A DNA stretch of 60,780 bases from a virus. Taxonomy: Duplodnaviria; Caudoviricetes. Of the stretch, positions 1 through 60,780 are shown piece by piece (position 1 is the first letter of the stretch; the number at the start of each line of letters is the position of its first letter). Under the pieces are notes generated by a model. The model was given only the letters and a program-made list of their open reading frames with translations, had not been told where the DNA came from and did no database searches. The position numbers were made by a program, and so were the translations under genes. The stretch is from the IMG/VR virus record IMGVR_UViG_3300010373_000010, positions 1 through 60,780 of that record. One strand, 5' to 3'.

Positions 1-123
1 ACACTGCAAACCACGTATACAGCAAACGGGTCTTTCCCTGCACCGGATTCAGGTGTTACACAGATTGAAGTTCAGGCTCTTGGAGCCGGCGGCGGCGGTG
101 GCGCGGGACCTGCCGCTAGCGGG
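1..123. repeat. Terminal direct repeat copy 1 (identical to 60658-60780); circular-assembly overlap
   Basis: ACACTGCAAACC...CGCTAGCGGG is present at both window ends and lies inside a CDS. Confidence 0.95.
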
Positions 124-957
124 GAAGGATACGCCGGATACGGGGGTGCTTATGTTGACGCTTTTTTCTCGCCATCGAATCTGGCATATCCGGTAGCGAT
201 TGTTATAGGAGTCGGAGGAGTCGGAGCTACTGGACCAACCTGGAGTTCCACAGGCACAGCAGGTACTGACACAACGTTCGGAACGTATATAACAGCCCAA
301 GGTGGTAGCCACTATAATGCAGCCCTTGCCACATATGCCGTTACGAACGCTTCTTCGTATACTGGCGAAGATGGTGGCTACCAAGAGACGGGTGGTAGCA
401 GTGGTGATACGACGCATGCAGGCGCAGGCGGTGGATCAACACAGGGAACTGGTCTTCCGCCGCAAACAGTGCGAGGAGGAATATGTTCTTCTGGACCCGG
501 TGGCACCGGTGGTAACGCCCCTGGCCCATATGGCAACGGCGGGAACGGTACCGGTTACGGCTCTGGCGGCGGCGGTGGCACAGGAAGCCCGACATTTAAC
601 GGCACCGGTGGCAACGGTGCCGGCGGATGGATGCAGATCACGCAGACCTACGGATCGCCGGCTGATTCATATAATGTATACCACAATGGAGTTCTAATAG
701 GGAACACGACTTCTACATCATTCGATGACCCGAATCCTCCCACGGGTGCTGTGACGTATAAAGTAGTCGCAGTCTTGGGTGGAGTGGAGCAAACGAATGG
801 CTCTCAGCAGATCATCGTGAATGTGAGCCCGGTCTTGATTAATATTGGTGGAAAATTCGTGCAATCTGCTGTATACAAAGCCGTAGAACTCGCTCAAGTC
901 GGGGACATCAAGCCCCGCATCTGGCCGCCGAAGAAGAACAACACGGTGCAGGCATGA
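1..957 (+). CDS. 3' part of a glycine-rich tail fibre/virion protein (begins at ATG 60580 and runs across the junction)
   Basis: Frame 1 is open from base 1 (TLQTTYTANGSFPAP..EVQALGAGGGGG) into the listed 469..957 ORF; Gly-rich repeats plus an FN3-like YNVYHNG..F.D..Y.V.A segment. Confidence 0.8.
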   Translation, partial: TLQTTYTANGSFPAPDSGVTQIEVQALGAGGGGGAGPAASGEGYAGYGGAYVDAFFSPSNLAYPVAIVIGVGGVGATGPTWSSTGTAGTDTTFGTYITAQGGSHYNAALATYAVTNASSYTGEDGGYQETGGSSGDTTHAGAGGGSTQGTGLPPQTVRGGICSSGPGGTGGNAPGPYGNGGNGTGYGSGGGGGTGSPTFNGTGGNGAGGWMQITQTYGSPADSYNVYHNGVLIGNTTSTSFDDPNPPTGAVTYKVVAVLGGVEQTNGSQQIIVNVSPVLINIGGKFVQSAVYKAVELAQVGDIKPRIWPPKKNNTVQA

Positions 958-1277
958 GTACGTACAGCGCTGTTTTCACGCAAGCTCCGGAAGAGAAGCG
1001 CCGGTACATTTTGGATTACACGCTCACCCTCTCGGCTGGCGAGACGGTGACCAGTATTTCGTCGCCAATCAACATCACGCAGACCTTCGGGACCAACCCT
1101 CCCGTGGCGGCGTTCCAGATCACCAGCGTTGTAGTCGGCCCGGGTGGTCTTCAGGTTGTGTTCTACGCGAATGGCGGAGACGATGGGGATGAGTTCGAGG
1201 TTCAGTTCCTTGCCAATACGAGCGCTGGCCAGATCATCGAAGACGTAGTCAAGTTCACTATCGAGTCCGATCTATGA
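954..1277 (+). CDS. Virion structural protein (107 aa)
   Basis: ATGA overlap with the upstream gene, lies in the tail module, beta-rich, P.EKRRY.LDY motif. Confidence 0.7.
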   Translation: MSTYSAVFTQAPEEKRRYILDYTLTLSAGETVTSISSPINITQTFGTNPPVAAFQITSVVVGPGGLQVVFYANGGDDGDEFEVQFLANTSAGQIIEDVVKFTIESDL

Positions 1278-2326
1278 GCAGCATCATACTTTTCAATGAC
1301 AACGCATCGTCGTTGCTGGCCTCTGCGATTGGCACTGGAGATACGAGCCTCACTGTCACGCCGGGTGAAGGTCAGTTGTTCTCCAACCCAGGCGCGGGGC
1401 AGGTCGCATACGGCACGCTCGAAGACGTGAACGGCAACATCGAGATCGTCCAGATCACGAGTCGCACTGTTGATGCTTTTGTGATCGTGCGCGGGCAGGA
1501 CAATACGACTCCGCTGCCGTTCGCCTCCGGGACCCGATTCGAGCAGCGCCTCACCGCTGGGATGCTCCAGGCACTCCTCCAGAAGAACGGCGGCGACACC
1601 CTCAGCGGCACGACGAATGTCACCGGGGTACTCCAGCTTGGTGCCGGCGGATCTATCCAGGGCGGTGAGTACGCTGGTGGCTACGTCCGGTCGCAGCCCG
1701 GCGATACCAGCAACCAGATCCATGTCCCCATCGGCTCCGCGGCGACGGCTGCCGGCAGCCCCATCCTCACGACGGCGAATCTCCTCAACAATCTGCCCAG
1801 TGGTGTAGGTGTCGCGCTCACAGGCATGATCGTTATTTGGAGCGGCGCAAGCTCCTCCGTGCCGGCCGGCTGGGTCATCTGCGATGGCAATAACGGTACT
1901 CCCGACTTGCGCGACCAGTTCGTGCTCGGCGCTGGCGGTGCTCTCCCTACTGCTGGGGGATCGAGCAGCACCACCACCGGGTCCACGTCTCTCGGTTCCC
2001 TGTCCGTGGGCAATACGGCGCTGACGATCGACCAGATCCCGTCGCATAGTCACCGGTGGTGGTCGAGCGGTTTGACCTACAGCTCGAACGGTCAGCCCGC
2101 GGTGCTCGGCATCCAAAATGGTGCCGGGTCCTACCACACCAACCTCAGCGAACTCGGCGGCGGTCAGTCCGCCGTGGATTTCATCGAGACGACCGGCGGC
2201 AGCGGGGGTCCTGGCTCCAACACGGCTGCCAATCCGCACTCGCATTCGCTCAGTGGGACAACTGCTCACGCGCATTCGTATACTCTCCCGCCGTATCGCG
2301 CGTTGTTCTACATCATGAAGACGTAA
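1274..2326 (+). CDS. Tail fibre with phage tail-collar domain
   Basis: GMIVIWSG..VPAGWVICDGNNGTPDLRDQFVLGAG collar motif, HxH motifs (SHSH, PHSH, AHAH) and a C-terminal LPPYRALFYIMK. Confidence 0.85.
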   Translation: MSSIILFNDNASSLLASAIGTGDTSLTVTPGEGQLFSNPGAGQVAYGTLEDVNGNIEIVQITSRTVDAFVIVRGQDNTTPLPFASGTRFEQRLTAGMLQALLQKNGGDTLSGTTNVTGVLQLGAGGSIQGGEYAGGYVRSQPGDTSNQIHVPIGSAATAAGSPILTTANLLNNLPSGVGVALTGMIVIWSGASSSVPAGWVICDGNNGTPDLRDQFVLGAGGALPTAGGSSSTTTGSTSLGSLSVGNTALTIDQIPSHSHRWWSSGLTYSSNGQPAVLGIQNGAGSYHTNLSELGGGQSAVDFIETTGGSGGPGSNTAANPHSHSLSGTTAHAHSYTLPPYRALFYIMKT

Positions 2327-2337
2327 GGATTGCTACC

Positions 2338-3510
2338 ATGGCTCAGACCACCGCAATCCGGGCGCCAACCAACGATACCGAAAACCATACTATTATTTTA
2401 CGGCAGCTCAAGGAAGCGGCCGAAGTCGGACGTCGTATCCGCGGGAACCCCCTGGATAGCTTTGCTCAAGTAGGCGAATTGGTGAACGCCGGCATTGTTC
2501 GATTGGTGAATAACCAGCTCGTTGCCCCCAGCCCGTCCAGTCTCCCCGCATCTGCTGTTCCTAGCACGCGCAAAGTGAGTACCGCTGGATCGCTTACTGG
2601 CGGCGGTGCTCTCGCTACCGACTTAACGTTGCAGTTGGTGAATGACACTGCAGCGCCGGGTAATAGCATGGTGTACGGCACGAATGCAAGCGGTGTTAAA
2701 GGATGGTACGCGTCGAGCGGTGGAGGAGGAGGATCAAGCACTCTCGCTGGTTTATCCGACGTATCTATCAGCAGCCCGTCGAATGGGCAAGTGCTTACCT
2801 ACAACTCTTCCACTTCAAAATGGGATAACGCCAATAGCGGCACTACTGTAGCTACCCCCGGCACTATCTCCGATTTAGTTTTCTGGTGGGAGAGTGACAA
2901 TATTCTGGCGACTACGGGCCAGGGCATTTACGCCTTTCAGGACCGAACTCCATGGTATGGAGTAGGCGCTCCGTGCGGAACTGCGGGTATGGCGCTGGCA
3001 AACTCGTCTGGTTTGAACGGTCTTCCGACTGTGAATTTTGGCACCGGCGGTGCATGGTACACGATCCCAGGAAGCGCGGTTCTAACAGGGGTCACAATTT
3101 TTTCGGTATTCAACACGTCGGCTCCAGCAGGACCGGTGTCTATCATTGGCTCAACCGGCGGTAGTGGTATCGTTTTCCGCATATGGTCCAATCACATGAA
3201 CGTGCTGGTGGACTTGGTCGGAGGCGGCGGTTCGTCTAGTGCGACGGTGTCCGCGAACACATGGTACCAAGGCAATGTAACGTATGTCCCGAGCACTGGG
3301 GTGTATGCTTTCCGCCAAGGTCGTGCCGCCGCGGGCAGCGGAACGGGTCCCACTGCTAGTGCAACTGCGACGATGAACAGGATCGGATCTGGCGCCTCGG
3401 GAGAGAATTTTCAGGGGCAGCTCGCGGCCGTGATAGTCTACAATCGTGTTCTCACCACGACTGAGATCACGAACGTGGAAAACTACCTGAATGCAAAGTG
3501 GGGCGTCTGA
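2338..3510 (+). CDS. Tail fibre/receptor-binding protein with a C-terminal ConA-like lectin (LamG-like) domain
   Basis: AAGGA RBS before ATG 2338; LAGLSDVSISSPSNGQVLTYN fibre repeat; C-terminal IG..F.GQLAAVIVYNRVLT..E..VENYL.AKWG; lower GC than flanks. Confidence 0.75.
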   Translation: MAQTTAIRAPTNDTENHTIILRQLKEAAEVGRRIRGNPLDSFAQVGELVNAGIVRLVNNQLVAPSPSSLPASAVPSTRKVSTAGSLTGGGALATDLTLQLVNDTAAPGNSMVYGTNASGVKGWYASSGGGGGSSTLAGLSDVSISSPSNGQVLTYNSSTSKWDNANSGTTVATPGTISDLVFWWESDNILATTGQGIYAFQDRTPWYGVGAPCGTAGMALANSSGLNGLPTVNFGTGGAWYTIPGSAVLTGVTIFSVFNTSAPAGPVSIIGSTGGSGIVFRIWSNHMNVLVDLVGGGGSSSATVSANTWYQGNVTYVPSTGVYAFRQGRAAAGSGTGPTASATATMNRIGSGASGENFQGQLAAVIVYNRVLTTTEITNVENYLNAKWGV

Positions 3511-5747
3511 TGGCTACGCTCAAGATCGAGAACTTCACTGGCATCGCGCCGCGCTGGTCGAACCGCCTCCTGGCGAACTCGGCAGCGGTGACGGCTGCCA
3601 ATGCGAAGCTGCTCTCCGGCGAGCTGCGTGGCTTGCGCGAAACTCAGTTGCTCTACAACTTCGGGAACGTGAGCCCCGAGATCGCCCGCGCGTACCGGCT
3701 GCCGGCCACCGTAGGCGCTCCGCTGCCGATCAGCGGCTCGGATTACTGGGTCGGCTTCACTGATCCGCAGGTGGACTTCGTTCGCACACCGGTGTTGGAG
3801 GATAGCTTTGAGCGCTATTACTGGACCAGTGATTCTACCCGCCTCGGTGGGGTTCCTCAGTACAACACTCGCGCCCGTATCCAGGGCGGTTCTGGCAGCT
3901 TCGTCCTCGGCATCCCTGCTCCTACAGTCGCCCCAACGGTCGTACCGCCTGCTGGCACTGATGTTGAGAGGGCATACGTATACACTTTTGTCAGTGCATA
4001 CGGCGAGGAAGGAGCGCCAAGTCCGCCTACGACTGCTACAGGAACGAGTGGGAGCTGGGCCATCAGCGGAATCCAAACTACTGTCCCTAGCCAGTCCAAC
4101 TATAACTTGGCCACGACGCGGATCTACCGCACTGTGGCCGGCACGACTGCGACCGAGTATTACTGGGTAGCTGACATCGCCTTCGGAACCGCGACCTACA
4201 CGGACAACGCCGTCGATGCCACGGTGGCGCTGAACTACACCATGCAGTCTCTGACCTGGGACCCGCCGCCGCAAACGCTCAAAGGTCTTGTGGCGCACCC
4301 GGGCGGCTTCCTGATCGGATTCACCGGTCGCGATCTTTACATGTCGGTGCCGTACCAGCCGCACGCGTGGCCCGTGCAGAACATTCAGACGTGCCAAACG
4401 GAGATCGTCGGTGTCAGCATCTACAACAACGTCATTATCGTTGCCACTACCAGCCATCCGTACTGGGCAGACGGTATGTCGCCGGACGCTGTCACACTGG
4501 AGAAAATCGAGTCTATCGATCCATGTGTCAGTCGCCGCGGTATGGCCACGACAATCGATGGGGTTTACTACCCCAGCCCGCAGGGTATTGTTCTTGCGAC
4601 CGGAGGGCAAACACAACTCGTCACTCGATGGCTTTTCACTCGCGAGGAGTGGCAGCTTTATTTTTCGCCCACCACGGTGAATGCTGTTCCTTACGGGGTT
4701 CAGTACATTGCGTTTGATTCGACAGCCACGGGCTTCATCTACACTCCCCAGGATTACGACACTGCACCTGAGACGAGCCCCTACGCGCAGTACATGAGCA
4801 CAATGTCGCTGACGACGTTGGATCGCTTCACGGACGTCCAGACCGTTCAGATCGACCAGTACAGCGGCGACGTCTACATTGTGCAGGGCAATCAGGTGCG
4901 ACTGTGGGACCCGCCCACTTCGACGCCGTACACCTACACGTGGACGAGCAAGGAGTTCGATCTTCCGAAGCCGGTCAACTTCGGCGCCATGCGCGTGAAG
5001 TTTCAGGGCTCGCCAATCAAGATCCCGGTACAGTTCCTGGCTGACTACACGACATATAATACGTACCGTTATGCGCTTGGCCCTGTCGCGCATACGCCTC
5101 CTGTTCTCGGAGCGCCAGGAACTAGCACAACCGGTGGCACGTTGGCGGCCAACACATACTACTACGTGGTCGAGGCGATTTTGAGCAACGGGGTGTCGGT
5201 GCGCTCGAATGAAGTTTCGATTACAACGACCGGTTCTACTTCCAGCAATACGCTCAATTGGACAGCGTATTCCAACGCCATCGGCTACTACGTTTTCCGC
5301 GGCACCAGCGCGAAGGGTGAGAATGTCTATTACGCCCCGGGTAATGTTACATCATACATTGATACCGGCGCTGCGGCTACGAATGGAACACCGATGGGCA
5401 ATCTCGGGCAGCTCGCGCCCATCAATAGCCGACCGATCAACGGCGCCCGCAAGCTCACCGTGACGCAAAGCCCGCTGGACCCGCAAAACCGTGCTGCAAT
5501 CAACGGCAGTACCCTGTATCCTGTAGGAGCCCTGGAGAACCCAGGCGGTGGCGTGCAGGTGAATGTCTACGCTCGTGACGAGGCCCAGGATTGGAACCTC
5601 GTGTTCAACTGGTCCGTCAAGGACGAGAAGATCAAGCGCCTTCCGTCGGGCTTCAAGTCGGATGGTTGGCAGATCCAACTCATCGGCAACGTGCCGGTGT
5701 ATTCCGTTGTCCTGGCAGAAACAGGCGAAGAACTCGCCAAGGTATAA
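3510..5747 (+). CDS. Tail nozzle (tail tubular protein B-like/stabilisation protein)
   Basis: MATLKIENFTGIAPR start, P.QPHAWP, GVYYPSPQGIV, YTWTSKEF and a C-terminal RLPSG..W.IQL.G; size and position fit a podovirus nozzle. Confidence 0.8.
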   Translation: MATLKIENFTGIAPRWSNRLLANSAAVTAANAKLLSGELRGLRETQLLYNFGNVSPEIARAYRLPATVGAPLPISGSDYWVGFTDPQVDFVRTPVLEDSFERYYWTSDSTRLGGVPQYNTRARIQGGSGSFVLGIPAPTVAPTVVPPAGTDVERAYVYTFVSAYGEEGAPSPPTTATGTSGSWAISGIQTTVPSQSNYNLATTRIYRTVAGTTATEYYWVADIAFGTATYTDNAVDATVALNYTMQSLTWDPPPQTLKGLVAHPGGFLIGFTGRDLYMSVPYQPHAWPVQNIQTCQTEIVGVSIYNNVIIVATTSHPYWADGMSPDAVTLEKIESIDPCVSRRGMATTIDGVYYPSPQGIVLATGGQTQLVTRWLFTREEWQLYFSPTTVNAVPYGVQYIAFDSTATGFIYTPQDYDTAPETSPYAQYMSTMSLTTLDRFTDVQTVQIDQYSGDVYIVQGNQVRLWDPPTSTPYTYTWTSKEFDLPKPVNFGAMRVKFQGSPIKIPVQFLADYTTYNTYRYALGPVAHTPPVLGAPGTSTTGGTLAANTYYYVVEAILSNGVSVRSNEVSITTTGSTSSNTLNWTAYSNAIGYYVFRGTSAKGENVYYAPGNVTSYIDTGAAATNGTPMGNLGQLAPINSRPINGARKLTVTQSPLDPQNRAAINGSTLYPVGALENPGGGVQVNVYARDEAQDWNLVFNWSVKDEKIKRLPSGFKSDGWQIQLIGNVPVYSVVLAETGEELAKV

Positions 5748-5752
5748 TAACA

Positions 5753-5911
5753 ATGAAACTCAAGGCCCTGTCAGCAGAGACGCGCTCCAAGTTGCAGCGC
5801 GACGTTGCTGAGATTCGTCGGCAAGTCACTCCGGTGCAGCCTTCGGCTGCCTCGAAGACCACCACGGAACGGAGGGTGTCATGGCTTCGCCGTCCCTTCT
5901 CGCACGCCTAG
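5753..5911 (+). CDS. Small basic hypothetical protein (MKLKALSAET..., 52 aa)
   Basis: ATG 5753 follows the nozzle stop and fills the gap before the lysis genes. Confidence 0.5.
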   Translation: MKLKALSAETRSKLQRDVAEIRRQVTPVQPSAASKTTTERRVSWLRRPFSHA

Positions 5912-6210
5912 ATGCGCAGTACGCGCGCTTCCGCGGCTCGTGGTGGTTCGTCGGGATCTTCCTGGCCTACACCGGGATATGGTTCGTCCTGCGTCACGTC
6001 TACCATATCGACCCGAACCTCGATGAGCTGAATACTCAGTATTCCATCGAGGCGACTTTGGCCGGTGCTATGATTTCGATGGAGCTGAACAAAGCAGAAC
6101 AGGCACGGCGAGTTGCCGCGAAGCGCCATGAAGAACTCCTCCAGTACATCGCCGACGTGGCAGAAGCTATTCTGGAGGCAACTGGTGTTGATTCGGAGGA
6201 TACGGAATGA
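5881..6210 (+). CDS. Membrane protein, holin/antiholin candidate (DUF1003-like)
   Basis: GGAGG RBS; hydrophobic GSWWFVGIFLAYTGIWFVL segment, D P..LN..SIEA motif; directly upstream of the endolysin. Confidence 0.6.
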   Translation: MASPSLLARLDAQYARFRGSWWFVGIFLAYTGIWFVLRHVYHIDPNLDELNTQYSIEATLAGAMISMELNKAEQARRVAAKRHEELLQYIADVAEAILEATGVDSEDTE

Positions 6211-6725
6211 GCTTCTTTACCGACGTGGCGTTCCCTTGGGTGATCGGGATCGAGAAGGGATTCCAGAAAGACCCGAAGGACCCGGGCAACTGGACCGGCG
6301 GAGCTGAAGGCGTCGGCGATCTGAAGGGCACCAAGTATGGTGTCAGCGCTCGCGCGTACCCGAATCTCGACATCGAGAACCTGACGCTCGAAGACGCGCA
6401 GGCCATTGCGAAGCGCGACTACTGGGACAAGTTCTACGGAGATCACTTGCCGCCTGGAGTAGCACTTTGCGTGTTTGACATGGGATACAACTCCGGTGTA
6501 CATGAGGGCGTGAAGATCCTTCAGCGCTGCTTGGATGTCCAGGAAGACGGTGTTATGGGGCCGATTACGCTTCGGCTCGCCGAAGTGAAAGATCCGTCCT
6601 GGCTCATCAAAACCTACTACATGGAGCGGATGATGGCGTATCGCCAGATGAAGGAATGGGCGCACGATGGTAACGGGTGGGCTGCACGCGCCCAGGAAAC
6701 TCGCGACAAAGCTCTGGCGGTATGA
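6207..6725 (+). CDS. Endolysin, glycoside hydrolase family 108 with peptidoglycan-binding segment
   Basis: IEKGFQKDPKDPGNWTGG..GTKYGVSA..YP.LDI.NLT..A..I..RDYW, FD..YNSG, DGVMGPIT, GW..R. Confidence 0.92.
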   Translation: MSFFTDVAFPWVIGIEKGFQKDPKDPGNWTGGAEGVGDLKGTKYGVSARAYPNLDIENLTLEDAQAIAKRDYWDKFYGDHLPPGVALCVFDMGYNSGVHEGVKILQRCLDVQEDGVMGPITLRLAEVKDPSWLIKTYYMERMMAYRQMKEWAHDGNGWAARAQETRDKALAV

Positions 6726-6922
6726 ACAAGCTCGACATTCGTGACTGGTTCGTGATGATCCTGGCCGGGTTGCTCTGGGGGATTGCTACTTTCTTCCTTT
6801 TCAGGCATCCTACTGAGGCCAACTTCGCCACGTGGGCGACGCTCAGCGGCACGATGTTGGGTGCATATCATTGGATGGTCATACGCGACCAGAAGGTGCC
6901 AGATGCTTGCGCTTCTCAGTAA
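6722..6922 (+). CDS. Holin candidate (2 TM, 66 aa)
   Basis: ATGA overlap with the endolysin; two hydrophobic helices. Confidence 0.6.
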   Translation: MNKLDIRDWFVMILAGLLWGIATFFLFRHPTEANFATWATLSGTMLGAYHWMVIRDQKVPDACASQ

Positions 6923-7382
6923 GCTGGTCCCGATCCGAGACTGGGTCTACTTCGGCGTCTTTGTGGCGCTGATTGCCGGCTTCGCCTACTACACGCATCA
7001 CGAGCGCGTCATCGGCGAACAGAAGATCGAGGCCCTTGACTCCAAACTTGCAGCGGCCCAGGCCGCGCACGTCCAGAAGGTGGAATCCGATGCGAATGTC
7101 GATGTTGGCAAGGCTGTTGCCCAGTACAGCGCTGCTGTTTCTGTCCCTCTGCTTCCTGCTCCTGTGCTCGTGTGCCACGCCGCCCCGAGCGGTTCCGGCG
7201 CAGTGCGTAGTGATGCCTCCGCCGCCGGCTCAGGCGATGGCGCTCCCGGCGTACCAGCAGAGAGTACGGTCCCATTTGACCCCGCCCCAGCGGTGATTGA
7301 AGACGGCCGAGATGCTGATGCGCAGGTGACGCTGCTACAGGCGTACATCCGGGCATGTCAAAAAGCCGGTGCGTGCAGGTGA
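6903..7382 (+). CDS. Rz: Inner-membrane spanin (Rz-like)
   Basis: N-terminal TM (WVYFGVFVALIAGFAYY), helical periplasmic region, C-terminal ADAQVTLLQAYIR plus Cys residues. Confidence 0.8.
   Translation: MLALLSKLVPIRDWVYFGVFVALIAGFAYYTHHERVIGEQKIEALDSKLAAAQAAHVQKVESDANVDVGKAVAQYSAAVSVPLLPAPVLVCHAAPSGSGAVRSDASAAGSGDGAPGVPAESTVPFDPAPAVIEDGRDADAQVTLLQAYIRACQKAGACR
7090..7296 (+). CDS. Rz1: Outer-membrane spanin lipoprotein (Rz1-like), embedded in Rz in the +1 frame
   Basis: MRMSMLARLLPSTALLFLSLCFLLLCS-C signal peptide with lipobox, then a Pro-rich mature part (CATPPRAVPAQCVVMPPPPA); start could be 7090, 7096 or 7102. Confidence 0.8.
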   Translation: MRMSMLARLLPSTALLFLSLCFLLLCSCATPPRAVPAQCVVMPPPPAQAMALPAYQQRVRSHLTPPQR

Positions 7383-7386
7383 GGCG

Positions 7387-7575
7387 ATGCCCAGCGTCAG
7401 CGGAAAGCAGCATCGATTCTTCGGCTTCCTGAAGTCCCATCCGGAGGCGGCCAAGGCTCGTGGCGTCAGCATGGGCGTCGTGAGCGAGTTTTTGGACGCC
7501 GACCGCGGCCGGCATTTCGGACCGCCCGCGCTGCCTCAGCGCAAGCCTGCCTTCATGCGACCGAGGCATGGATAG
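7387..7575 (+). CDS. Small conserved-type phage protein (MPSVSGKQHRFF...)
   Basis: GAGG RBS; MPS.S.KQ..F..HP..AK..GVS..V..EF..AD pattern resembles small phage late proteins. Confidence 0.7.
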   Translation: MPSVSGKQHRFFGFLKSHPEAAKARGVSMGVVSEFLDADRGRHFGPPALPQRKPAFMRPRHG

Positions 7576-7993
7576 AATTATCGCCGATGGCCCGCGCATC
7601 CAGGCGTGGCTGCACGAGCAGTCCGGGCTGCCGCTGAAGGGGGACTTCCACGGCGTAGCCCGCGAAGTGGACGGGGAGATCGTATCAGCGTTTGGCTATG
7701 ATAATTTCACGGATGGCGGCTGCGCCCTGCACGTCTCTACGATTCGGCCTCTGACCAGGACCCTGCTGTGGTGGGCGTTCCATATCCCGTTCGAGCAGTG
7801 GGGCTTCCGCTTCCTTATGGGGTGTGTCTCTGCCAAGAACTTGAAATCCTTGAACCTCGCGACTAAGCTGGGGTTCACGGAAGTGGGCCGCATCCCGGGT
7901 GAGGTCCACTTCTTCGCCCTACAAAGACAAGACTGTCGGTGGATACAGCATGAGCAGCGGCGGCGGATCAGTCCCCAAGGCCCCCGATCTTAG
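7568..7993 (+). CDS. GNAT-family acetyltransferase-like virion protein
   Basis: F..PFEQWG..L.G.V..KN.KSL.LA.KLGF.EVG GNAT motif; sits just before the ejection proteins as in other podoviruses. Confidence 0.8.
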   Translation: MDRIIADGPRIQAWLHEQSGLPLKGDFHGVAREVDGEIVSAFGYDNFTDGGCALHVSTIRPLTRTLLWWAFHIPFEQWGFRFLMGCVSAKNLKSLNLATKLGFTEVGRIPGEVHFFALQRQDCRWIQHEQRRRISPQGPRS

Positions 7994-9059
7994 CGGCAAC
8001 ATCAACAACGCCAACCAGACCTTTGGTACGGCGACGAGCAGTGCTGCTCAGACGATGAACACTGCCCAGGCGCTGAACAAACAGGCGCAGAGCAATCTCG
8101 GCAACGTCGTTAACCAGTCGAACTCGATGGCTCAGAAGATTGGCGACACGGCCAATCAGAACCTCAGCACTTACGGCTCGACCTTCAGCCCGCTTCAGAA
8201 GACCGAGGCGCAGGCTGCGCAGAACTACGGCTCGACCGCCAACATCCAACGCTTGCAGGGTCAGGCAGTGGCCGACCAGGGCGCTGCGTCGGCGGCAGCC
8301 CGCGCCAACTCCGCGCACGCTCTGGCTGCCGAAGGTGTCGATCCGGCGTCAATTCATGGCGCTGCGCTCGACCGTCAAGCGGCTGTCGCTGGCGCTGCGA
8401 ACGCGGCGAGCGCCGGTACGCAGGCGTCGATCAATGCGCAGAACGAGGCTTTCAACCGCGAGAACGCGGCCAATCAGCTAGGCTTGCAGGTGGGCAATGC
8501 CGGTACGGCTGGTGCCGAGACCGCTGCGCAGACGGGTATCGCTGGGCAGGAGGCCGAGAACTCGACCAACGCGGGCAACGTCAACAACCTGACGGCATCC
8601 AACACGTTCCTGAACACCGGCATCAACGCCAACAACAGCGGTGAAAAGGCCGCCAACGACCAGTTCGGCGATCAGATGCAGGCGTATCAGGCGCAGCAGG
8701 CCGCCAGCTCCAGCGCGATGTCGTCGATCGGCAGCATCGCCGGTGCGGCCATGATGTTCATGGAGCGCGGTGGTGTTGTGCCGCACGGCCCGCGTGGTAT
8801 CCCCGTGGCTCGCGGCGTGCATGACTACGCCGCTGGTGGCTCGGTGACGTCGAAGGGCGCGTTCACTCGCAGCCCGATCCCCGGCTCGACCGACACAAAG
8901 CCGGCGCTCCTCACCCCCGGAGAGTTCGTCATCCCGAAGGATGTCGTAGACTATCTGGGTCAGGAGCACTTCCATAAGCTCATCGACAAGACCCGTGTCC
9001 AGTCCAATACTCGCCGGGCGATCCCGGTTCAACACTCTCCTCATGTGAGCATGCACTGA
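7950..9059 (+). CDS. Ejection/internal virion protein (small)
   Basis: Ala/Gln/Asn-rich helical protein with C-terminal GS.DT.PALLTPGEFVIPKDVV motif. Confidence 0.7.
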   Translation: MSSGGGSVPKAPDLSGNINNANQTFGTATSSAAQTMNTAQALNKQAQSNLGNVVNQSNSMAQKIGDTANQNLSTYGSTFSPLQKTEAQAAQNYGSTANIQRLQGQAVADQGAASAAARANSAHALAAEGVDPASIHGAALDRQAAVAGAANAASAGTQASINAQNEAFNRENAANQLGLQVGNAGTAGAETAAQTGIAGQEAENSTNAGNVNNLTASNTFLNTGINANNSGEKAANDQFGDQMQAYQAQQAASSSAMSSIGSIAGAAMMFMERGGVVPHGPRGIPVARGVHDYAAGGSVTSKGAFTRSPIPGSTDTKPALLTPGEFVIPKDVVDYLGQEHFHKLIDKTRVQSNTRRAIPVQHSPHVSMH

Positions 9060-9060
9060 A

Positions 9061-11481
9061 ATGGCCAATCTGAATGCAATCCTCGGAGGCGTCGCCGCCG
9101 CAGCTCCCGGCGCTGCTCAAGGTATTCAGGCCCTACAAGCGAAGTACGGCACTGCTGGACAGGCTGCTGCGGATGGCGTCAAAGCCGATCAGGCTGTGAA
9201 CCAGCAGTTGGGTGTAACTGCGATGTCGCCCGCGCAGCTCGACGCTGGGCAGACTGGCGCGATTCAGGGCGCTGGCGCTGGTACGGATGCGAACGCCGCT
9301 GCGACTATGCAGCAGCATCCAATGGCGCAGGCAAACCATCCGTTCTGGAACGTGCTGTCGAATCTCACCGGCGGTGGGGGCGCGGCGCCCGCGGCTCCGG
9401 CCGGCGGAGCAATCCCGGCCATGGAAAACGGCGGTGTCGTGCGCGAGAACTATGGCAAGCCGGTTCGCGCGCCCGGCTTCGAGGGTGACGGTCGCGGGGT
9501 CATCCCGTCGTTCACGCAGGCCCCCGGACTCCAGAGCGGCGGCGTGATGCGTGAGACCCCCACCCAGGTCGGCGCAGGACGCGATATGACGGGCATTGGC
9601 GCGGGGGTCATCCCAGCATCGACCGAAGGCCAGATCCTTACCATGGCCGGCGGCGGTGCCGTGCCGGACGGTTTCGTGCCGAACAGCGAGAGCGTCCAGG
9701 CGCCGATGACTGGCGGCCCGGCCGGGTTCGTCTCGGGATTCGCTGAGGGCCAGAACATTGGCCACAACATCGAATCTGCGATCCTTCAGCGCCGCGCCCG
9801 CGAGGCGAATGCCGAGGGCGCCGATGCCGCAATGATGGACCCTTCACAGATTTCTGGTCAGGATCAGTCGCAGCAAGCTCAGCAGCCGTCCATGCTCGAC
9901 AAGGCGCGCGATGCCGTAGAGGGCTTCTTCCAGCACCTTCATGAGCACACGCTTGGGGAGAACGGCAAGCCGAACGGCCCCGCTGCGCTCCCGACGACCA
10001 CCCAGACCCCTGACAATATGGCGCCTCCGGATACGGCTGCTGCGACGAAGGCGGCCACGGTGGCCGGTCAGCAGACCGCGCAGCAGGCCGCTGCTTCTGG
10101 CGCCCCGCCCGCGCAAGCTCAGCAGGTAGCTCAGCAGGCCGGACAGAAGGCGGCCGGCGTCACGGCAATGGCCGTTGGTCAGCAGCAGGCTCAGCAGGAC
10201 GCTGCATCCGGCGGCCCGCAGCCCATCCAACCGCACAGCCAGACGACCGACTACTGGGAAGAGTCGAACCAGCGCATAGCGAAGGCGGTGCATGCCGCTG
10301 CGATGGCCGGCGAAGATCCGTCGCAAGTTTTCCAGGCGCTCAACGCCATGCGGACGGCTCACTACCAGGGGCAGATCACTCGGTATCTGAGCGGTGCCTA
10401 TACGTCGCTGATGAACGGCGACGAGAAGGGTGTACAGACTGCCCTCAAGAACGTGAACTACTACTTGCCGAACGGGCAGGACATCGCATTCCGGAAGGCG
10501 ACCGCTGCCGACGTGAAGGCGGGGCTCGCCGCGGAGCCCGGCGCGCTGATGTTCCGCAACCCCATGGCGTCGCTGACCGGTCCCAACGGTGGCGGCCCGG
10601 AGTGGCAGGAAGTCACCGCGCAGCATCTTCAGCTTCTCGGACAGGCTGCGCTCAATCCGCAGACCGTACAGCAGACCATCCTCTCGACGTACAGCGCCGA
10701 GGCTGCTGCGCAGGCGAAGCTCGCCGCCGCGAGGGGCACGGAGCTTACCGGCGAGGGTCGGTACGAGTGGGGTCTCGGAATGCGTACCAAGGCGCAGGCC
10801 GACGCGCAGCTCGTGCCGGTGCGCAAATATCTGTCCTTCGCTCTTGGCAAGAAGGCCGAGGCGGAGGCGAACTGGTTCAACGACCGTGCTGCCACGACCC
10901 GCGGGATGATGGGTCCGAAGGTCACGTTCCCTGCGCTTCAGACCGCGCAGCAGAACGCAATCAAGGCCGTGGACAGCCAGATCCAAGGCGCGGAGATGCC
11001 GCAGCCTGCGATGGTTGCTGGCCCGAACGGCACTATGATGCCCAACCCCAACGCCGGGAAGTCTCTGCACGACCCTGGCACCGTGGGCTCTCTGTTCAAG
11101 GGTCTGTCCAATGACCAGCGAGTTGCCACCGAAAGGTTGGCTGCTACATTCGCTGGTGCCAATGTCGGAGTCATGAACTCGGTTGAGGCTGCCGAGCTGG
11201 CCGCGCGTGTTGTACGCATGCAGGGTGCGCGCGTGATGCCGACGCACATTGACCCGGCGACGCACAAGCCGGCGAACGACATCATCTTCGACCCGAAGCA
11301 GAACACCGTTCACGTCTGGGTAGGCAACGGCTGGCAGAATGCGTATATTCAGCCGAACGTCTCTGAGGCAGCGATCAGCAGTGACCAGATGCCCAGTACG
11401 TCGGACGGCGCGACCGCGTTCGCTCTTGGTGGGGGCGGCGGCAGCGAGCCGGGCGAAGCCTCACCAATGAACGGACAGTGA
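9061..11481 (+). CDS. Ejection/internal virion protein (middle, 806 aa)
   Basis: Ala/Gln/Gly-rich, low complexity; lies between the small and large ejection proteins. Confidence 0.65.
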   Translation: MANLNAILGGVAAAAPGAAQGIQALQAKYGTAGQAAADGVKADQAVNQQLGVTAMSPAQLDAGQTGAIQGAGAGTDANAAATMQQHPMAQANHPFWNVLSNLTGGGGAAPAAPAGGAIPAMENGGVVRENYGKPVRAPGFEGDGRGVIPSFTQAPGLQSGGVMRETPTQVGAGRDMTGIGAGVIPASTEGQILTMAGGGAVPDGFVPNSESVQAPMTGGPAGFVSGFAEGQNIGHNIESAILQRRAREANAEGADAAMMDPSQISGQDQSQQAQQPSMLDKARDAVEGFFQHLHEHTLGENGKPNGPAALPTTTQTPDNMAPPDTAAATKAATVAGQQTAQQAAASGAPPAQAQQVAQQAGQKAAGVTAMAVGQQQAQQDAASGGPQPIQPHSQTTDYWEESNQRIAKAVHAAAMAGEDPSQVFQALNAMRTAHYQGQITRYLSGAYTSLMNGDEKGVQTALKNVNYYLPNGQDIAFRKATAADVKAGLAAEPGALMFRNPMASLTGPNGGGPEWQEVTAQHLQLLGQAALNPQTVQQTILSTYSAEAAAQAKLAAARGTELTGEGRYEWGLGMRTKAQADAQLVPVRKYLSFALGKKAEAEANWFNDRAATTRGMMGPKVTFPALQTAQQNAIKAVDSQIQGAEMPQPAMVAGPNGTMMPNPNAGKSLHDPGTVGSLFKGLSNDQRVATERLAATFAGANVGVMNSVEAAELAARVVRMQGARVMPTHIDPATHKPANDIIFDPKQNTVHVWVGNGWQNAYIQPNVSEAAISSDQMPSTSDGATAFALGGGGGSEPGEASPMNGQ

Positions 11482-11484
11482 TCC

Positions 11485-14400
11485 ATGCCTGACCTTTCGG
11501 TCCCGCTCCCCGCACCGCTTCCGGGTCCCGGAGCCGCGCCTGACGCGCCCCTTGGCGACATCTCCGCGGCGAAGGCCGACGCGTTGTCGTCGCTCAAGCA
11601 ATCGATGCCCGGCTACACGCCGCTGGCGGATGGCGCGCGTCAGACGCAGGTTACCGGCGGGGGAGGCGGCAGCATGGAGGTCATGCCCAACTCCGCGCCT
11701 GACCCGACTGCCGACCAGATCAAGGGTGCCGGCGCGCAGATCCCGGGCATCCCTGCGGCTCCGCCACCGCCGAAGCAGGCGGTCACGGATGCTGCTCCAG
11801 AAGACAACACTCACTATGGGATGTCGTCGTTCCTGCATTTCATACGAGACGCGACGGTTGGTCCGACGGCGGAAGCACGTCAGCAGTCTGAGCGGGAGAT
11901 CAAGGACGCCGTCCCGCGCGGCGCGCTCCAACTTTGGAAGTTGTTCAACTCGGCCGCAGCCGGCGGTATCTTCCTTGGTGAGAAGGCGTTTGGCTCGAAG
12001 CAACACTACGAAGACGCGCAGTTCAATTACATCAAGAACCACATCCAGCCAGCGATAGACAATTGGACCCCGAAGCGTGGTATGACCGGCGACCAGAACG
12101 CAGCGGCCCCTGTTGCGTCTGCTGTTGGTGGTGCGCTCGAATTTGCACCTAGCATGGTCATGGGCGGCGGCGCTGGTACTGCTCTCTCTACCCTGCAAGC
12201 TATTGCTGGCGGAAATACGTCTGCGCAGGATGACATCGACGCCGACAAGAATGTCACGCAATCGATTGCTGATGGAACGATAGATACTGTCGCCACAATG
12301 CTCATGGCGAAAGGATTCTCCCCGTCCAAGTTCATGCTGCGTCGCGTTATCCGCGGTGCCAAAGTTGGCGCCCTGGTGCAGCTCGGGTCCAACATAGCAA
12401 AGGTGATTGTTGGCCACACTTTTGGAGGTAACAAGAATGCCCCCACAGCACAAGATTTTCTCAAGGACATCCCAGAGTCGGCAATCCTCGGCGGTCTCTT
12501 CGGCGTCAAGCGGCACGCGGCCGAGCATTCGGAAGGAAAAGCCAAACCAGGGAGTGAACGTGTTGAGAGCACTGAGGGAGCGGGCGCCCCTCCGCCGAGT
12601 CCTGCCGCCGTCGCAGCAGCCTCTGCCGACACCGCCAGCTCGGTCAACCCACCCGGCGAGGTCAAACTCCCGGGCGAGCCAGCCGGCGTCATCCCCGGCC
12701 CCAAGTCCGCCGTCCCTGACCAGCCCAGCCCCGAGCCGCTGAAGGACATCAAGGCGCAGTTCAAGGACATGAACGATAAGTCAACTCCTCGGACCGGGGT
12801 GTTGGTTACGCCTGAGACCGGCAAACACCTGGAGAGCCTGGGCGACAAGACGCTTGCGCAGGCGAAGGCGCAGGGGCGTACTGTCGATTTCCCACAAGGG
12901 ACGTTGGTGTTGAAAACCAAGGGTGATGTCATCAAGGTCAAACAGAGGATGAAAGCCGGTGAAGACCCGCAGGCCATCATTGGTTCCGTTACCGGCGCTG
13001 GGTCTGGAAAGTCCCCAGACGCGACCGCCGTGGTGCAGGGCCGGGACGCCACGGGCGCCGTGGCATCTGAGACCACTGTCCACCCAAATGACGTTCCTCT
13101 GGCCGTTGCCAAGATGCAGGACCAGGGCAAGACCCCCGTTGTCACGACGCCAGAAGAGGCCGTGGCTCGTCGGGTAGCAGAGCGTTCCCAAGAAGCAGCG
13201 CAGCCGGCGCCCGCGGAGCCCGTAGCGAAAACCGAGGCTATGCCCGAGCACGAGAGCGACGAGACGCCGGCCGCGCCTGCCCCGCGCATGGGTCTGTTCA
13301 AGCCGGAGAAGGGCGATGAAGTTGCCGTCCATATTGAGGATGGGGCACCCCCCGGAAAGGTCCGCGTTCGCCCCATCGATGCGAGCACTGGCGAAGCGTC
13401 GGATCGCACTATTGACGTCCCGGCGGAGCGAGTGCGACAATCCCAACCCCCGGCCCCTGAGCAAGCTACCGCGACTCTGAATCGCGAGGAAGCCGCCAAG
13501 CCGGTGAGTGAGGTTCCGCCTGAGAAGCTGGCGACTGCTCCTGGAGAGCAGCCAAAAGTGACTGACACTTCCGGGCGGGATTCTCGTGCCCACGAGCACA
13601 GCGTCCGCCGCCGCAAGGTTGTTGCCCGCGCGCACGTCCAGGACAAAGCTGTTGCTGCCGCTCACCACGTAGCGGTTCACTCCGTCGAGGCCGGGCTGGT
13701 CCAAGAACAGAACCAGGACGACGCCTACACCAAGGCGCTCCGTGACGCACTCGCGTTCCACATGGAACAGGAGCAGGTGCAGCCGGGCTATGCGCACGCT
13801 GGCAAGCTGAGTGAGCGACAGGACAATGCTGTTGCATTCGCCAAGGTTCTGCGCACAGCCGCGAAAGCCAAGCAGGGCAAGATGGATGATCGCATCGTCA
13901 ACCGCGCCAACAAGGCTGCGGCTGCGACCATTAAGCAACTCGGCAGGAAGTCGGCTGAGCAGACGCAGGCAGGTCAGGGAACGAGCCACACGCGCGTCGA
14001 TGCGCTCAACGACGAGATGCACCGATCGGCGCGGGAGCTGCTGGGGACAGCCACCGAAGCGGACAAAGAGCCGGCCATGGAGCCCAAGGCGGCTGAACTC
14101 AATCGCCGGATAACTCGGGAGAAAACCGGCGTCGCGGGATCGGCCAGGAAACCGGCCAAAGAGGTCCGCGTCGCCAAGAAGACCGGCATGCCCCCGGCTG
14201 AAAAGCTCCGCACGCAGAAGCTCGTCAACGACTACATCGCGTCGGACTTCGATGAGCACCCGAAGGCGCACCAAGCGCTGCTCCAACATCTTCACGAGCT
14301 GGCCGACAAGTACGATGACTTCCCGCGGGATCAGATCGACCAGTACATGCGGTTCCTTTCTGAGCAGCGCGACGAGCAGCAGGGCGAGCACACCGGCCGC

Positions 14401-17400
14401 ATGTCCGACACGATCGAGCCCGAGAGCCACGAGTTCGAGCAGCCCGAGGAGGGTTTCTCGCGCACGTCTCGACCGCTGATCGACGAGGCACCGGGCGGTA
14501 AAGTCCGCACGAAGATCGCTCGCAATAGGCTCAAGGAGGAGTGGAAGGCGCTGGGCGACGCGCTGCTCAACAACCACTTCTTCGCTCACATGGATAAGTT
14601 CCGCGACACGGGTGAGCCGCTGGGCACGCACTTCCTACTCCAGCATTTCATTGAGCATGCGACGCAGTCTCCGACGGTGAAGGCCATCCTGTCAGCCGTC
14701 CGCGCCCGCGTCCCCGACGCGCCTGTGTACAACCGCAGCGCCCTGGTGAACCCGAAGATCGGGGATACCACCAGGGTGCCATCTGGGGCTGTTGGCATCG
14801 CGAGCTTCGCGCACAACGTACCAAGCGTGCAGATCAACTTCGACTCCAACCGCTGGAAGCCGGCGTTCCTGGCGCGGGCGTTGGTACACGAGGCCATCCA
14901 CACTGGCACCGTCAATGAGCTGGCAGCCAACCCCAACGGTGAGCTGGCGACTCGGATGAAAGCCCTCCACAACATCCTGCTCCGTAGGCTGGAGAAGCAG
15001 TATGGAGCCGAAGCCATCCGTCAGCATATCTCTTACTGGGACGGCGGCGGACCCAAGCCTGCGACCTACAACCGGGCGTTGTACGGCGCGCACAATCCGC
15101 TGGAGATGATGTCGGAGGTTCTGTCGAACCCGGACTTCGTCGATGAGATCAATGCAACAGAAAAGTTCGCGAGCCCAGACGAGAACTTCGATGGCACAAA
15201 GCAGACGCTGTTGACCCGGATCTTCAAAGCTATCGGGCATTTCTTCGGCCATAAGGAAGCACCGCTGCTACAGCACATTCTTGACACGACCTACGATGTC
15301 ATGGATGCGCAGAACGCCCATCGTCCGGATCTTGCTGCCATGCGGCACACTGACATTCACGAGAAGCTGCCGAGCAACACTCGGGCCGCTCTCGGGCTCA
15401 CGCCGATGGAGAACATCGCGCTCGACCATGTAGCGCGGATGCTCGATGAGGACCCCGAGCCGCTTCGCGGAAACGACCGCGAGATGGCGGAGCTGAGCGC
15501 CGGCAGCGGCATGCACACAACGGCCAAGGAGTTTGCCCACACCGTCAAGTCAGGTGTCATCGACGGCCTGCGCAAGTCCATCACCGCGCTCAAGACCGTC
15601 AACCAGATTTACCGGGACCACATTCGGGACTTCGGTCACGACACGTCGTCCAACCCGCTGCGCCGTCTCCAGGATGCTGATTCCAAGAAGGAGACCATCA
15701 TCCATCACTTGCGGGAGATCAGCGATCCTGTCGCTCGCAAATGGGCGCGGCTGTCTCGCGAAGACGATCTCGCTGTGTCGAAGCTCATGATCGACACGAC
15801 CATGTACAAGCTCGATCCGCGGCTGAAGATCGATGAGCAGTCGCTCGTTGCTCGATCGGCCAAGGGCGCCGAGGCGCGGCTTGCCGAGTTCAAGACTCGC
15901 TACGACAAGCTGTCGCCGGAGGCGCGGGAGGTCTACGATGGGGCGACCGACGCGAACCGCAAGCTCGTCCGGGCTCAGCGCCGAGCAGGAGTTGACACTG
16001 CTATCGATGCACTGGAGGCTGATCTTTCACCCGCCCAGCGCGGACTCCTCTACGGTGCCAAGAACCCCGCGGCTTACGATGCCATCATCGGGAAGGGGAA
16101 GCTCATCGATCTCGGCGATGAAGGCAAGAACGAAAAGCTCAAGTCGTCCCTCCGAGACTTCGCCGGCTTCACAGAGCTGGACGGCCCGTACCATCATCTC
16201 GGGCGCCAGGGTGATTTCGTTGTCGCTGCTACACCCGAGGGCACGCGAGAGTTCGATGATCGACCCGCCGCAGAGGAATTTGCCCAGCGAGTTTCCGGCC
16301 TATCGCCGCGTTCTCGCGCGAAGGTGGTCGAACGCGGTGGCAAGTTCGCTGTTGATTACCGCGCCGAGTATGTTTCCATGCATCGGACCCAGCGGGAAGC
16401 TGAGCGCGTCCGTGACCAGATGGAGGCGGCTGGGCTTGAGGTAGGCCACGTCACCCGCAAGACCATGGGTACAGCGTATGGTGCGCTGACCCACGGCATG
16501 CAGGAGTTGGTCACCGAGGCCACGCGCAAGATGACCAAGGGCGTGAAGTCGGACGAGGAGCAGGAAGACGTCAAGGCGCAGGTGAACTCTCTACGATCGG
16601 CGTTCCTACAGATCCAAGCAGCCCGCTCAGCGTTCGCCGGCTCTCGCCTCGCTCGTCGCAACATCGGTGGCGTCAAGCCGCTCGACATGCGGCAGAACTT
16701 CGCTGAGCACGCGCTCTCCGCGGCGTGGCATACGGCCCAGATGTCCACCGTGTTCGATCACGCAGATGCAATGGCGAAGCTGCGCTCGATGGCGCGCGAC
16801 CGGCTCGACGAGAACGCCAGTCAGGCGACCATGTACCGGCGCGGCGAAGCCGTGAAGGCGCTCGCCGACCACACGGTCGATGACGTCAACACCATGGGAC
16901 AGAAGGCTCCCATGAACGCCATGCTCGCGAAGCTCGGGTTCATGGGGTACCTCGCGTCCACGTCTCATGCCGCGATCTGGCTGACACAGAATTTCACGAC
17001 TGCGATCCCGACCGCCGGCCCACGCTGGGGATATGGGAAGTCGCTGGCGGCGTTCGGTCGAGCGATGGCTGCCGTGGCGAGTCCGGTGGTCCGCGCACAC
17101 ATGCAGGAAGTGCTGAGCAAAGGGGGTGACAGTGAATCCGTCCACCAAGCCCTGCTGGCGGCTATCGCCAAGCACCCCACCCTCGGCCACTGGGCTCAGG
17201 GCGATAACTCTCCACTTCGCCAGTTGTTCGATCGCGGCGTCATTTCACACGGCTACGCGGACGAACTCACGAATATGGCGAAGGGGCCGTCGGTGTTGGG
17301 CCGAGCAATTCACGGGTACGACCGAACTATCGATCGCATCTTTAGCTGGGCCAGGGTCCTACCTGCGATGGCGTCGAGTTTTAACCGGCTTAGCACAGCA

Positions 17401-18462
17401 CTGGCGGCCCTGGAGCTGACCGGAGGAGACATCCGCAAGACGTCGGACTTCGTGGATGAAACCCACGCTGACTATTCGCAGGCCAACAAGCCGCTGCTGT
17501 TCAAGAAGTTCGGCCACATCCCCGGTGGCAACTCGATCACGATGTTCAAGACCTACACGCAGGCGATGATCCACCTGCTATACGGCAACTTGAAGGCCAG
17601 CTTCGTGGGAGACAACAAGGCCGAAGCCGCCAAGACATTCGCGGGACTCGTCATCGGCAACGCGCTCTTTGCCGGCGCCGCGTCTGCAATTGGCCTGGAG
17701 CCGCTGCGCCTCGCGCTGTATGCCTACCACAAGATTGCGGACAAAGATGGCGACGTGTGGGACTTCCGAAATGCAGTCAACCGGTTCCTGGTAGAGCACT
17801 TCGGCAAGACGGTAGGCAACGCGCTCGCAACCGGCCCGATCCCTCGTGCGCTCAACATCGACGTCAGCAAGCGCATGGGGCTGTCGGATCTGTTCTTCCA
17901 CGATCCGCCGGATCTGCTCAGTGGCGGCCAGGATGCCTGGAAGAACTTCTTCTGGGATGAACTTGGTCCGATGCCACAGCTCCTCGCCAAGAACGTGTCA
18001 TCGTTCTCGGGCAAGTTCCAGCGCGGCGATCTCGGCGGCGCGTTCGGTTCGATCGTGCCGGTGAAGCAGTGGCAGGACGCGCGACAGGCGCTGGATCTAC
18101 TCCAGGCCGGTGATACCAATTCGTCCGGCGCATCGCTCACCCAGCCGTCGGGCGCCGACGCGGTCACGCGGTTCCTCGGGTTCACGCCGACGGATGTTGG
18201 CGATGAGCGTGAGAAGACGCGGGTGAAGATCGAGTACGCGGACGCCGCGAAAGCAGCCCGCACCGACATCCTCAAGCAGATCACGTCAGCCCGCACAGCC
18301 GGCGAACAGGCTGCGGCCTACGGTCGCATGGATCGTTGGAACCGGAACAACCCGACGATGGCGATTGGCGCTCGTGACATTGAACGTCAATACAAGTACC
18401 GGGCTTACGATCAGGCGGGCGTCGAGCGCAACGCCAAGGCCCAGGCAGCCACGAGCTACTAG
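11485..18462 (+). CDS. Large ejection/polyvalent virion protein (2325 aa) with a zincin HExxH domain and a PLxRFG-like C-terminal region
   Basis: LVHEAIHTGT..YGAHNPLEMMSE metallopeptidase-like motif; GPYHHLGRQGDFVV resembles the PLxRFG motif; last late gene, convergent with the primase. Confidence 0.75.
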   Translation: MPDLSVPLPAPLPGPGAAPDAPLGDISAAKADALSSLKQSMPGYTPLADGARQTQVTGGGGGSMEVMPNSAPDPTADQIKGAGAQIPGIPAAPPPPKQAVTDAAPEDNTHYGMSSFLHFIRDATVGPTAEARQQSEREIKDAVPRGALQLWKLFNSAAAGGIFLGEKAFGSKQHYEDAQFNYIKNHIQPAIDNWTPKRGMTGDQNAAAPVASAVGGALEFAPSMVMGGGAGTALSTLQAIAGGNTSAQDDIDADKNVTQSIADGTIDTVATMLMAKGFSPSKFMLRRVIRGAKVGALVQLGSNIAKVIVGHTFGGNKNAPTAQDFLKDIPESAILGGLFGVKRHAAEHSEGKAKPGSERVESTEGAGAPPPSPAAVAAASADTASSVNPPGEVKLPGEPAGVIPGPKSAVPDQPSPEPLKDIKAQFKDMNDKSTPRTGVLVTPETGKHLESLGDKTLAQAKAQGRTVDFPQGTLVLKTKGDVIKVKQRMKAGEDPQAIIGSVTGAGSGKSPDATAVVQGRDATGAVASETTVHPNDVPLAVAKMQDQGKTPVVTTPEEAVARRVAERSQEAAQPAPAEPVAKTEAMPEHESDETPAAPAPRMGLFKPEKGDEVAVHIEDGAPPGKVRVRPIDASTGEASDRTIDVPAERVRQSQPPAPEQATATLNREEAAKPVSEVPPEKLATAPGEQPKVTDTSGRDSRAHEHSVRRRKVVARAHVQDKAVAAAHHVAVHSVEAGLVQEQNQDDAYTKALRDALAFHMEQEQVQPGYAHAGKLSERQDNAVAFAKVLRTAAKAKQGKMDDRIVNRANKAAAATIKQLGRKSAEQTQAGQGTSHTRVDALNDEMHRSARELLGTATEADKEPAMEPKAAELNRRITREKTGVAGSARKPAKEVRVAKKTGMPPAEKLRTQKLVNDYIASDFDEHPKAHQALLQHLHELADKYDDFPRDQIDQYMRFLSEQRDEQQGEHTGRMSDTIEPESHEFEQPEEGFSRTSRPLIDEAPGGKVRTKIARNRLKEEWKALGDALLNNHFFAHMDKFRDTGEPLGTHFLLQHFIEHATQSPTVKAILSAVRARVPDAPVYNRSALVNPKIGDTTRVPSGAVGIASFAHNVPSVQINFDSNRWKPAFLARALVHEAIHTGTVNELAANPNGELATRMKALHNILLRRLEKQYGAEAIRQHISYWDGGGPKPATYNRALYGAHNPLEMMSEVLSNPDFVDEINATEKFASPDENFDGTKQTLLTRIFKAIGHFFGHKEAPLLQHILDTTYDVMDAQNAHRPDLAAMRHTDIHEKLPSNTRAALGLTPMENIALDHVARMLDEDPEPLRGNDREMAELSAGSGMHTTAKEFAHTVKSGVIDGLRKSITALKTVNQIYRDHIRDFGHDTSSNPLRRLQDADSKKETIIHHLREISDPVARKWARLSREDDLAVSKLMIDTTMYKLDPRLKIDEQSLVARSAKGAEARLAEFKTRYDKLSPEAREVYDGATDANRKLVRAQRRAGVDTAIDALEADLSPAQRGLLYGAKNPAAYDAIIGKGKLIDLGDEGKNEKLKSSLRDFAGFTELDGPYHHLGRQGDFVVAATPEGTREFDDRPAAEEFAQRVSGLSPRSRAKVVERGGKFAVDYRAEYVSMHRTQREAERVRDQMEAAGLEVGHVTRKTMGTAYGALTHGMQELVTEATRKMTKGVKSDEEQEDVKAQVNSLRSAFLQIQAARSAFAGSRLARRNIGGVKPLDMRQNFAEHALSAAWHTAQMSTVFDHADAMAKLRSMARDRLDENASQATMYRRGEAVKALADHTVDDVNTMGQKAPMNAMLAKLGFMGYLASTSHAAIWLTQNFTTAIPTAGPRWGYGKSLAAFGRAMAAVASPVVRAHMQEVLSKGGDSESVHQALLAAIAKHPTLGHWAQGDNSPLRQLFDRGVISHGYADELTNMAKGPSVLGRAIHGYDRTIDRIFSWARVLPAMASSFNRLSTALAALELTGGDIRKTSDFVDETHADYSQANKPLLFKKFGHIPGGNSITMFKTYTQAMIHLLYGNLKASFVGDNKAEAAKTFAGLVIGNALFAGAASAIGLEPLRLALYAYHKIADKDGDVWDFRNAVNRFLVEHFGKTVGNALATGPIPRALNIDVSKRMGLSDLFFHDPPDLLSGGQDAWKNFFWDELGPMPQLLAKNVSSFSGKFQRGDLGGAFGSIVPVKQWQDARQALDLLQAGDTNSSGASLTQPSGADAVTRFLGFTPTDVGDEREKTRVKIEYADAAKAARTDILKQITSARTAGEQAAAYGRMDRWNRNNPTMAIGARDIERQYKYRAYDQAGVERNAKAQAATSY

Positions 18463-20885
18463 ACCGTCTTCAGCTCGGTGCGAATCTCGTCATTGCTGGC
18501 GTTCGCCCACTGAGAGTGGTTCCTCCACACCCACGGTCGGAGCTGTGCCATCGACGAGCGAATCTGCTTCAGAGCTTGTGCATCTGGGATTGCCCGGATG
18601 ATGTACTCACGCACCTGCACGCCGCTGTAGGTCTTGCCAGTCTCGGACTGGAGCATCTGTCGCACGGTCTCTGTCAAGAAGACATCCTTGGCAAATGGGC
18701 CGCTCGCATTGTCTGCCCACTCCTTCAGGATCTGAACCTCGAATGCTTGCGAGCGCTGGATCATCCTGCGCTTGGCAGCGGTCAGCGGCGGGGCAGCCTG
18801 GGGGTCAAACCCTGAAAGATCCACCTGCGAGAAGTACCACCGAAGTTTCCCTGGCCCGCTGGGCGAAGTGATGAGCGCGTGAATGGCGCGAAAATACGCT
18901 GCTTTTTGTCCAAGCGTAGGAAATGATGGAGGGTTGAGGTAATAAACACCCCAACGTCGCTCATCGTCTGACGGGAGGGAGATGGCGTCTTCATAGTTAG
19001 ATGTCGCTGTTATGAACAACCTGTTAGGAATGTTGAAGGTCTTCATGCCTTTGGGGTGAACTTCCACCATCTTACCTGTGATGAGGTTCTTGAGGGAGTT
19101 AGCCGTATCATCGGAGTCCCACTTCCCATTGATATGTACCTCATCGAAATGGACGAAGTGGGTCCCATTGATATAGTCAGAAAATGTGGAACGGAGAACT
19201 TTGTTCGAGACGAGCTTGCTAACATGTACTCCGGCAAGGGCGCGCGGAATGTCATACATCACCGTTGTTTTTCCAGTCCCGAACTCTTTGCTGACCATGA
19301 CAGGCGCCGAAGCGATCTTAACATCAGGGTGCTGTACCAAGTGCCCATAACACCCCATGAGGTATTCTCCGAAAGGGCGATCCTCCTCGCGAGGGAACAG
19401 GTACTGCCACCAGAAGTGTTCGATGAGTTTAACTTCAGCGGGCGACATGGGAACGAGCTGTTCCGGCGCAAGATACTGGTTGACGTAGCTGAGGCCGTTC
19501 TCCATGTAGACGCTGGGAGCGCCAGGGTGAAACCCGAGGCTGTTGACAGCGTGAACGGTTCCATACCGGCGCATGATGGCAGTCGCATTGATGGGTATCC
19601 CATTGGCGTTGAGGGGCATGTAGCGAGTCAACATGTCGTCGATGACACGGCTCGCCATTGGCATCCTGTTGGTGATCGAGTAGAAGATCCCCTCCTGATC
19701 TCCGACCAACACGAACTCGTTGGCCAGCCAGTGGACGGCGTCGTTCAGCTCGAAGCGCGGCTTGCCGAGAGCCTTCGCTGCGTGGTCCGCGGCGAGCATC
19801 AGCTTGCTCGCAACGATGCCCTGCTGGATGGCTGGCGCCGCAGTGCTCGCTGCGTTCGGCGCGGCCGGGGAGATCAGGGTAGCGAGGGACGGCCCGGCAA
19901 CCGGCGTGACTGGATCAGCCGGCTGCATGGGAGCCCAGCCCGCCTCGGTCGCCTTCTTCACCAGGGTGGCGACGGTGATCCCGCCGCCGGGCTCGAAGCT
20001 GTCCCAGGTCTTGCGGCAGTCGGCGCGATCGACGTACCCGGGCTGCCCGCTCGACCAGTCGTGGAAGACCTCGAAGCTGGCTTCGGACTTCTTGCCCCAA
20101 TCCTGTATAGCATTGAGGATCGTGATCCACTCGTCCCGGCCGCCCATGGGTGGGAGCTGAATAAAGTCGAGCATGTCCCGGACGTCGTCTTCGGGCAGGG
20201 CGGCGAACTCGCGACGGCTGGCCAGATCGTCCTGGCCGACGAGCGCCGCGAGCTTGCCAGCGGCCGACGTGGGAACGGTCTCCACGCGCAGCGCCGAGGC
20301 CATGGCTTCGAGGCTGACGGTTTGGCCACTGTCTGACAGCACCCGGCACGGCAGCGGCTCTGATCCCTTCCTATTGAGCGTGCCAGGGCATCTGAGAATA
20401 CGCGCCGGGTCTGCGGTAGCCGTGGGATCGGCCGCGAAGTCCAGCTCCCTGCACTTCTCTTTTAAAGCCTTAGCAACAGGAAGCCATTCATCGAGAGAAG
20501 CATCCTGGTCGAGAACCCAGTAGACATGCGCTCCACGCCCCGAGTGTACGAAGATGCTTGGGGGAGGCAGACCCGTCGCCTTCACGAACGCTACGAAAGC
20601 GCGGAGCGCATTAGGAATCGTCCCAAAATCTTTGCTATCAAGGTCAAGGAACAAACATCGCTTCGCGACAGGGTCCTTCCGATTCTTACCGGCGTAGGAC
20701 CCCGTTGCGTAGAAGACGTTCACAGGAAGCTGTGACAACTTCTGAACTTGGGCTTCCAAATCCGCAACGGTCTTTATGCCGTTGAAATGCCGCTGCTCAG
20801 ATAATTTGCCGTCTGGACCGGTCACTCCCGACATCAAACAGTATGGCCCTGTTGATGGCAACACTCTTTCGTAGAAGCTACCCAT
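18459..20885 (-). CDS. Primase-helicase (AEP/RepB-like primase, PriCT-2, DUF5906/SF3-like helicase)
   Basis: FLDLD, SGRGAHVYW, RILRCPGTLNRK; RDEW..I..F..WS..Y..W.SF..ITVATL; GTGKT, FVHFDE, ITATSN, DDERRW. Confidence 0.9.
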   Translation of the reverse strand: MGSFYERVLPSTGPYCLMSGVTGPDGKLSEQRHFNGIKTVADLEAQVQKLSQLPVNVFYATGSYAGKNRKDPVAKRCLFLDLDSKDFGTIPNALRAFVAFVKATGLPPPSIFVHSGRGAHVYWVLDQDASLDEWLPVAKALKEKCRELDFAADPTATADPARILRCPGTLNRKGSEPLPCRVLSDSGQTVSLEAMASALRVETVPTSAAGKLAALVGQDDLASRREFAALPEDDVRDMLDFIQLPPMGGRDEWITILNAIQDWGKKSEASFEVFHDWSSGQPGYVDRADCRKTWDSFEPGGGITVATLVKKATEAGWAPMQPADPVTPVAGPSLATLISPAAPNAASTAAPAIQQGIVASKLMLAADHAAKALGKPRFELNDAVHWLANEFVLVGDQEGIFYSITNRMPMASRVIDDMLTRYMPLNANGIPINATAIMRRYGTVHAVNSLGFHPGAPSVYMENGLSYVNQYLAPEQLVPMSPAEVKLIEHFWWQYLFPREEDRPFGEYLMGCYGHLVQHPDVKIASAPVMVSKEFGTGKTTVMYDIPRALAGVHVSKLVSNKVLRSTFSDYINGTHFVHFDEVHINGKWDSDDTANSLKNLITGKMVEVHPKGMKTFNIPNRLFITATSNYEDAISLPSDDERRWGVYYLNPPSFPTLGQKAAYFRAIHALITSPSGPGKLRWYFSQVDLSGFDPQAAPPLTAAKRRMIQRSQAFEVQILKEWADNASGPFAKDVFLTETVRQMLQSETGKTYSGVQVREYIIRAIPDAQALKQIRSSMAQLRPWVWRNHSQWANASNDEIRTELKTV

Positions 20886-21258
20886 TTCGCCTCAGATAAT
20901 TGACCGCCCGTTGGAGACCTTCTAGCGAGTCTCCTAAAAGCCCTATGCCTGCGTTACATCGTGTACACACCCAACCGCGGAATCTTCCGTCGCCATGGGA
21001 GTGATCCAGACAAAGGGACCGTGACGCCTTTCTCCCGCAGCATTCGCAGTGTTCTGGCTTTGGCCGTGACGGGGTGACTCCCAGTGCGGCATATCGCCTG
21101 AGCTGCCTTTTGTGAGACCGGCTACGGATTCTTCGACCATTGCAGCTTACACAGTGGCGATCTGATGTAAAGCGAAGGCACCCCTTACAAACACCACAGG
21201 TCCTGCCATGATAGGTAGAAGAACCCGCAGCCACTGCCTGACTGCGGGTCATTATCAC
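20878..21258 (-). CDS. EndoVII-type HNH endonuclease 1
   Basis: CECCG..LCLDHSH..GRFRGWVCTRCNAGIGLLGDS; N-terminal TR..A..G..YHG..C..C zinc-ribbon segment. Confidence 0.9.
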   Translation of the reverse strand: MIMTRSQAVAAGSSTYHGRTCGVCKGCLRFTSDRHCVSCNGRRIRSRSHKRQLRRYAALGVTPSRPKPEHCECCGRKASRSLCLDHSHGDGRFRGWVCTRCNAGIGLLGDSLEGLQRAVNYLRRNG

Positions 21259-22610
21259 TTACCGCCCATGAAGTCCCCGAGACCAGACAGGATGTTCTCG
21301 ATCTCGCCTTCGAGCTGCCCTGGAGTGGCCGGGGCGGGCTCGGCGGCGGGAGGGGCGGCCACGGGCGCAGCCGGCGGCGCGACGGGAGCTACGGGCTTCC
21401 GGCGCTGCGCAGGGGGCTTCGCCGGGGTCGCCGGTGCAGCGGCTGCCGCGGGCGGCGGGGCGAACGGATTGCCGGCCGGTGCCGGCGGCGCTGCCTGGGG
21501 CTCATCATCCGGCTGAACGACGACCGCCGCTGGCTGAGCCTGCACGGGGGCGTGCATGACAGCCGGCGGGGGCGGCGGCGGTGCAGACGGACTGAACGGC
21601 TGGATCGCCACGGTGCCCGGGGCGGCCTGCGCGAGCGGCGTCCCATCCGGCTGGTTGAGCATCGCCTGGGGCCGCTGCGGAGCCGGCGCCGCGGGCGGCG
21701 GGGGCGGTACCGTGCTGGGGTCGATCCGCGGCGCGGGCGTGCCGGGCACCCAGTTGTGAGTCGCCACGGTGGGCGCGGCCGACGGGGCTGCGACCATGGG
21801 CTGCGGCTGGGCGAACTGCGCCGATGCCGGGATCTCCGGTGTCTTCGCCTCGTCGCTGTCGGCGAGCACGTTGGCTACGGAGTCCGACTGGAACATCTCC
21901 AGCACCTGATCCGCCTCATCGTCGTTCAGCGGACGCAGAGCCTGGAAGGTCGGCTTGGGATGGCTGACCGTGGTGTCGAATCCGATGCGGACCGCGACCG
22001 AGTTGTACGGGTACCCGCGGCCCTTCAGCGCATCGGACATCACGCTCAGATCCTTGAGCGCAGACGGCGGTACGCGGAACAACATCGCTCCGCCCATCGT
22101 CTCGTTCTTGATGTCCACCAGCGGGACGATCGCGAGCTTCTTCGTGTCACGGCATGCCTTCTGCTTCTGACCGTTGTCACCGATCTTCGAGCCGAACTGG
22201 TTCTTGGGGCACAGCGCGCAGTTGGTGTGCTGCGGGCGGGGCGCGTTCGGGGACGGCACCTTGCCATCCAGAGAGTAGCAGTCCGGCGCCTCCGTGGAAC
22301 CCTCCACGTAGTTGCCTTCGTAGAACTGCTTGTTCAGGAACGGGTTGGCCTTCACGATCACCACGTCGATGAACGACAGTGGCAGCCGCTGGCTCGGGTC
22401 CTGGGGATGGGGCATGTCGAGGATGCGCTCCTCGCCCTTGTACTTGATGCGGAACTTGCCGCCCTTGATCGATACGATGGCGTAGCTGCTGCGGATGCCG
22501 TCTCCCAGATCCATGCCGACGCCGGCCTGTACCAGCGCGCCGAACTTGTTGGAGAGAGCGGGAACGCTGCCGTTGCCGCCGAAAAGAACCATGGAATTGG
22601 AAGTGCTCAT
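21255..22610 (-). CDS. Putative ssDNA-binding/annealing protein with long Pro/Ala-rich tail
   Basis: SIKGGKFRI..PDCYSLDG..P..C..CP.N..GS..KACR core in the replication module; acidic C-terminus. Confidence 0.65.
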   Translation of the reverse strand: MSTSNSMVLFGGNGSVPALSNKFGALVQAGVGMDLGDGIRSSYAIVSIKGGKFRIKYKGEERILDMPHPQDPSQRLPLSFIDVVIVKANPFLNKQFYEGNYVEGSTEAPDCYSLDGKVPSPNAPRPQHTNCALCPKNQFGSKIGDNGQKQKACRDTKKLAIVPLVDIKNETMGGAMLFRVPPSALKDLSVMSDALKGRGYPYNSVAVRIGFDTTVSHPKPTFQALRPLNDDEADQVLEMFQSDSVANVLADSDEAKTPEIPASAQFAQPQPMVAAPSAAPTVATHNWVPGTPAPRIDPSTVPPPPPAAPAPQRPQAMLNQPDGTPLAQAAPGTVAIQPFSPSAPPPPPPAVMHAPVQAQPAAVVVQPDDEPQAAPPAPAGNPFAPPPAAAAAPATPAKPPAQRRKPVAPVAPPAAPVAAPPAAEPAPATPGQLEGEIENILSGLGDFMGGK

Positions 22611-22942
22611 AAGTGCCTCTGTAGGTAAGATTTTAACCGTTTAACCAGCTCTAGGCTGTCGCCTAGAAATCCGAGTGCCATGTTACATTGACCGCAAAGC
22701 CATCCGCGAAACTCTCCTGTGTTATGATCGTGATCTAGATTCAAGCTACGTTTGCCTGGGGGCCTTCCACACGCTTCGCACCGATCAGGACACGGACGTG
22801 TGGGGATCGGAAGATTGAGTCTGCGGTATCGGTCTCTTGCATACGTCCGTATCTGTTCACGATTGGCCGCTCGTCTTCGTCGCCCGTATTCTCGATGATA
22901 TTTTGTCCGTGTTCCCATGCTCAACTTTTCCTGATGTGACAA
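22607..22942 (-). CDS. EndoVII-type HNH endonuclease 2
   Basis: PTRPCPDRCEACG..LNLDHDH.TGEFRGWLCGQCN..LGFLGDS. Confidence 0.9.
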   Translation of the reverse strand: MSHQEKLSMGTRTKYHREYGRRRRAANREQIRTYARDRYRRLNLPIPTRPCPDRCEACGRPPGKRSLNLDHDHNTGEFRGWLCGQCNMALGFLGDSLELVKRLKSYLQRHL

Positions 22943-23304
22943 GTAATCTCGCTTGTCACTTTGAGGCCCGGCGGTATCTCACCTGTGGCCTCAATATATT
23001 CCTGGACAACGCCTTTCGATGCTCGTTTCTCCAGCATTGCGAACATGTCGTTTTCCTTCACGAATCCCTGAAACTCATCCCAGTCGCTGACTGTAACAGA
23101 TGTGTCAGTTTGAAGGAAGCACGTGCCGGAGTCAACACGCGCGTTCTTCTGTCCCTGTGACTGAAGCTGTTGCTGACACCACGATTGCAGCTTCAACAGC
23201 TTGTCGTTGATCGGGGCCATTTCCTCGGCCTGCTTCTTCTTCAGCTCGTCTCGTTGCTGCCGCAGTTGAAGGTAGGCAGCTACTACCTGATCCATCGTTG
23301 CCAT
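22921..23304 (-). CDS. Conserved replication-module coiled-coil protein (MATMDQVVAAYLQLR...)
   Basis: GAGG RBS; ..V.DWDEF..FV..LEKR.SK..V.EY..G..PPG pattern typical of genes next to this SSB type. Confidence 0.75.
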   Translation of the reverse strand: MATMDQVVAAYLQLRQQRDELKKKQAEEMAPINDKLLKLQSWCQQQLQSQGQKNARVDSGTCFLQTDTSVTVSDWDEFQGFVKENDMFAMLEKRASKGVVQEYIEATGEIPPGLKVTSEITCHIRKS

Positions 23305-23474
23305 TTGACTACGCCTCTGTTGGTTGAAAATAACGCGGCACGGGGGCCGTGGCTTTAAGCTCGGCTTGGCCAGTGACTCCCCGCACGGCGGTCTGCTCCG
23401 AGGGCGAGGAGTTGACACCCCCTAGCAAACTGACACGGTTTTTCTGTGGGGCACTCATGCCTGATCCCCCGTGT

Positions 23475-25049
23475 TTACGCGGCGAGTGCCGCACCGAACA
23501 CGCCGGTGGTTAATTCGCCTGCCTCGAAGAGATCCAGCAGCGCACCCTGTAAGGATTCTTTACGCCGCAGTCTCGTGTAAACCTGTTGCTCCGCTCGTGT
23601 TGCCGCAATGTGGACTATGAACGTGTTCTGACCCTGCCCGGATCGTGTGATCCTGGCATTGGCCTGTTGATAAAGCTCAAGTGAGTTGGTCGGGCTCGCC
23701 CAGATGATGGTATTGGCGCGAGTAAGCGTAAGACCATGAGCCATCGTGGCAGGATGAGCGACAAGAACTCTGATCTGGGGAGTTCGCTGAAAGTCGCTAA
23801 AGATCCGAGTTCGATCCGCGGCCGACACGTCGCCGTGTATAACGGCTGTGTCGTACTTCTTGGATAGGACAGCGCCAAGTAGCTCCACAAAATACCGGAA
23901 GGGAGCGAAGACGATGACCTTGCCACTGGCTGCCTCTATGGTCTGGAAAATCTCGCGTATCCGATCGACACCGCCGATGTACCGGCCGATGCCGTCGGCA
24001 TCATAAGCGAAGCCCGCGCTGATCTGCAAGAGCTTCGAGAGCTTTACCCCCTCGTTCGCCGCCGTGATTTCGTGGTTGCGGATCTGCGTGGCGAGGTCGG
24101 TGGCCATTTCTTTGTAGGCCGCCGCGGCTTCTTTGCTGAGCCCGCAGGAGAGCGTCGTGTACGTGGTCGGGGGGAGGTCGAGGCACTGCTCGCGGGTGAA
24201 TCGCACGGCGGGCTGCATGGCTGCGTGGACAACGCTGATGGCCTCGGGTCGCTCGATCCATCGGAAGGTTCCGACCTGCCGCATGGTTCGATCTTTGAAG
24301 GCTTTGAAGGAGAATCCGACAGACTCAGGAGTAAGGAGCTTCGCTTGCCCATATGCGTCAGTTGGTGCATTAGGTGTTGGACTTCCTGTAAGTCCCCAAG
24401 CAAACTCACTACGCTTAATAATTGGTGCCAAGTTCTTCCATCGAAGTGACCGGTTGTTGCGATAGCTCGCAAGTTCGTCAACGACGACAGCGTTGATGTC
24501 AGTGCGTCCAAAGAGTTCTCCATGGACAACTTCAACTCCGTCATGGTTGATAATATAGATGTCAGCTTCGTCACCCAATAAGCGTTTCCGCTTTCGCTTG
24601 TCGCCATACAAAACCTTTGCTTTCAGGTGCGGGAAGCACTCGAAGATTTCGTTTTCCCACACCGTTGATAGAGTGCTCAGTGGGGCGACCACGAGCAGCT
24701 TCTGGACTTCGCCCATCTGGCGGAGATAGTCGTAAGCCCACAAGACCGCTCTGGTTTTGCCAACACCCATCTCGCTAAGCACATACGCTCGTCTATGAAC
24801 ACTGCACATATCCGCCGTGATTTTCTGAGACTCAAACGGCATCCCACCGTTCCAATCATACTGATGATGAATCGGAGACGGGGCATCGAGCCCGAGATTC
24901 CGCAGCATCCTCACCACTCCCAAACTGTGCGGGAGAGCTAGGTGCCATTGACCGCCATGCTCGAACCGTTTACCCGCCGGCTGGAGGATCGCCTCCACAT
25001 CGGCCCTGTAGGGAATGACAATAGCGTTATGCGCTGGGTAGATTTTCAT
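23475..25049 (-). CDS. SNF2-like (SF2) DNA helicase
   Basis: EMGVGKT, VVAPLS, VVDELA, LTGSPTPN, HGLTLT, QANARITRSGQ. Confidence 0.92.
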   Translation of the reverse strand: MKIYPAHNAIVIPYRADVEAILQPAGKRFEHGGQWHLALPHSLGVVRMLRNLGLDAPSPIHHQYDWNGGMPFESQKITADMCSVHRRAYVLSEMGVGKTRAVLWAYDYLRQMGEVQKLLVVAPLSTLSTVWENEIFECFPHLKAKVLYGDKRKRKRLLGDEADIYIINHDGVEVVHGELFGRTDINAVVVDELASYRNNRSLRWKNLAPIIKRSEFAWGLTGSPTPNAPTDAYGQAKLLTPESVGFSFKAFKDRTMRQVGTFRWIERPEAISVVHAAMQPAVRFTREQCLDLPPTTYTTLSCGLSKEAAAAYKEMATDLATQIRNHEITAANEGVKLSKLLQISAGFAYDADGIGRYIGGVDRIREIFQTIEAASGKVIVFAPFRYFVELLGAVLSKKYDTAVIHGDVSAADRTRIFSDFQRTPQIRVLVAHPATMAHGLTLTRANTIIWASPTNSLELYQQANARITRSGQGQNTFIVHIAATRAEQQVYTRLRRKESLQGALLDLFEAGELTTGVFGAALAA

Positions 25050-25387
25050 GCGCCAGTCTCCAGATACCGAAGCGCTGCTTTCACAGACGCGGCGGTATCC
25101 CCGAGTAATCCTAGCGCAGTGTTACATCTATGGCAAAGCCAGCCACGGAATTTTCCAGTGGCATGGTCATGATCTACAGCGAGAACTCTCTTGATGCTTG
25201 GTGGCCTCCCGCAAAGTTCGCAGACATCAGGACATGGCCGAGTTGGGTCAGGAACGCCATCGGCTCTGCGCTTAGACTCTCTATTAAGCTGCTGGCTACG
25301 TGATTTATTTCGCGCACGCCATGCACGGCTGTAGGCGCGGATACGCCCAGCGTTCTTCTGCCGCCAAAGACGCCGGGCTTCGCTCAT
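25046..25387 (-). CDS. EndoVII-type HNH endonuclease 3
   Basis: PTRPCPDVCELCG..LAVDHDHATGKFRGWLCHRCNTALGLLGD. Confidence 0.9.
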   Translation of the reverse strand: MSEARRLWRQKNAGRIRAYSRAWRARNKSRSQQLNRESKRRADGVPDPTRPCPDVCELCGRPPSIKRVLAVDHDHATGKFRGWLCHRCNTALGLLGDTAASVKAALRYLETGA

Positions 25388-25992
25388 CGCAGGATCTCCG
25401 GACGGTGCAGCCCGCGGATGAACTGCCGGGCGGCGATGACTACGCGGGCTTGGCTGGCGGCGTCATCGATTGGGTTGTGGGCCACGTAAACGCCGCGGTC
25501 GTATTCCGGATCGTAACCCAAGGCCCGAGCCTCGTTGACCAGCGTTCGATACGAACGGGGTTGTCGGTAGCTGACCGGGAAATCGCCCACGTGAAGCGAT
25601 GAAGATCCGCGCACCATCGCAGCGGCGTTGATACGATGCCACCAGTTCTCCGCGATCGTGTGGTCAAAGTGAGGATCATTGGACCATACCTCGTTGGAGC
25701 TGTCCTTGCCAGTCTCGATGCCGTACATCGCGAGCATCGACTTGAAGTTCATCGCGGCAACAGCGTTGGTGATCTGACCTTGCCAGGAGAACTCGCGAGC
25801 TGCTGGCTCTTGCTCCATCCACCACTTGACTGTCTTCCAATCGACGTGGCCGCCTACGTCGTCATCGAGCTTGATTGCCCAGCCGTCGGTAGCGAGCACC
25901 GAGGTCTCGTTGAAGATCGCCACTCCCAGGCTCAGCACCTTCGCGTCGCTCCGTGTGCTCAAGGTCTCCAGATCCAACATTGCGTGATTCAC
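25384..25992 (-). CDS. DEDDh 3'-5' exonuclease (Rv2179c/DUF5051-like)
   Basis: MLDLETLST, TVKWWMEQ, VWSN..FD, HNPIDDA..QA. Confidence 0.85.
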   Translation of the reverse strand: MNHAMLDLETLSTRSDAKVLSLGVAIFNETSVLATDGWAIKLDDDVGGHVDWKTVKWWMEQEPAAREFSWQGQITNAVAAMNFKSMLAMYGIETGKDSSNEVWSNDPHFDHTIAENWWHRINAAAMVRGSSSLHVGDFPVSYRQPRSYRTLVNEARALGYDPEYDRGVYVAHNPIDDAASQARVVIAARQFIRGLHRPEILR

Positions 25993-26338
25993 TTTTCATC
26001 TCCTGGATTTTGAACTCTGTGATAACAGCCGGACTCAAGCAGCGGGACGTCGGCGCCTTCAGCCAACCTCGCAGGCATGCAAAGTCCAGGCCATCCTTTC
26101 CGTCGATCAGAAAGACGCTTCCGCCTGCCGCGTGTACGTCCCGCATCGTGCGGACCTGACGGGGCGTTGGGTGTTTGCCCAGCGCCTTCGTCTCGATCGT
26201 CGCATACTGACCCTGATGACATACATGGAAATCAAGAGCGGGCTCGCCCATGCCGTTTTGAACGGGCATGTGCTTGTACGCGCCGTGCTCTTTGAGGAGC
26301 GCCTTGACGGCGTCTTTTACTCGGCCTTCGGGTGTCAT
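25862..26338 (-). CDS. VRR-NUC domain nuclease (Holliday junction resolvase-like)
   Basis: MTPEGRVK..MPVQNGMG..LDF..C..G..IETKA.GK.PTPRQ..AAGG. Confidence 0.85.
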   Translation of the reverse strand: MTPEGRVKDAVKALLKEHGAYKHMPVQNGMGEPALDFHVCHQGQYATIETKALGKHPTPRQVRTMRDVHAAGGSVFLIDGKDGLDFACLRGWLKAPTSRCLSPAVITEFKIQEMKSESRNVGSGDLEHTERREGAEPGSGDLQRDLGARYRRLGNQAR

Positions 26339-26771
26339 GGATAGTGTACTGGTGTGGGTTGTGGGATTTGAACAGCGCCTTCAGAAAGGCCACATTGACC
26401 GTTTGGCCGTCAATGAGCCGAGCCATCGCATCGGGATCGGGTACCGGCGGCCGGTCGTCGTTGAGCTTCCCATAAACCTCGGCGTCGAGGATGATGGCAA
26501 TACACGCGAGTGCATTTGCCAGATGGTGGACGCGTGTCTGTGGGTCTCGATCCTGACCATTCCACCATTTGGCAAGGTGACGTTTGAGAGCAGCGTGGTA
26601 GATCGAGGCACGGACACCAGCGACGCGCCAGTTATACCGGCCATACTTCAATGCTCCTTCGAGGAAGGCGTTGGAAATATAGGCGATCAGGCTGTCGGGT
26701 ACGAGCCCCAGATCGATCTTCGTGGACCCGACGATGTCTTTTGGATTCGACGGCTTCATTCCCTTCCTCAT
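26232..26771 (-). CDS. dATP/dGTP diphosphohydrolase-like protein (DUF5664)
   Basis: NPKD..G..K..L.LVP..GALKYGRYNWR..Y..A..RHL..WW.G.D.DP....HL..A.AC. Confidence 0.85.
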   Translation of the reverse strand: MRKGMKPSNPKDIVGSTKIDLGLVPDSLIAYISNAFLEGALKYGRYNWRVAGVRASIYHAALKRHLAKWWNGQDRDPQTRVHHLANALACIAIILDAEVYGKLNDDRPPVPDPDAMARLIDGQTVNVAFLKALFKSHNPHQYTIHDTRRPSKRRRQGAPQRARRVQAHARSKRHGRARS

Positions 26772-27232
26772 GACGCCACCGCCTGCTGCGTGTAAACGTC
26801 AGCCCACTTCGCATCGCCGATACCGTCAAATATCTTACGCGCGACACTCTCGCGTTCCAATCGGATGACTGACCCGTCGGTCTCGTATTGGAAAAAGCTA
26901 AAGTTCTTTTGGAGTAAACCTACAAAGGCTTCTAGGCGGGCTCCGCGGGATCTCCACCAGTCCTGGAGGAATACAATCCCCTGCACTTTGTCCGCGATGA
27001 GCTTGACGTCACGAGCCAAGAAGTCGGCCCAGGTTTTGCCACCCATGTGGTCGCGGTTGTTGGGATCTCCATCGGGCGACGACATCGCCGCGCCCTTGTC
27101 TTCCTGGTCGTCCAGCTCGGCTGGTGACACGACGTCCCACCCGCGCTCGCGCAGCTCGGCTGCGACTTTGTAGAACAGAGGAAAGTTGAACTGCGGGATG
27201 TTGCTCATCGGCCCCGCTAGATAGACGCGCAT
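26768..27232 (-). CDS. DUF4406/nucleoside 2-deoxyribosyltransferase-like protein
   Basis: VYLAGPMS.IP.FNFP.F..A..LR..G..V.SPAE..W..SRGARLE. Confidence 0.85.
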   Translation of the reverse strand: MRVYLAGPMSNIPQFNFPLFYKVAAELRERGWDVVSPAELDDQEDKGAAMSSPDGDPNNRDHMGGKTWADFLARDVKLIADKVQGIVFLQDWWRSRGARLEAFVGLLQKNFSFFQYETDGSVIRLERESVARKIFDGIGDAKWADVYTQQAVAS

Positions 27233-27483
27233 GTATAGACCTCACCGTTTTGCTGGATCTTCTTGTCTTCGTATGGAGCCGCGATCCGGCGGTACAACTC
27301 CAACTTAGCGCACTCGATTGCGCCGATCACGTCATTGATCTTGTCGTACTTGAGCCCATTGCGCTTCAAATACTCGTCACAGATTTTTGTCAGGACGTAG
27401 TTCAGCTCACCGGGATTCGTTGGGAAGATGTCAAGCGACGGGTCTTCGTATGCCTTTCGCAAAGCGGGCGTGATGTAGGGCAT
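27217..27483 (-). CDS. Conserved phage protein (MPYI...PGELNY family)
   Basis: MPYI..PGELNY..Y..IND..GA.ECAKLE.YRR.AAPYED.KI..NG.VY. Confidence 0.8.
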   Translation of the reverse strand: MPYITPALRKAYEDPSLDIFPTNPGELNYVLTKICDEYLKRNGLKYDKINDVIGAIECAKLELYRRIAAPYEDKKIQQNGEVYTCASI

Positions 27484-27484
27484 T

Positions 27485-27589
27485 TTACGATCCTTTCAGA
27501 ATAGCGATAGTTGAGAGCAGCGTTCCAATAAACAGAAAGATGCTACCGATCATGAATGCGATATTGGCAACAAGGTAGAGACGCCCCAC
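27485..27589 (-). CDS. Small single-TM protein (MGRLYLVANIAFMIGSIFLFIGTLL..., 34 aa)
   Basis: GTG..TAA ORF fills the gap exactly and is hydrophobic; below the ORF-track cutoff. Confidence 0.55.
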   Translation of the reverse strand: MGRLYLVANIAFMIGSIFLFIGTLLSTIAILKGS

Positions 27590-27592
27590 GAC

Positions 27593-29161
27593 TTACATTC
27601 TCCAATGCCCGTCGATGATGAAGACGAGCTGTCGTTTTCCATCGGCGTGGACCAACGCATGAGCATTGAGCCACGAGCTGGGACCGCCATTATATTCGAG
27701 TCGAAGATGGGTAGAAGTCCCAACCTGCATAGCGCCCTCATCGATGCCAGGGACGTGCGAATGGCCGATAATCGATCGCGCTCCGATACGGCGAAGATTC
27801 GTAATCGATCCCCGCGCCCCGTTAGGTCCCAGCTCACCATGTTGCCCAAGATCAACTCCGCCAAGCTGATATGGTTCATCCACTCCGAGAACTCGGATGG
27901 CTGGATGGTTAGCTCTGGAGATCCAATAAGCGAACGGGTCAGGGGTCCTGGTTCCAGAATCATCGAGCTGTGTCTCCTGTACCATGTGGAGAGCAGTACG
28001 CAGATAGAACTCTGCGTTCACCGGGTCGTCGCGCCAATCCGTACCGACGATCCATCTTCGCAGAAAATCATTGTGGTTGGATGCGACCACCACGGATTTT
28101 CTGTCGCCCGTCGTATGCGACGTAACGAACCTAACCGCTCGTCGCACTTCAGCTCCAACGTCATCTCGATCTGCTTGCCGCTTGGCAATGCGATTGAAGG
28201 GGTTCTTCCCGTGATGCGGATTGCATGAATACCCGTCGAGGAGATCATGCCATACGAGCGTGTGAGGATTGAGAGCATCGATGATACCGCCGTGTCCGAA
28301 GGTCGCTCTCTCAACTTTCGGATCGATAAAATCCACGTGAGTGTCGCCCATAACAAGCGCGAGGGGCCGGGGAGCTTTGACTCGGCCAGTCGGGGTGTAA
28401 CGATGTTCCAGATCCGTGAACTCGCCTGTCTTTGCGTCTGCACTGACATGCCTCATGTGAAAAATCTTGTCTTCCAACTCTACGATGACAGCCCCGAGCA
28501 TGTGGTGGAACTCACCGATCTTGCCAGCTTTGCTGTCTGTGTAGTTGGGCACAGTAACGGCACCGGTAGTCGTGAGTATCTTCGGGAGCTTGTTGGATGG
28601 CGTCGGTACCACTTTAAGTTGGAGCTTCGTGTGCCCGAGGATCGCAGACTCAGCGCCCGAAATTGCATCGAACCCGGTGAGGGGCGATGAGGCAGTCGGC
28701 ACGGTTTTGATGTCACCAAGCAGGACAAGGTTCGCGTTGAGCTTGCGCCGGCCGTTGTAAAGGTACGGCTGAAGTGCGCCGTCCCATTGCTCTGCGTTCG
28801 CTTGGGAAAGAGTCCAGCGGGAAGTGGGGTTCTTATACCGAATCGGTATGACAAGAAGCTCCGCGCCGAGTGACCTTGAGGCAGCCAGTAACGACTGGAG
28901 GAAAGCCTCATGTACCGGCGTCCCGTTCTGCGCCGCCGTCACGATGTATCGCTTCGTGTGCGGGCTGATCGGGCGATTGAATACCAACTTCTGGTTGGCG
29001 TTCCCGTTGCTGCTCAGCGCCAGCTTCTGCGGGTTGGTCGTGGTGTAGCAGTGGACGCCGTTTTGCTCGCACCGCCAGCGGGTCTTTCCGGCTGGTGACT
29101 TTCCGCGGGCGTGCATCGGACTCTGACACTTGGGACACAGGGGGGCTTTCTTTGTTGGCAT
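27593..29161 (-). CDS. Calcineurin-like metallophosphoesterase with N-terminal Zn ribbon (resembles T5 A1-like proteins)
   Basis: GDTH, HDLLDG, SNHND, QHG, IIGHSH metal motifs; CPKC..C..C N-terminus. Confidence 0.75.
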   Translation of the reverse strand: MPTKKAPLCPKCQSPMHARGKSPAGKTRWRCEQNGVHCYTTTNPQKLALSSNGNANQKLVFNRPISPHTKRYIVTAAQNGTPVHEAFLQSLLAASRSLGAELLVIPIRYKNPTSRWTLSQANAEQWDGALQPYLYNGRRKLNANLVLLGDIKTVPTASSPLTGFDAISGAESAILGHTKLQLKVVPTPSNKLPKILTTTGAVTVPNYTDSKAGKIGEFHHMLGAVIVELEDKIFHMRHVSADAKTGEFTDLEHRYTPTGRVKAPRPLALVMGDTHVDFIDPKVERATFGHGGIIDALNPHTLVWHDLLDGYSCNPHHGKNPFNRIAKRQADRDDVGAEVRRAVRFVTSHTTGDRKSVVVASNHNDFLRRWIVGTDWRDDPVNAEFYLRTALHMVQETQLDDSGTRTPDPFAYWISRANHPAIRVLGVDEPYQLGGVDLGQHGELGPNGARGSITNLRRIGARSIIGHSHVPGIDEGAMQVGTSTHLRLEYNGGPSSWLNAHALVHADGKRQLVFIIDGHWRM

Positions 29162-29633
29162 TGGGCTTGAGCCTCATGGTGACCACCGGTGGTGCCGTGT
29201 AGGGGTCGCGTCGGCATGCGATCTCGACCGCCTTCTGTGCGCTGGCACCTGCTTCCATCGCGCCCATGGCCAACTTGGAGCCCGAGCCGATGGCGTAGAA
29301 CGGCTCGTATACTGGCTCCAAAACGCACCACCTGTCAACCTCAAAAAGCCCTTTCGGGCTCACCACGAGGATAGTAAAATCTGGCTCTGAATATGCGAAT
29401 AGCTCCCGGATCTCGGCAAGAGATTTACCGGTGCCCCACGCCTCCACGAACAGCGAGCCCGGCGCGGACTCGCCAGCCGTCGCGAGGATAACGTCTGTAG
29501 GCTGACCGTCTATCTGCACGGTCTTGCGGAACAGCTTCTTGGTATCGAAGTTCCTGGCACCACCGCCCTCTGACTCGACGGTCACCCGTGAGTCAGCGGC
29601 GATGACACCGTTCTTGTACGCGATCGTGGTCAT
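28908..29633 (-). CDS. Ntn-hydrolase (HslV/proteasome-beta-like) peptidase
   Basis: MTTIAY..IAADSR N-terminal nucleophile Thr, AIGSG..AMGAM..GA.A..AV.IA..D. Confidence 0.85.
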   Translation of the reverse strand: MTTIAYKNGVIAADSRVTVESEGGGARNFDTKKLFRKTVQIDGQPTDVILATAGESAPGSLFVEAWGTGKSLAEIRELFAYSEPDFTILVVSPKGLFEVDRWCVLEPVYEPFYAIGSGSKLAMGAMEAGASAQKAVEIACRRDPYTAPPVVTMRLKPNANKESPPVSQVSESDARPRKVTSRKDPLAVRAKRRPLLHHDQPAEAGAEQQRERQPEVGIQSPDQPAHEAIHRDGGAERDAGT

Positions 29634-29872
29634 GTGTCTTCCCGAGCGCCCAGGAATGTCTTGTTCGACTGGATGCGGACGGTGAACTCCAGCGGCTCGC
29701 CTGTCATGGTCATTGTCGTGTTATACGGGTTCACGAGTACACCGGTGACCACGGGCGAGTCGGCGGTCCATCTCCGATCTAGCCATTCCTGGAGCGCCTG
29801 CTTCAGCACTTCCTGTCTGAGATTGATGGACCCGTTGCCGATCATACGAGGATCAACCAGCAGCACAGCCAC
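29630..29872 (-). CDS. Hypothetical protein
   Basis: Tiles the operon with overlapping start and stop codons. Confidence 0.55.
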   Translation of the reverse strand: MAVLLVDPRMIGNGSINLRQEVLKQALQEWLDRRWTADSPVVTGVLVNPYNTTMTMTGEPLEFTVRIQSNKTFLGAREDT

Positions 29873-30378
29873 GAGACGAACAGCTTCTCAGCCGCCGGGC
29901 TCGGGGCGACCGTCACCCCCTGGATGACGGTCGGCCGGTAGGTGAAGAACAGGTACGCCGCCAGTGGAAACGCCGCGGTCAGCCCGGACACCGCCCATAA
30001 CCAGCCGTGGTCATTCACGAGCTGGAGCGCGAACGCCGAGATGAACACGGAGATCGTCGCAGACGAGTGGACGACAGAGTGATCCACGAACTTGTCGAAG
30101 AAGTCCGAGAACGAGTTGCTGGCGCCGACCACGAGCAACGAAAGCGCGGCGATGACGGCGAGCCCTGTACTCCAGAAGCCTGTGCCGGCAAACGCCAGCA
30201 CGAGCGACGTGGACAATGCAACGTAGGACAGATCCAGTACGCGCCAGTCAGCCATTTTCTGGTACAGGCCGGCGCTGATGGTGTTGTTGCGCAGGGATGG
30301 GACCAGGAAGTCCTGCCATGCGATGACGATTGGGAGAGCAAGCGCTGCGAGCGCAAGAGCCAGATGATGTGCGAGCAT
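29842..30378 (-). CDS. Multi-pass membrane protein (5-6 TM)
   Basis: GAGGT RBS before ATG 30378; several hydrophobic helices. Confidence 0.7.
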   Translation of the reverse strand: MLAHHLALALAALALPIVIAWQDFLVPSLRNNTISAGLYQKMADWRVLDLSYVALSTSLVLAFAGTGFWSTGLAVIAALSLLVVGASNSFSDFFDKFVDHSVVHSSATISVFISAFALQLVNDHGWLWAVSGLTAAFPLAAYLFFTYRPTVIQGVTVAPSPAAEKLFVSWLCCWLILV

Positions 30379-30389
30379 GTTAGTGACCT

Positions 30390-31052
30390 CTATGATCTTC
30401 TCGGTTGCCAATACTGACAGGTCTTGACGACACAGCCTTTACAAAAGGGATTGGGGCGCGGTGGGAAGTCCTGGCGGTCGTGCATCGATTGATAGGTTTG
30501 GACCCGCTTCAACATCGCACCCCAAAACTCGGGCAGATCGGCTCGAACCATCTTGTCGCTGGTGATCTGACGTGTCTTCGTCCAGTAGTAGTTCATGCGT
30601 ACCTGCTCGACCTCGGGAGCAAGGTGCATGGTCACCGCGGCGTTGAGCCGGAGCTGCGTAAAATCATCTTTCGGCTTGCCCGTCTTCCAGTCCCAGACCA
30701 GGGCTGCCGAGCCGTTGAGCTGCGTCAGGTCCGAGATCACCCGGAGCCATGCGTCTCTGGCGAACCAGTCCACCACCTGCCAGTTGGCGTTGAGCGCGAG
30801 CTGCTGCTCAACAATCTTCTCGCCTGGAAGGGCCGCGATCTTCGTCAGCATCGGGCCATGATGTCGTAGGTGTAGCGGTAGCGGGATGCCGTTCTTCACG
30901 AGCTTCGCGAAGGCTATGTGGGTCTCCTTTCCCTCGATCTGGTACGAGGTCTCTTCTTCCTTGAGATCCTTGGCAACACTCAGATGGAAGAACTTGCGCG
31001 GGCAAGTCTCACTCGATTCGATCCGGCTGAAGCTCCAGGCTGCGTTGGCCAT
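30390..31052 (-). CDS. PD-(D/E)XK (Cas4/RecB-like) exonuclease
   Basis: WSFSR..CPR, G...H, VWDWKTGK, QL, C-terminal CxxC..C. Confidence 0.88.
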   Translation of the reverse strand: MANAAWSFSRIESSETCPRKFFHLSVAKDLKEEETSYQIEGKETHIAFAKLVKNGIPLPLHLRHHGPMLTKIAALPGEKIVEQQLALNANWQVVDWFARDAWLRVISDLTQLNGSAALVWDWKTGKPKDDFTQLRLNAAVTMHLAPEVEQVRMNYYWTKTRQITSDKMVRADLPEFWGAMLKRVQTYQSMHDRQDFPPRPNPFCKGCVVKTCQYWQPRRS

Positions 31053-31261
31053 TACTGTTGTCTCTTGTGTCGGTAGATCGCTTTATGCCGTCGCTTGAAC
31101 ACCAGCTCTGGCTGGCACCAACAGCTAACGTCGTCTACGTGTGGGATGGGTGGGTGGTCTGCTGGCATGGCGTGAAGCTCACCCTGTTGCTTCCTCATAA
31201 CTAATTCGATCCTGGCCTGCCGTGTTATCTCGTCGAGTGAGTCGTCGGGTATATTCTTCAC
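31052..31261 (-). CDS. Hypothetical protein (H...CWCQP motif)
   Basis: Fits the operon; H...CWC.P small metal-binding pattern. Confidence 0.5.
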   Translation of the reverse strand: MKNIPDDSLDEITRQARIELVMRKQQGELHAMPADHPPIPHVDDVSCWCQPELVFKRRHKAIYRHKRQQ

Positions 31262-31514
31262 GGACGGCCTCCGCGTTGATATTCAGCATGGTACAAATCC
31301 ATTCCAGGGAGCCCGCTTCACGGGACTTACTGTCGATCCAGAGACGAGCGCGCCGTTGAATCCACTGATCTTCAGTGTACAGCTCGCTTGGCCTACCCTC
31401 ATTAGGGATGGGCTCGACCGAGGAAGTAGCATCCTCAACCGCAAGGGCCAGCACAGCGAGCCAGAGCTGGCCATAAACGTCGTACTCGGGAAGGTCATTT
31501 CTATTACTTCGCAT
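31179..31514 (-). CDS. Conserved-type phage protein (LW.AVL..AV.DA...W......WIC)
   Basis: Motif pattern and position directly downstream of the polymerase. Confidence 0.65.
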   Translation of the reverse strand: MRSNRNDLPEYDVYGQLWLAVLALAVEDATSSVEPIPNEGRPSELYTEDQWIQRRARLWIDSKSREAGSLEWICTMLNINAEAVREEYTRRLTRRDNTAGQDRISYEEATG

Positions 31515-33498
31515 CGCCGTATGTCGGACCGTCGTGGATCTCCACTGCGATGGGGAGGTCTGGGAGGAAGTCTACCTTGCGGGTCATCACATTGGCAACA
31601 GCCTTCTTCACCTGCGGAACAATCGTCGTCGGGACCTTGAATACGAGTTCGTCGTGGACCTGGAGAGCCGCAGGGAGCCCATGACGAGCCAGAGTGATCT
31701 CGGCGCGCGTAAGTATGATCCTTGCAAGGGCTTGAGCAATGTTTTCTGTGAATGCTCCTCCCCAGATGTTTTGACCAGCCCCGACCACCACTGTGACTCC
31801 AGCCCGCAGAGCTGTTGCTGCGTCTGGCCCGTCTTCCACATCGGGTGTAAGAATGGTAGCGCCATATCGACTCCTGAATTTAAGACCGTCCCCTGTTCGT
31901 GTCAGAGACGGGTATACGATCGGCATCCCGTTGGGCAGGATGATCCTCTCGTGGGCAAAGATCAGATCAGCAACCGGGCTCGGGAACATCGAGCCGGGCA
32001 CTGTGACATACGTCGCCGCAAGCTGCTCTAGATATCTCCAGAGCTTGGGTATGTTGGGGTAGGTGTCACGGTAAAGCTGGACAATACGCATGGCTTCGCG
32101 CTCGTCCATGATGACGCCTTCCTGCATCATCTTCAGGTGGAACTTCTTCCACCCCATGCCATAGCCAAGTCCCAGGATGCAGGTTTTACCCACGAATCTC
32201 TGGAGTGGGTGATCGTGTTTGTTGACAGCAAAGCCGTAAATCTTCGACGCGAACTCCGAGTATATGTCACGCCCTTCCGCGAATGCGCGGACCAAGTCCC
32301 ACTGGCGGGCCAAGGTGGCGACCAAGCGGGCTTCAATGTTGCTAAGGTCAGCAGCAACAATTGAGTACCCATCATCCGCTGTGACGGCGAATCGGAGATG
32401 ACCTTTTGTAAGGGTGACCTTGTCCTTCGCGTACTCGACACGAGGAAGGTTTTGAAGGTTGATACCGTGGTCACCACTGAATCTCCCGGTGTGCGCGCCA
32501 TAGTAAACAATCGGGACGGGCAGCTTGCCGCCCATGGTCGTACACAGCTCGATCAGCTTCTTCGTGCGCGACTCTTCGATGGTGCTGCTAAAGGCGATCT
32601 TGGATTGAACCAGCACTCGCACCTTCTCACTGGGGTGCGCAAGTAACTGTTTGAATCCGAGATCGTCCTTGGCGAATGCGTATGTCAGCTTGCCCTGCTT
32701 GTTGACCTTCGTCGGTATCAGCTTCTCGTCGCCCAGAGCGGACCCAAGTAGAGCGGCGAACTTGGTCCGCGAACGTATGCACTCAAGAGTTTTCTCTGCG
32801 CCATCTCCGATACCATATGCGCTCGCCAATACTTGAAGTGCGGCCTGTTTCTTACGTTGCAGGTCTTCGAGCCGTCTGGTAAGGGCGTTGTAGTTGAGAT
32901 TGAGGGTAGGCCGAACATACTTCTTGATCGTGAGATCGATGAGGTACTGCTCGTCCAGCGGGAGAATGCGACTAAGCTCTGTGCCAATTGCGGCGGAGTT
33001 TTCAGAGTCGCGGTTACAGTAAAGCCCGTAGTCTCTAAGTTGTTCCGGAGTGAGATCAACACGGTGGACACCTGAGACGTTGTGGACATAATCGCCTTTA
33101 GGTGCGAGACCGAGATACCGGCTGATGTCGTCAAGACCCTGGCCTCCAGCATACGGAACGAAGTGCGGCCGAGACCCGACCATCGTGCAGAGATATGCCG
33201 CAGGTCTGAATCCCAGCCGCCACTCCAGAATGCTCCCCTCGAACCGCGCGTTGTGCGCGACGACACGGACGCGGCTCCAGTCAATCTTTGCCAGCTCGGT
33301 GTGGATCTCGTCGATCGTTCCCGAGATCCACTGAGCGGGCTTGTCGGGCCACTTCAGTGACACCCCAACGATCTCGAACCGCGGGTCCATTACGTACTCC
33401 GCGTTCTCCATCTTCTTGAGGCTGTACTCGCCGTCGTAATACGTCTCGAAGTCAACACCGAGATCGATGCAGACTTGTTCGAGGGGAATGTCTTTCAT
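31504..33498 (-). CDS. polA: DNA polymerase, family A, with 3'-5' exonuclease domain
   Basis: DFET, AHNARFE, TGRFS..NLQNLP, ADLSNIEAR (motif A), RFVGKTCILGLGYGMG (motif B), QVHDELV (motif C). Confidence 0.95.
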   Translation of the reverse strand: MKDIPLEQVCIDLGVDFETYYDGEYSLKKMENAEYVMDPRFEIVGVSLKWPDKPAQWISGTIDEIHTELAKIDWSRVRVVAHNARFEGSILEWRLGFRPAAYLCTMVGSRPHFVPYAGGQGLDDISRYLGLAPKGDYVHNVSGVHRVDLTPEQLRDYGLYCNRDSENSAAIGTELSRILPLDEQYLIDLTIKKYVRPTLNLNYNALTRRLEDLQRKKQAALQVLASAYGIGDGAEKTLECIRSRTKFAALLGSALGDEKLIPTKVNKQGKLTYAFAKDDLGFKQLLAHPSEKVRVLVQSKIAFSSTIEESRTKKLIELCTTMGGKLPVPIVYYGAHTGRFSGDHGINLQNLPRVEYAKDKVTLTKGHLRFAVTADDGYSIVAADLSNIEARLVATLARQWDLVRAFAEGRDIYSEFASKIYGFAVNKHDHPLQRFVGKTCILGLGYGMGWKKFHLKMMQEGVIMDEREAMRIVQLYRDTYPNIPKLWRYLEQLAATYVTVPGSMFPSPVADLIFAHERIILPNGMPIVYPSLTRTGDGLKFRSRYGATILTPDVEDGPDAATALRAGVTVVVGAGQNIWGGAFTENIAQALARIILTRAEITLARHGLPAALQVHDELVFKVPTTIVPQVKKAVANVMTRKVDFLPDLPIAVEIHDGPTYGDAK

Positions 33499-34274
33499 CA
33501 GTGTTTTATATCACGGATGATCGCCCAGGAGAATCCCTCGCCGCCGAAGTGCCACCCGCTGGTGTCATCGCCGACGAGACCCTTGACCAGATCGCACTTG
33601 CCCAGCGTCACCAGGGCTGCGTCCACCTTCGAGCGGTCATACGCTGCCCATTCATAGGGCACCTGACTCGCTCGCTTCTGGTCACCCAGAGCCTCGCGCT
33701 GCTCGGGCGTCACGAACCGCATGAGATCCGGCACCATCCGCTGGAGCTGGCCGGCAGTCTTCACCATGTCCAGCAGCTCGGTGGTGACATCGAGCGCCAC
33801 TGCGACCTCCCGGCTCATAGTGTCCGCCGCCATCGCCCAGTTCCAAAACTCATCAAACTTGGCCTGTCCCATCCGCTTGATGCATTCCTCACGCGATAAT
33901 GCGGGCCACGCTTCGGGTTGACCGCCCGCGTCTGCCAACATAACCTTGGGGTGGTCTTTCGCCATGGCGCGAGTAAGGTTAATGAAGCCTCCGTTTCCCC
34001 CCGGGATTGTAAGACGCACCGACATCGCGTGTATCGAATCAATCGGAATAGCGAACCCGACGCTAGAACTGACTGCGTGATACTCAATCCCAACGCCATG
34101 TGATGCCAGTACGGTGTATGCGTCCAAGAGTTCATCGGGGAAACCTCTGTGCCAGAACTCGCCCATCTCCTCCGGCGTCATGTTGAGCTTGGTGAATCGG
34201 ACACCGGCGTCGAGCAACTTGCCGATGTGGTTCTTGATCTCTTCGATCTGTGTCTTGCTGATCTTCGTACTCAT
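33498..34274 (-). CDS. Hypothetical protein (258 aa)
   Basis: Long ORF with an overlapping start, in operon order. Confidence 0.7.
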   Translation of the reverse strand: MSTKISKTQIEEIKNHIGKLLDAGVRFTKLNMTPEEMGEFWHRGFPDELLDAYTVLASHGVGIEYHAVSSSVGFAIPIDSIHAMSVRLTIPGGNGGFINLTRAMAKDHPKVMLADAGGQPEAWPALSREECIKRMGQAKFDEFWNWAMAADTMSREVAVALDVTTELLDMVKTAGQLQRMVPDLMRFVTPEQREALGDQKRASQVPYEWAAYDRSKVDAALVTLGKCDLVKGLVGDDTSGWHFGGEGFSWAIIRDIKH

Positions 34275-34588
34275 GACGACTTGTGATCCTCGTTGGAAGG
34301 AGCGGCCACGACTTCGTGCTTGCCGGTCTGCTGGTCGATACGCACCAGCTTCATGCCAGCAGCGGCGCAGCGGGTGAAGAACTTGGCACGCGCCTCGTCT
34401 TCGTTGAGCTTGTAGTCTTCGACCATGGTGCCCATGGCCGCGGCGTGCATGCGGGTGATCGATTCCACGTTGGTCGAGAACGCGGTGTGCTGGATAGCGC
34501 GAATCTGTTTGGCGTACTTCTGCGCAGCGCCGATGAACCCAACGGCGACTGAGACTCCAACCATACCTGCGAGTTGTAATAGATCCAT
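34271..34588 (-). CDS. Hypothetical protein with N-terminal TM
   Basis: GAGGT RBS; hydrophobic N-terminus. Confidence 0.65.
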   Translation of the reverse strand: MDLLQLAGMVGVSVAVGFIGAAQKYAKQIRAIQHTAFSTNVESITRMHAAAMGTMVEDYKLNEDEARAKFFTRCAAAGMKLVRIDQQTGKHEVVAAPSNEDHKSS

Positions 34589-34717
34589 GTGCGAATTACC
34601 TCATGAAGTTCTTGGAACGGGGATAGACACCGACCCGCGGGCGGCGCGGGCGGCGCGGTTTGAATAAAGCCAGAATCGGATACGCCAGCCCGCAGGTAGC
34701 TACGAGCAGCACCCACC

Positions 34718-35002
34718 CTACCCAGGTGAGTTTGGGTTCTTCACGAATAGGCATAGCGTTGCCTTGAAAAACTCCCAGTCGATGCGGGCAAGCACACCCT
34801 CCGGGTCACCGCACCAGAATGTCACCACAGTTTTGGTCTTCTGCCAGTGCTTCTGAGTGGTCTTGCGGACATTCCAACTCTGAGTGTGGCGGCGGAGGAA
34901 CTTCGTCCTGAAGTTCCGCCAGTTCTTGCCATCGATCTCGCCAGCAAACTCCATTCGATACTCAGCCAGGAAGCCCTCCGTCTTGAGCCGGCTGTACCTC
35001 AC
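34718..35002 (-). CDS. Hypothetical protein
   Basis: GTGA overlap with the VWA gene stop. Confidence 0.55.
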   Translation of the reverse strand: MRYSRLKTEGFLAEYRMEFAGEIDGKNWRNFRTKFLRRHTQSWNVRKTTQKHWQKTKTVVTFWCGDPEGVLARIDWEFFKATLCLFVKNPNSPG

Positions 35003-36204
35003 GCGGCCTCCCGCATGTCGGCTTCCTTGATGTCCACGTGGACGGTCGTTCCCCACGGAGCCTCGATCCCGTCCGTGGTGATGCACCAGACGGTCGGGAT
35101 GCCGTCATCCTCGCCGAACGGGGTGTACCCATCGGTGAAGACGATCCGGTTCTCGATCGGCAGGTCCAGCTCCTTGAACTTCTCGAAGCCTACGGGCAGG
35201 TTCGTGCCACCACCGCCGCCGGCTCGCTGCGCCACGGCCTCTAGCTCGTTCACGTCATCGAACGTGATGACGTCCCCATGGACCTCGTCGTCCACGTAGG
35301 CCAGATGTACCGCCTTGGGCTCGACGTCGGACAGGATGCCCTTGACCTCGCCCATGAACGTGCTCAGCTCGTCCTGGCCAATGGAGCCGCTGGTATCGAC
35401 GATGATGCCGATCTCGGGGCCTTCCCGTCCGCTACGGCCGGGCCAGTACGCGTGCGGCGGGGCTGCCAGCTTGCGCCGGTTCGGCCGCGCCCAGGTCATC
35501 TCATCGCGCCCCCGGGTCTGGTTGATGATGGTCTTGCGTAGATGCTCCTGCCACGGGACCTCGGGCTCGCATATCTGGTCGATCAGGCGCTCCAGTCCGC
35601 CGGCTCCCTTGCCCTGCATCTTGGCGATCTCCTGCGCCTTCTTCAGCGCAGCGGCCATGACGGGCTGAGAGGTAGGAGACTGGCCATCGTCGCCAATGTG
35701 CTGGTCTGGACCATCCGGCTTGTCTTCCTCGTCGTCTGGGAGCTTGAGATAAACCTCGTCCACAATGTCGTCGCCGGTGACCTGGGAGTTTTGTAGGCTG
35801 CCAAGTGGGAGTTTGTAGCCCTGAGAAGTGAGATGCGCGTTGATGATGTAGTCACAGGCGTGATCGAACCGCTTCGTGCTGAAGGTCTTGAGATCAGGAC
35901 CGACCCCGAGCTGGAGATAGTTGTGCTTGCGGGCCGCATGTTGAAGAATGACATGCATGATCTCATGAGCGAGCATCCCACGGCGCTCCCCGATCGAGAG
36001 CTTGCCGAACTTCTCCGGGTTGATCCAGAGGATCTTCCCGTTGGTCGCGCAGGTCTCTAACTGGGAGCCATCCGGGAGCTGATTGCTCTCGACGACCTCC
36101 ATCAGATCGAGTAGAAGCGACGCGAAGAACGGGTCCTGCACCAGCAGCGCGCTAATGCCTTCGGTGACGCACGCGCTACGCTGCGCGCTGTTGTGTGCCG
36201 ACAT
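34999..36204 (-). CDS. Metallopeptidase + VWA domain protein (DUF2201-like)
   Basis: AHEIMHV HExxH, ACDYIIN, VDTSGS MIDAS, GGGGT, FTDGY. Confidence 0.9.
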   Translation of the reverse strand: MSAHNSAQRSACVTEGISALLVQDPFFASLLLDLMEVVESNQLPDGSQLETCATNGKILWINPEKFGKLSIGERRGMLAHEIMHVILQHAARKHNYLQLGVGPDLKTFSTKRFDHACDYIINAHLTSQGYKLPLGSLQNSQVTGDDIVDEVYLKLPDDEEDKPDGPDQHIGDDGQSPTSQPVMAAALKKAQEIAKMQGKGAGGLERLIDQICEPEVPWQEHLRKTIINQTRGRDEMTWARPNRRKLAAPPHAYWPGRSGREGPEIGIIVDTSGSIGQDELSTFMGEVKGILSDVEPKAVHLAYVDDEVHGDVITFDDVNELEAVAQRAGGGGGTNLPVGFEKFKELDLPIENRIVFTDGYTPFGEDDGIPTVWCITTDGIEAPWGTTVHVDIKEADMREAA

Positions 36205-36490
36205 GTGTTAGCTCTCCTACAGTTCGAGCAAGCCGCTTCGAGCGGATGTTGCCCTCGTTGACCCACTGGAACCGCCAGCCCGGGAAGACGCACAGCTTGT
36301 AACTCTTACCGTGCTCTATCTTACTCTGTCTGGTAATTTCTACCGTGACGCCCCTCACAGTATGGATGTAGTTCTCCTCACGATTCAAGGGGCCATAGCT
36401 GGCCACTAGCGCGAGGATGTCGCCATCCACCTGGGACACGGGGCGAGTCGAGAGCGCCGCGAACTGGTGTTTGGTTACAGTACCTTCCAT
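36176..36490 (-). CDS. Hypothetical protein
   Basis: Fills the gap between two module genes; lower GC. Confidence 0.55.
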   Translation of the reverse strand: MEGTVTKHQFAALSTRPVSQVDGDILALVASYGPLNREENYIHTVRGVTVEITRQSKIEHGKSYKLCVFPGWRFQWVNEGNIRSKRLARTVGELTHVGTQQRAA

Positions 36491-37395
36491 ATATCTTCCA
36501 CCGCGGCAGCGACCGCGATCTCGTTGGCGCGGGATGCGATCTCCGCGGCCTTCTTGTTGTCGTTCCGATAGACCTCGACGGGCTGGTGCAGGAGTTCCTT
36601 CTCGATGCGATCGGCCAGCTCGCTGATCTCCGGCTTGCCGGCCACGTTCATGGTACGAGTCAGCCCGACCAGCGCCTGGAGGTTGGTCACGAGCGAGTCG
36701 TAGAGCCGGGTCTTCTCACCAGCACCGGCCTTTCCGAGCTGCGTGGCCATGCGATTGATGCACGTCAGCAGCCGTTCCTTCAGCTCACCCATTGCGACTT
36801 CCACGTGGACCTGGGCAGCTTGCGCATGGCGCTGGCCCAATGCCTCTGCGAGTGCCGCAGGCACATTAACTCGGGTGAAGTCCGTTTGAGAGGGAACCGG
36901 TAGCAAGCCGACAGTAACTCCGAACAGTCCGACCACGGCAGCCGCATCAGGGTAGTCGTCGGTCTTAGCGAGGGTACCCAGGCTGGATAGGGCCTGTTGT
37001 TTTCGTGCGTCCCAGACGGCGGCCAATGCGGCAACGGCATTGTCGTACTCCTGCTTGATCTGGTTTAGTTCCCGCAGGAACTCAATCGACCGAGTGGCCG
37101 GGAGCAGCCGCGGGCCGCGCTTCACGCCCTCGACGTTACCTGACCATGGCAGCGTGTTCGAATATACGAACTCCCTGATCGCCTGCGCGAGCTTGTTGAC
37201 TGCGGTGAGTTCCGCATCCGCGCCAGCGAACAGGTACTTGATGAACTTGCCGGCGTTCCCTGCCGCTTGGTGAGAGTTGATGACCTCGTTGGTCGCGTCC
37301 TTGTCGGTACGCTTCGCGGACCACGAGCGAATTTCGAGATCCACCAGCAGATAGTTTGCTGACAGGGCCTCGTTCAGTTGAGCAGCATCGGTCAT
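36475..37395 (-). CDS. Conserved helical protein of the MoxR/VWA module (DUF3150-like)
   Basis: GGAG RBS before ATG 37395; L.I..W.AK..D..T..V..K.LF..TLPW..G.RLLP..DYP..RL.DSL..N..MNV pattern. Confidence 0.7.
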   Translation of the reverse strand: MTDAAQLNEALSANYLLVDLEIRSWSAKRTDKDATNEVINSHQAAGNAGKFIKYLFAGADAELTAVNKLAQAIREFVYSNTLPWSGNVEGVKRGPRLLPATRSIEFLRELNQIKQEYDNAVAALAAVWDARKQQALSSLGTLAKTDDYPDAAAVVGLFGVTVGLLPVPSQTDFTRVNVPAALAEALGQRHAQAAQVHVEVAMGELKERLLTCINRMATQLGKAGAGEKTRLYDSLVTNLQALVGLTRTMNVAGKPEISELADRIEKELLHQPVEVYRNDNKKAAEIASRANEIAVAAAVEDIWKVL

Positions 37396-37490
37396 GTTGA
37401 TCTCCGCTAAACCCCCGGGTCCTACACCACGTTGCGCATCGGGGGAGACACAGCGCGTGGCATCAGAACCCGGGGGCCAGCCTTCGGTTA

Positions 37491-38585
37491 CTACTTCCCG
37501 GTAGAGGAAGTAATCAATGCCTTGTTGGAGTGAATCCACTTCACCAACGAAGGGCTATTCAGCAGCACGCTGCCGCTGCGCTCCAGCAGCGACTTGGCCA
37601 TTGACACCTGGACCTCCTTCGGAAGCCGCTCGGTATACTGCCAGAGCTTGTCGATGTTGCCCGGCTTGGCGTAGTGGATGCACATCTGGCCGGCGGCCCA
37701 CCCCGCGGACATGTCGGTCGGGCACTTTGCCTTCTTGGGGTCTGCCTCGATCTCTTCCAGCGTGGGCAGCTTGTCATAGACCTTCAAGAAGCCGAACAGA
37801 TCCGCGGTCGCACCTTCGCCGATGTCGCCCATCACGGCCAGCATGCTCAGCTCGTCCATGGGCAGCTCCAGATCCACCAGCATGCCGTCGGCATCGCGCT
37901 CTTTGCCCACCTGCAAGAAGTTGGCTGCGCGGGCCAGGGACCGGGCGGTGCTGAACGGCTTGTCCGTGGATGGAACCTCGTTCACGAACGCGACGGTCGG
38001 ATGCGACTTCGCCCAGGCAATGATGAGCGGATGCACACCATGCCTCTCCGCCCAGACGGCCCAGCTCAGCGCGTCGTTTTCGAGCGGAATTTCGCGAACA
38101 CGATTGCGGACGTGAGACGGCTGACGAACAACACCAGCCCGATCCGACATGCGATTGGACGCAGCCCAAACCTGCCACCCGGGCGGTAGAGTCTCATTAC
38201 CAAACCGTTTGGATAGCAGAACCGGGGCGAGAGCCTTCTGTGTAAGCATCTCGGCAGACGACAGCTCGTCAACCAAGTAAATCCCGCGGGGGTGCTGTGC
38301 CAGATATTCACGGCTGGGCAACTCCGGTGACCGAGTGAACGCTGAGCCTGCGGTGCCGTCCGGATTCTTGATCGGCAGCAGGAAGCCCTTGTAATCCGGC
38401 GCGTCGAGCGTCGGCGCGAGCGAGTCGTGGAAGCCGAACTTCTCGCCGTAGGCATCGGACAGAATCGAGACGATCTCGTTCTGAATCACCTGCGACTTGC
38501 CACAGCCCGGCGGTCCGATGAGATGGATGGTATCGCCGCTCTCATAGAGCGGGCGGGCCAGCTTCGTCAGATCCAGAATACGCAT
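37491..38585 (-). CDS. MoxR-like AAA+ ATPase
   Basis: GPPGCGKS Walker A, YLVDELS Walker B, AASNR..DRAGV..P..VRNR, STARS. Confidence 0.9.
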   Translation of the reverse strand: MRILDLTKLARPLYESGDTIHLIGPPGCGKSQVIQNEIVSILSDAYGEKFGFHDSLAPTLDAPDYKGFLLPIKNPDGTAGSAFTRSPELPSREYLAQHPRGIYLVDELSSAEMLTQKALAPVLLSKRFGNETLPPGWQVWAASNRMSDRAGVVRQPSHVRNRVREIPLENDALSWAVWAERHGVHPLIIAWAKSHPTVAFVNEVPSTDKPFSTARSLARAANFLQVGKERDADGMLVDLELPMDELSMLAVMGDIGEGATADLFGFLKVYDKLPTLEEIEADPKKAKCPTDMSAGWAAGQMCIHYAKPGNIDKLWQYTERLPKEVQVSMAKSLLERSGSVLLNSPSLVKWIHSNKALITSSTGK

Positions 38586-39135
38586 CGAGTGGACTCCTAA
38601 CTTTGGTTGGTTTCAACAACGTGGGGATAAGCTCCCCATCGGCTCGGGGGACCAAGACGAGTTGCTTCATCTGGTCCCAGAACTCTCGTATCTCGCCTTC
38701 GGGGACGATGGCGGGGTTGTACCCTGTGCGGGCTTTGATCGCGTCGCGCATCGCGCCTTGCGATGGGTTGGCGCCGAATACCGCGTACACGGGGCTGGTC
38801 TCCAGCCGCTCGATCCGCCACGAGAAGGACTTCCAGGCAAGCGGGAACTGTGCGTACCCGTTGAGCGCAGTGACTGCGCGGTGGTATTCGATGTCGATCT
38901 CATCGCCTGGATAGCACCACGGAAGAACGGTCGTAACCTTGAAGTAGCTGTCACGAAACGTGGGGCGATTCGCCACGTGGAAGATATGAAGCCATCTGCG
39001 AAACTCCCCGTTCGGTAGCTTGAACTGCGATAGGTCCACAGTATGAACCTGAAATATAGGCGCAGTCAATATCTCGCGTGTGACGTCCTCATCAAAATCC
39101 TGCTCCAATACCGTGAAGCCGGTCCGGGTCTGCAT
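38542..39135 (-). CDS. Hypothetical protein
   Basis: Operon-consistent ORF. Confidence 0.65.
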   Translation of the reverse strand: MQTRTGFTVLEQDFDEDVTREILTAPIFQVHTVDLSQFKLPNGEFRRWLHIFHVANRPTFRDSYFKVTTVLPWCYPGDEIDIEYHRAVTALNGYAQFPLAWKSFSWRIERLETSPVYAVFGANPSQGAMRDAIKARTGYNPAIVPEGEIREFWDQMKQLVLVPRADGELIPTLLKPTKVRSPLDAYSGSDEAGPPAL

Positions 39136-39136
39136 C

Positions 39137-39682
39137 TCACTTCTCCGGGCCGTGCTCGCTCGCCGCTGCGATGAACAGCAGGTCTTTGAACTTGGCGTTG
39201 TCCTTCGCGAGCATCTTCATCAGGTTGGCTTGTAGCTCGCTGATCGCCTCGTGTTTGATCTGCTTGGCACCAGCGCCGATATTCTCATCGGTAACTTGCT
39301 GCCGAGTCTCTTTCAGGATCTTGGCAAGCGCCGTGTAATGCTGTTGTGTGAACATGGTGAAAAGACTCTCCTCATCAGAATAGGTGCTGGCATTCATCAA
39401 ATCGTTGTTGAGCCAGCCTTTCGCTTGCTTGTACTGCTCCTCACCGAGAGTCTGCATCAGGTACAAGCGGCTCAGAATGTCCGTCATCCGTCCGTGGTGG
39501 TCTTTCATCCTGGCCTGTGCGCTCTGCACTTCTCTAGCTGCTATACCAACTCGGTGGTCGGCGGCCCGACGAGCATCCGCGATTGCCCCCTCGGCCGCCG
39601 CGACCTTCTGCCGCATGATGACCAACTCTTCGCGTCCACGCCGCAGGTTGGCCTGGGTATTACGGTCGCGTTTACTTCCCAC
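39137..39682 (-). CDS. Hypothetical protein; C-terminal part (from MFTQQHY, about 39354) resembles a small phage early protein
   Basis: HY..LA.IL..L..DN.KF....F..A motif; may be a fusion or two start sites. Confidence 0.6.
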   Translation of the reverse strand: MGSKRDRNTQANLRRGREELVIMRQKVAAAEGAIADARRAADHRVGIAAREVQSAQARMKDHHGRMTDILSRLYLMQTLGEEQYKQAKGWLNNDLMNASTYSDEESLFTMFTQQHYTALAKILKETRQQVTDENIGAGAKQIKHEAISELQANLMKMLAKDNAKFKDLLFIAAASEHGPEK

Positions 39683-39965
39683 GATATACCCTCCAAGCCG
39701 GATTGTTGCTCATGTATTGACGATAGATCCTGGCATATGGGTCAGGATGCTCCTTGAGATACTTGTCGTGTTGGCTCTGTAAGAAGCGGCGATACCGACG
39801 CCCCCACTTCGGCTTGAGGCCATAAGACGGCGGCGCTCCGGTTGCGACCCATAGCAGTTCGTGAGTCGCGCAGAACAATGCCTTGTCGATAGAAACCTCA
39901 CGACAGTGCGGGACTCGGCATTCACGCCCCTCACGTGGCATCGGTGGTGCGCCGTTGCGTGCCAT
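39672..39965 (-). CDS. Hypothetical Cys/His-containing protein
   Basis: C.VPHC..FC..H; GAGG RBS. Confidence 0.55.
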   Translation of the reverse strand: MARNGAPPMPREGRECRVPHCREVSIDKALFCATHELLWVATGAPPSYGLKPKWGRRYRRFLQSQHDKYLKEHPDPYARIYRQYMSNNPAWRVYRGK

Positions 39966-40158
39966 CGTCGTTCCTCTTGTTGCGACCCCACCGCACGATG
40001 AAGTAACGATTGCGGGCGACCCACTTCGAGAACGTTGGGCTGCGAAGGATCTCCATCGCCAAGCCGCTGCTCTCTACATAGGATGCGATCGTCTGAATCT
40101 GCTCGTCTGTTGGATCTTCATCGACAAGCAGCTTATGAAACTCATCAAGACTGGCCAT
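39931..40158 (-). CDS. Hypothetical protein (MASLDEFHK...)
   Basis: GGAGG RBS before ATG 40158. Confidence 0.6.
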   Translation of the reverse strand: MASLDEFHKLLVDEDPTDEQIQTIASYVESSGLAMEILRSPTFSKWVARNRYFIVRWGRNKRNDDGTQRRTTDAT

Positions 40159-40210
40159 GTTGCCTCCAGATGATTGAGGGGATGCCCGGTGTAACCCAGG
40201 CATCCGACTA

Positions 40211-40600
40211 TCACCCGGCGGTGCGGGTCGCGAGCTGACGCTTCAGCTCATCGATGTCTTTGCGGGCATCGCGGGCTTCGCGCTCCAGCGTCTTGATCCG
40301 CGGGCACAGATGGCCGTGCAGCGAACTGAGACCATCCTTGACGATGCTGACCAGGGTGTCCACGAACTGCTTGGGCGTCGGCTCGTCGTCCTCATCCGAG
40401 GCCGGCGAGGAGGTCTCGGAGTTCGGCGGCGTCGTCGTTGACGCTCCGTTCACGATCTCCTCGACGATCTTGAACGGGTTGCGGTCCTTCAGCTCGCTGG
40501 ACAGATCGACCTTGACTACTTCGACCCTGACTCCCTTCGCTTCCATCTTTTCCACGAACGCCCGCACTTCCGGCGGCAGCGTGCTCTTGTCGATCGACAT
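40211..40600 (-). CDS. Hypothetical protein (MSIDKSTLPP...)
   Basis: GAGGT RBS, strong GC3 codon bias, C-terminal coiled coil. Confidence 0.7.
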   Translation of the reverse strand: MSIDKSTLPPEVRAFVEKMEAKGVRVEVVKVDLSSELKDRNPFKIVEEIVNGASTTTPPNSETSSPASDEDDEPTPKQFVDTLVSIVKDGLSSLHGHLCPRIKTLEREARDARKDIDELKRQLATRTAG

Positions 40601-40717
40601 GATTGGTAACCTCTGACTGTGTTGAGAATGCATTGACAACATCCGCCGCGTGCTTCAAGTGCGATTCCACGTTGGCGGAACGACGTGGGTCGCCATTACA
40701 AATCGGACAATAGGTGC

Positions 40718-40858
40718 TCATCGGAACAACTCCGACCAGATGCTGTACCAGCGATAGGCTTCCACCACTTCGAGCAGGAGCATCAGCGTGATGCCGATGA
40801 GACACGCGAGAAGAATGATCTCGCGTTCAGGTGGCGGTGGTTTCTGAGCATAGGCCAT
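40718..40858 (-). CDS. Small single-TM protein (MAYAQKPPPPERE..., 46 aa)
   Basis: AGGAG RBS; hydrophobic IILLACLIGITLMLLLEVV; below the ORF-track cutoff. Confidence 0.6.
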   Translation of the reverse strand: MAYAQKPPPPEREIILLACLIGITLMLLLEVVEAYRWYSIWSELFR

Positions 40859-40871
40859 GTTAACCAACTCC

Positions 40872-41135
40872 TGCTGGCTCGGTCAAGAGCGCGGGGTCGT
40901 TGACAGGTATGACCCACGTCTCAATTTCGTCTGATTCTTGGTCGATAAAGCGGGTGGCTTCCTCGGTCGTATCGAACGGCCCGAAAGCCTGGAACCCGTC
41001 GATCGGGTTACCGGTAAGAATTACACTGGCCATGATGATCTCGCTGTAAAGGTTCTAGCTAGAGCGATGCTTGGCCGGGCTGAGCGGGCTGGCACGGTAG
41101 TTGCTTATGTCACCGTGCCCGTCATGTGACGGGTT
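40872..41135 (+). ncRNA. Candidate structured leader/ncRNA of the inverted island
   Basis: At least 6 stems; four contain G-U pairs only on the + strand. Confidence 0.45.
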
Positions 41136-41163
41136 TCACAATCCTAACTAGGAGTTACCTATC

Positions 41164-41892
41164 ATGAACACGCTTGACAAGATCGCGAGTGCTCACTACG
41201 TCGCAAACGATGCCCAGATCGAAGCCCTGGCGCGAGAACAGTATATATCCACGGCCCAGGTCTCGGTGGCCAATGCGACATATCTCAGGGTACTCGTCGC
41301 AGGCTGCCAAGCTGAACTTGGAGGAAGACGGGGCCGCGCACCGGTGCGACCCGACGCCCAGTCAGCGGTTCTGGAGCGAGTACACGAGCGCTTCTACGCC
41401 GCAGTGCTGAGAGGGGTGACCACTGAAGATGTGGTTGCGGATGATAGTCTGGATCGAGCAGAGAAGGGACGAAGGATGCTCGAACGCAACCGTCGGTCGG
41501 GCTTCGCGCGATCCGCAGCGACCACCCTGAGAAACTATGTCCAAGCCGGGGGTGATCTCCGTGCCTTGGACGTGGAAACCACCACGAAGACGGCGTTGCA
41601 GCAGTTCGTGGCATCAAAGGCTGCTCCTGATGTGGATCGGATCGGCGCGCGGGTCGCGCGGGCTGAGCGGACGTTGCTGGCTGCGCTGAAGCGCATGGCC
41701 AAGGAAGACCCCGACCGCGCGGCCGAGGCCATGGAAGCCATTACGGAGCATCTTCAAGTGGCTCTCAGTGAGCTGGAACCGAGTCCGCAAGTGGTTGCCG
41801 GAACTCAGGCAGAGGCCGCACCCACTCCCAGGCATGCTCGGACCCGAGTAGGCGTACCGTTCATGCGATTGCCACAGGGTAGATCGCCGTGA
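41164..41892 (+). CDS. Hypothetical helical protein (242 aa), first gene of the inverted island
   Basis: AGGAG RBS; long ORF opposite in strand to its neighbours. Confidence 0.75.
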   Translation: MNTLDKIASAHYVANDAQIEALAREQYISTAQVSVANATYLRVLVAGCQAELGGRRGRAPVRPDAQSAVLERVHERFYAAVLRGVTTEDVVADDSLDRAEKGRRMLERNRRSGFARSAATTLRNYVQAGGDLRALDVETTTKTALQQFVASKAAPDVDRIGARVARAERTLLAALKRMAKEDPDRAAEAMEAITEHLQVALSELEPSPQVVAGTQAEAAPTPRHARTRVGVPFMRLPQGRSP

Positions 41893-42137
41893 CCACGCAC
41901 GACCCGGTATCCAATATCCAGCTCAGCAGGCTCGAATGCGTGTGGCTGTTGCGCCGTATGAGGCACGACCGCGACGAGTTATACGAGACCCTGCTAGCGC
42001 TGGAGGAACGGATCAAGAGCGGGCACAACGGAGAGCTTGTCAGCGCACACCATGCGATCGATGCTGATCTCATGATCTGCGACGCAGTGATACGAGAACT
42101 CTGGAAAACCTGCGGCACAGGAGAACATCCGAAATGA
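41889..42137 (+). CDS. Hypothetical protein
   Basis: GTGA overlap with the upstream gene. Confidence 0.6.
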   Translation: MTTHDPVSNIQLSRLECVWLLRRMRHDRDELYETLLALEERIKSGHNGELVSAHHAIDADLMICDAVIRELWKTCGTGEHPK

Positions 42138-42310
42138 AGACCCGATACCGGTTGGAACCGATACCAGACAGCACGCATCAATGGAGGTTGCTAATCCTGC
42201 GTCCACGGAAAGGCGCTCGCGGCGGTAAACGCTACGTGTGCATTGCCATCGGCACAGGGATGAAGAACATGCAGGAGTTGGAACACGCGCTGCGTAGGTA
42301 TCTCGCCTAG
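42134..42310 (+). CDS. Small basic hypothetical protein (MKTRYRLEPI..., 58 aa)
   Basis: ATGA overlap; ends just before the terminator. Confidence 0.55.
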   Translation: MKTRYRLEPIPDSTHQWRLLILRPRKGARGGKRYVCIAIGTGMKNMQELEHALRRYLA

Positions 42311-42312
42311 AG

Positions 42313-42347
42313 AAAAGGGGCTGGCTCACAACCAGCCCCGATTCTTT
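42313..42347. terminator. Bidirectional intrinsic terminator
   Basis: AAAA-GGGGCTGG-loop-CCAGCCCC-GATTCTTT between convergent genes. Confidence 0.75.
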
Positions 42348-42531
42348 ACTTCTTGGTCGCCTGGATAACCAGAATCACCAACATGAGCAGGATGCTGATA
42401 GCAGTCCCGTTCAACAGCTCCATCGGCGTCCGGCTGAACCACTGCTGGTTGGCAGTGTACATGTGCCAGTAGTCGAGGAACTGAAGGATCGGGCATAGCA
42501 ACAGCATCCCGGCTCCGATAAGCCTCATCAT
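42346..42531 (-). CDS. Small 2-TM membrane protein
   Basis: AGGAG RBS; two hydrophobic segments. Confidence 0.6.
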   Translation of the reverse strand: MMRLIGAGMLLLCPILQFLDYWHMYTANQQWFSRTPMELLNGTAISILLMLVILVIQATKK

Positions 42532-42833
42532 GGAGTTGTCTCCTGCGGTTGTGGCAATCGATTGTAATCCAACACACGACCCAGCGCTGTGCGCCAAGTC
42601 TCGAAATCGGCATTGAGAGCAACGTGCGCCATGCACGCACCCATGTTGTTCGTGATCTGAAAGCCACCGCTGCCCTTGATGCGAGCACCGTTGATGAACT
42701 TCGGCGGCAGGTAGTCGGCTTTGTAGCCGACGAGCTGTAGCATCTCGAGCACGCCGTCCGGCAATGGCGGCCCGATGACCCAGCCGGCGCCTTCTAACCA
42801 GCCGACTGTGCGGCGTGGATTTACGGGCGCCAC
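42528..42833 (-). CDS. Hypothetical protein
   Basis: GTG start overlapping the upstream gene. Confidence 0.55.
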   Translation of the reverse strand: MAPVNPRRTVGWLEGAGWVIGPPLPDGVLEMLQLVGYKADYLPPKFINGARIKGSGGFQITNNMGACMAHVALNADFETWRTALGRVLDYNRLPQPQETTP

Positions 42834-42964
42834 AGCTCGATGCCCGCCTCGAAGGTCGATCGAACGACATGCCACACCACCCCAGCGATGTAGCACACTG
42901 GGATAATAGGCAACGTCATGATGACAGCGAGGCGCTGCATATTACGCCGTTGTGACTTGGTCAT
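42821..42964 (-). CDS. Small membrane protein (MTKSQRRNMQRL...)
   Basis: GGAGG RBS; hydrophobic core. Confidence 0.6.
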   Translation of the reverse strand: MTKSQRRNMQRLAVIMTLPIIPVCYIAGVVWHVVRSTFEAGIELWRP

Positions 42965-42974
42965 TGTGGCCTCC

Positions 42975-43009
42975 AAAAAGACAGCCCGCTCGATGCGCGC
43001 CGCGGGCTG
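42975..43009 (-). terminator. Intrinsic terminator directly upstream of an RBS
   Basis: Minus strand CAGCCCGC-loop-GCGGGCTG-TCTTTTT followed at once by GGAGG. Confidence 0.7.
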
Positions 43010-43304
43010 GGGTCTGTAGTGAACGAACTCTACCACAGCAAAAACAACAAGGCTAGATCGCTGTCTCGTTGCAGTTGGCCACAGAGCGTTGGATGCAGCA
43101 GAACAGGGTGCAGCAGTAAGGCCGCGTCAGCCGGTCGGTCGCGCTCCAGTCAGGTAATATACCCTCTGGGCGTTGCCCTAGCACCTTTTCGCCTTGGGAT
43201 GGGCTCAGTGAACCCATTCCAAGACGCCAGCCCGTGCAGTGCTGTTTCGCTATTCTCACGGAGTAACCCGGGAAGTCAGCAGTCGCTGCGTGGGCTGGAC
43301 GGTC
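43010..43304 (-). ncRNA. Candidate structured intergenic RNA
   Basis: Stems at 43190-43226 and 43227-43298 and further small hairpins; no convincing ORF. Confidence 0.4.
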
Positions 43305-43766
43305 TTAGGCTATGCCTCTTCGCATCACGGCGGCCGGCAGATGCGCCGAGACCGCGCTGCGGTCACTGGGCTTGTTGCGCACGACCCGCGTGATCTTGCG
43401 CACAGCCTTCAGCTTCCGCTTGGTCTCGTGGACGCGATTGGCGAACCGGATCAGATTGCGCCAGCGACGTTTCATCATGTAATCGATGTCGTACTGGTTG
43501 TTGGTTTCGCGTCGGATGCGATGCACGACTCGCGTATCGCTCTGGTCCCAGCGCATATACGACTGGCTCTCTCGATTGATGCTCTTGCCCAGCAGCACCG
43601 CTGCGCCGCCGGTCGGACAGAACCCGTTGCGGGCGCAGTGATCGGCGAACGCCTGCGTCAGCTCGAAGCTCTTGCCACCCAGCTCGTTCTGCAATTGGAC
43701 AGCGTAGCTGGCGTAGCATCCCCTGCGTACCTTCATGCAGTACGCGTATGTGACTCGTCTTGCCAT
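43305..43766 (-). CDS. Basic hypothetical early protein
   Basis: AAAGCGAGGTAAC RBS; Arg/Lys-rich. Confidence 0.7.
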   Translation of the reverse strand: MARRVTYAYCMKVRRGCYASYAVQLQNELGGKSFELTQAFADHCARNGFCPTGGAAVLLGKSINRESQSYMRWDQSDTRVVHRIRRETNNQYDIDYMMKRRWRNLIRFANRVHETKRKLKAVRKITRVVRNKPSDRSAVSAHLPAAVMRRGIA

Positions 43767-43767
43767 G

Positions 43768-44007
43768 TTACCTCGCTTTTGGAAGGTTGGATTCCAGGTA
43801 CTCGATCAGATACTTGGCATACGCCGTGACGAAATCATACTTCACGCCGTTGATCTCGAACACGAACTGGATCTCAGAATTGAGCACGGCTTGGCGATAC
43901 CGCTCTTTGAATTTCTCCAGCAGCGGTCTCGTCCAGCCGATGGTTGTGTCAGGCATGTGCAGATACTCCAGCAGCTTACCTCGGTGACCATGAAGCGCGT
44001 AGGCCAT
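43768..44007 (-). CDS. Hypothetical early protein
   Basis: F.F..G..F...YAKYLIEYLE motif typical of small phage early proteins. Confidence 0.7.
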   Translation of the reverse strand: MAYALHGHRGKLLEYLHMPDTTIGWTRPLLEKFKERYRQAVLNSEIQFVFEINGVKYDFVTAYAKYLIEYLESNLPKAR

Positions 44008-44170
44008 GGTCACCTGGGTAGACTACTTCATAATATCACCCGTGTTTGTATCAGCGCACCCTCCGGTGACAGCATGCTCGACCTCGCAGGAGAGGTTCGC
44101 GGACGTCACTAGGTTCGATCGGTCGGCTATTCAACCGGCGAAGCGGGCTGAGGGGGTGGTGGGAAGCAGG

Positions 44171-44290
44171 TTAGAACCCTTCTTCGTCGTCAGAGTCGCC
44201 CATCCCGAAGTGGATGAACTTGCCCGTGAGCAGGCACAGCGCGGCGTCGATTACGAACACCGCGATGGTAATCAGCGTGACCTCGATCAT
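44171..44290 (-). CDS. Small single-TM protein (MIEVTLITIAVFVID..., 39 aa)
   Basis: ATGA overlap, GGAG RBS, hydrophobic N-half and acidic tail. Confidence 0.55.
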   Translation of the reverse strand: MIEVTLITIAVFVIDAALCLLTGKFIHFGMGDSDDEEGF

Positions 44291-44529
44291 GAAAGCAGTC
44301 TCCGTCTTTCCATCCGCGGGAGCATGCTCCGGCACCAGCGGATCTCGGTGAGTATCACGGCCCTCCGGACCGCGCGAGCGCTCTGGCTATCCCAGCGCTC
44401 TGGGTACGCATCGATGTAGGCTAGCTCGTTCAGCAGGTCTTCGATCGTCCGGTGAAGGGTACCCAGGCCGGGCGTCGCAGACTCAGCATTCGAGCAGCTT
44501 GGGTCTTCCACGGGCCTTGCGTGCTGCAT
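44287..44529 (-). CDS. Hypothetical protein
   Basis: Operon-consistent ORF. Confidence 0.5.
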   Translation of the reverse strand: MQHARPVEDPSCSNAESATPGLGTLHRTIEDLLNELAYIDAYPERWDSQSARAVRRAVILTEIRWCRSMLPRMERRRLLS

Positions 44530-44692
44530 CGATCATCTCCGTGAGTTTAGACTGGCGCTCTCGGGCAGCATTACGCATGTCCTCAAGAGCGTTGATATAT
44601 CTATCCCAGGTCTGCTCAAAGTCAAGCTCGGCTGCATCCCCTCCATCAGTCGGGTTATGGCTCTGAGCAGAGCCTTGTTTAAGAAGGCTCAT
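44483..44692 (-). CDS. Hypothetical protein
   Basis: AAAGCGAGGTAAC RBS (same 13-mer as before 43766); C-terminal RGRPK. Confidence 0.6.
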   Translation of the reverse strand: MSLLKQGSAQSHNPTDGGDAAELDFEQTWDRYINALEDMRNAARERQSKLTEMIDAARKARGRPKLLEC

Positions 44693-44857
44693 ACTCGTTA
44701 CCTCGCTTTGTAACCAGGATCATAGAACACAGTCACAAAGCCCGCCCAGCCGGCGAGGCTAGGTAAGCCGTATGCTATCCGGGAACTTGATGACAACATC
44801 AGCGCAGTGCCTTCTGTCTCGTCGGTCCTCGGATCTACGCGGGCTGAGCGGGCTTTG

Positions 44858-45178
44858 TCACGATGATCTACGTTCTCGGAATCGTCTCTGGCGCTCGCGG
44901 TTCAGCTCTCGCGTGTGCTCGCTGAGCTTATACTTGCGCTGCTGTACGGGCGTTGCGGTTGCGTCTACGTAACGCCCATGGTTTATCAGCCAGCGGCGTA
45001 ATCTACCAAATTTCCTTTGTAATCCAAGCACTTCCATTAGCTGCTGAAGCGTGCCTACTGGCGAGTCTGGATCATCCGGATCGAGCGTAAACCTATCCTC
45101 AAGGTCTATTTTTCCTGTAACGACTAGGCGCCGGATGAATAAGTAACGCTCATAGCACTTGGTCCAATGGTCTTTCAT
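44858..45178 (-). CDS. Hypothetical basic protein next to the putative origin
   Basis: Low-GC ORF with a basic C-terminus (NRERQRRFRERR). Confidence 0.55.
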   Translation of the reverse strand: MKDHWTKCYERYLFIRRLVVTGKIDLEDRFTLDPDDPDSPVGTLQQLMEVLGLQRKFGRLRRWLINHGRYVDATATPVQQRKYKLSEHTRELNRERQRRFRERRSS

Positions 45179-45185
45179 ATGAACC

Positions 45186-45398
45186 TGTAACTGTGTACCG
45201 TGTAACTGTGCCTCGGAATACTCGCAGATCAGAGTGAGTAACGCAATGACGCGTAACGCGGGCTGAGGGGCCGAGCCCGCATGGTGCTATACAGTATACT
45301 ACTGTATAACATTATATATAATTATTCTATTTTAATAGTTACATAGTTACAATAATAGCTAAGTGATTGAATCTCTTAGCCGTCACTCTGTAATTGTG
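45186..45398. other. Putative replication origin (iteron-like repeats around an AT-rich core)
   Basis: TGTAACTGTG x2, GTAACGC x2, inverted TAGTTACA x2, TGTAATTGTG, a 9-bp inverted repeat, and the most AT-rich stretch I saw. Confidence 0.6.
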
Positions 45399-45468
45399 CC
45401 CCTGGCAACACGCACAAGGACACAATGACAGAGCCCTGAAGCCATCCTTGGCTTCAAGACCTTGCGGG

Positions 45469-46023
45469 CTAGGCGGCCTGAGCGACCTCGGCCTTGGGCG
45501 CCTTGGGGTCGTAGCCATTGGCCCGCGCGAAGGCCACCAATGCCGCCGAGAACTTCCGAGCTTCCGGCGTGACCTTGGGAATGTCGGTCCCGTCGAAATT
45601 CTCGGAATTGGTGGACTTGGCGACCAGCGACTTGAGCAGGCCCTCCACGGTCGTGCTCTGAGGGTCGCGCTCGTCGGTCAGATCGGCGAACGTGATCTCC
45701 ATCGCGCCGGCGACGTCGAAGTCTGATTCGAGCCGCTGCTTCGAGAGCTTGGCAGCCCAGACCTTCGTGCTCTTGTCCTGAGTCAGAATCAGCTTGCTGT
45801 TGCTGAACTTCTTGAACCAGAACGCGAGCGCCTTGACGCGCTGGCCATTCGGCAACGCATTCATCAGCGCCACCACGCCAGTCGTGTCTCCGTGCGCGCG
45901 AACGTGATCCAGGCCGGAGCACGCACAGACGTGTATGCTGTCCTGGACAGTCGCGGCCACGGTCTTCAGCTCAGCAACGGCCTTCATCAGGTCGCTCTGA
46001 GTCAGGAGCTTGATAGTAGCCAT
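45469..46023 (-). CDS. Conserved early phage protein (resembles phiKMV-like early gene products)
   Basis: IH..A...L.H...HGD.T....L.NALP.G.R..AL..WF pattern; GAGGA RBS; strong codon bias. Confidence 0.75.
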   Translation of the reverse strand: MATIKLLTQSDLMKAVAELKTVAATVQDSIHVCACSGLDHVRAHGDTTGVVALMNALPNGQRVKALAFWFKKFSNSKLILTQDKSTKVWAAKLSKQRLESDFDVAGAMEITFADLTDERDPQSTTVEGLLKSLVAKSTNSENFDGTDIPKVTPEARKFSAALVAFARANGYDPKAPKAEVAQAA

Positions 46024-46100
46024 ATGACTTAATCCTCGGTAGGTGTTAGGTGCTAAATGCACCGCAAAGCCCGCGTGGTAACACGGGCGATGCGCTGAAC

Positions 46101-46283
46101 TCAGCGTGATCTGTTAAGTACTTTGCTGCTATTGCTGCGAGCCGAACGCTCCCAGCGCTGATACGTAGACTTGCCGCGTTGCGCTTCGTGAATCCGTTGC
46201 GCGAGACCGTGATTCCTGTCATCGACAGCGTATTGCCTGCCGTTGATTAAGATAACCTTGCGGCCATGTAACTCTGTCAGCAT
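46101..46283 (-). CDS. Small hypothetical early protein
   Basis: GAGGT RBS, ATG 46283. Confidence 0.55.
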   Translation of the reverse strand: MLTELHGRKVILINGRQYAVDDRNHGLAQRIHEAQRGKSTYQRWERSARSNSSKVLNRSR

Positions 46284-46289
46284 GTTGAT

Positions 46290-46722
46290 TACCTCAGTGG
46301 ACGGGCTAAGCGAGCCGCGCGTCGCAGCCCGCTTAGTCCGCCCACCGAGAATTTATGCCCTCTCGCGCGCGATGATTCGCGCCTCGGCCGTAGCGCGATA
46401 GACTGTCATTGCGACAGCGACGCTACGCGGGCTTGGTTCGGGAGAGAATCACTCCCAACGCCCTGTCGCGGCCCGTCATACACAGGGCATTACCCCTGGA
46501 GCGGTTTCGGTACTCCCGTTGCCTGAGATAGACGTGCTCTGGCGCTAGGGCCAAACCCTGTGAACAAGGCTTGGACGTCACGGCTCAGCGGCTACCCTGT
46601 AAGCGGCAAACCCGGTCAGTGCGTCGCAGGTTTCATGTGTCCGGTGATTCGGCGGGCTAGGCGACTAGGTCGCTTTGCCGTCCCTGCACCCCTTGGGATT
46701 CTGTGTTATGTTCAATCCCAGA
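46290..46722 (-). ncRNA. Candidate large structured ncRNA/5' leader (about 430 nt)
   Basis: No convincing ORF; about 10 nested stems; a terminal 27-bp stem has 4 G-U pairs only on the minus strand. Confidence 0.55.
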
Positions 46723-46828
46723 TTATGTCGCCTACCGGCATGTAGTCTGGACCAGGGGGTGGGGGGTGGCCATCGCGCGTCACCGCAGCCCGCCATACTT
46801 TCTCACCAAAAACCAACATACATACGTT

Positions 46829-47110
46829 ATGACTACATCATGGCTCGACTGCATTCCTGACGACATCGCTGCTGCTTACAAGTTAGTTGGAATACACGTG
46901 TTAGGATTCAGCATTTCTGAGCAGAAGCTCGTATTGGCATGGGGCCAAGGCTGTCGCGCAGACCCCGAGTTCACCGAGATGAAAGACGGCTACGATGGCA
47001 AAGCCCGCATATGGCGCATCCCGGTGCCCTCTCCGCGCGAGGAGTTCGAGAAGCCGCTCGACGAAGTCGCCGAGATCCACAGGCGTATTGCGGCCTCGCA
47101 GGCTCGGTGA
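46829..47110 (+). CDS. Hypothetical protein, first rightward gene
   Basis: ORF between the divergence point and the tRNA-like gene. Confidence 0.5.
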   Translation: MTTSWLDCIPDDIAAAYKLVGIHVLGFSISEQKLVLAWGQGCRADPEFTEMKDGYDGKARIWRIPVPSPREEFEKPLDEVAEIHRRIAASQAR

Positions 47111-47124
47111 TATAAACACCGTCG

Positions 47125-47200
47125 AGACGGGTAGCTCAGTGGGAGAGCGTTGGCCATGCAGGCCGAAGGTCGCCGGTTCGAGTCCAGGCTCCGTCCGCCA
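47125..47200 (+). tRNA. Atypical tRNA-like gene, nominal anticodon TGC (Ala), encoded CCA
   Basis: TAGCTCAGTGGGAGAGC D-arm, TTGGC/GCCGA anticodon stem, GGTTCGAGTCC T-arm, 3' CCA; non-canonical A33, A1-C72 mismatch and bulged T-stem. Confidence 0.75.
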
Positions 47201-47224
47201 TCCTAACCAACACGAGTCTCACCA

Positions 47225-47380
47225 ATGAGCAACTTCAGTAAGCTGGAAAACAAGCTCGAAAAGAAGGGCATGAGCAAGAAGGAAGCTGGCGGTATCGCCT
47301 ACAACGCCGGCAAGGCGAAGTACGGCAAAGCCGGCATGGCCCGCAAGGCGGCGGCCGGTCGCGCGCGAAAGCGCGGCTGA
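47225..47380 (+). CDS. Small basic protein (MSNFSKLENKL...GKAKYGKAGMARKAAAGR, 51 aa)
   Basis: Clean ORF below the track cutoff; F.KL..KL..A..G..KYG...M...AAAGR pattern of small phage proteins. Confidence 0.7.
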   Translation: MSNFSKLENKLEKKGMSKKEAGGIAYNAGKAKYGKAGMARKAAAGRARKRG

Positions 47381-47389
47381 GTCGCCGAA

Positions 47390-47435
47390 TCTCGTATCCC
47401 GCGTGGGTCACTCCCGTGGGATACGAGAATTTCTT
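47390..47435 (+). terminator. Strong hairpin/terminator
   Basis: TCTCGTATCCCGCG / CGTGGGATACGAGA followed by ATTTCTT. Confidence 0.6.
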
Positions 47436-47468
47436 GACGGCCAAGCATACGCATGTTTTACTCTCGCC

Positions 47469-48215
47469 ATGACGTATGCATTCCAGCAGACGCAGCTAGA
47501 AAAAACTGCGCACGATTCACGGGTCTCGCCGCCCCCACCGCCGATGACCGCCCAGTCTGTACAGCAGCTCTGCGCCTCACCCGATGTTCCTGCACACATC
47601 AAGGCCCAAGCTGTACACGACTTCATGGCGAAGTCCCTGACGGACAAGGGCCTCGATCCCGGCACGTTCATGATCCCCAAAGAACGGCTCGACGAGCTGA
47701 CCCAGCGGATGCAGGCTGAGCGGGCGATGCGGGCGAGGCAGCTCGAAGATAATCTCCGGATGAAGATCGCGGAGTTCCACGAGCATGTAGGGCGTCCTCT
47801 GATGGCGCCCCCTCCGTCAGAGTCGGGCGCTGCCAATATGTCGTTCCCCCAGCAGTGGGGAGTAGGTGTTATTGGAGGGATCAACCGCACGATGGGCTTG
47901 GAGACGCCGCCTACCGCGGAGGAACTTCAGAAGACCGCACTCTCAAAGATGAACCCGATCGCTCGCGACAAGTACGAGCCGATCTTCAAACTCCTGGAGA
48001 TCCAGATCCGGTTCGTCGCCGGTCACTGGACCCTGTTCAAAGACACGCGTACCCAGAGCTGGCAGGCGCCCCTCGGAGATCCGGGGTGCTCGCTGATGAC
48101 GTGGGACGCGATGGTGTCAGAATTACTCGATGAGGTCGCTCGTGGCACAGTTTCAGGTGCAACCGGTCCTACGATCACCGGGCAGCAAGTTTGCGGCAGC
48201 GCCGGGCATACCTGA
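47469..48215 (+). CDS. Hypothetical protein
   Basis: ATG 47469 downstream of TTGACG (47434), with GC3 bias. Confidence 0.65.
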   Translation: MTYAFQQTQLEKTAHDSRVSPPPPPMTAQSVQQLCASPDVPAHIKAQAVHDFMAKSLTDKGLDPGTFMIPKERLDELTQRMQAERAMRARQLEDNLRMKIAEFHEHVGRPLMAPPPSESGAANMSFPQQWGVGVIGGINRTMGLETPPTAEELQKTALSKMNPIARDKYEPIFKLLEIQIRFVAGHWTLFKDTRTQSWQAPLGDPGCSLMTWDAMVSELLDEVARGTVSGATGPTITGQQVCGSAGHT

Positions 48216-48699
48216 GTTTGTCAGGACCGTCGCTCGCTTGATGAACATGGACTTCGTGTGGGTCCGGACGCGGGGTATGTACATTGCCACCGTCCACGAC
48301 ACGCGCGGAGCCCAGTCGCTCGACCACCACTTCGAGGCTGACCCGAAGATCCTGTCAGCCGATGATATATGGCTGGAGTGGCTGAAGCAGATTGCGGACT
48401 TCCTGAAAGAGCACGGCCAAGATGTCTCGAAGATCCAAACAAAAATCGCGGACTACAACGCCGTCTACTACACCGGCGAGAGAATCAGAGATGACAACGA
48501 CATTGACACCGAGCAAGCTGGCGCAGTTGGCAACACTGACGACCGAAGCAGACACGGCGGTACCGGATCAGACTCCAGCGCCGATCGCGGCGAACTTTCC
48601 CAATCCGACGGCACCCCGCCCCCAATTGCCCCCAGTTGGCCAGGGGCCGCGGACAGCGACGACGCCGGCACCGCAGCGGCCGATGCTGACGCAGGCTGA
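48130..48699 (+). CDS. Hypothetical protein
   Basis: ORF with GC3 bias up to about 48490, then overlapping the next gene. Confidence 0.55.
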   Translation: MRSLVAQFQVQPVLRSPGSKFAAAPGIPEFVRTVARLMNMDFVWVRTRGMYIATVHDTRGAQSLDHHFEADPKILSADDIWLEWLKQIADFLKEHGQDVSKIQTKIADYNAVYYTGERIRDDNDIDTEQAGAVGNTDDRSRHGGTGSDSSADRGELSQSDGTPPPIAPSWPGAADSDDAGTAAADADAG

Positions 48700-49009
48700 C
48701 CTGCTTGCTGCGAAAGAACGGCGAGCGGGCAACCCGGTCATCCGGATGACTGCGGACGATCCGGAGCTGCCGGACGACATTACGGCCATGCTCGTGATGA
48801 CTGGCCTCCACGCGCGCTGGTGTCAGAACTTCTGGCGGGTGTTCCTGCCGGACTCGGCGAACATCACCAACAGCGTTGGCGGTGGCAAGCTGCGCCGCTG
48901 GCAGACCGGCGTCCGCGCAGAGGCGTCGCCCGCGGAGTGGCTGGCGGAGATCAATCGCTTCTGGAAAGACGTTCACCCTGGCGAGCCGCTGCCCTTCGGC
49001 GAAGGCTGA
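48491..49009 (+). CDS. Hypothetical protein with Pro/Thr-rich N-terminus
   Basis: Codon bias and operon order. Confidence 0.65.
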   Translation: MTTTLTPSKLAQLATLTTEADTAVPDQTPAPIAANFPNPTAPRPQLPPVGQGPRTATTPAPQRPMLTQADLLAAKERRAGNPVIRMTADDPELPDDITAMLVMTGLHARWCQNFWRVFLPDSANITNSVGGGKLRRWQTGVRAEASPAEWLAEINRFWKDVHPGEPLPFGEG

Positions 49010-49010
49010 T

Positions 49011-49211
49011 ATGGTTCGGGCATACGAAGGCAACAGGGTTCGGGTCAACTTCTACTTCGACGAAGACGTCTTCATCGGATTGAAGCGGGTCGCGGCTCTG
49101 AAGGGCATGACGTACTCGGAGGCGCTGCGTCAGGCGGCCCGCGAGTACGTCGCCCGCCACACGTCACAGGCCCAGGCGGATCACACCAAACTCAAGGACC
49201 TCATCAAATGA
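49011..49211 (+). CDS. Ribbon-helix-helix (CopG/Arc-like) DNA-binding protein
   Basis: RVNFYFDEDVF..LKRVA..KGMTYSEALRQAAREYV. Confidence 0.8.
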   Translation: MVRAYEGNRVRVNFYFDEDVFIGLKRVAALKGMTYSEALRQAAREYVARHTSQAQADHTKLKDLIK

Positions 49212-49483
49212 AGCTCGAAGTCTACAATGACGAGATTGCCAACCCTCCGCTCAAGCGGCATATCGGCGTTTGGTCCGATCGTCCGCGGTTCCTTGGCATG
49301 TTCGAGAGCACGCCTATCCCTCCCGGACAGGAGCACAAAGCCCCAAGGGCCGGCGTCCTGGATCACTTTGTCACTTGCCCGGGATGCGGTAACCATCCAG
49401 TGCTACGGGCGATCTGCTTATACGTGAAGGCCGCCGGCCGCGTGTACAGCGTCTCCTGGCCGTCCTGGCTCCCAGTCCCGTGA
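49208..49483 (+). CDS. Hypothetical protein (CxxC)
   Basis: ATGA overlap. Confidence 0.55.
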   Translation: MKLEVYNDEIANPPLKRHIGVWSDRPRFLGMFESTPIPPGQEHKAPRAGVLDHFVTCPGCGNHPVLRAICLYVKAAGRVYSVSWPSWLPVP

Positions 49484-49800
49484 AGATGAGGCAGATGGGT
49501 ATGCGACTCATGACCGGCCGGAATCACCCGAACTTCGACCTCGACGGCGGAATGCCGCAGGGAGTCAAGACCGTGATCCGTGCGGCCAAAGACCCCATCT
49601 CCGACGTGCCACAGGACTGGTCGATCCTTCAGCTCTTGCAGCGGACTCTCTGCCGTGCGAAGCTGGATCGCGATTCCCAGCAGTGGGAGATCACCAGCGT
49701 CATCGGAACCGTCGCGTATCTGAGCTACGGGGCGGTGTACCAGGACTGGCAGGACGTGTGTGACCGATTGTTCGACGAGGCGATGAAATCCGATGGCTAA
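49480..49800 (+). CDS. Hypothetical protein
   Basis: GTGA overlap and codon bias. Confidence 0.55.
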   Translation: MKMRQMGMRLMTGRNHPNFDLDGGMPQGVKTVIRAAKDPISDVPQDWSILQLLQRTLCRAKLDRDSQQWEITSVIGTVAYLSYGAVYQDWQDVCDRLFDEAMKSDG

Positions 49801-50059
49801 TGTACTGCGGCTCGTCACCCGCGAGGAAAAAGACAACCAGTCTGTGTCCAAGTGCGTGGATGCCATCACGACGCTACACCAAGAGGGCAACCTCAAGCAG
49901 ATCGCGTCGGTGTACTGGACGAAGGACGGAAGGGTGAAACTTTGGGTCTCCGACAACATGACGCTGGCGGATCTTGCTTATGCCGTGAAGTCGCTCGACA
50001 TTGAACTCAACACGATGATGGGTCCGGGCGACCCGGTAGAGCCGAAAAATGGAGCTTGA
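49793..50059 (+). CDS. Hypothetical protein
   Basis: Operon-consistent ORF. Confidence 0.6.
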   Translation: MANVLRLVTREEKDNQSVSKCVDAITTLHQEGNLKQIASVYWTKDGRVKLWVSDNMTLADLAYAVKSLDIELNTMMGPGDPVEPKNGA

Positions 50060-50567
50060 TCCCGAGCTGTTTCCTCCAATGCAGGTCGTCCCGGCCGGCG
50101 GGATGAACGCAATAGTTCCCGCGGGAACTGAGCCGCCGAGTTCCATCACGGACTATGACTCGCGGCTCATCGCCGACCTCGTGGCCAATATCCGGCACCA
50201 GACAGACGTGCTGAAGCAGTACGGCCTCACCCCGGAGCAGCTTGCCGCGAAGCTCCTGAATCCGGCGTTCGCAGCGCACTACCGCGACACACAGCGGCTC
50301 TGGAACTCCGACATGAATGCCCAGGAGCGCATCCGCACGAAGGCGGCGTTCCTCCTGGAAGACTCGCTGCCCGAGCTGTCACGGATCGCGAAGAACCCGC
50401 AGGTGCCCGTCGCCGCGAAGCTGGGCGCGATCGAACAACTCACGAAGATAAGCACCGTGGCGCACGTGGCAAAGGGCGCCGGCGAGCCCAGTGAACAGCA
50501 CAAGATCATCATCAACATCGGGACGGACAAACCGCCCACGATCATCGCTCAGGAAGTATCCAAATGA
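50049..50567 (+). CDS. Putative terminase small subunit
   Basis: Helical, HTH-like N-part (DVLKQYGLTPEQL), C-terminal IIINIG beta strand; upstream of terL. Confidence 0.55.
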   Translation: MELDPELFPPMQVVPAGGMNAIVPAGTEPPSSITDYDSRLIADLVANIRHQTDVLKQYGLTPEQLAAKLLNPAFAAHYRDTQRLWNSDMNAQERIRTKAAFLLEDSLPELSRIAKNPQVPVAAKLGAIEQLTKISTVAHVAKGAGEPSEQHKIIINIGTDKPPTIIAQEVSK

Positions 50568-50938
50568 CAACGACATCCGAAGATTTGCAGGGCGCCGTCA
50601 AAGCAGGCGAGTATCTGGACGAGCAGCCCGTACCGCCGATGCCCATTCTGGAGAGAGGCAAGTTCTACGATTCCATAGCACCAAATGGCGAGAAGGTTAT
50701 CGTCATGTTGGAAGGCACATGGATCGACTTCGGTACCAACGTGCAGACGTTGCGACAGGCATTGTCGAACGCCGCGAAGAAGCTCAAAGAGGCCGAGATC
50801 GGCGAGAAGATCCTGCTCGCCCGGCTAGCTGATGTGCAGAACCGTCTGGACAACCTCCGGGCGATCCGCCGTGACGAGAAACGCCCCGAAGTCGAGGCGG
50901 CACTCGGAATGTCCCCCAACCAAGCAACACAAGGCTGA
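50564..50938 (+). CDS. Hypothetical coiled-coil protein
   Basis: ATGA overlap. Confidence 0.6.
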   Translation: MTTTSEDLQGAVKAGEYLDEQPVPPMPILERGKFYDSIAPNGEKVIVMLEGTWIDFGTNVQTLRQALSNAAKKLKEAEIGEKILLARLADVQNRLDNLRAIRRDEKRPEVEAALGMSPNQATQG

Positions 50939-50943
50939 TTACT

Positions 50944-51357
50944 ATGTCCATCAAGGCAACACTCAACACCGTGATTTCCAAGGTCGCGGCCAATCTCGTG
51001 AACGTCGAGAACGCGCTCAAGCAGGCCGAGGCGACCGTCGTCCAGGCGGACGAGGAAGTCGTCAACGCTGCCAAGGTGCTGCTCGCCAAGTTCGAGCACC
51101 CGCAGGCGGCCATGCAGATCCTCCAGAATGTCGCTCAGCTCAGTGCGCTGGCTGACACGAAGAAGGAGATGCACGCGATGATCGCCGCCCTCGAAGTTCA
51201 CCTGACCAACGAGGATGCGGTCAACGAGTCGCAGAAGGTTCTGGACCAGAACGCGACGGTGACCAGCTCCCCTCTTTCTGAGTCCGGTGCGGAGGGTGGA
51301 GCTGATGCAGTGGCTGACGCCGGACAGACTTCGGAGGCTGCCACCCCCTCTGCGTAA
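50944..51357 (+). CDS. Hypothetical helical protein
   Basis: Strong codon bias. Confidence 0.65.
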   Translation: MSIKATLNTVISKVAANLVNVENALKQAEATVVQADEEVVNAAKVLLAKFEHPQAAMQILQNVAQLSALADTKKEMHAMIAALEVHLTNEDAVNESQKVLDQNATVTSSPLSESGAEGGADAVADAGQTSEAATPSA

Positions 51358-51477
51358 GCAGTGGATCAACCAGCGCCGTACAAGAAAGATAACAAAGGCG
51401 TGTGAAGTGCTCATCAAGAAGCATTTTGGTTTGATCTAACCTGGGCGGGGGGAGGCTGTCAACTCCCCCCGATCTTT

Positions 51478-51747
51478 ATGAGAAAGAAACTGACGCGGCA
51501 ACTAGTGATGGTGGAATGGGGCGACGCCTGGGTACACGGTGCCTGGGATGACGAAGCCGCGTCCAAAAGCAAGGCGAAGCCGGTGACGGTGTTTACTGTC
51601 GGCTGGCTGTTGAAGAAGGATAACCGGGGCGTGCTCGTCGCGGCGCAGATCGCTGACGGCACCCAACTCGCGAACCAGAGCTTCATCCCGAAGGGTATGA
51701 TCCGCAGCATCCGCGTGCTGAAGCAGGGCACGCTGAGGCAGAGATGA
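51478..51747 (+). CDS. Conserved small phage protein upstream of terminase
   Basis: V.VEW.DA..W..TVGWL..IPKGMI..I pattern. Confidence 0.7.
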   Translation: MRKKLTRQLVMVEWGDAWVHGAWDDEAASKSKAKPVTVFTVGWLLKKDNRGVLVAAQIADGTQLANQSFIPKGMIRSIRVLKQGTLRQR

Positions 51748-53150
51748 GTGAACTCAACTACACAGCCCCGCCTACCCTTGCCAAATTCATGCAGTCCGAC
51801 CAGCGTGTGCGAGTCGTGCGCGGTCCTGTGGGGTCAGGCAAGTCATCGGGCATGGTCATGGAGCTGCTACGGCGTGCGTTCGAGCAGTCTCCAGATCCGA
51901 AGACTGGCAAACGGCGGACTCGATTCGTCATCGTGCGCAATACACTGCCGCAGCTCAAAACGACCTCCATGAAGACGATCCAGGAGCTGTTGCGCGGCAT
52001 CGCCCGCTTCGAGGCGCAAAGCAACACCTTCTGGATCGAGATCAACGACGTGGAGTCCGAATGGATCATGCTCCCCCTGGACACGCCGGAAAACGTGGAC
52101 CGATTGCTCTCCCTCGACTTAACGGCCGGGTGGCTGTCGGAGCTACGGGAATTGCCACCCCGGATTCTGCTCGACGTGTTGTCACGATGCGGCCGGTTCC
52201 CGAGCATGATGAATGGTGGACCTACGTGGTATGGGGTCATCGCCGAGACCAATTCCTTCTCGGAAGATTCGCCGTGGAACGAGATCCTGGAGAACAAGAA
52301 CTTAGAAGGCAAGCCTTTGCCGCCCACTTGGGGCTACTGGGTCCAGCCGGGCGCCCGCGACCCGGGAGCGGAGAACAGGGAGAATCTGGTCCCGGGATAT
52401 TACGAAGACTTGATCGAATCGAACACGGCGGACTGGGTCGAACAGTATATCGACAACAAGATCAGCCCAAGTCTTTCTGGCGAGGCGGTCTTCCGTAACT
52501 CATTCAACAGGAAGTGGCATGTCGCCCAATCTGACCTCCTCCCTATCCCCGGCACGCTCGTTGTTGTTGGGATGGACTTCGGTCGCAATCCATCCGCGGT
52601 TGTCACGCAAATTGATCCGCGTGGAAGGCTCGTCGTCCTTGATGAAGCCCATGGGGAATCTATGGGTGTCGAGCAGTTCGTCACGACTGTGCTCCGTCCT
52701 ATCCTTGCGCAACCCAAATATGCCCGACTTCCAATCGGGGTGGTGGGAGACCCATCCGGCGTCGCCCGTTCTCAGGTCGGTGAAGAGAGCGTTTTCCATG
52801 CGCTCAAGCGCCTGGGCTTTGCTTGCCAGCCTGCTCAGACGAATGCGATCGACCCGCGGCTGAGGGCGGTCGAGAAGTGGATGCTCCAGGCCCGCGACGC
52901 CGGCCCAGCGTTCCTTATCAGTCCTCATTGCACGACCTTGATAACAGCGCTGTCGTCCCGCTATCGGTACGCGCGCAAGAAAGACGGCGAACTACAACCA
53001 ACACCTGACAAGAGTCATCCTTGGAGCGATATAGCTGACGCACTCCAGTACGCCGTCCTGGGCCACAGCGGCACCGTGCTTAGCCGGCTGAACCGGGTCC
53101 GGCGTAGCTCAACCCCTGAGCGGCCCCCAAGCCCCAAGGGATGGACATGA
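51744..53150 (+). CDS. terL: Terminase large subunit
   Basis: GPVGSGKS, IVRNT.PQLKTT, WLSELRE, GMDFGRNP, GDPSG, SDIADALQY. Confidence 0.93.
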   Translation: MSELNYTAPPTLAKFMQSDQRVRVVRGPVGSGKSSGMVMELLRRAFEQSPDPKTGKRRTRFVIVRNTLPQLKTTSMKTIQELLRGIARFEAQSNTFWIEINDVESEWIMLPLDTPENVDRLLSLDLTAGWLSELRELPPRILLDVLSRCGRFPSMMNGGPTWYGVIAETNSFSEDSPWNEILENKNLEGKPLPPTWGYWVQPGARDPGAENRENLVPGYYEDLIESNTADWVEQYIDNKISPSLSGEAVFRNSFNRKWHVAQSDLLPIPGTLVVVGMDFGRNPSAVVTQIDPRGRLVVLDEAHGESMGVEQFVTTVLRPILAQPKYARLPIGVVGDPSGVARSQVGEESVFHALKRLGFACQPAQTNAIDPRLRAVEKWMLQARDAGPAFLISPHCTTLITALSSRYRYARKKDGELQPTPDKSHPWSDIADALQYAVLGHSGTVLSRLNRVRRSSTPERPPSPKGWT

Positions 53151-53581
53151 GCCGATACCGGACTTCCACACGATCTGACAGGCTACGGATGACAGAGGAG
53201 CAGCGCGAGCTTGAACGAAGTCGCGCCAGAGCGAAGTACGCGAAAAACCGTGAAGCAATACTCGCTTCCAGAAAAGAATATTATCTTCGCACATTAGAGA
53301 CACGCAGAGCTGAGAGGCTTCGCTTTCATTGGAAGAATCGTGGCGTAGACGTATCCACGATACGGTGGCCGAAGCCTCTGGTCTGTGATACACCTGGATG
53401 CGGAGGCACAAAGAAGATATCCTTGGATCACGACCACGCTACCGGCCGATTCCGCGGGTGGCTTTGTGACGTGTGCAACCGGTCTATAGGGCTGCTCAAG
53501 GAGCGTCCTGATATACTCCGGGCATTGGCGGCCTATATAGAACAAAAACGAGGGCCAGATGGGTGCGATCCCAGCGGGTAG
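53141..53581 (+). CDS. EndoVII-type HNH endonuclease 4
   Basis: CDTPGC..ISLDHDHATGRFRGWLCDVCNRSIGLL. Confidence 0.9.
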   Translation: MDMSRYRTSTRSDRLRMTEEQRELERSRARAKYAKNREAILASRKEYYLRTLETRRAERLRFHWKNRGVDVSTIRWPKPLVCDTPGCGGTKKISLDHDHATGRFRGWLCDVCNRSIGLLKERPDILRALAAYIEQKRGPDGCDPSG

Positions 53582-55859
53582 TGCAGGTTACGGCGGCGCA
53601 GCAGCTCTGGGCGCGATGCCCCCCGTCAATGCGGAACTTTCCAACTCTGCTCGGCAAGCCAGTCCCGTGCCTGGGGTCTATGACGGAGCGGCTGCCCCTT
53701 CGTCCAGGAAAGTGGTCAACCGTGCTGCTGAGCCGATGCGGCACCAGGGACGTGGACTTATCCGGGTCGTCTCGCATTCTGAGATGCTCGAAACCGAGCG
53801 GGCGAGTGACGATCTATCGAAGGTCTCTGCTGAAGTCGCCACTGACTTGGCCAACTACATCCGCCAGCGCTTCGAGAAAGCCGTTCGCCACCGCCGAGTT
53901 ATTCTCGTAGATGACGAGCTGATCCGCGACATGCGTGCCTACAACGGGCAGTACGACCCGGGCACGCTCCAGGCCATCGAGCAGCAGGGCGGCTCCGCGG
54001 TGTACTCGCGTCTCATGGCCATGAAGTGCCGCGGTGCCACCGCGCTCCTGCGCAATGTGTACATGAACTCCGACCGGCCGTGGTCGTTGGAGCCCACGGC
54101 GGACCCGAAGGTCCCGGATGCGATCGAGAATCACATTACCACCCTGGTTCACCAGGAAGTGGTAGCGGCCAACCAACAGGGCCAGATGCTGACGCAGGAT
54201 CTCATCCACGATCGGCTGAAGCAGTTGTTCGAGGCGACGCAGCTCGCTGAGCGCCGCAAGGCGGACGACGACGCGAAGCAGGCGGAGCGCCGCATCGATG
54301 AGATTCTGGAGGAAGGTTGCTTCTACAAGGCGCTCTCGGAGTTCCTTGCCGACCTTCCCGTCTACAAATACGCGGTCATGAAAGGTCCGGTGACACGAAA
54401 GTACACCGAGCTGAAGTGGGATGCCAAGAAAAAACTGCATGCGCACGAGAGCGCGAAGTTCTTTTGGGAGCGTGTTAGCCCTTGGGATGTTTGGTTTTCT
54501 CCTGGCGCGACCAGCATATCCAACACCGAGGTCTTCGAGCGGCAGCGTCTGTCTGTCAATGATCTCTATCAGCTCATCGGACTGCCCGGTTATCGCGAAG
54601 ATGACATCCGAGCTATCATCCAAGCCTACGAAGGTCGCGGATTCAAGGAGTGGATTCAGATTTTCGACTATGAACGGGCGCAGATGGAGGGGCGAAACAA
54701 CGTTCTGGACGACACGTTTATCAACGCGATTGAGTTTCACGGGTTCGTTCTCGGGCGATACCTCCTGGAATATAACGTTCCAGGTGTCGATGACCCTCTG
54801 AAGCCCTACTTCATCACAGCTTGGATGGTGGACAAGCGCATTTTCAAGGTGATGTTGAACCCATCACCGCGTATGCGTGTGCCGTACTACATCACGAGCT
54901 TCGACAAGCAGCCCGGGAGCCTCTACGGCAACGGCATTCCGGCCATGGCGAACGATCTCACCGACGTCATCAACGCAACTTTGCGTGCGTTGGTCAACAA
55001 CATCGCCATTTCGAGCGGTCCGCAGGTCGTTTACGACGAGGAATTGATCGCTCCGAACCAGTCGGATGCGCTGTACCCGTGGAAACGGTGGAAGTACACG
55101 GGCGATCCGCTCAATCCGAACCGCCAACCGATCAGTTTCGAGCAGCCGCAGTGCAATGCTCAGGAACTGATGAGCGTCATCAACCAGTTCAGCACGATGC
55201 TGGATGACGTTTCGACCATTCCGAGGTACCTGACAGGCTCCGGACAGCAAGGTGGAGCGGGTCGTACGGCCTCGGGCCTCTCGATGCTCATCAACAACGC
55301 CAACAAGACGCTGATGAACGTCGCGGACAACATCGACAACGATGTTTTGAAGCCGTTGCTGCACCAACTCTACGACTTCATCATGCTGACGGACAGCACC
55401 GGCATGCTCCGCGGCGACGAAAACATCCTGGTGAACGGCGTTCGGCAGGCTGCGGCACAGGAACAGGATCTCACGAAGCAACTCCAGTTCCTCCAGCTCA
55501 TCAACAACCCGCAATATCAGGCCCTCATCGGCCCGGACGAGGTTGCGAGGCTGCTCCAGGCCGTTGCGGACAATATCGGCATGGAAATCAAGGTCAAACA
55601 GCCCGGCGACATCCCCGGCGGACCGCCTCCGGGGCTTCCCCCCGGTGTTGCGCCGCCTCCTGGGTGGCCGAATGCCCAGCCGCCCCCGCTTCCTGGACCG
55701 ACTCCGTCCGGCGCGCTGCTGCCGACAGGTCCTGGAGCGAGCTACAACGCCACCGGGGCCAACCAGCCGGCGCCGTCGGGGGCCGCGCAGCCGGGCGCCG
55801 GAGGCGTGCAGGGGCTCCAAGCTGCACCACAGGTTGCACCGATGAACTCCGTGCAGTAG
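53559..55859 (+). CDS. Portal protein
   Basis: Follows terL; RVSPWD, YG.GIP, RALVNN.AISSGPQV, GAGRTASGLSML; Pro-rich tail. Confidence 0.88.
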   Translation: MGAIPAGSAGYGGAAALGAMPPVNAELSNSARQASPVPGVYDGAAAPSSRKVVNRAAEPMRHQGRGLIRVVSHSEMLETERASDDLSKVSAEVATDLANYIRQRFEKAVRHRRVILVDDELIRDMRAYNGQYDPGTLQAIEQQGGSAVYSRLMAMKCRGATALLRNVYMNSDRPWSLEPTADPKVPDAIENHITTLVHQEVVAANQQGQMLTQDLIHDRLKQLFEATQLAERRKADDDAKQAERRIDEILEEGCFYKALSEFLADLPVYKYAVMKGPVTRKYTELKWDAKKKLHAHESAKFFWERVSPWDVWFSPGATSISNTEVFERQRLSVNDLYQLIGLPGYREDDIRAIIQAYEGRGFKEWIQIFDYERAQMEGRNNVLDDTFINAIEFHGFVLGRYLLEYNVPGVDDPLKPYFITAWMVDKRIFKVMLNPSPRMRVPYYITSFDKQPGSLYGNGIPAMANDLTDVINATLRALVNNIAISSGPQVVYDEELIAPNQSDALYPWKRWKYTGDPLNPNRQPISFEQPQCNAQELMSVINQFSTMLDDVSTIPRYLTGSGQQGGAGRTASGLSMLINNANKTLMNVADNIDNDVLKPLLHQLYDFIMLTDSTGMLRGDENILVNGVRQAAAQEQDLTKQLQFLQLINNPQYQALIGPDEVARLLQAVADNIGMEIKVKQPGDIPGGPPPGLPPGVAPPPGWPNAQPPPLPGPTPSGALLPTGPGASYNATGANQPAPSGAAQPGAGGVQGLQAAPQVAPMNSVQ

Positions 55860-55896
55860 TATCCGATTCGACCATAACAAGATCCCCATGAGGGAC

Positions 55897-56241
55897 ATGG
55901 CAATGAGCAAGACCAGCGGTACCAGTTCGATTCATGCCCAGGGCACGGGTCCGACGATCACCAAGAATGATCCGGCCAAGTTTCGCAGCGGTGGCGGACG
56001 CAAGTCTGGCACCAACGGTGTGATCGACCAGGGCACCGGCCCGGTCTTCACCGAGAACAGCACGCACATCCCGACCATGAACGCTGACAAGGCGCCCCGT
56101 GAGTCGAAGGTGATCCGTTCTGGCAAGGGCGACTTCCTCCCGACGCGCGCCAATGCGAAGGATGCCTCGACGGAGGGCACCGGCGGCGGCCTCACCAGCT
56201 CTCCCCTGAAGGCTTCCTACTCCAAGCGTGGTCGCAAATGA
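55897..56241 (+). CDS. Hypothetical head-module protein
   Basis: GAGGGA RBS; basic and Gly-rich. Confidence 0.65.
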   Translation: MAMSKTSGTSSIHAQGTGPTITKNDPAKFRSGGGRKSGTNGVIDQGTGPVFTENSTHIPTMNADKAPRESKVIRSGKGDFLPTRANAKDASTEGTGGGLTSSPLKASYSKRGRK

Positions 56242-56510
56242 GCAACCCCGGCACCAAGACGCCCCCGAGCCGCTTCCCGAAGTCCGGTGAGTACGGCACC
56301 GCGCTGCCCCAGGCCGCCGGGTCGAAGCAGCTCAAGTGTGATCACCTGGATCTCCTGCGCGGACAGGTCGCGGAACTCAAGAGCGACAACGGCCCGACCG
56401 CCCCGGCGACTCGGGTCTACTCGCGCGACTACAGCAAGACCGACCCCGATGGCGACCAGGGCGACGACACCCTGAGCCCGTTCCTCGGGCGCCCGATCTT
56501 CAGGCTGTGA
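56238..56510 (+). CDS. Hypothetical head-module protein
   Basis: ATGA overlap. Confidence 0.65.
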   Translation: MSNPGTKTPPSRFPKSGEYGTALPQAAGSKQLKCDHLDLLRGQVAELKSDNGPTAPATRVYSRDYSKTDPDGDQGDDTLSPFLGRPIFRL

Positions 56511-56535
56511 GCATGGACAAAGGAACCAGCGACCT

Positions 56536-56751
56536 GTGAGCTACGATCGACAGCGCTTGGCGGACAGTCTCCGCCAGCTCAAAGATAATCCCCATTTTGG
56601 TCATTATGTGACCACGCTTGAGGAGCACTACTCGGATCGCGTCCGAACTCTCCTCATCAGCCCGACGCCAGACGAAGCCCTTCGCGGCGAATGCCGGGCT
56701 CTCCACATGCTTCTCCACAACATCAACAATAACAACGGGAATATCACATGA
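56536..56751 (+). CDS. Conserved small protein between portal and scaffold
   Basis: AAGGA RBS; L..NP.F..LRGECRAL pattern. Confidence 0.65.
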   Translation: MSYDRQRLADSLRQLKDNPHFGHYVTTLEEHYSDRVRTLLISPTPDEALRGECRALHMLLHNINNNNGNIT

Positions 56752-57824
56752 ACGCTCCAGCACCCGGCCATACCAATCTTCCGGCGGCCGTTCGCGCCCA
56801 GGTAGCAGAAGCCCACCGCCTCGTCGCCGAACTGAATGCCCCTCCCCCGCAGCCCGGCGCTGCCCCTGTTTCACCGGCGGCTCAGCCGCCCGCGCAGCCC
56901 GCGGCCAGTGTTCCGCCGGCGCAACCGAGCCCGCATCCCGGCGCCGCTCCCCCGCCGTCGCCCGGTGCCGTTGCCGATGCGACGCAAGACGCGGACCTCC
57001 GTGAGCAGCTACGCCGCTCCGAAGCGCGCTTCTCGACGCTCCAGGGCAAGTACAACGCCGAGACGGAGATGCTGCGTCAGCAGCTCAACCAGAACACGCA
57101 GCTCATGACCGAGATGCTGGCGCGAGACCGCGCCGCGCCGCCCCCGGCGCCCCCGGCGCCCGTGACGCCGGAGGATCGTGTGCGCTCTCTCGGAGCCACA
57201 GACAAGGAGATCGAGGAGTACGGCGACCTGCTTCCGCTTGTCGCGCGACTCGCCGAGAACATGGTGAAGCCCACCATCGAGAAGCTGAACACGGAACTGG
57301 CTAGGCTCAATCAGACCACGGTCCGTGTGGCGCAGGACGCGCGCCGCGGCTCCGTGGCCTCCCTGGAAGCGCAGCTCGACGCCGCGGTGCCGACGTGGCG
57401 TCAGATCAACGAGAGTCAAGAATTTCTTGACTGGCTGGGAATCACGGATATATTCAGTGGCGTGACCCGTCGGGTGGCACTGACGGACGCCTACAATAAG
57501 CTCGACGCCGCACGTGTCGTAGCGATATTTCAGGCATATGTACGGGAATACCCTGCACAGGCACGAGCCCCGGGCGCTGCACCAGTTGACCCGGCGACAC
57601 TCGTGGCCCCGGAAGTCCGGGGTGGACCTCCAGCGGCTCCCGAAGGTAGCGGCGGAAAAAGGATGCTGTCTGAGTCAGAGATAGCGGACTTCTACGCCAG
57701 AGTGCGGAAAAAGCAGGTGTCGCCTGAACAGTATCAGGCGTTCATGCAAGAGATCGCTCGCGCAAGCGCGGAAGGGCGGATCGTACCGACCCGTAGAATG
57801 CGACACGCGAACGAGGCGTTTTAG
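56748..57824 (+). CDS. Capsid scaffolding protein
   Basis: Directly upstream of the MCP; coiled coil, TLQGKYNAE, VPTWRQIN..F..WL, A.AEGRI. Confidence 0.8.
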   Translation: MNAPAPGHTNLPAAVRAQVAEAHRLVAELNAPPPQPGAAPVSPAAQPPAQPAASVPPAQPSPHPGAAPPPSPGAVADATQDADLREQLRRSEARFSTLQGKYNAETEMLRQQLNQNTQLMTEMLARDRAAPPPAPPAPVTPEDRVRSLGATDKEIEEYGDLLPLVARLAENMVKPTIEKLNTELARLNQTTVRVAQDARRGSVASLEAQLDAAVPTWRQINESQEFLDWLGITDIFSGVTRRVALTDAYNKLDAARVVAIFQAYVREYPAQARAPGAAPVDPATLVAPEVRGGPPAAPEGSGGKRMLSESEIADFYARVRKKQVSPEQYQAFMQEIARASAEGRIVPTRRMRHANEAF

Positions 57825-57864
57825 AACAAGAACAACGAAGCAAACCTTCGGGCGGTAAACTGAC

Positions 57865-58959
57865 ATGGCTGGTTATCCAATTGCAGGTACCCCGTACCTG
57901 GGCTCCAATCCCTCGCCGGCTTACAGCGGCGTTTTCATCCCCGTTATCTGGTCGGGCAAGTTCGTGGAGAAGTTCTACGACGCGACCGTCCTCGGCGCGA
58001 TTGCCTCCACGGACTACGAGGGCGAGATCCGGAACTACGGCGACACCGTCAACATCCGGACCCATCCGACGATCACCATCAACGCGTACACGGCGAACCA
58101 AGCGCTGACCGTTCAGCGTCCCAGCTCGCCGCTGGTGCAGCTCCAGATCAACCAGGGTGCGTACTTCAACACCGTCCTGGACGATGTCATGGAGATCCAG
58201 GCGGACGTGGATCTGCTCAGCAACTGGGCGGACAACGCGTCCGAGCAGATGAAGGTGTACGTGGACACCAATGTGCTCCAGCTCGTGTCCCTCGGCAACA
58301 ACTCGGACCCGCACAACCTCGGGACCGCGGCCGGTCGGCTCAGCCAGAGCATCAACCTGGGCTACAGTCAGAACACCCTGACCGCGGCTGCGACGCAGGG
58401 CGTGCCTCTGTACATCGGTGCGGCGTCAGGTGCGTCGGGCAACACCGGCGTCAGCGCTGCGACTTCGCGCAAGGTGATCGACTTCATCATCGACTGCGGG
58501 CTGGTGCTCGACGAGCAGCGCGTTCCGGAGACGGGCCGCTGGATCGTGGTTCCCCCGTGGGTCGCTGCGATGGTGAAGCGCTCGCAGTTCCAGCAGGCGT
58601 ACCTGACCGGTGACGCTGTGTCCATCGCGCGGAATGGCCGCCTGGGCATGATCGACCGGTTCACGGTCTACGTCAGTAACCTCCTGCCGGTCGGCAACGG
58701 TGCGAACGTGTCAGCAACGGGTACGACTTACCCCGAGCTGGCGTCCGAGACCAACGGCGGTGGTCTGAAGACCGGCGAGTGGGCCGTGTACTTCGGTCAC
58801 AGCCTGGGCCTCACGTTCGCGTCGCAGATGACCAAGGTCGAGACGCTGCGCTCCGAGAGCACCTTCGGTACCCTCATGCGCGGTCTCCAGGTCTGGGGCT
58901 TCCAGGTCATCAATCCGACGCTGGTTGGCGAGGCCATCGTTGTGAACGGTGGAACCTGA
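57865..58959 (+). CDS. Major capsid protein
   Basis: FIPVIWSGK..KFYD..TDYEGEI..GDTVNI, LDEQ.VP..GRW, G.IDRF.VY.SN, RGLQVWG; very strong codon bias; followed by a terminator. Confidence 0.92.
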   Translation: MAGYPIAGTPYLGSNPSPAYSGVFIPVIWSGKFVEKFYDATVLGAIASTDYEGEIRNYGDTVNIRTHPTITINAYTANQALTVQRPSSPLVQLQINQGAYFNTVLDDVMEIQADVDLLSNWADNASEQMKVYVDTNVLQLVSLGNNSDPHNLGTAAGRLSQSINLGYSQNTLTAAATQGVPLYIGAASGASGNTGVSAATSRKVIDFIIDCGLVLDEQRVPETGRWIVVPPWVAAMVKRSQFQQAYLTGDAVSIARNGRLGMIDRFTVYVSNLLPVGNGANVSATGTTYPELASETNGGGLKTGEWAVYFGHSLGLTFASQMTKVETLRSESTFGTLMRGLQVWGFQVINPTLVGEAIVVNGGT

Positions 58960-58992
58960 TCCGACTGACGTCCCCTTGCGGGTGTGACGATC

Positions 58993-59034
58993 AAGGGGGC
59001 CGCTCCATAAGCTGGACGGCCCCCTTTCTTCTTT
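58993..59034 (+). terminator. Intrinsic terminator after the capsid gene
   Basis: AAGGGGGCCG..CGGCCCCCTT-TCTTCTTT. Confidence 0.8.
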
Positions 59035-59049
59035 ACGGGAGACCTTGGA

Positions 59050-59439
59050 ATGAGCGACATCAGTGTAAAGTCTATCGACGATGCCATCTTCGAGGCGCGC
59101 TCGATCGTCAACGACCTTCAGGTCCCGTATCGCAACCCGGATACGACCCTTATCACATTCCTGAATACGGCTCTCCGCGCGCTTTATGCTGTGCGGCCGG
59201 ATGCCTTCATCGGCGACTTCAGCTCCGGCGTGATGTCCAACAACGCCGTCGAGACCTACTACGTGACCGACCTTGGCCTCACCCCGCCGACTCCTTTCCC
59301 AGTGGATGATCGGCTGTTCTTCTACCCCGTGGTGGCCTTCATCGCCGGCAGCGTGGAGATCCAGGATGATGAGTTCACCGACGCCGCGCGATCCGCTCAG
59401 CTCATGGCGAGCTTCAAACAACAGCTCCAGGGGGCATAA
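59050..59439 (+). CDS. Head-tail adaptor/head completion protein
   Basis: ND...R..D..L..FLN......RPDAF pattern; follows the MCP. Confidence 0.7.
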   Translation: MSDISVKSIDDAIFEARSIVNDLQVPYRNPDTTLITFLNTALRALYAVRPDAFIGDFSSGVMSNNAVETYYVTDLGLTPPTPFPVDDRLFFYPVVAFIAGSVEIQDDEFTDAARSAQLMASFKQQLQGA

Positions 59440-59441
59440 TC

Positions 59442-60170
59442 ATGGCAATAGTCACCCTCGACGGCGGCCAATCCTCCCAGGCACTGGGCGGTCAGGTTCT
59501 CCAGTACATCATCAACCTCGTGTTGCAGCAGATCCCGGGTGCGCCGGACCAGCTCGTCTCGACGCAGCTCACACAGGTCGCCCGAGAGTTCTACACGAAG
59601 TCCACGGCATGGCGTGAGGATGTTGGTCCGTACAACATCAAGCAGCTCCAGGACACTGTTCAGCTCAACCCGGTGGACCAGAACAAGCGTGTTCAGTTCG
59701 TGCTCGACGCGTGGTTGTTCCCCTACGAAGGAGCGAATCTGCCACAGCGGTTGATTGTGCTGACTCGCGCGCCATACGGCGGCACGCCGCAGCCGCCGAG
59801 CCGCTACTACATGAAGCTCATGGATCAGTTGCAGCTTTACCCGGTGCCGGACCAGAGCTACGGCAAGATCCTGTACGTCCGCGCCTCTCTGGTGCCTACG
59901 CCGACGGCGACCACGCTGCCCGATGTGGCGTACACCCACCACCTGGATGCGCTCCAGTATGGCGTTCTGGCGCGGCTCTATCGCATGCCGAAGAAGCCCT
60001 GGACCGACAAGGAACTCGGTCAGGACTATGAGCGCAAGTTCCGTCAGGAGATCATGATCTGGCGTGACGTGGCGCAGCGCGGCAACGGCCCGGCTGACAC
60101 CCCGGTGTTCTATCCGCGCTTCGCTGGCGTCCGCGGCGCGTCGCAGCTACTTCCGAGGGCCGGCGGATAA
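59442..60170 (+). CDS. Tail adaptor (tail tubular protein A-like)
   Basis: PG.PD..REF..S.AWRE, L.LYPVPD, GVLARLY.MP.KPW. Confidence 0.75.
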   Translation: MAIVTLDGGQSSQALGGQVLQYIINLVLQQIPGAPDQLVSTQLTQVAREFYTKSTAWREDVGPYNIKQLQDTVQLNPVDQNKRVQFVLDAWLFPYEGANLPQRLIVLTRAPYGGTPQPPSRYYMKLMDQLQLYPVPDQSYGKILYVRASLVPTPTATTLPDVAYTHHLDALQYGVLARLYRMPKKPWTDKELGQDYERKFRQEIMIWRDVAQRGNGPADTPVFYPRFAGVRGASQLLPRAGG

Positions 60171-60583
60171 TGAGCGGGTACACCGACTTCCTATACAACA
60201 ACGCACGGCATCTGTTCGCCACGGCGCAGCTCAATTGGCCAACGGCTGCGGTCAATGCGATGCTAGTATCGGCATCATATTCGCCATCGTTGAATGATGT
60301 GTATGTTTCGGATATTCCATCAAGCGCGATCATCGTGCGTGATCTCCTGTGTACTAGTGTAGGTGAAAAGAACGGCGCGTGTTATTGCACGATCCCTCAG
60401 ATCCAAGCTGTGGTGTCTCCATATACGGTGGTCGCGGTTGTGTTGTATATCAAGGGGGCGAGTGATTCGGTTAGCCCGTTGGTTTATTACAGCTCGACAG
60501 GACCAGGATTTCCGTTTCTGCTACAAGGATTCTCGTACTACGTTGGGTACGATGTTGCCAGCGGCGGATTTTTTCAAGTATGA
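60170..60583 (+). CDS. Virion structural protein
   Basis: Tail module; LY.NA..F..Q..W..LV..Y.P pattern. Confidence 0.65.
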   Translation: MSGYTDFLYNNARHLFATAQLNWPTAAVNAMLVSASYSPSLNDVYVSDIPSSAIIVRDLLCTSVGEKNGACYCTIPQIQAVVSPYTVVAVVLYIKGASDSVSPLVYYSSTGPGFPFLLQGFSYYVGYDVASGGFFQV

Positions 60584-60780
60584 CTTCTCTTGTTATAACA
60601 GGACTTATAGGATCTCCGGGAAGTGGCGATGTTTTGTTGTCATGGTCTACGACATCAACACTGCAAACCACGTATACAGCAAACGGGTCTTTCCCTGCAC
60701 CGGATTCAGGTGTTACACAGATTGAAGTTCAGGCTCTTGGAGCCGGCGGCGGCGGTGGCGCGGGACCTGCCGCTAGCGGG
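60580..60780 (+). CDS. 5' part of the Gly-rich tail protein that continues at 1..957
   Basis: ATGA overlap at 60580 (MTSLVITGLIG...), in frame with base 1 through the repeat. Confidence 0.8.
   Translation, partial: MTSLVITGLIGSPGSGDVLLSWSTTSTLQTTYTANGSFPAPDSGVTQIEVQALGAGGGGGAGPAASG
60658..60780. repeat. Terminal direct repeat copy 2 (123 bp)
   Basis: Identical to 1-123. Confidence 0.95.

Follow-up and report, generated by a model that had tools for sequence, protein, structure and literature searches.

A conserved, structured leader RNA ahead of the putative early operon in a clade of soil podophages

Setting and coding potential of the divergent gap

The record analyzed here is a complete virus genome of 60,780 bp with terminal repeats (the whole of this stretch is referred to as the window), and its genes are arranged in two divergent sets. 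Minus-strand genes span from 46283 down to 18459, in the order 60-amino acid (aa) ORF (p60), phrog_1448 protein, many small ORFs, helicase, family-A DNA polymerase and primase, and plus-strand structural genes begin beyond 47225. What occupies the gap between the two sets, and how might it act? A preliminary description, made from the letters of the window, had proposed that ~430 nt of this gap specify a multibranched noncoding RNA at the start of the early transcript. The structured leader described below occupies part of this gap, with the only promoter-like zone on one side and, on the other, the gene that opens the minus-strand (early/replication) operon (Table 1).

Several features of the genome bear on this setting. 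The nearest cultured phages are the Rhizobium phages RHph_TM3_14A, TM27A/B and TM29 (portal identity, 44%; genomes of ~60.9 kb); no paper on RHph_TM3_14A was found in the literature. A scan of the 20 larger proteins turned up no phage RNA polymerase, so the host polymerase must read the ~28-kb operon. The family of the gene that follows p60 is located 1.3–2.4 kb from the left end in 18 of the 25 records listed, and these 18 we take to be T7-like phages; in the remaining listed records the family is elsewhere in the genome or the record is permuted. Such a left-end position fits an early-operon context. Separately, a genome record whose title names an Acidobacteriaceae MAG contains an identical 8-kb copy of the phage, which hints weakly at the host; this copy of the same phage was the only match in the scan of genome contigs.

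Table 1. Positions of the leader, its parts and neighboring features in the window
Feature	Position	Strand	Basis
Conserved upstream element: ACGTATGTAT, TATG(G)CGGGC, two C-tracts, GGTCCA	46745–46830	−	nhmmer profile
GGTCCA, 20 nt upstream of CATAAT	46748–46753	−	sequence
CATAAT, −10-like hexamer	46722–46727	−	sequence; promoter role putative
Untranslated early-operon leader, whole	46284–46715	−	no conserved ORF, fold z, homologous leaders; 5′ end putative
Variable 5′ segment, window-specific hairpins	46625–46715	−	aligns poorly in A2/A3; swapped in X4
Four-helix core, P1 closing the junction of P2, P3 and P4	46458–46624	−	RNAalifold consensus, pair counts, covariance model
P1 5′ strand (partner 46458–46471)	46612–46624	−	pair counts
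P2 arm: P2a 46609–46605/46523–46519; P2b 46588–46584/46527–46523; apical hairpin 46574–46565/46560–46551	46519–46609	−	
P3: 3-bp stem, GAGUA pentaloop, then AAA linker	46508–46518	−	seen in 9/9 sequences
P4: outer stem 46504–46500/46478–46473; inner hairpin 46498–46494/46489–46482; UAAU-containing loop; 3′ internal loop	46473–46504	−	
Variable spacer hairpins	46353–46457	−	nearly missing in L009; swapped in X4
Single-stranded CAUAAAU, conserved, adjoining the 5′ side of the hairpin	46351–46357	−	alignment
27-bp terminal hairpin, basal UUCUC pairs with ribosome-binding site	46292–46350	−	RNAfold, relatives
GAGG Shine-Dalgarno of the first gene, within the 3′ arm of the hairpin	46293–46296	−	sequence, fold
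First gene, 60-aa basic protein (p60 family)	46101–46283	−	ATG at 46283; homologues in same position
GC-rich hairpin directly 3′ of the p60 stop codon	46064–46093	−	fold
Hairpin resembling a strong intrinsic terminator (10 bp, TTTTCT 3′ of it), ~4.4 kb farther down the operon	42317–42339	−	
tRNA-Ala	47126–47196	+	Rfam scan

The preliminary description saw no convincing ORF in the gap, and comparison bears this out. On the minus strand of 46284–46730, the three sense frames contain 6, 7 and 8 stop codons, and 3–8 stops were counted in each sense frame of the four leaders compared. None of the small ORFs of the window matched an ORF from the leaders of relatives at E ≤ 0.01, and the ORF matches among the relatives occupy frames that overlap, on either strand, a pattern that nucleotide conservation would produce. 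Because the alignment gaps among homologous leaders measure 1, 2, 5 and 6 nt, a reading frame is not preserved.

The same stretch folds better than expected on the minus strand. Its minimum free energy (MFE) was −196.4 kcal/mol compared with −170.2 ± 6.6 for shuffled sequences (z = −3.98; 0 of 100 shuffles equal), whereas the plus strand gave z = −1.03, with 13 of 100 shuffles as good. The leaders of relatives likewise fold below their shuffles. However, the strand asymmetry of the window does not extend to L009 (z = −2.45 sense, −2.61 antisense) and L011 (−3.49 sense, −2.81 antisense); with antisense values equally low in relatives, thermodynamics by itself cannot choose the strand, and the assignment to the minus strand was made from the base pairs of the conserved core.

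Conserved core and terminal hairpin

Homologous leaders were located via the adjoining phrog_1448 gene, whose product has 92 relatives in the protein collection and an identity of ~45–65% among relatives. An alignment of 32 of these led to six IMG/VR loci and 12 JGI metagenome loci, and in 4 of the 18 the leader was detectable with nhmmer, in full in L013, L009 and L011 and over the last 125 nt in L008. Other routes gave less: the GenBank phage collection held no close DNA relatives, and an IMG/VR locus search from a single protein returned no locus. Three IMG/VR DNA-pattern scans yielded, respectively, no match to the profile among 18 loci; 3 matches among 19 loci, all on contigs already known; and at least 116 stretches, with the neighboring protein encoded in 4 of 115 newly fetched loci, 3 of them new (L143, L150 and L152). 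The leader RNA family has few accessible members. One further independent relative, the contig of run X4, covers 46459–46624 with 16 differences and carries other letters of different length in place of 46268–46335, 46365–46459 and 46624–46745 (in the 5′ segment, 120 nt are skipped and 141 other letters stand instead; in the spacer, 93 nt are skipped and 55 stand instead).

The leader alignment consists of identity islands between unalignable stretches, with indels of 1–6 nt and of 50–110 nt. The minus strand specifies a multibranched RNA structure that is evolutionarily conserved, and its layout is a ~170-nt core and a terminal hairpin joined by disposable spacers. The ~430-nt unit of the preliminary description therefore stands as a conserved structure in these two parts, the rest being replaceable spacer.

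RNAalifold predicted 72 pairs in the four full leaders, 20 of them compensatory. For the core (positions 46440–46640), the consensus contained 42 pairs, with P1, a long P2 arm, P3 and P4 meeting at a junction. Canonical pairs filled 97.0% of 165 cells compared with 84.5 ± 2.1 in shuffles, and 15 of the 42 pairs had changed on both sides, counts that are inflated because the consensus structure comes from this very alignment, a shallow one (four full close sequences; 4–9 sequences across analyses). None of 500 shuffles attained any of five measures, and when partners were slid by 1–3 columns, only 29.7–42.0% of the cells paired. The cells included 17 G-U and no A-C combinations, and the canonical share fell to 86.7% when the antisense strand was read; it is the G-U excess, not folding energy, that assigns the RNA to the minus strand.

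The helices differ in how they are supported. P1 has 11 pairs, all of whose cells are paired (3 compensatory, 8 invariant), and 4 of the 5 pairs of P2a are compensatory. P2b, the CTGAG/CTCAG stem in the window, is absent from the RNAalifold consensus and has a different sequence in each arm; it forms in all four close P2 arms (MFE structure of the window, L009 and L011; centroid of L013). P2b and P2c are supported by per-sequence folds, not by the pair count. In the apical hairpin of P2, the X4 contig carries a C-G to A-U double change, and its loop is CUUG instead of UUCA. In 7 of 9 sequences the P2 arm folds into an elongated stem that P2a closes. P3 was found in all nine (the window, L013, L009, L011, L002, L003, L004, L010 and L014), with its stem altered on both sides and its loop deviating from GAGUA in L010, L011 and L014. 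Together with P4 it forms a module: a GAGUA-type 3-bp stem-loop, an AAA/AUA/UAA linker, and a hairpin of two tiers that has UAAY in its loop and, on the 3′ side, an internal loop rich in UAA.

When the five distant relatives (L002, L003, L004, L010 and L014) were analyzed alone, RNAalifold again predicted P3 and P4, with 8 of 12 pairs compensatory. In a hand alignment of the P2-closing helix, P3 and P4 from the nine sequences, 126 of 126 cells were paired, a result whose significance is overstated because the stems were chosen by eye; in 2000 control shuffles the mean was 69.9 and the maximum 85 paired cells. P1 had no reliable placement in the distant relatives, for which duplex prediction was ambiguous, and MAFFT gave no structure-consistent alignment of the distant cores. 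A covariance model of the core (R1) found a single copy in the 60,780 bases (153 bits; next best, 9.8 bits). In the distant loci it gave weak matches to L004 (11.8 bits) and L002 (10.2 bits), both full-length, on the correct strand and directly behind the promoter zone; a third match, of 11.4 bits, was spurious. R1 did not detect the leaders of the Rhizobium phage, L143, L150 and L152. The Rhizobium phage carries the motif AATCCCTACGGTT and a structured ~340-nt leader (z = −3.24). The conserved loops of the core are the P3 GAGUA pentaloop, the P4 UAAY loop and a CUACAGG internal loop, and with such invariant loops on covarying stems the core looks like a docking surface.

The second conserved part is the terminal stem at 46350–46292, which RNAfold returned much as the preliminary description had drawn it: 27 pairs (22 Watson-Crick and 5 G-U, the terminal U-G included), one A·C mismatch and a 3-nt loop, with an energy of −49.5 kcal/mol on the minus strand compared with −37.5 on the plus strand. 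Each of the five close sequences has it, with a main stem of 24–30 bp, and in all of them the basal UUCUC pairs with a GAG-rich ribosome-binding site (GAGG at 46296–46293 in the window, on the 3′ arm as had been noted). The ribosome-binding site of the first gene is therefore buried in the hairpin, and this burial is conserved. The five sequences show almost no variation in the block ATAA(A/G)T(T/A)CTCGGTGG, L013 and L009 carry structured insertions of 50–110 nt at the hairpin apex, and the stem contains compensatory pairs, for example at alignment columns 368:516, 375:509 and 377:507. A long hairpin beside the ribosome-binding site also occurs in L003, L010 and L015; no strong hairpin was found before the first gene in L004, L014 and L152.

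The hairpin is followed by GGUAAUCAAC AUG and not by a U run, and no terminator-like site was found on the minus strand of 46290–46730. It offers a duplex of at least 20 bp, about two helical turns, between two transcript segments, as RNase III sites do. A duplex of >20 bp at the border of leader and mRNA is a classical RNase III substrate (T7 R0.3, λ N leader), and by this analogy the terminal hairpin is probably an RNase III site.

The preliminary description had also listed a set of nested stems, about half of which find no comparative support. CTGAG/CTCAG is retained as P2b, and GACGT/ACGTC is supported in part. The consensus uses the bases of CGGCAAA/TTTGCCG, AGGG/CCCT, GGAGT/GCTCC and GCCCTGT/ACAGGGC otherwise, and TGGGATT/AATCCCA, GCGAC/GTCGC, CCGG/CCGG and GGGAG/CTCCC occur in the window alone, the relatives having no homologous stretch. 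CGTAGCG/CGCTACG is common only to the near-identical L008.

Surroundings of the leader and comparison with known RNAs

The CATAAT hexamer reported just upstream of the leader is present at 46727–46722; a simple sigma-70 scan called no promoter there, and the four sequencing runs listed include no RNA run with this stretch. The zone upstream of the leader is kept as DNA even in distant loci: a profile of the upstream element matched L002, L003, L004, L010 and L014, its spacing by manual count is 63–64 nt in the window and in L002, L003, L004 and L014, and the X4 contig spans the part at 46745–46803. Relatives carry GACATAAT in one to three copies. The sequences of the distant loci would fit a putative sigma-70-like promoter (−35 TTnnCA, 17–18 nt, −10 TATGGT). 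In the window the TATGGT −10 appears to be lost, and the candidate promoter is CATAAT with GGTCCA 20 nt upstream.

Three other readings were rejected. A phage-type (T7-like) promoter, CATAAT-N8-AATCCCTATGG, is not repeated in the genome, and the 20 proteins scanned include no phage RNA polymerase. A leader peptide starting from the ATG of the upstream element (M-R-A-W..PPPPWSR) would shift frame between the window and L013, and L003 lacks this ATG. Neither iterons nor direct-repeat arrays, as expected of a replication origin, were found.

Downstream of the leader, p60 homologues are encoded at the same place in L008, L013, L009, L011, L003, L004, L010, L014, L015 and L152, with the family pattern IHGR-x-C-x3-NGR-x-YAV ... 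ERVQRSARNN; a word-based homologue search returned two proteins. No match to p60 was found in Pfam or PHROG, and no PDB fold at E ≤ 0.001. Its predicted structure comprises three beta strands and two helices (pLDDT, 69). A stable hairpin lies directly 3′ of the p60 stop in most of 10 sequences, with a short U run only in the window and L010.

The preliminary description did not recognize the leader as a known RNA, and Rfam 15 agrees. In the window only the tRNA passed its gathering threshold. At E ≤ 10, the region 46200–47250 gave four non-tRNA rows of 10.6–16.3 bits compared with thresholds of 45–88, and in the loci of nine relatives (31,022 bases) none of six rows lay within the leader. GOLLD, ROOL, HEARO, OLE, ribozyme and riboswitch families gave no match at threshold. 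No description of this leader RNA was found in the literature searched.

In its order of parts, the locus resembles the λ pL leader, in which nutL is followed by an RNase III-sensitive hairpin and the N gene. Here, too, an early promoter, a conserved RNA element, a long hairpin at the ribosome-binding site and a small basic first gene succeed one another, with another hairpin after the first gene and then the remaining early operon. Unlike in λ, the leader alignment contains no conserved boxA-like block, no clear boxB was recognized, and p60, with its predicted beta strands and helices, has no similarity to N, a protein with an arginine-rich motif. A nut site combines boxA with boxB, a hairpin whose ~5-bp stem is capped by a GNRA-like pentaloop. 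The GAGUA loop of P3 fits G-N-R-N-A, but its stem is only 3 bp and lies within a four-way junction. The T7 early leader with R0.3 offers a second parallel, in the tandem −10-like elements of the relatives, in a ~400-nt leader closing in a long duplex before the first early gene, and in the left-end position of the after-p60 family. We know of no conserved junction domain in the T7 leader, whereas here the junction core is the best-conserved part.

Possible roles of the leader

We read this stretch as the structured 5′ leader of the early minus-strand operon, acting in cis and belonging to a previously uncatalogued RNA family of a soil podophage clade, and assign this reading a probability of roughly 0.55. 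It is read first as a cis-regulatory leader because the burial of the ribosome-binding site is conserved; the preliminary description had touched on such a role only briefly. In the mechanism that we propose, host RNA polymerase would start just upstream, near CATAAT, and the long hairpin, for as long as it stays closed, would block translation of the first gene. The likeliest opener, by analogy with T7 R0.3 and the λ N leader, would be an RNase III cut in the >20-bp duplex, which would expose the ribosome-binding site and at the same time sever the leader from the mRNA. The core may be the place where a factor that adjusts early expression docks, candidates being the transcribing polymerase, the p60 product or a host protein.

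A bolder version, which we put forward as a speculative possibility, is that the core represents a new class of phage RNA acting directly on the host. As a larger, non-lambdoid analogue of putRNA, it would ride on the host RNA polymerase and carry it through the early terminator; as an RNA released by RNase III, it would disarm a host factor during the opening minutes of infection, and the same cut would unmask the ribosome-binding site of the first gene.

The first of these ideas can be stated as processive antitermination, in which the nascent core would, as HK022 putRNA does, bind the very host RNA polymerase that transcribed it and render it terminator-resistant, so taking it past the terminator-like site at 42317–42339 toward the replication genes. 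According to PMC9378689, putRNA is ~70 nt long, folds into two stem-loops in a V shape, occurs twice per genome (putL and putR), and binds the beta′ zinc-binding domain of RNA polymerase to suppress termination. Like put, and like putL in particular, the leader would be a folded RNA, presumably cis-acting, directly after an early promoter zone, in a phage whose scanned proteins suggest a similar reliance on the host polymerase, but the core differs from putRNA as described there (PMC9378689) in its size of ~170 nt, its four helices and its single copy. A folded core with invariant loops suits a protein-docking RNA, and the operon does contain one strong terminator-like site on the same strand, 4.4 kb downstream of the leader. 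Against this, terminator-like sites in the operon are not enriched over shuffles (18 compared with 14.5 ± 3.6, and 6 compared with 6.5), later genes could have promoters of their own, and the core has no sequence or model similarity to known RNAs. We regard antitermination as unlikely, and as the strongest of the competing explanations.

The second idea, a stable RNA acting in trans, supposes that RNase III releases a ~380-nt leader whose core then works on its own, for instance drawing off a host protein or defense system as a decoy or sponge. The leader ends, at its exact 3′ border, in the long duplex, conservation of the core does not depend on its flanks, and from the gene order the product would rank among the first RNAs of infection. 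Yet no recognizable mimicry of tRNA, 6S, CRISPR repeats or other known RNAs was found, and the conserved link to the ribosome-binding site speaks for a cis role at the least, which makes this account a doubtful one, placed behind antitermination.

Still less probable, in our view, is a riboswitch-like sensor, in which the core would bind a host metabolite or ion as an aptamer while the terminal hairpin served as a translational expression platform. Phage riboswitches exist, and the layout is that of translational riboswitches and ribosomal-protein leaders: a conserved, covarying junction domain, a variable linker and a helix that occludes the Shine-Dalgarno sequence. Unlike in those systems, no mutually exclusive pairing is conserved. 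The preliminary description had suggested two alternative pairings, ATGCCCT with AGGGCAT and a loop GACGGGC with GCCCGTC in the terminal stem; on manual inspection both are missing in L013, L009 and L011, and nothing conserved pairs the core with the anti-Shine-Dalgarno strand. A mutually exclusive fold is difficult to square with a linker that is replaceable and highly variable in length, and the 27-bp hairpin (−49.5 kcal/mol) exceeds in stability what a ligand could toggle. Nor does the downstream gene hint at a ligand, and there is no Rfam match.

Least likely of all is that the leader has no specific function, its stems merely shielding it from Rho or RNases or its conservation reflecting DNA-level signals (promoters, operators or an origin): although the motifs of the adjoining promoter zone are strongly conserved as DNA, antisense z is as low as sense z in two relatives and the heptamer GCGGGCT is over-represented across the genome, which points to hairpin-forming repeats as a general habit of the phage, compensatory changes keep particular helices while loops stay invariant, 17 G-U against no A-C cells argue for selection on the RNA of one strand, origin-type direct-repeat arrays were not found, and generic protection would not keep a four-way junction and its loops at ~45–65% identity of the neighboring protein.

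Early structured phage leaders (λ nut, HK022 put and T7 RNase III sites) have taught much about antitermination and RNA processing, and to our knowledge all of these come from coliphages. The cis-acting leader that we propose is larger, differently built and conserved in uncultured soil phages, and possible distant counterparts in cultured Rhizobium phages would offer a laboratory system. If the leader merely gates translation, it would still represent a new RNA family, with helices and loops defined for probing; if the core binds the polymerase or a host factor, it would reveal a new RNA-based way in which a phage takes over early gene expression.

Hairpins of the early operon and a repeated heptamer

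The features located in the window and in one cultured relative are collected in the table below. In the early operon, which runs on the minus strand from position 46283 downward, we compared the end of the first gene, p60, among 10 sequences, and in most of them a stable GC-rich hairpin was found right after the p60 stop codon. This hairpin was often followed by a second one preceding the ribosome-binding site of the next gene, and a short U run 3′ of the post-p60 hairpin was observed only in the window and in the relative's locus L010. Farther downstream, the terminator-like hairpin at 42317–42339 closes the block of small early ORFs.

Features of the window and of the Rhizobium phage RHph_TM3_14A
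Feature	Coordinates	Strand	Description
2325-aa ORF	11485–18462	+	phrog_37402 (unknown function) the sole match, over the last 600 residues
Bidirectional terminator-like hairpin	42317–42339		Strong; on the minus strand 10 bp, 7 of them G-C, then TTTTCT
Stable GC-rich hairpin	46064–46093	−	Immediately 3′ of the p60 stop codon
p60	46101–46283	−	60-aa first gene; small conserved family
135-aa listed ORF	46703–47110	+	Begins within the conserved non-coding zone
Conserved upstream element	46745–46830	−	ACGTATGTAT followed by TATG(G)CGGGC, a pair of C6 tracts and, last, GGTCCA
tRNA-Ala(UGC)	47126–47196	+	Flanked by the divergent control zone on one side and by the structural genes (plus strand) on the other
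AT-rich 770-bp stretch	L057 9356–10125 (RHph_TM3_14A 19355–20125)		Without annotated genes

In the whole window, 46 copies of the heptamer GCGGGCT (AGCCCGC when read from the opposite strand) were counted, as against 15.1 ± 3.8 expected; none of 100 shuffles reached that number. Sixteen copies lie in 4 kb of the early region (the cluster at 42983–47008). Many copies are part of hairpins between genes, among them the post-p60 hairpin and, at its apex, the leader hairpin.

The p60 family and related phage records

Searches of Pfam, PHROG and the PDB gave no match to p60. Its predicted model (pLDDT 69) comprises three strands and two helices, the C-terminal helix being arginine-rich. At two relatives' loci, L005 and L150, the first ORF differs from p60, and the common feature is a C-terminal ARVI-like motif only.

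In the cultured relative RHph_TM3_14A (locus L057), the AT-rich stretch is positioned inside the early region and is abundant in ATAAT/TTATAAT-like repeats. The genome_contigs locus L173 is identical to the window over 8 kb (43023–51022); the 60,798-bp contig that carries it belongs to a genome record titled as an Acidobacteriaceae MAG. The stretch comes from the same phage, placed in a bacterial bin, and therefore provides only a weak hint at the host.

Conserved DNA of the divergent control zone

For the listed plus-strand ORF of 135 aa, tblastn matches cover the first ~45 codons and appear to reflect conservation at the nucleotide level; translation seems likelier to begin at the 46829 ATG, which would give 93 aa, than at the listed start. 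The relative's locus L004 also carries a tRNA (687–759) upstream of its leader, with the early operon running on the other strand. The terminal hairpin of the leader, at its apex (46316–46332), and the upstream element (46774–46793) share a near-repeat of 17–20 nt, seen in families D2 and D4, which could be due to chance.

By our own count, the distance from the first to the last block of the upstream element is constant at 63–64 nt in the window and in loci L002, L003, L004 and L014. The element is also retained in the contig from sequencing run X4, an independent relative, and a G/C-tract analogue is present in RHph_TM3_14A. The conserved upstream DNA possibly represents divergent promoters or operators.
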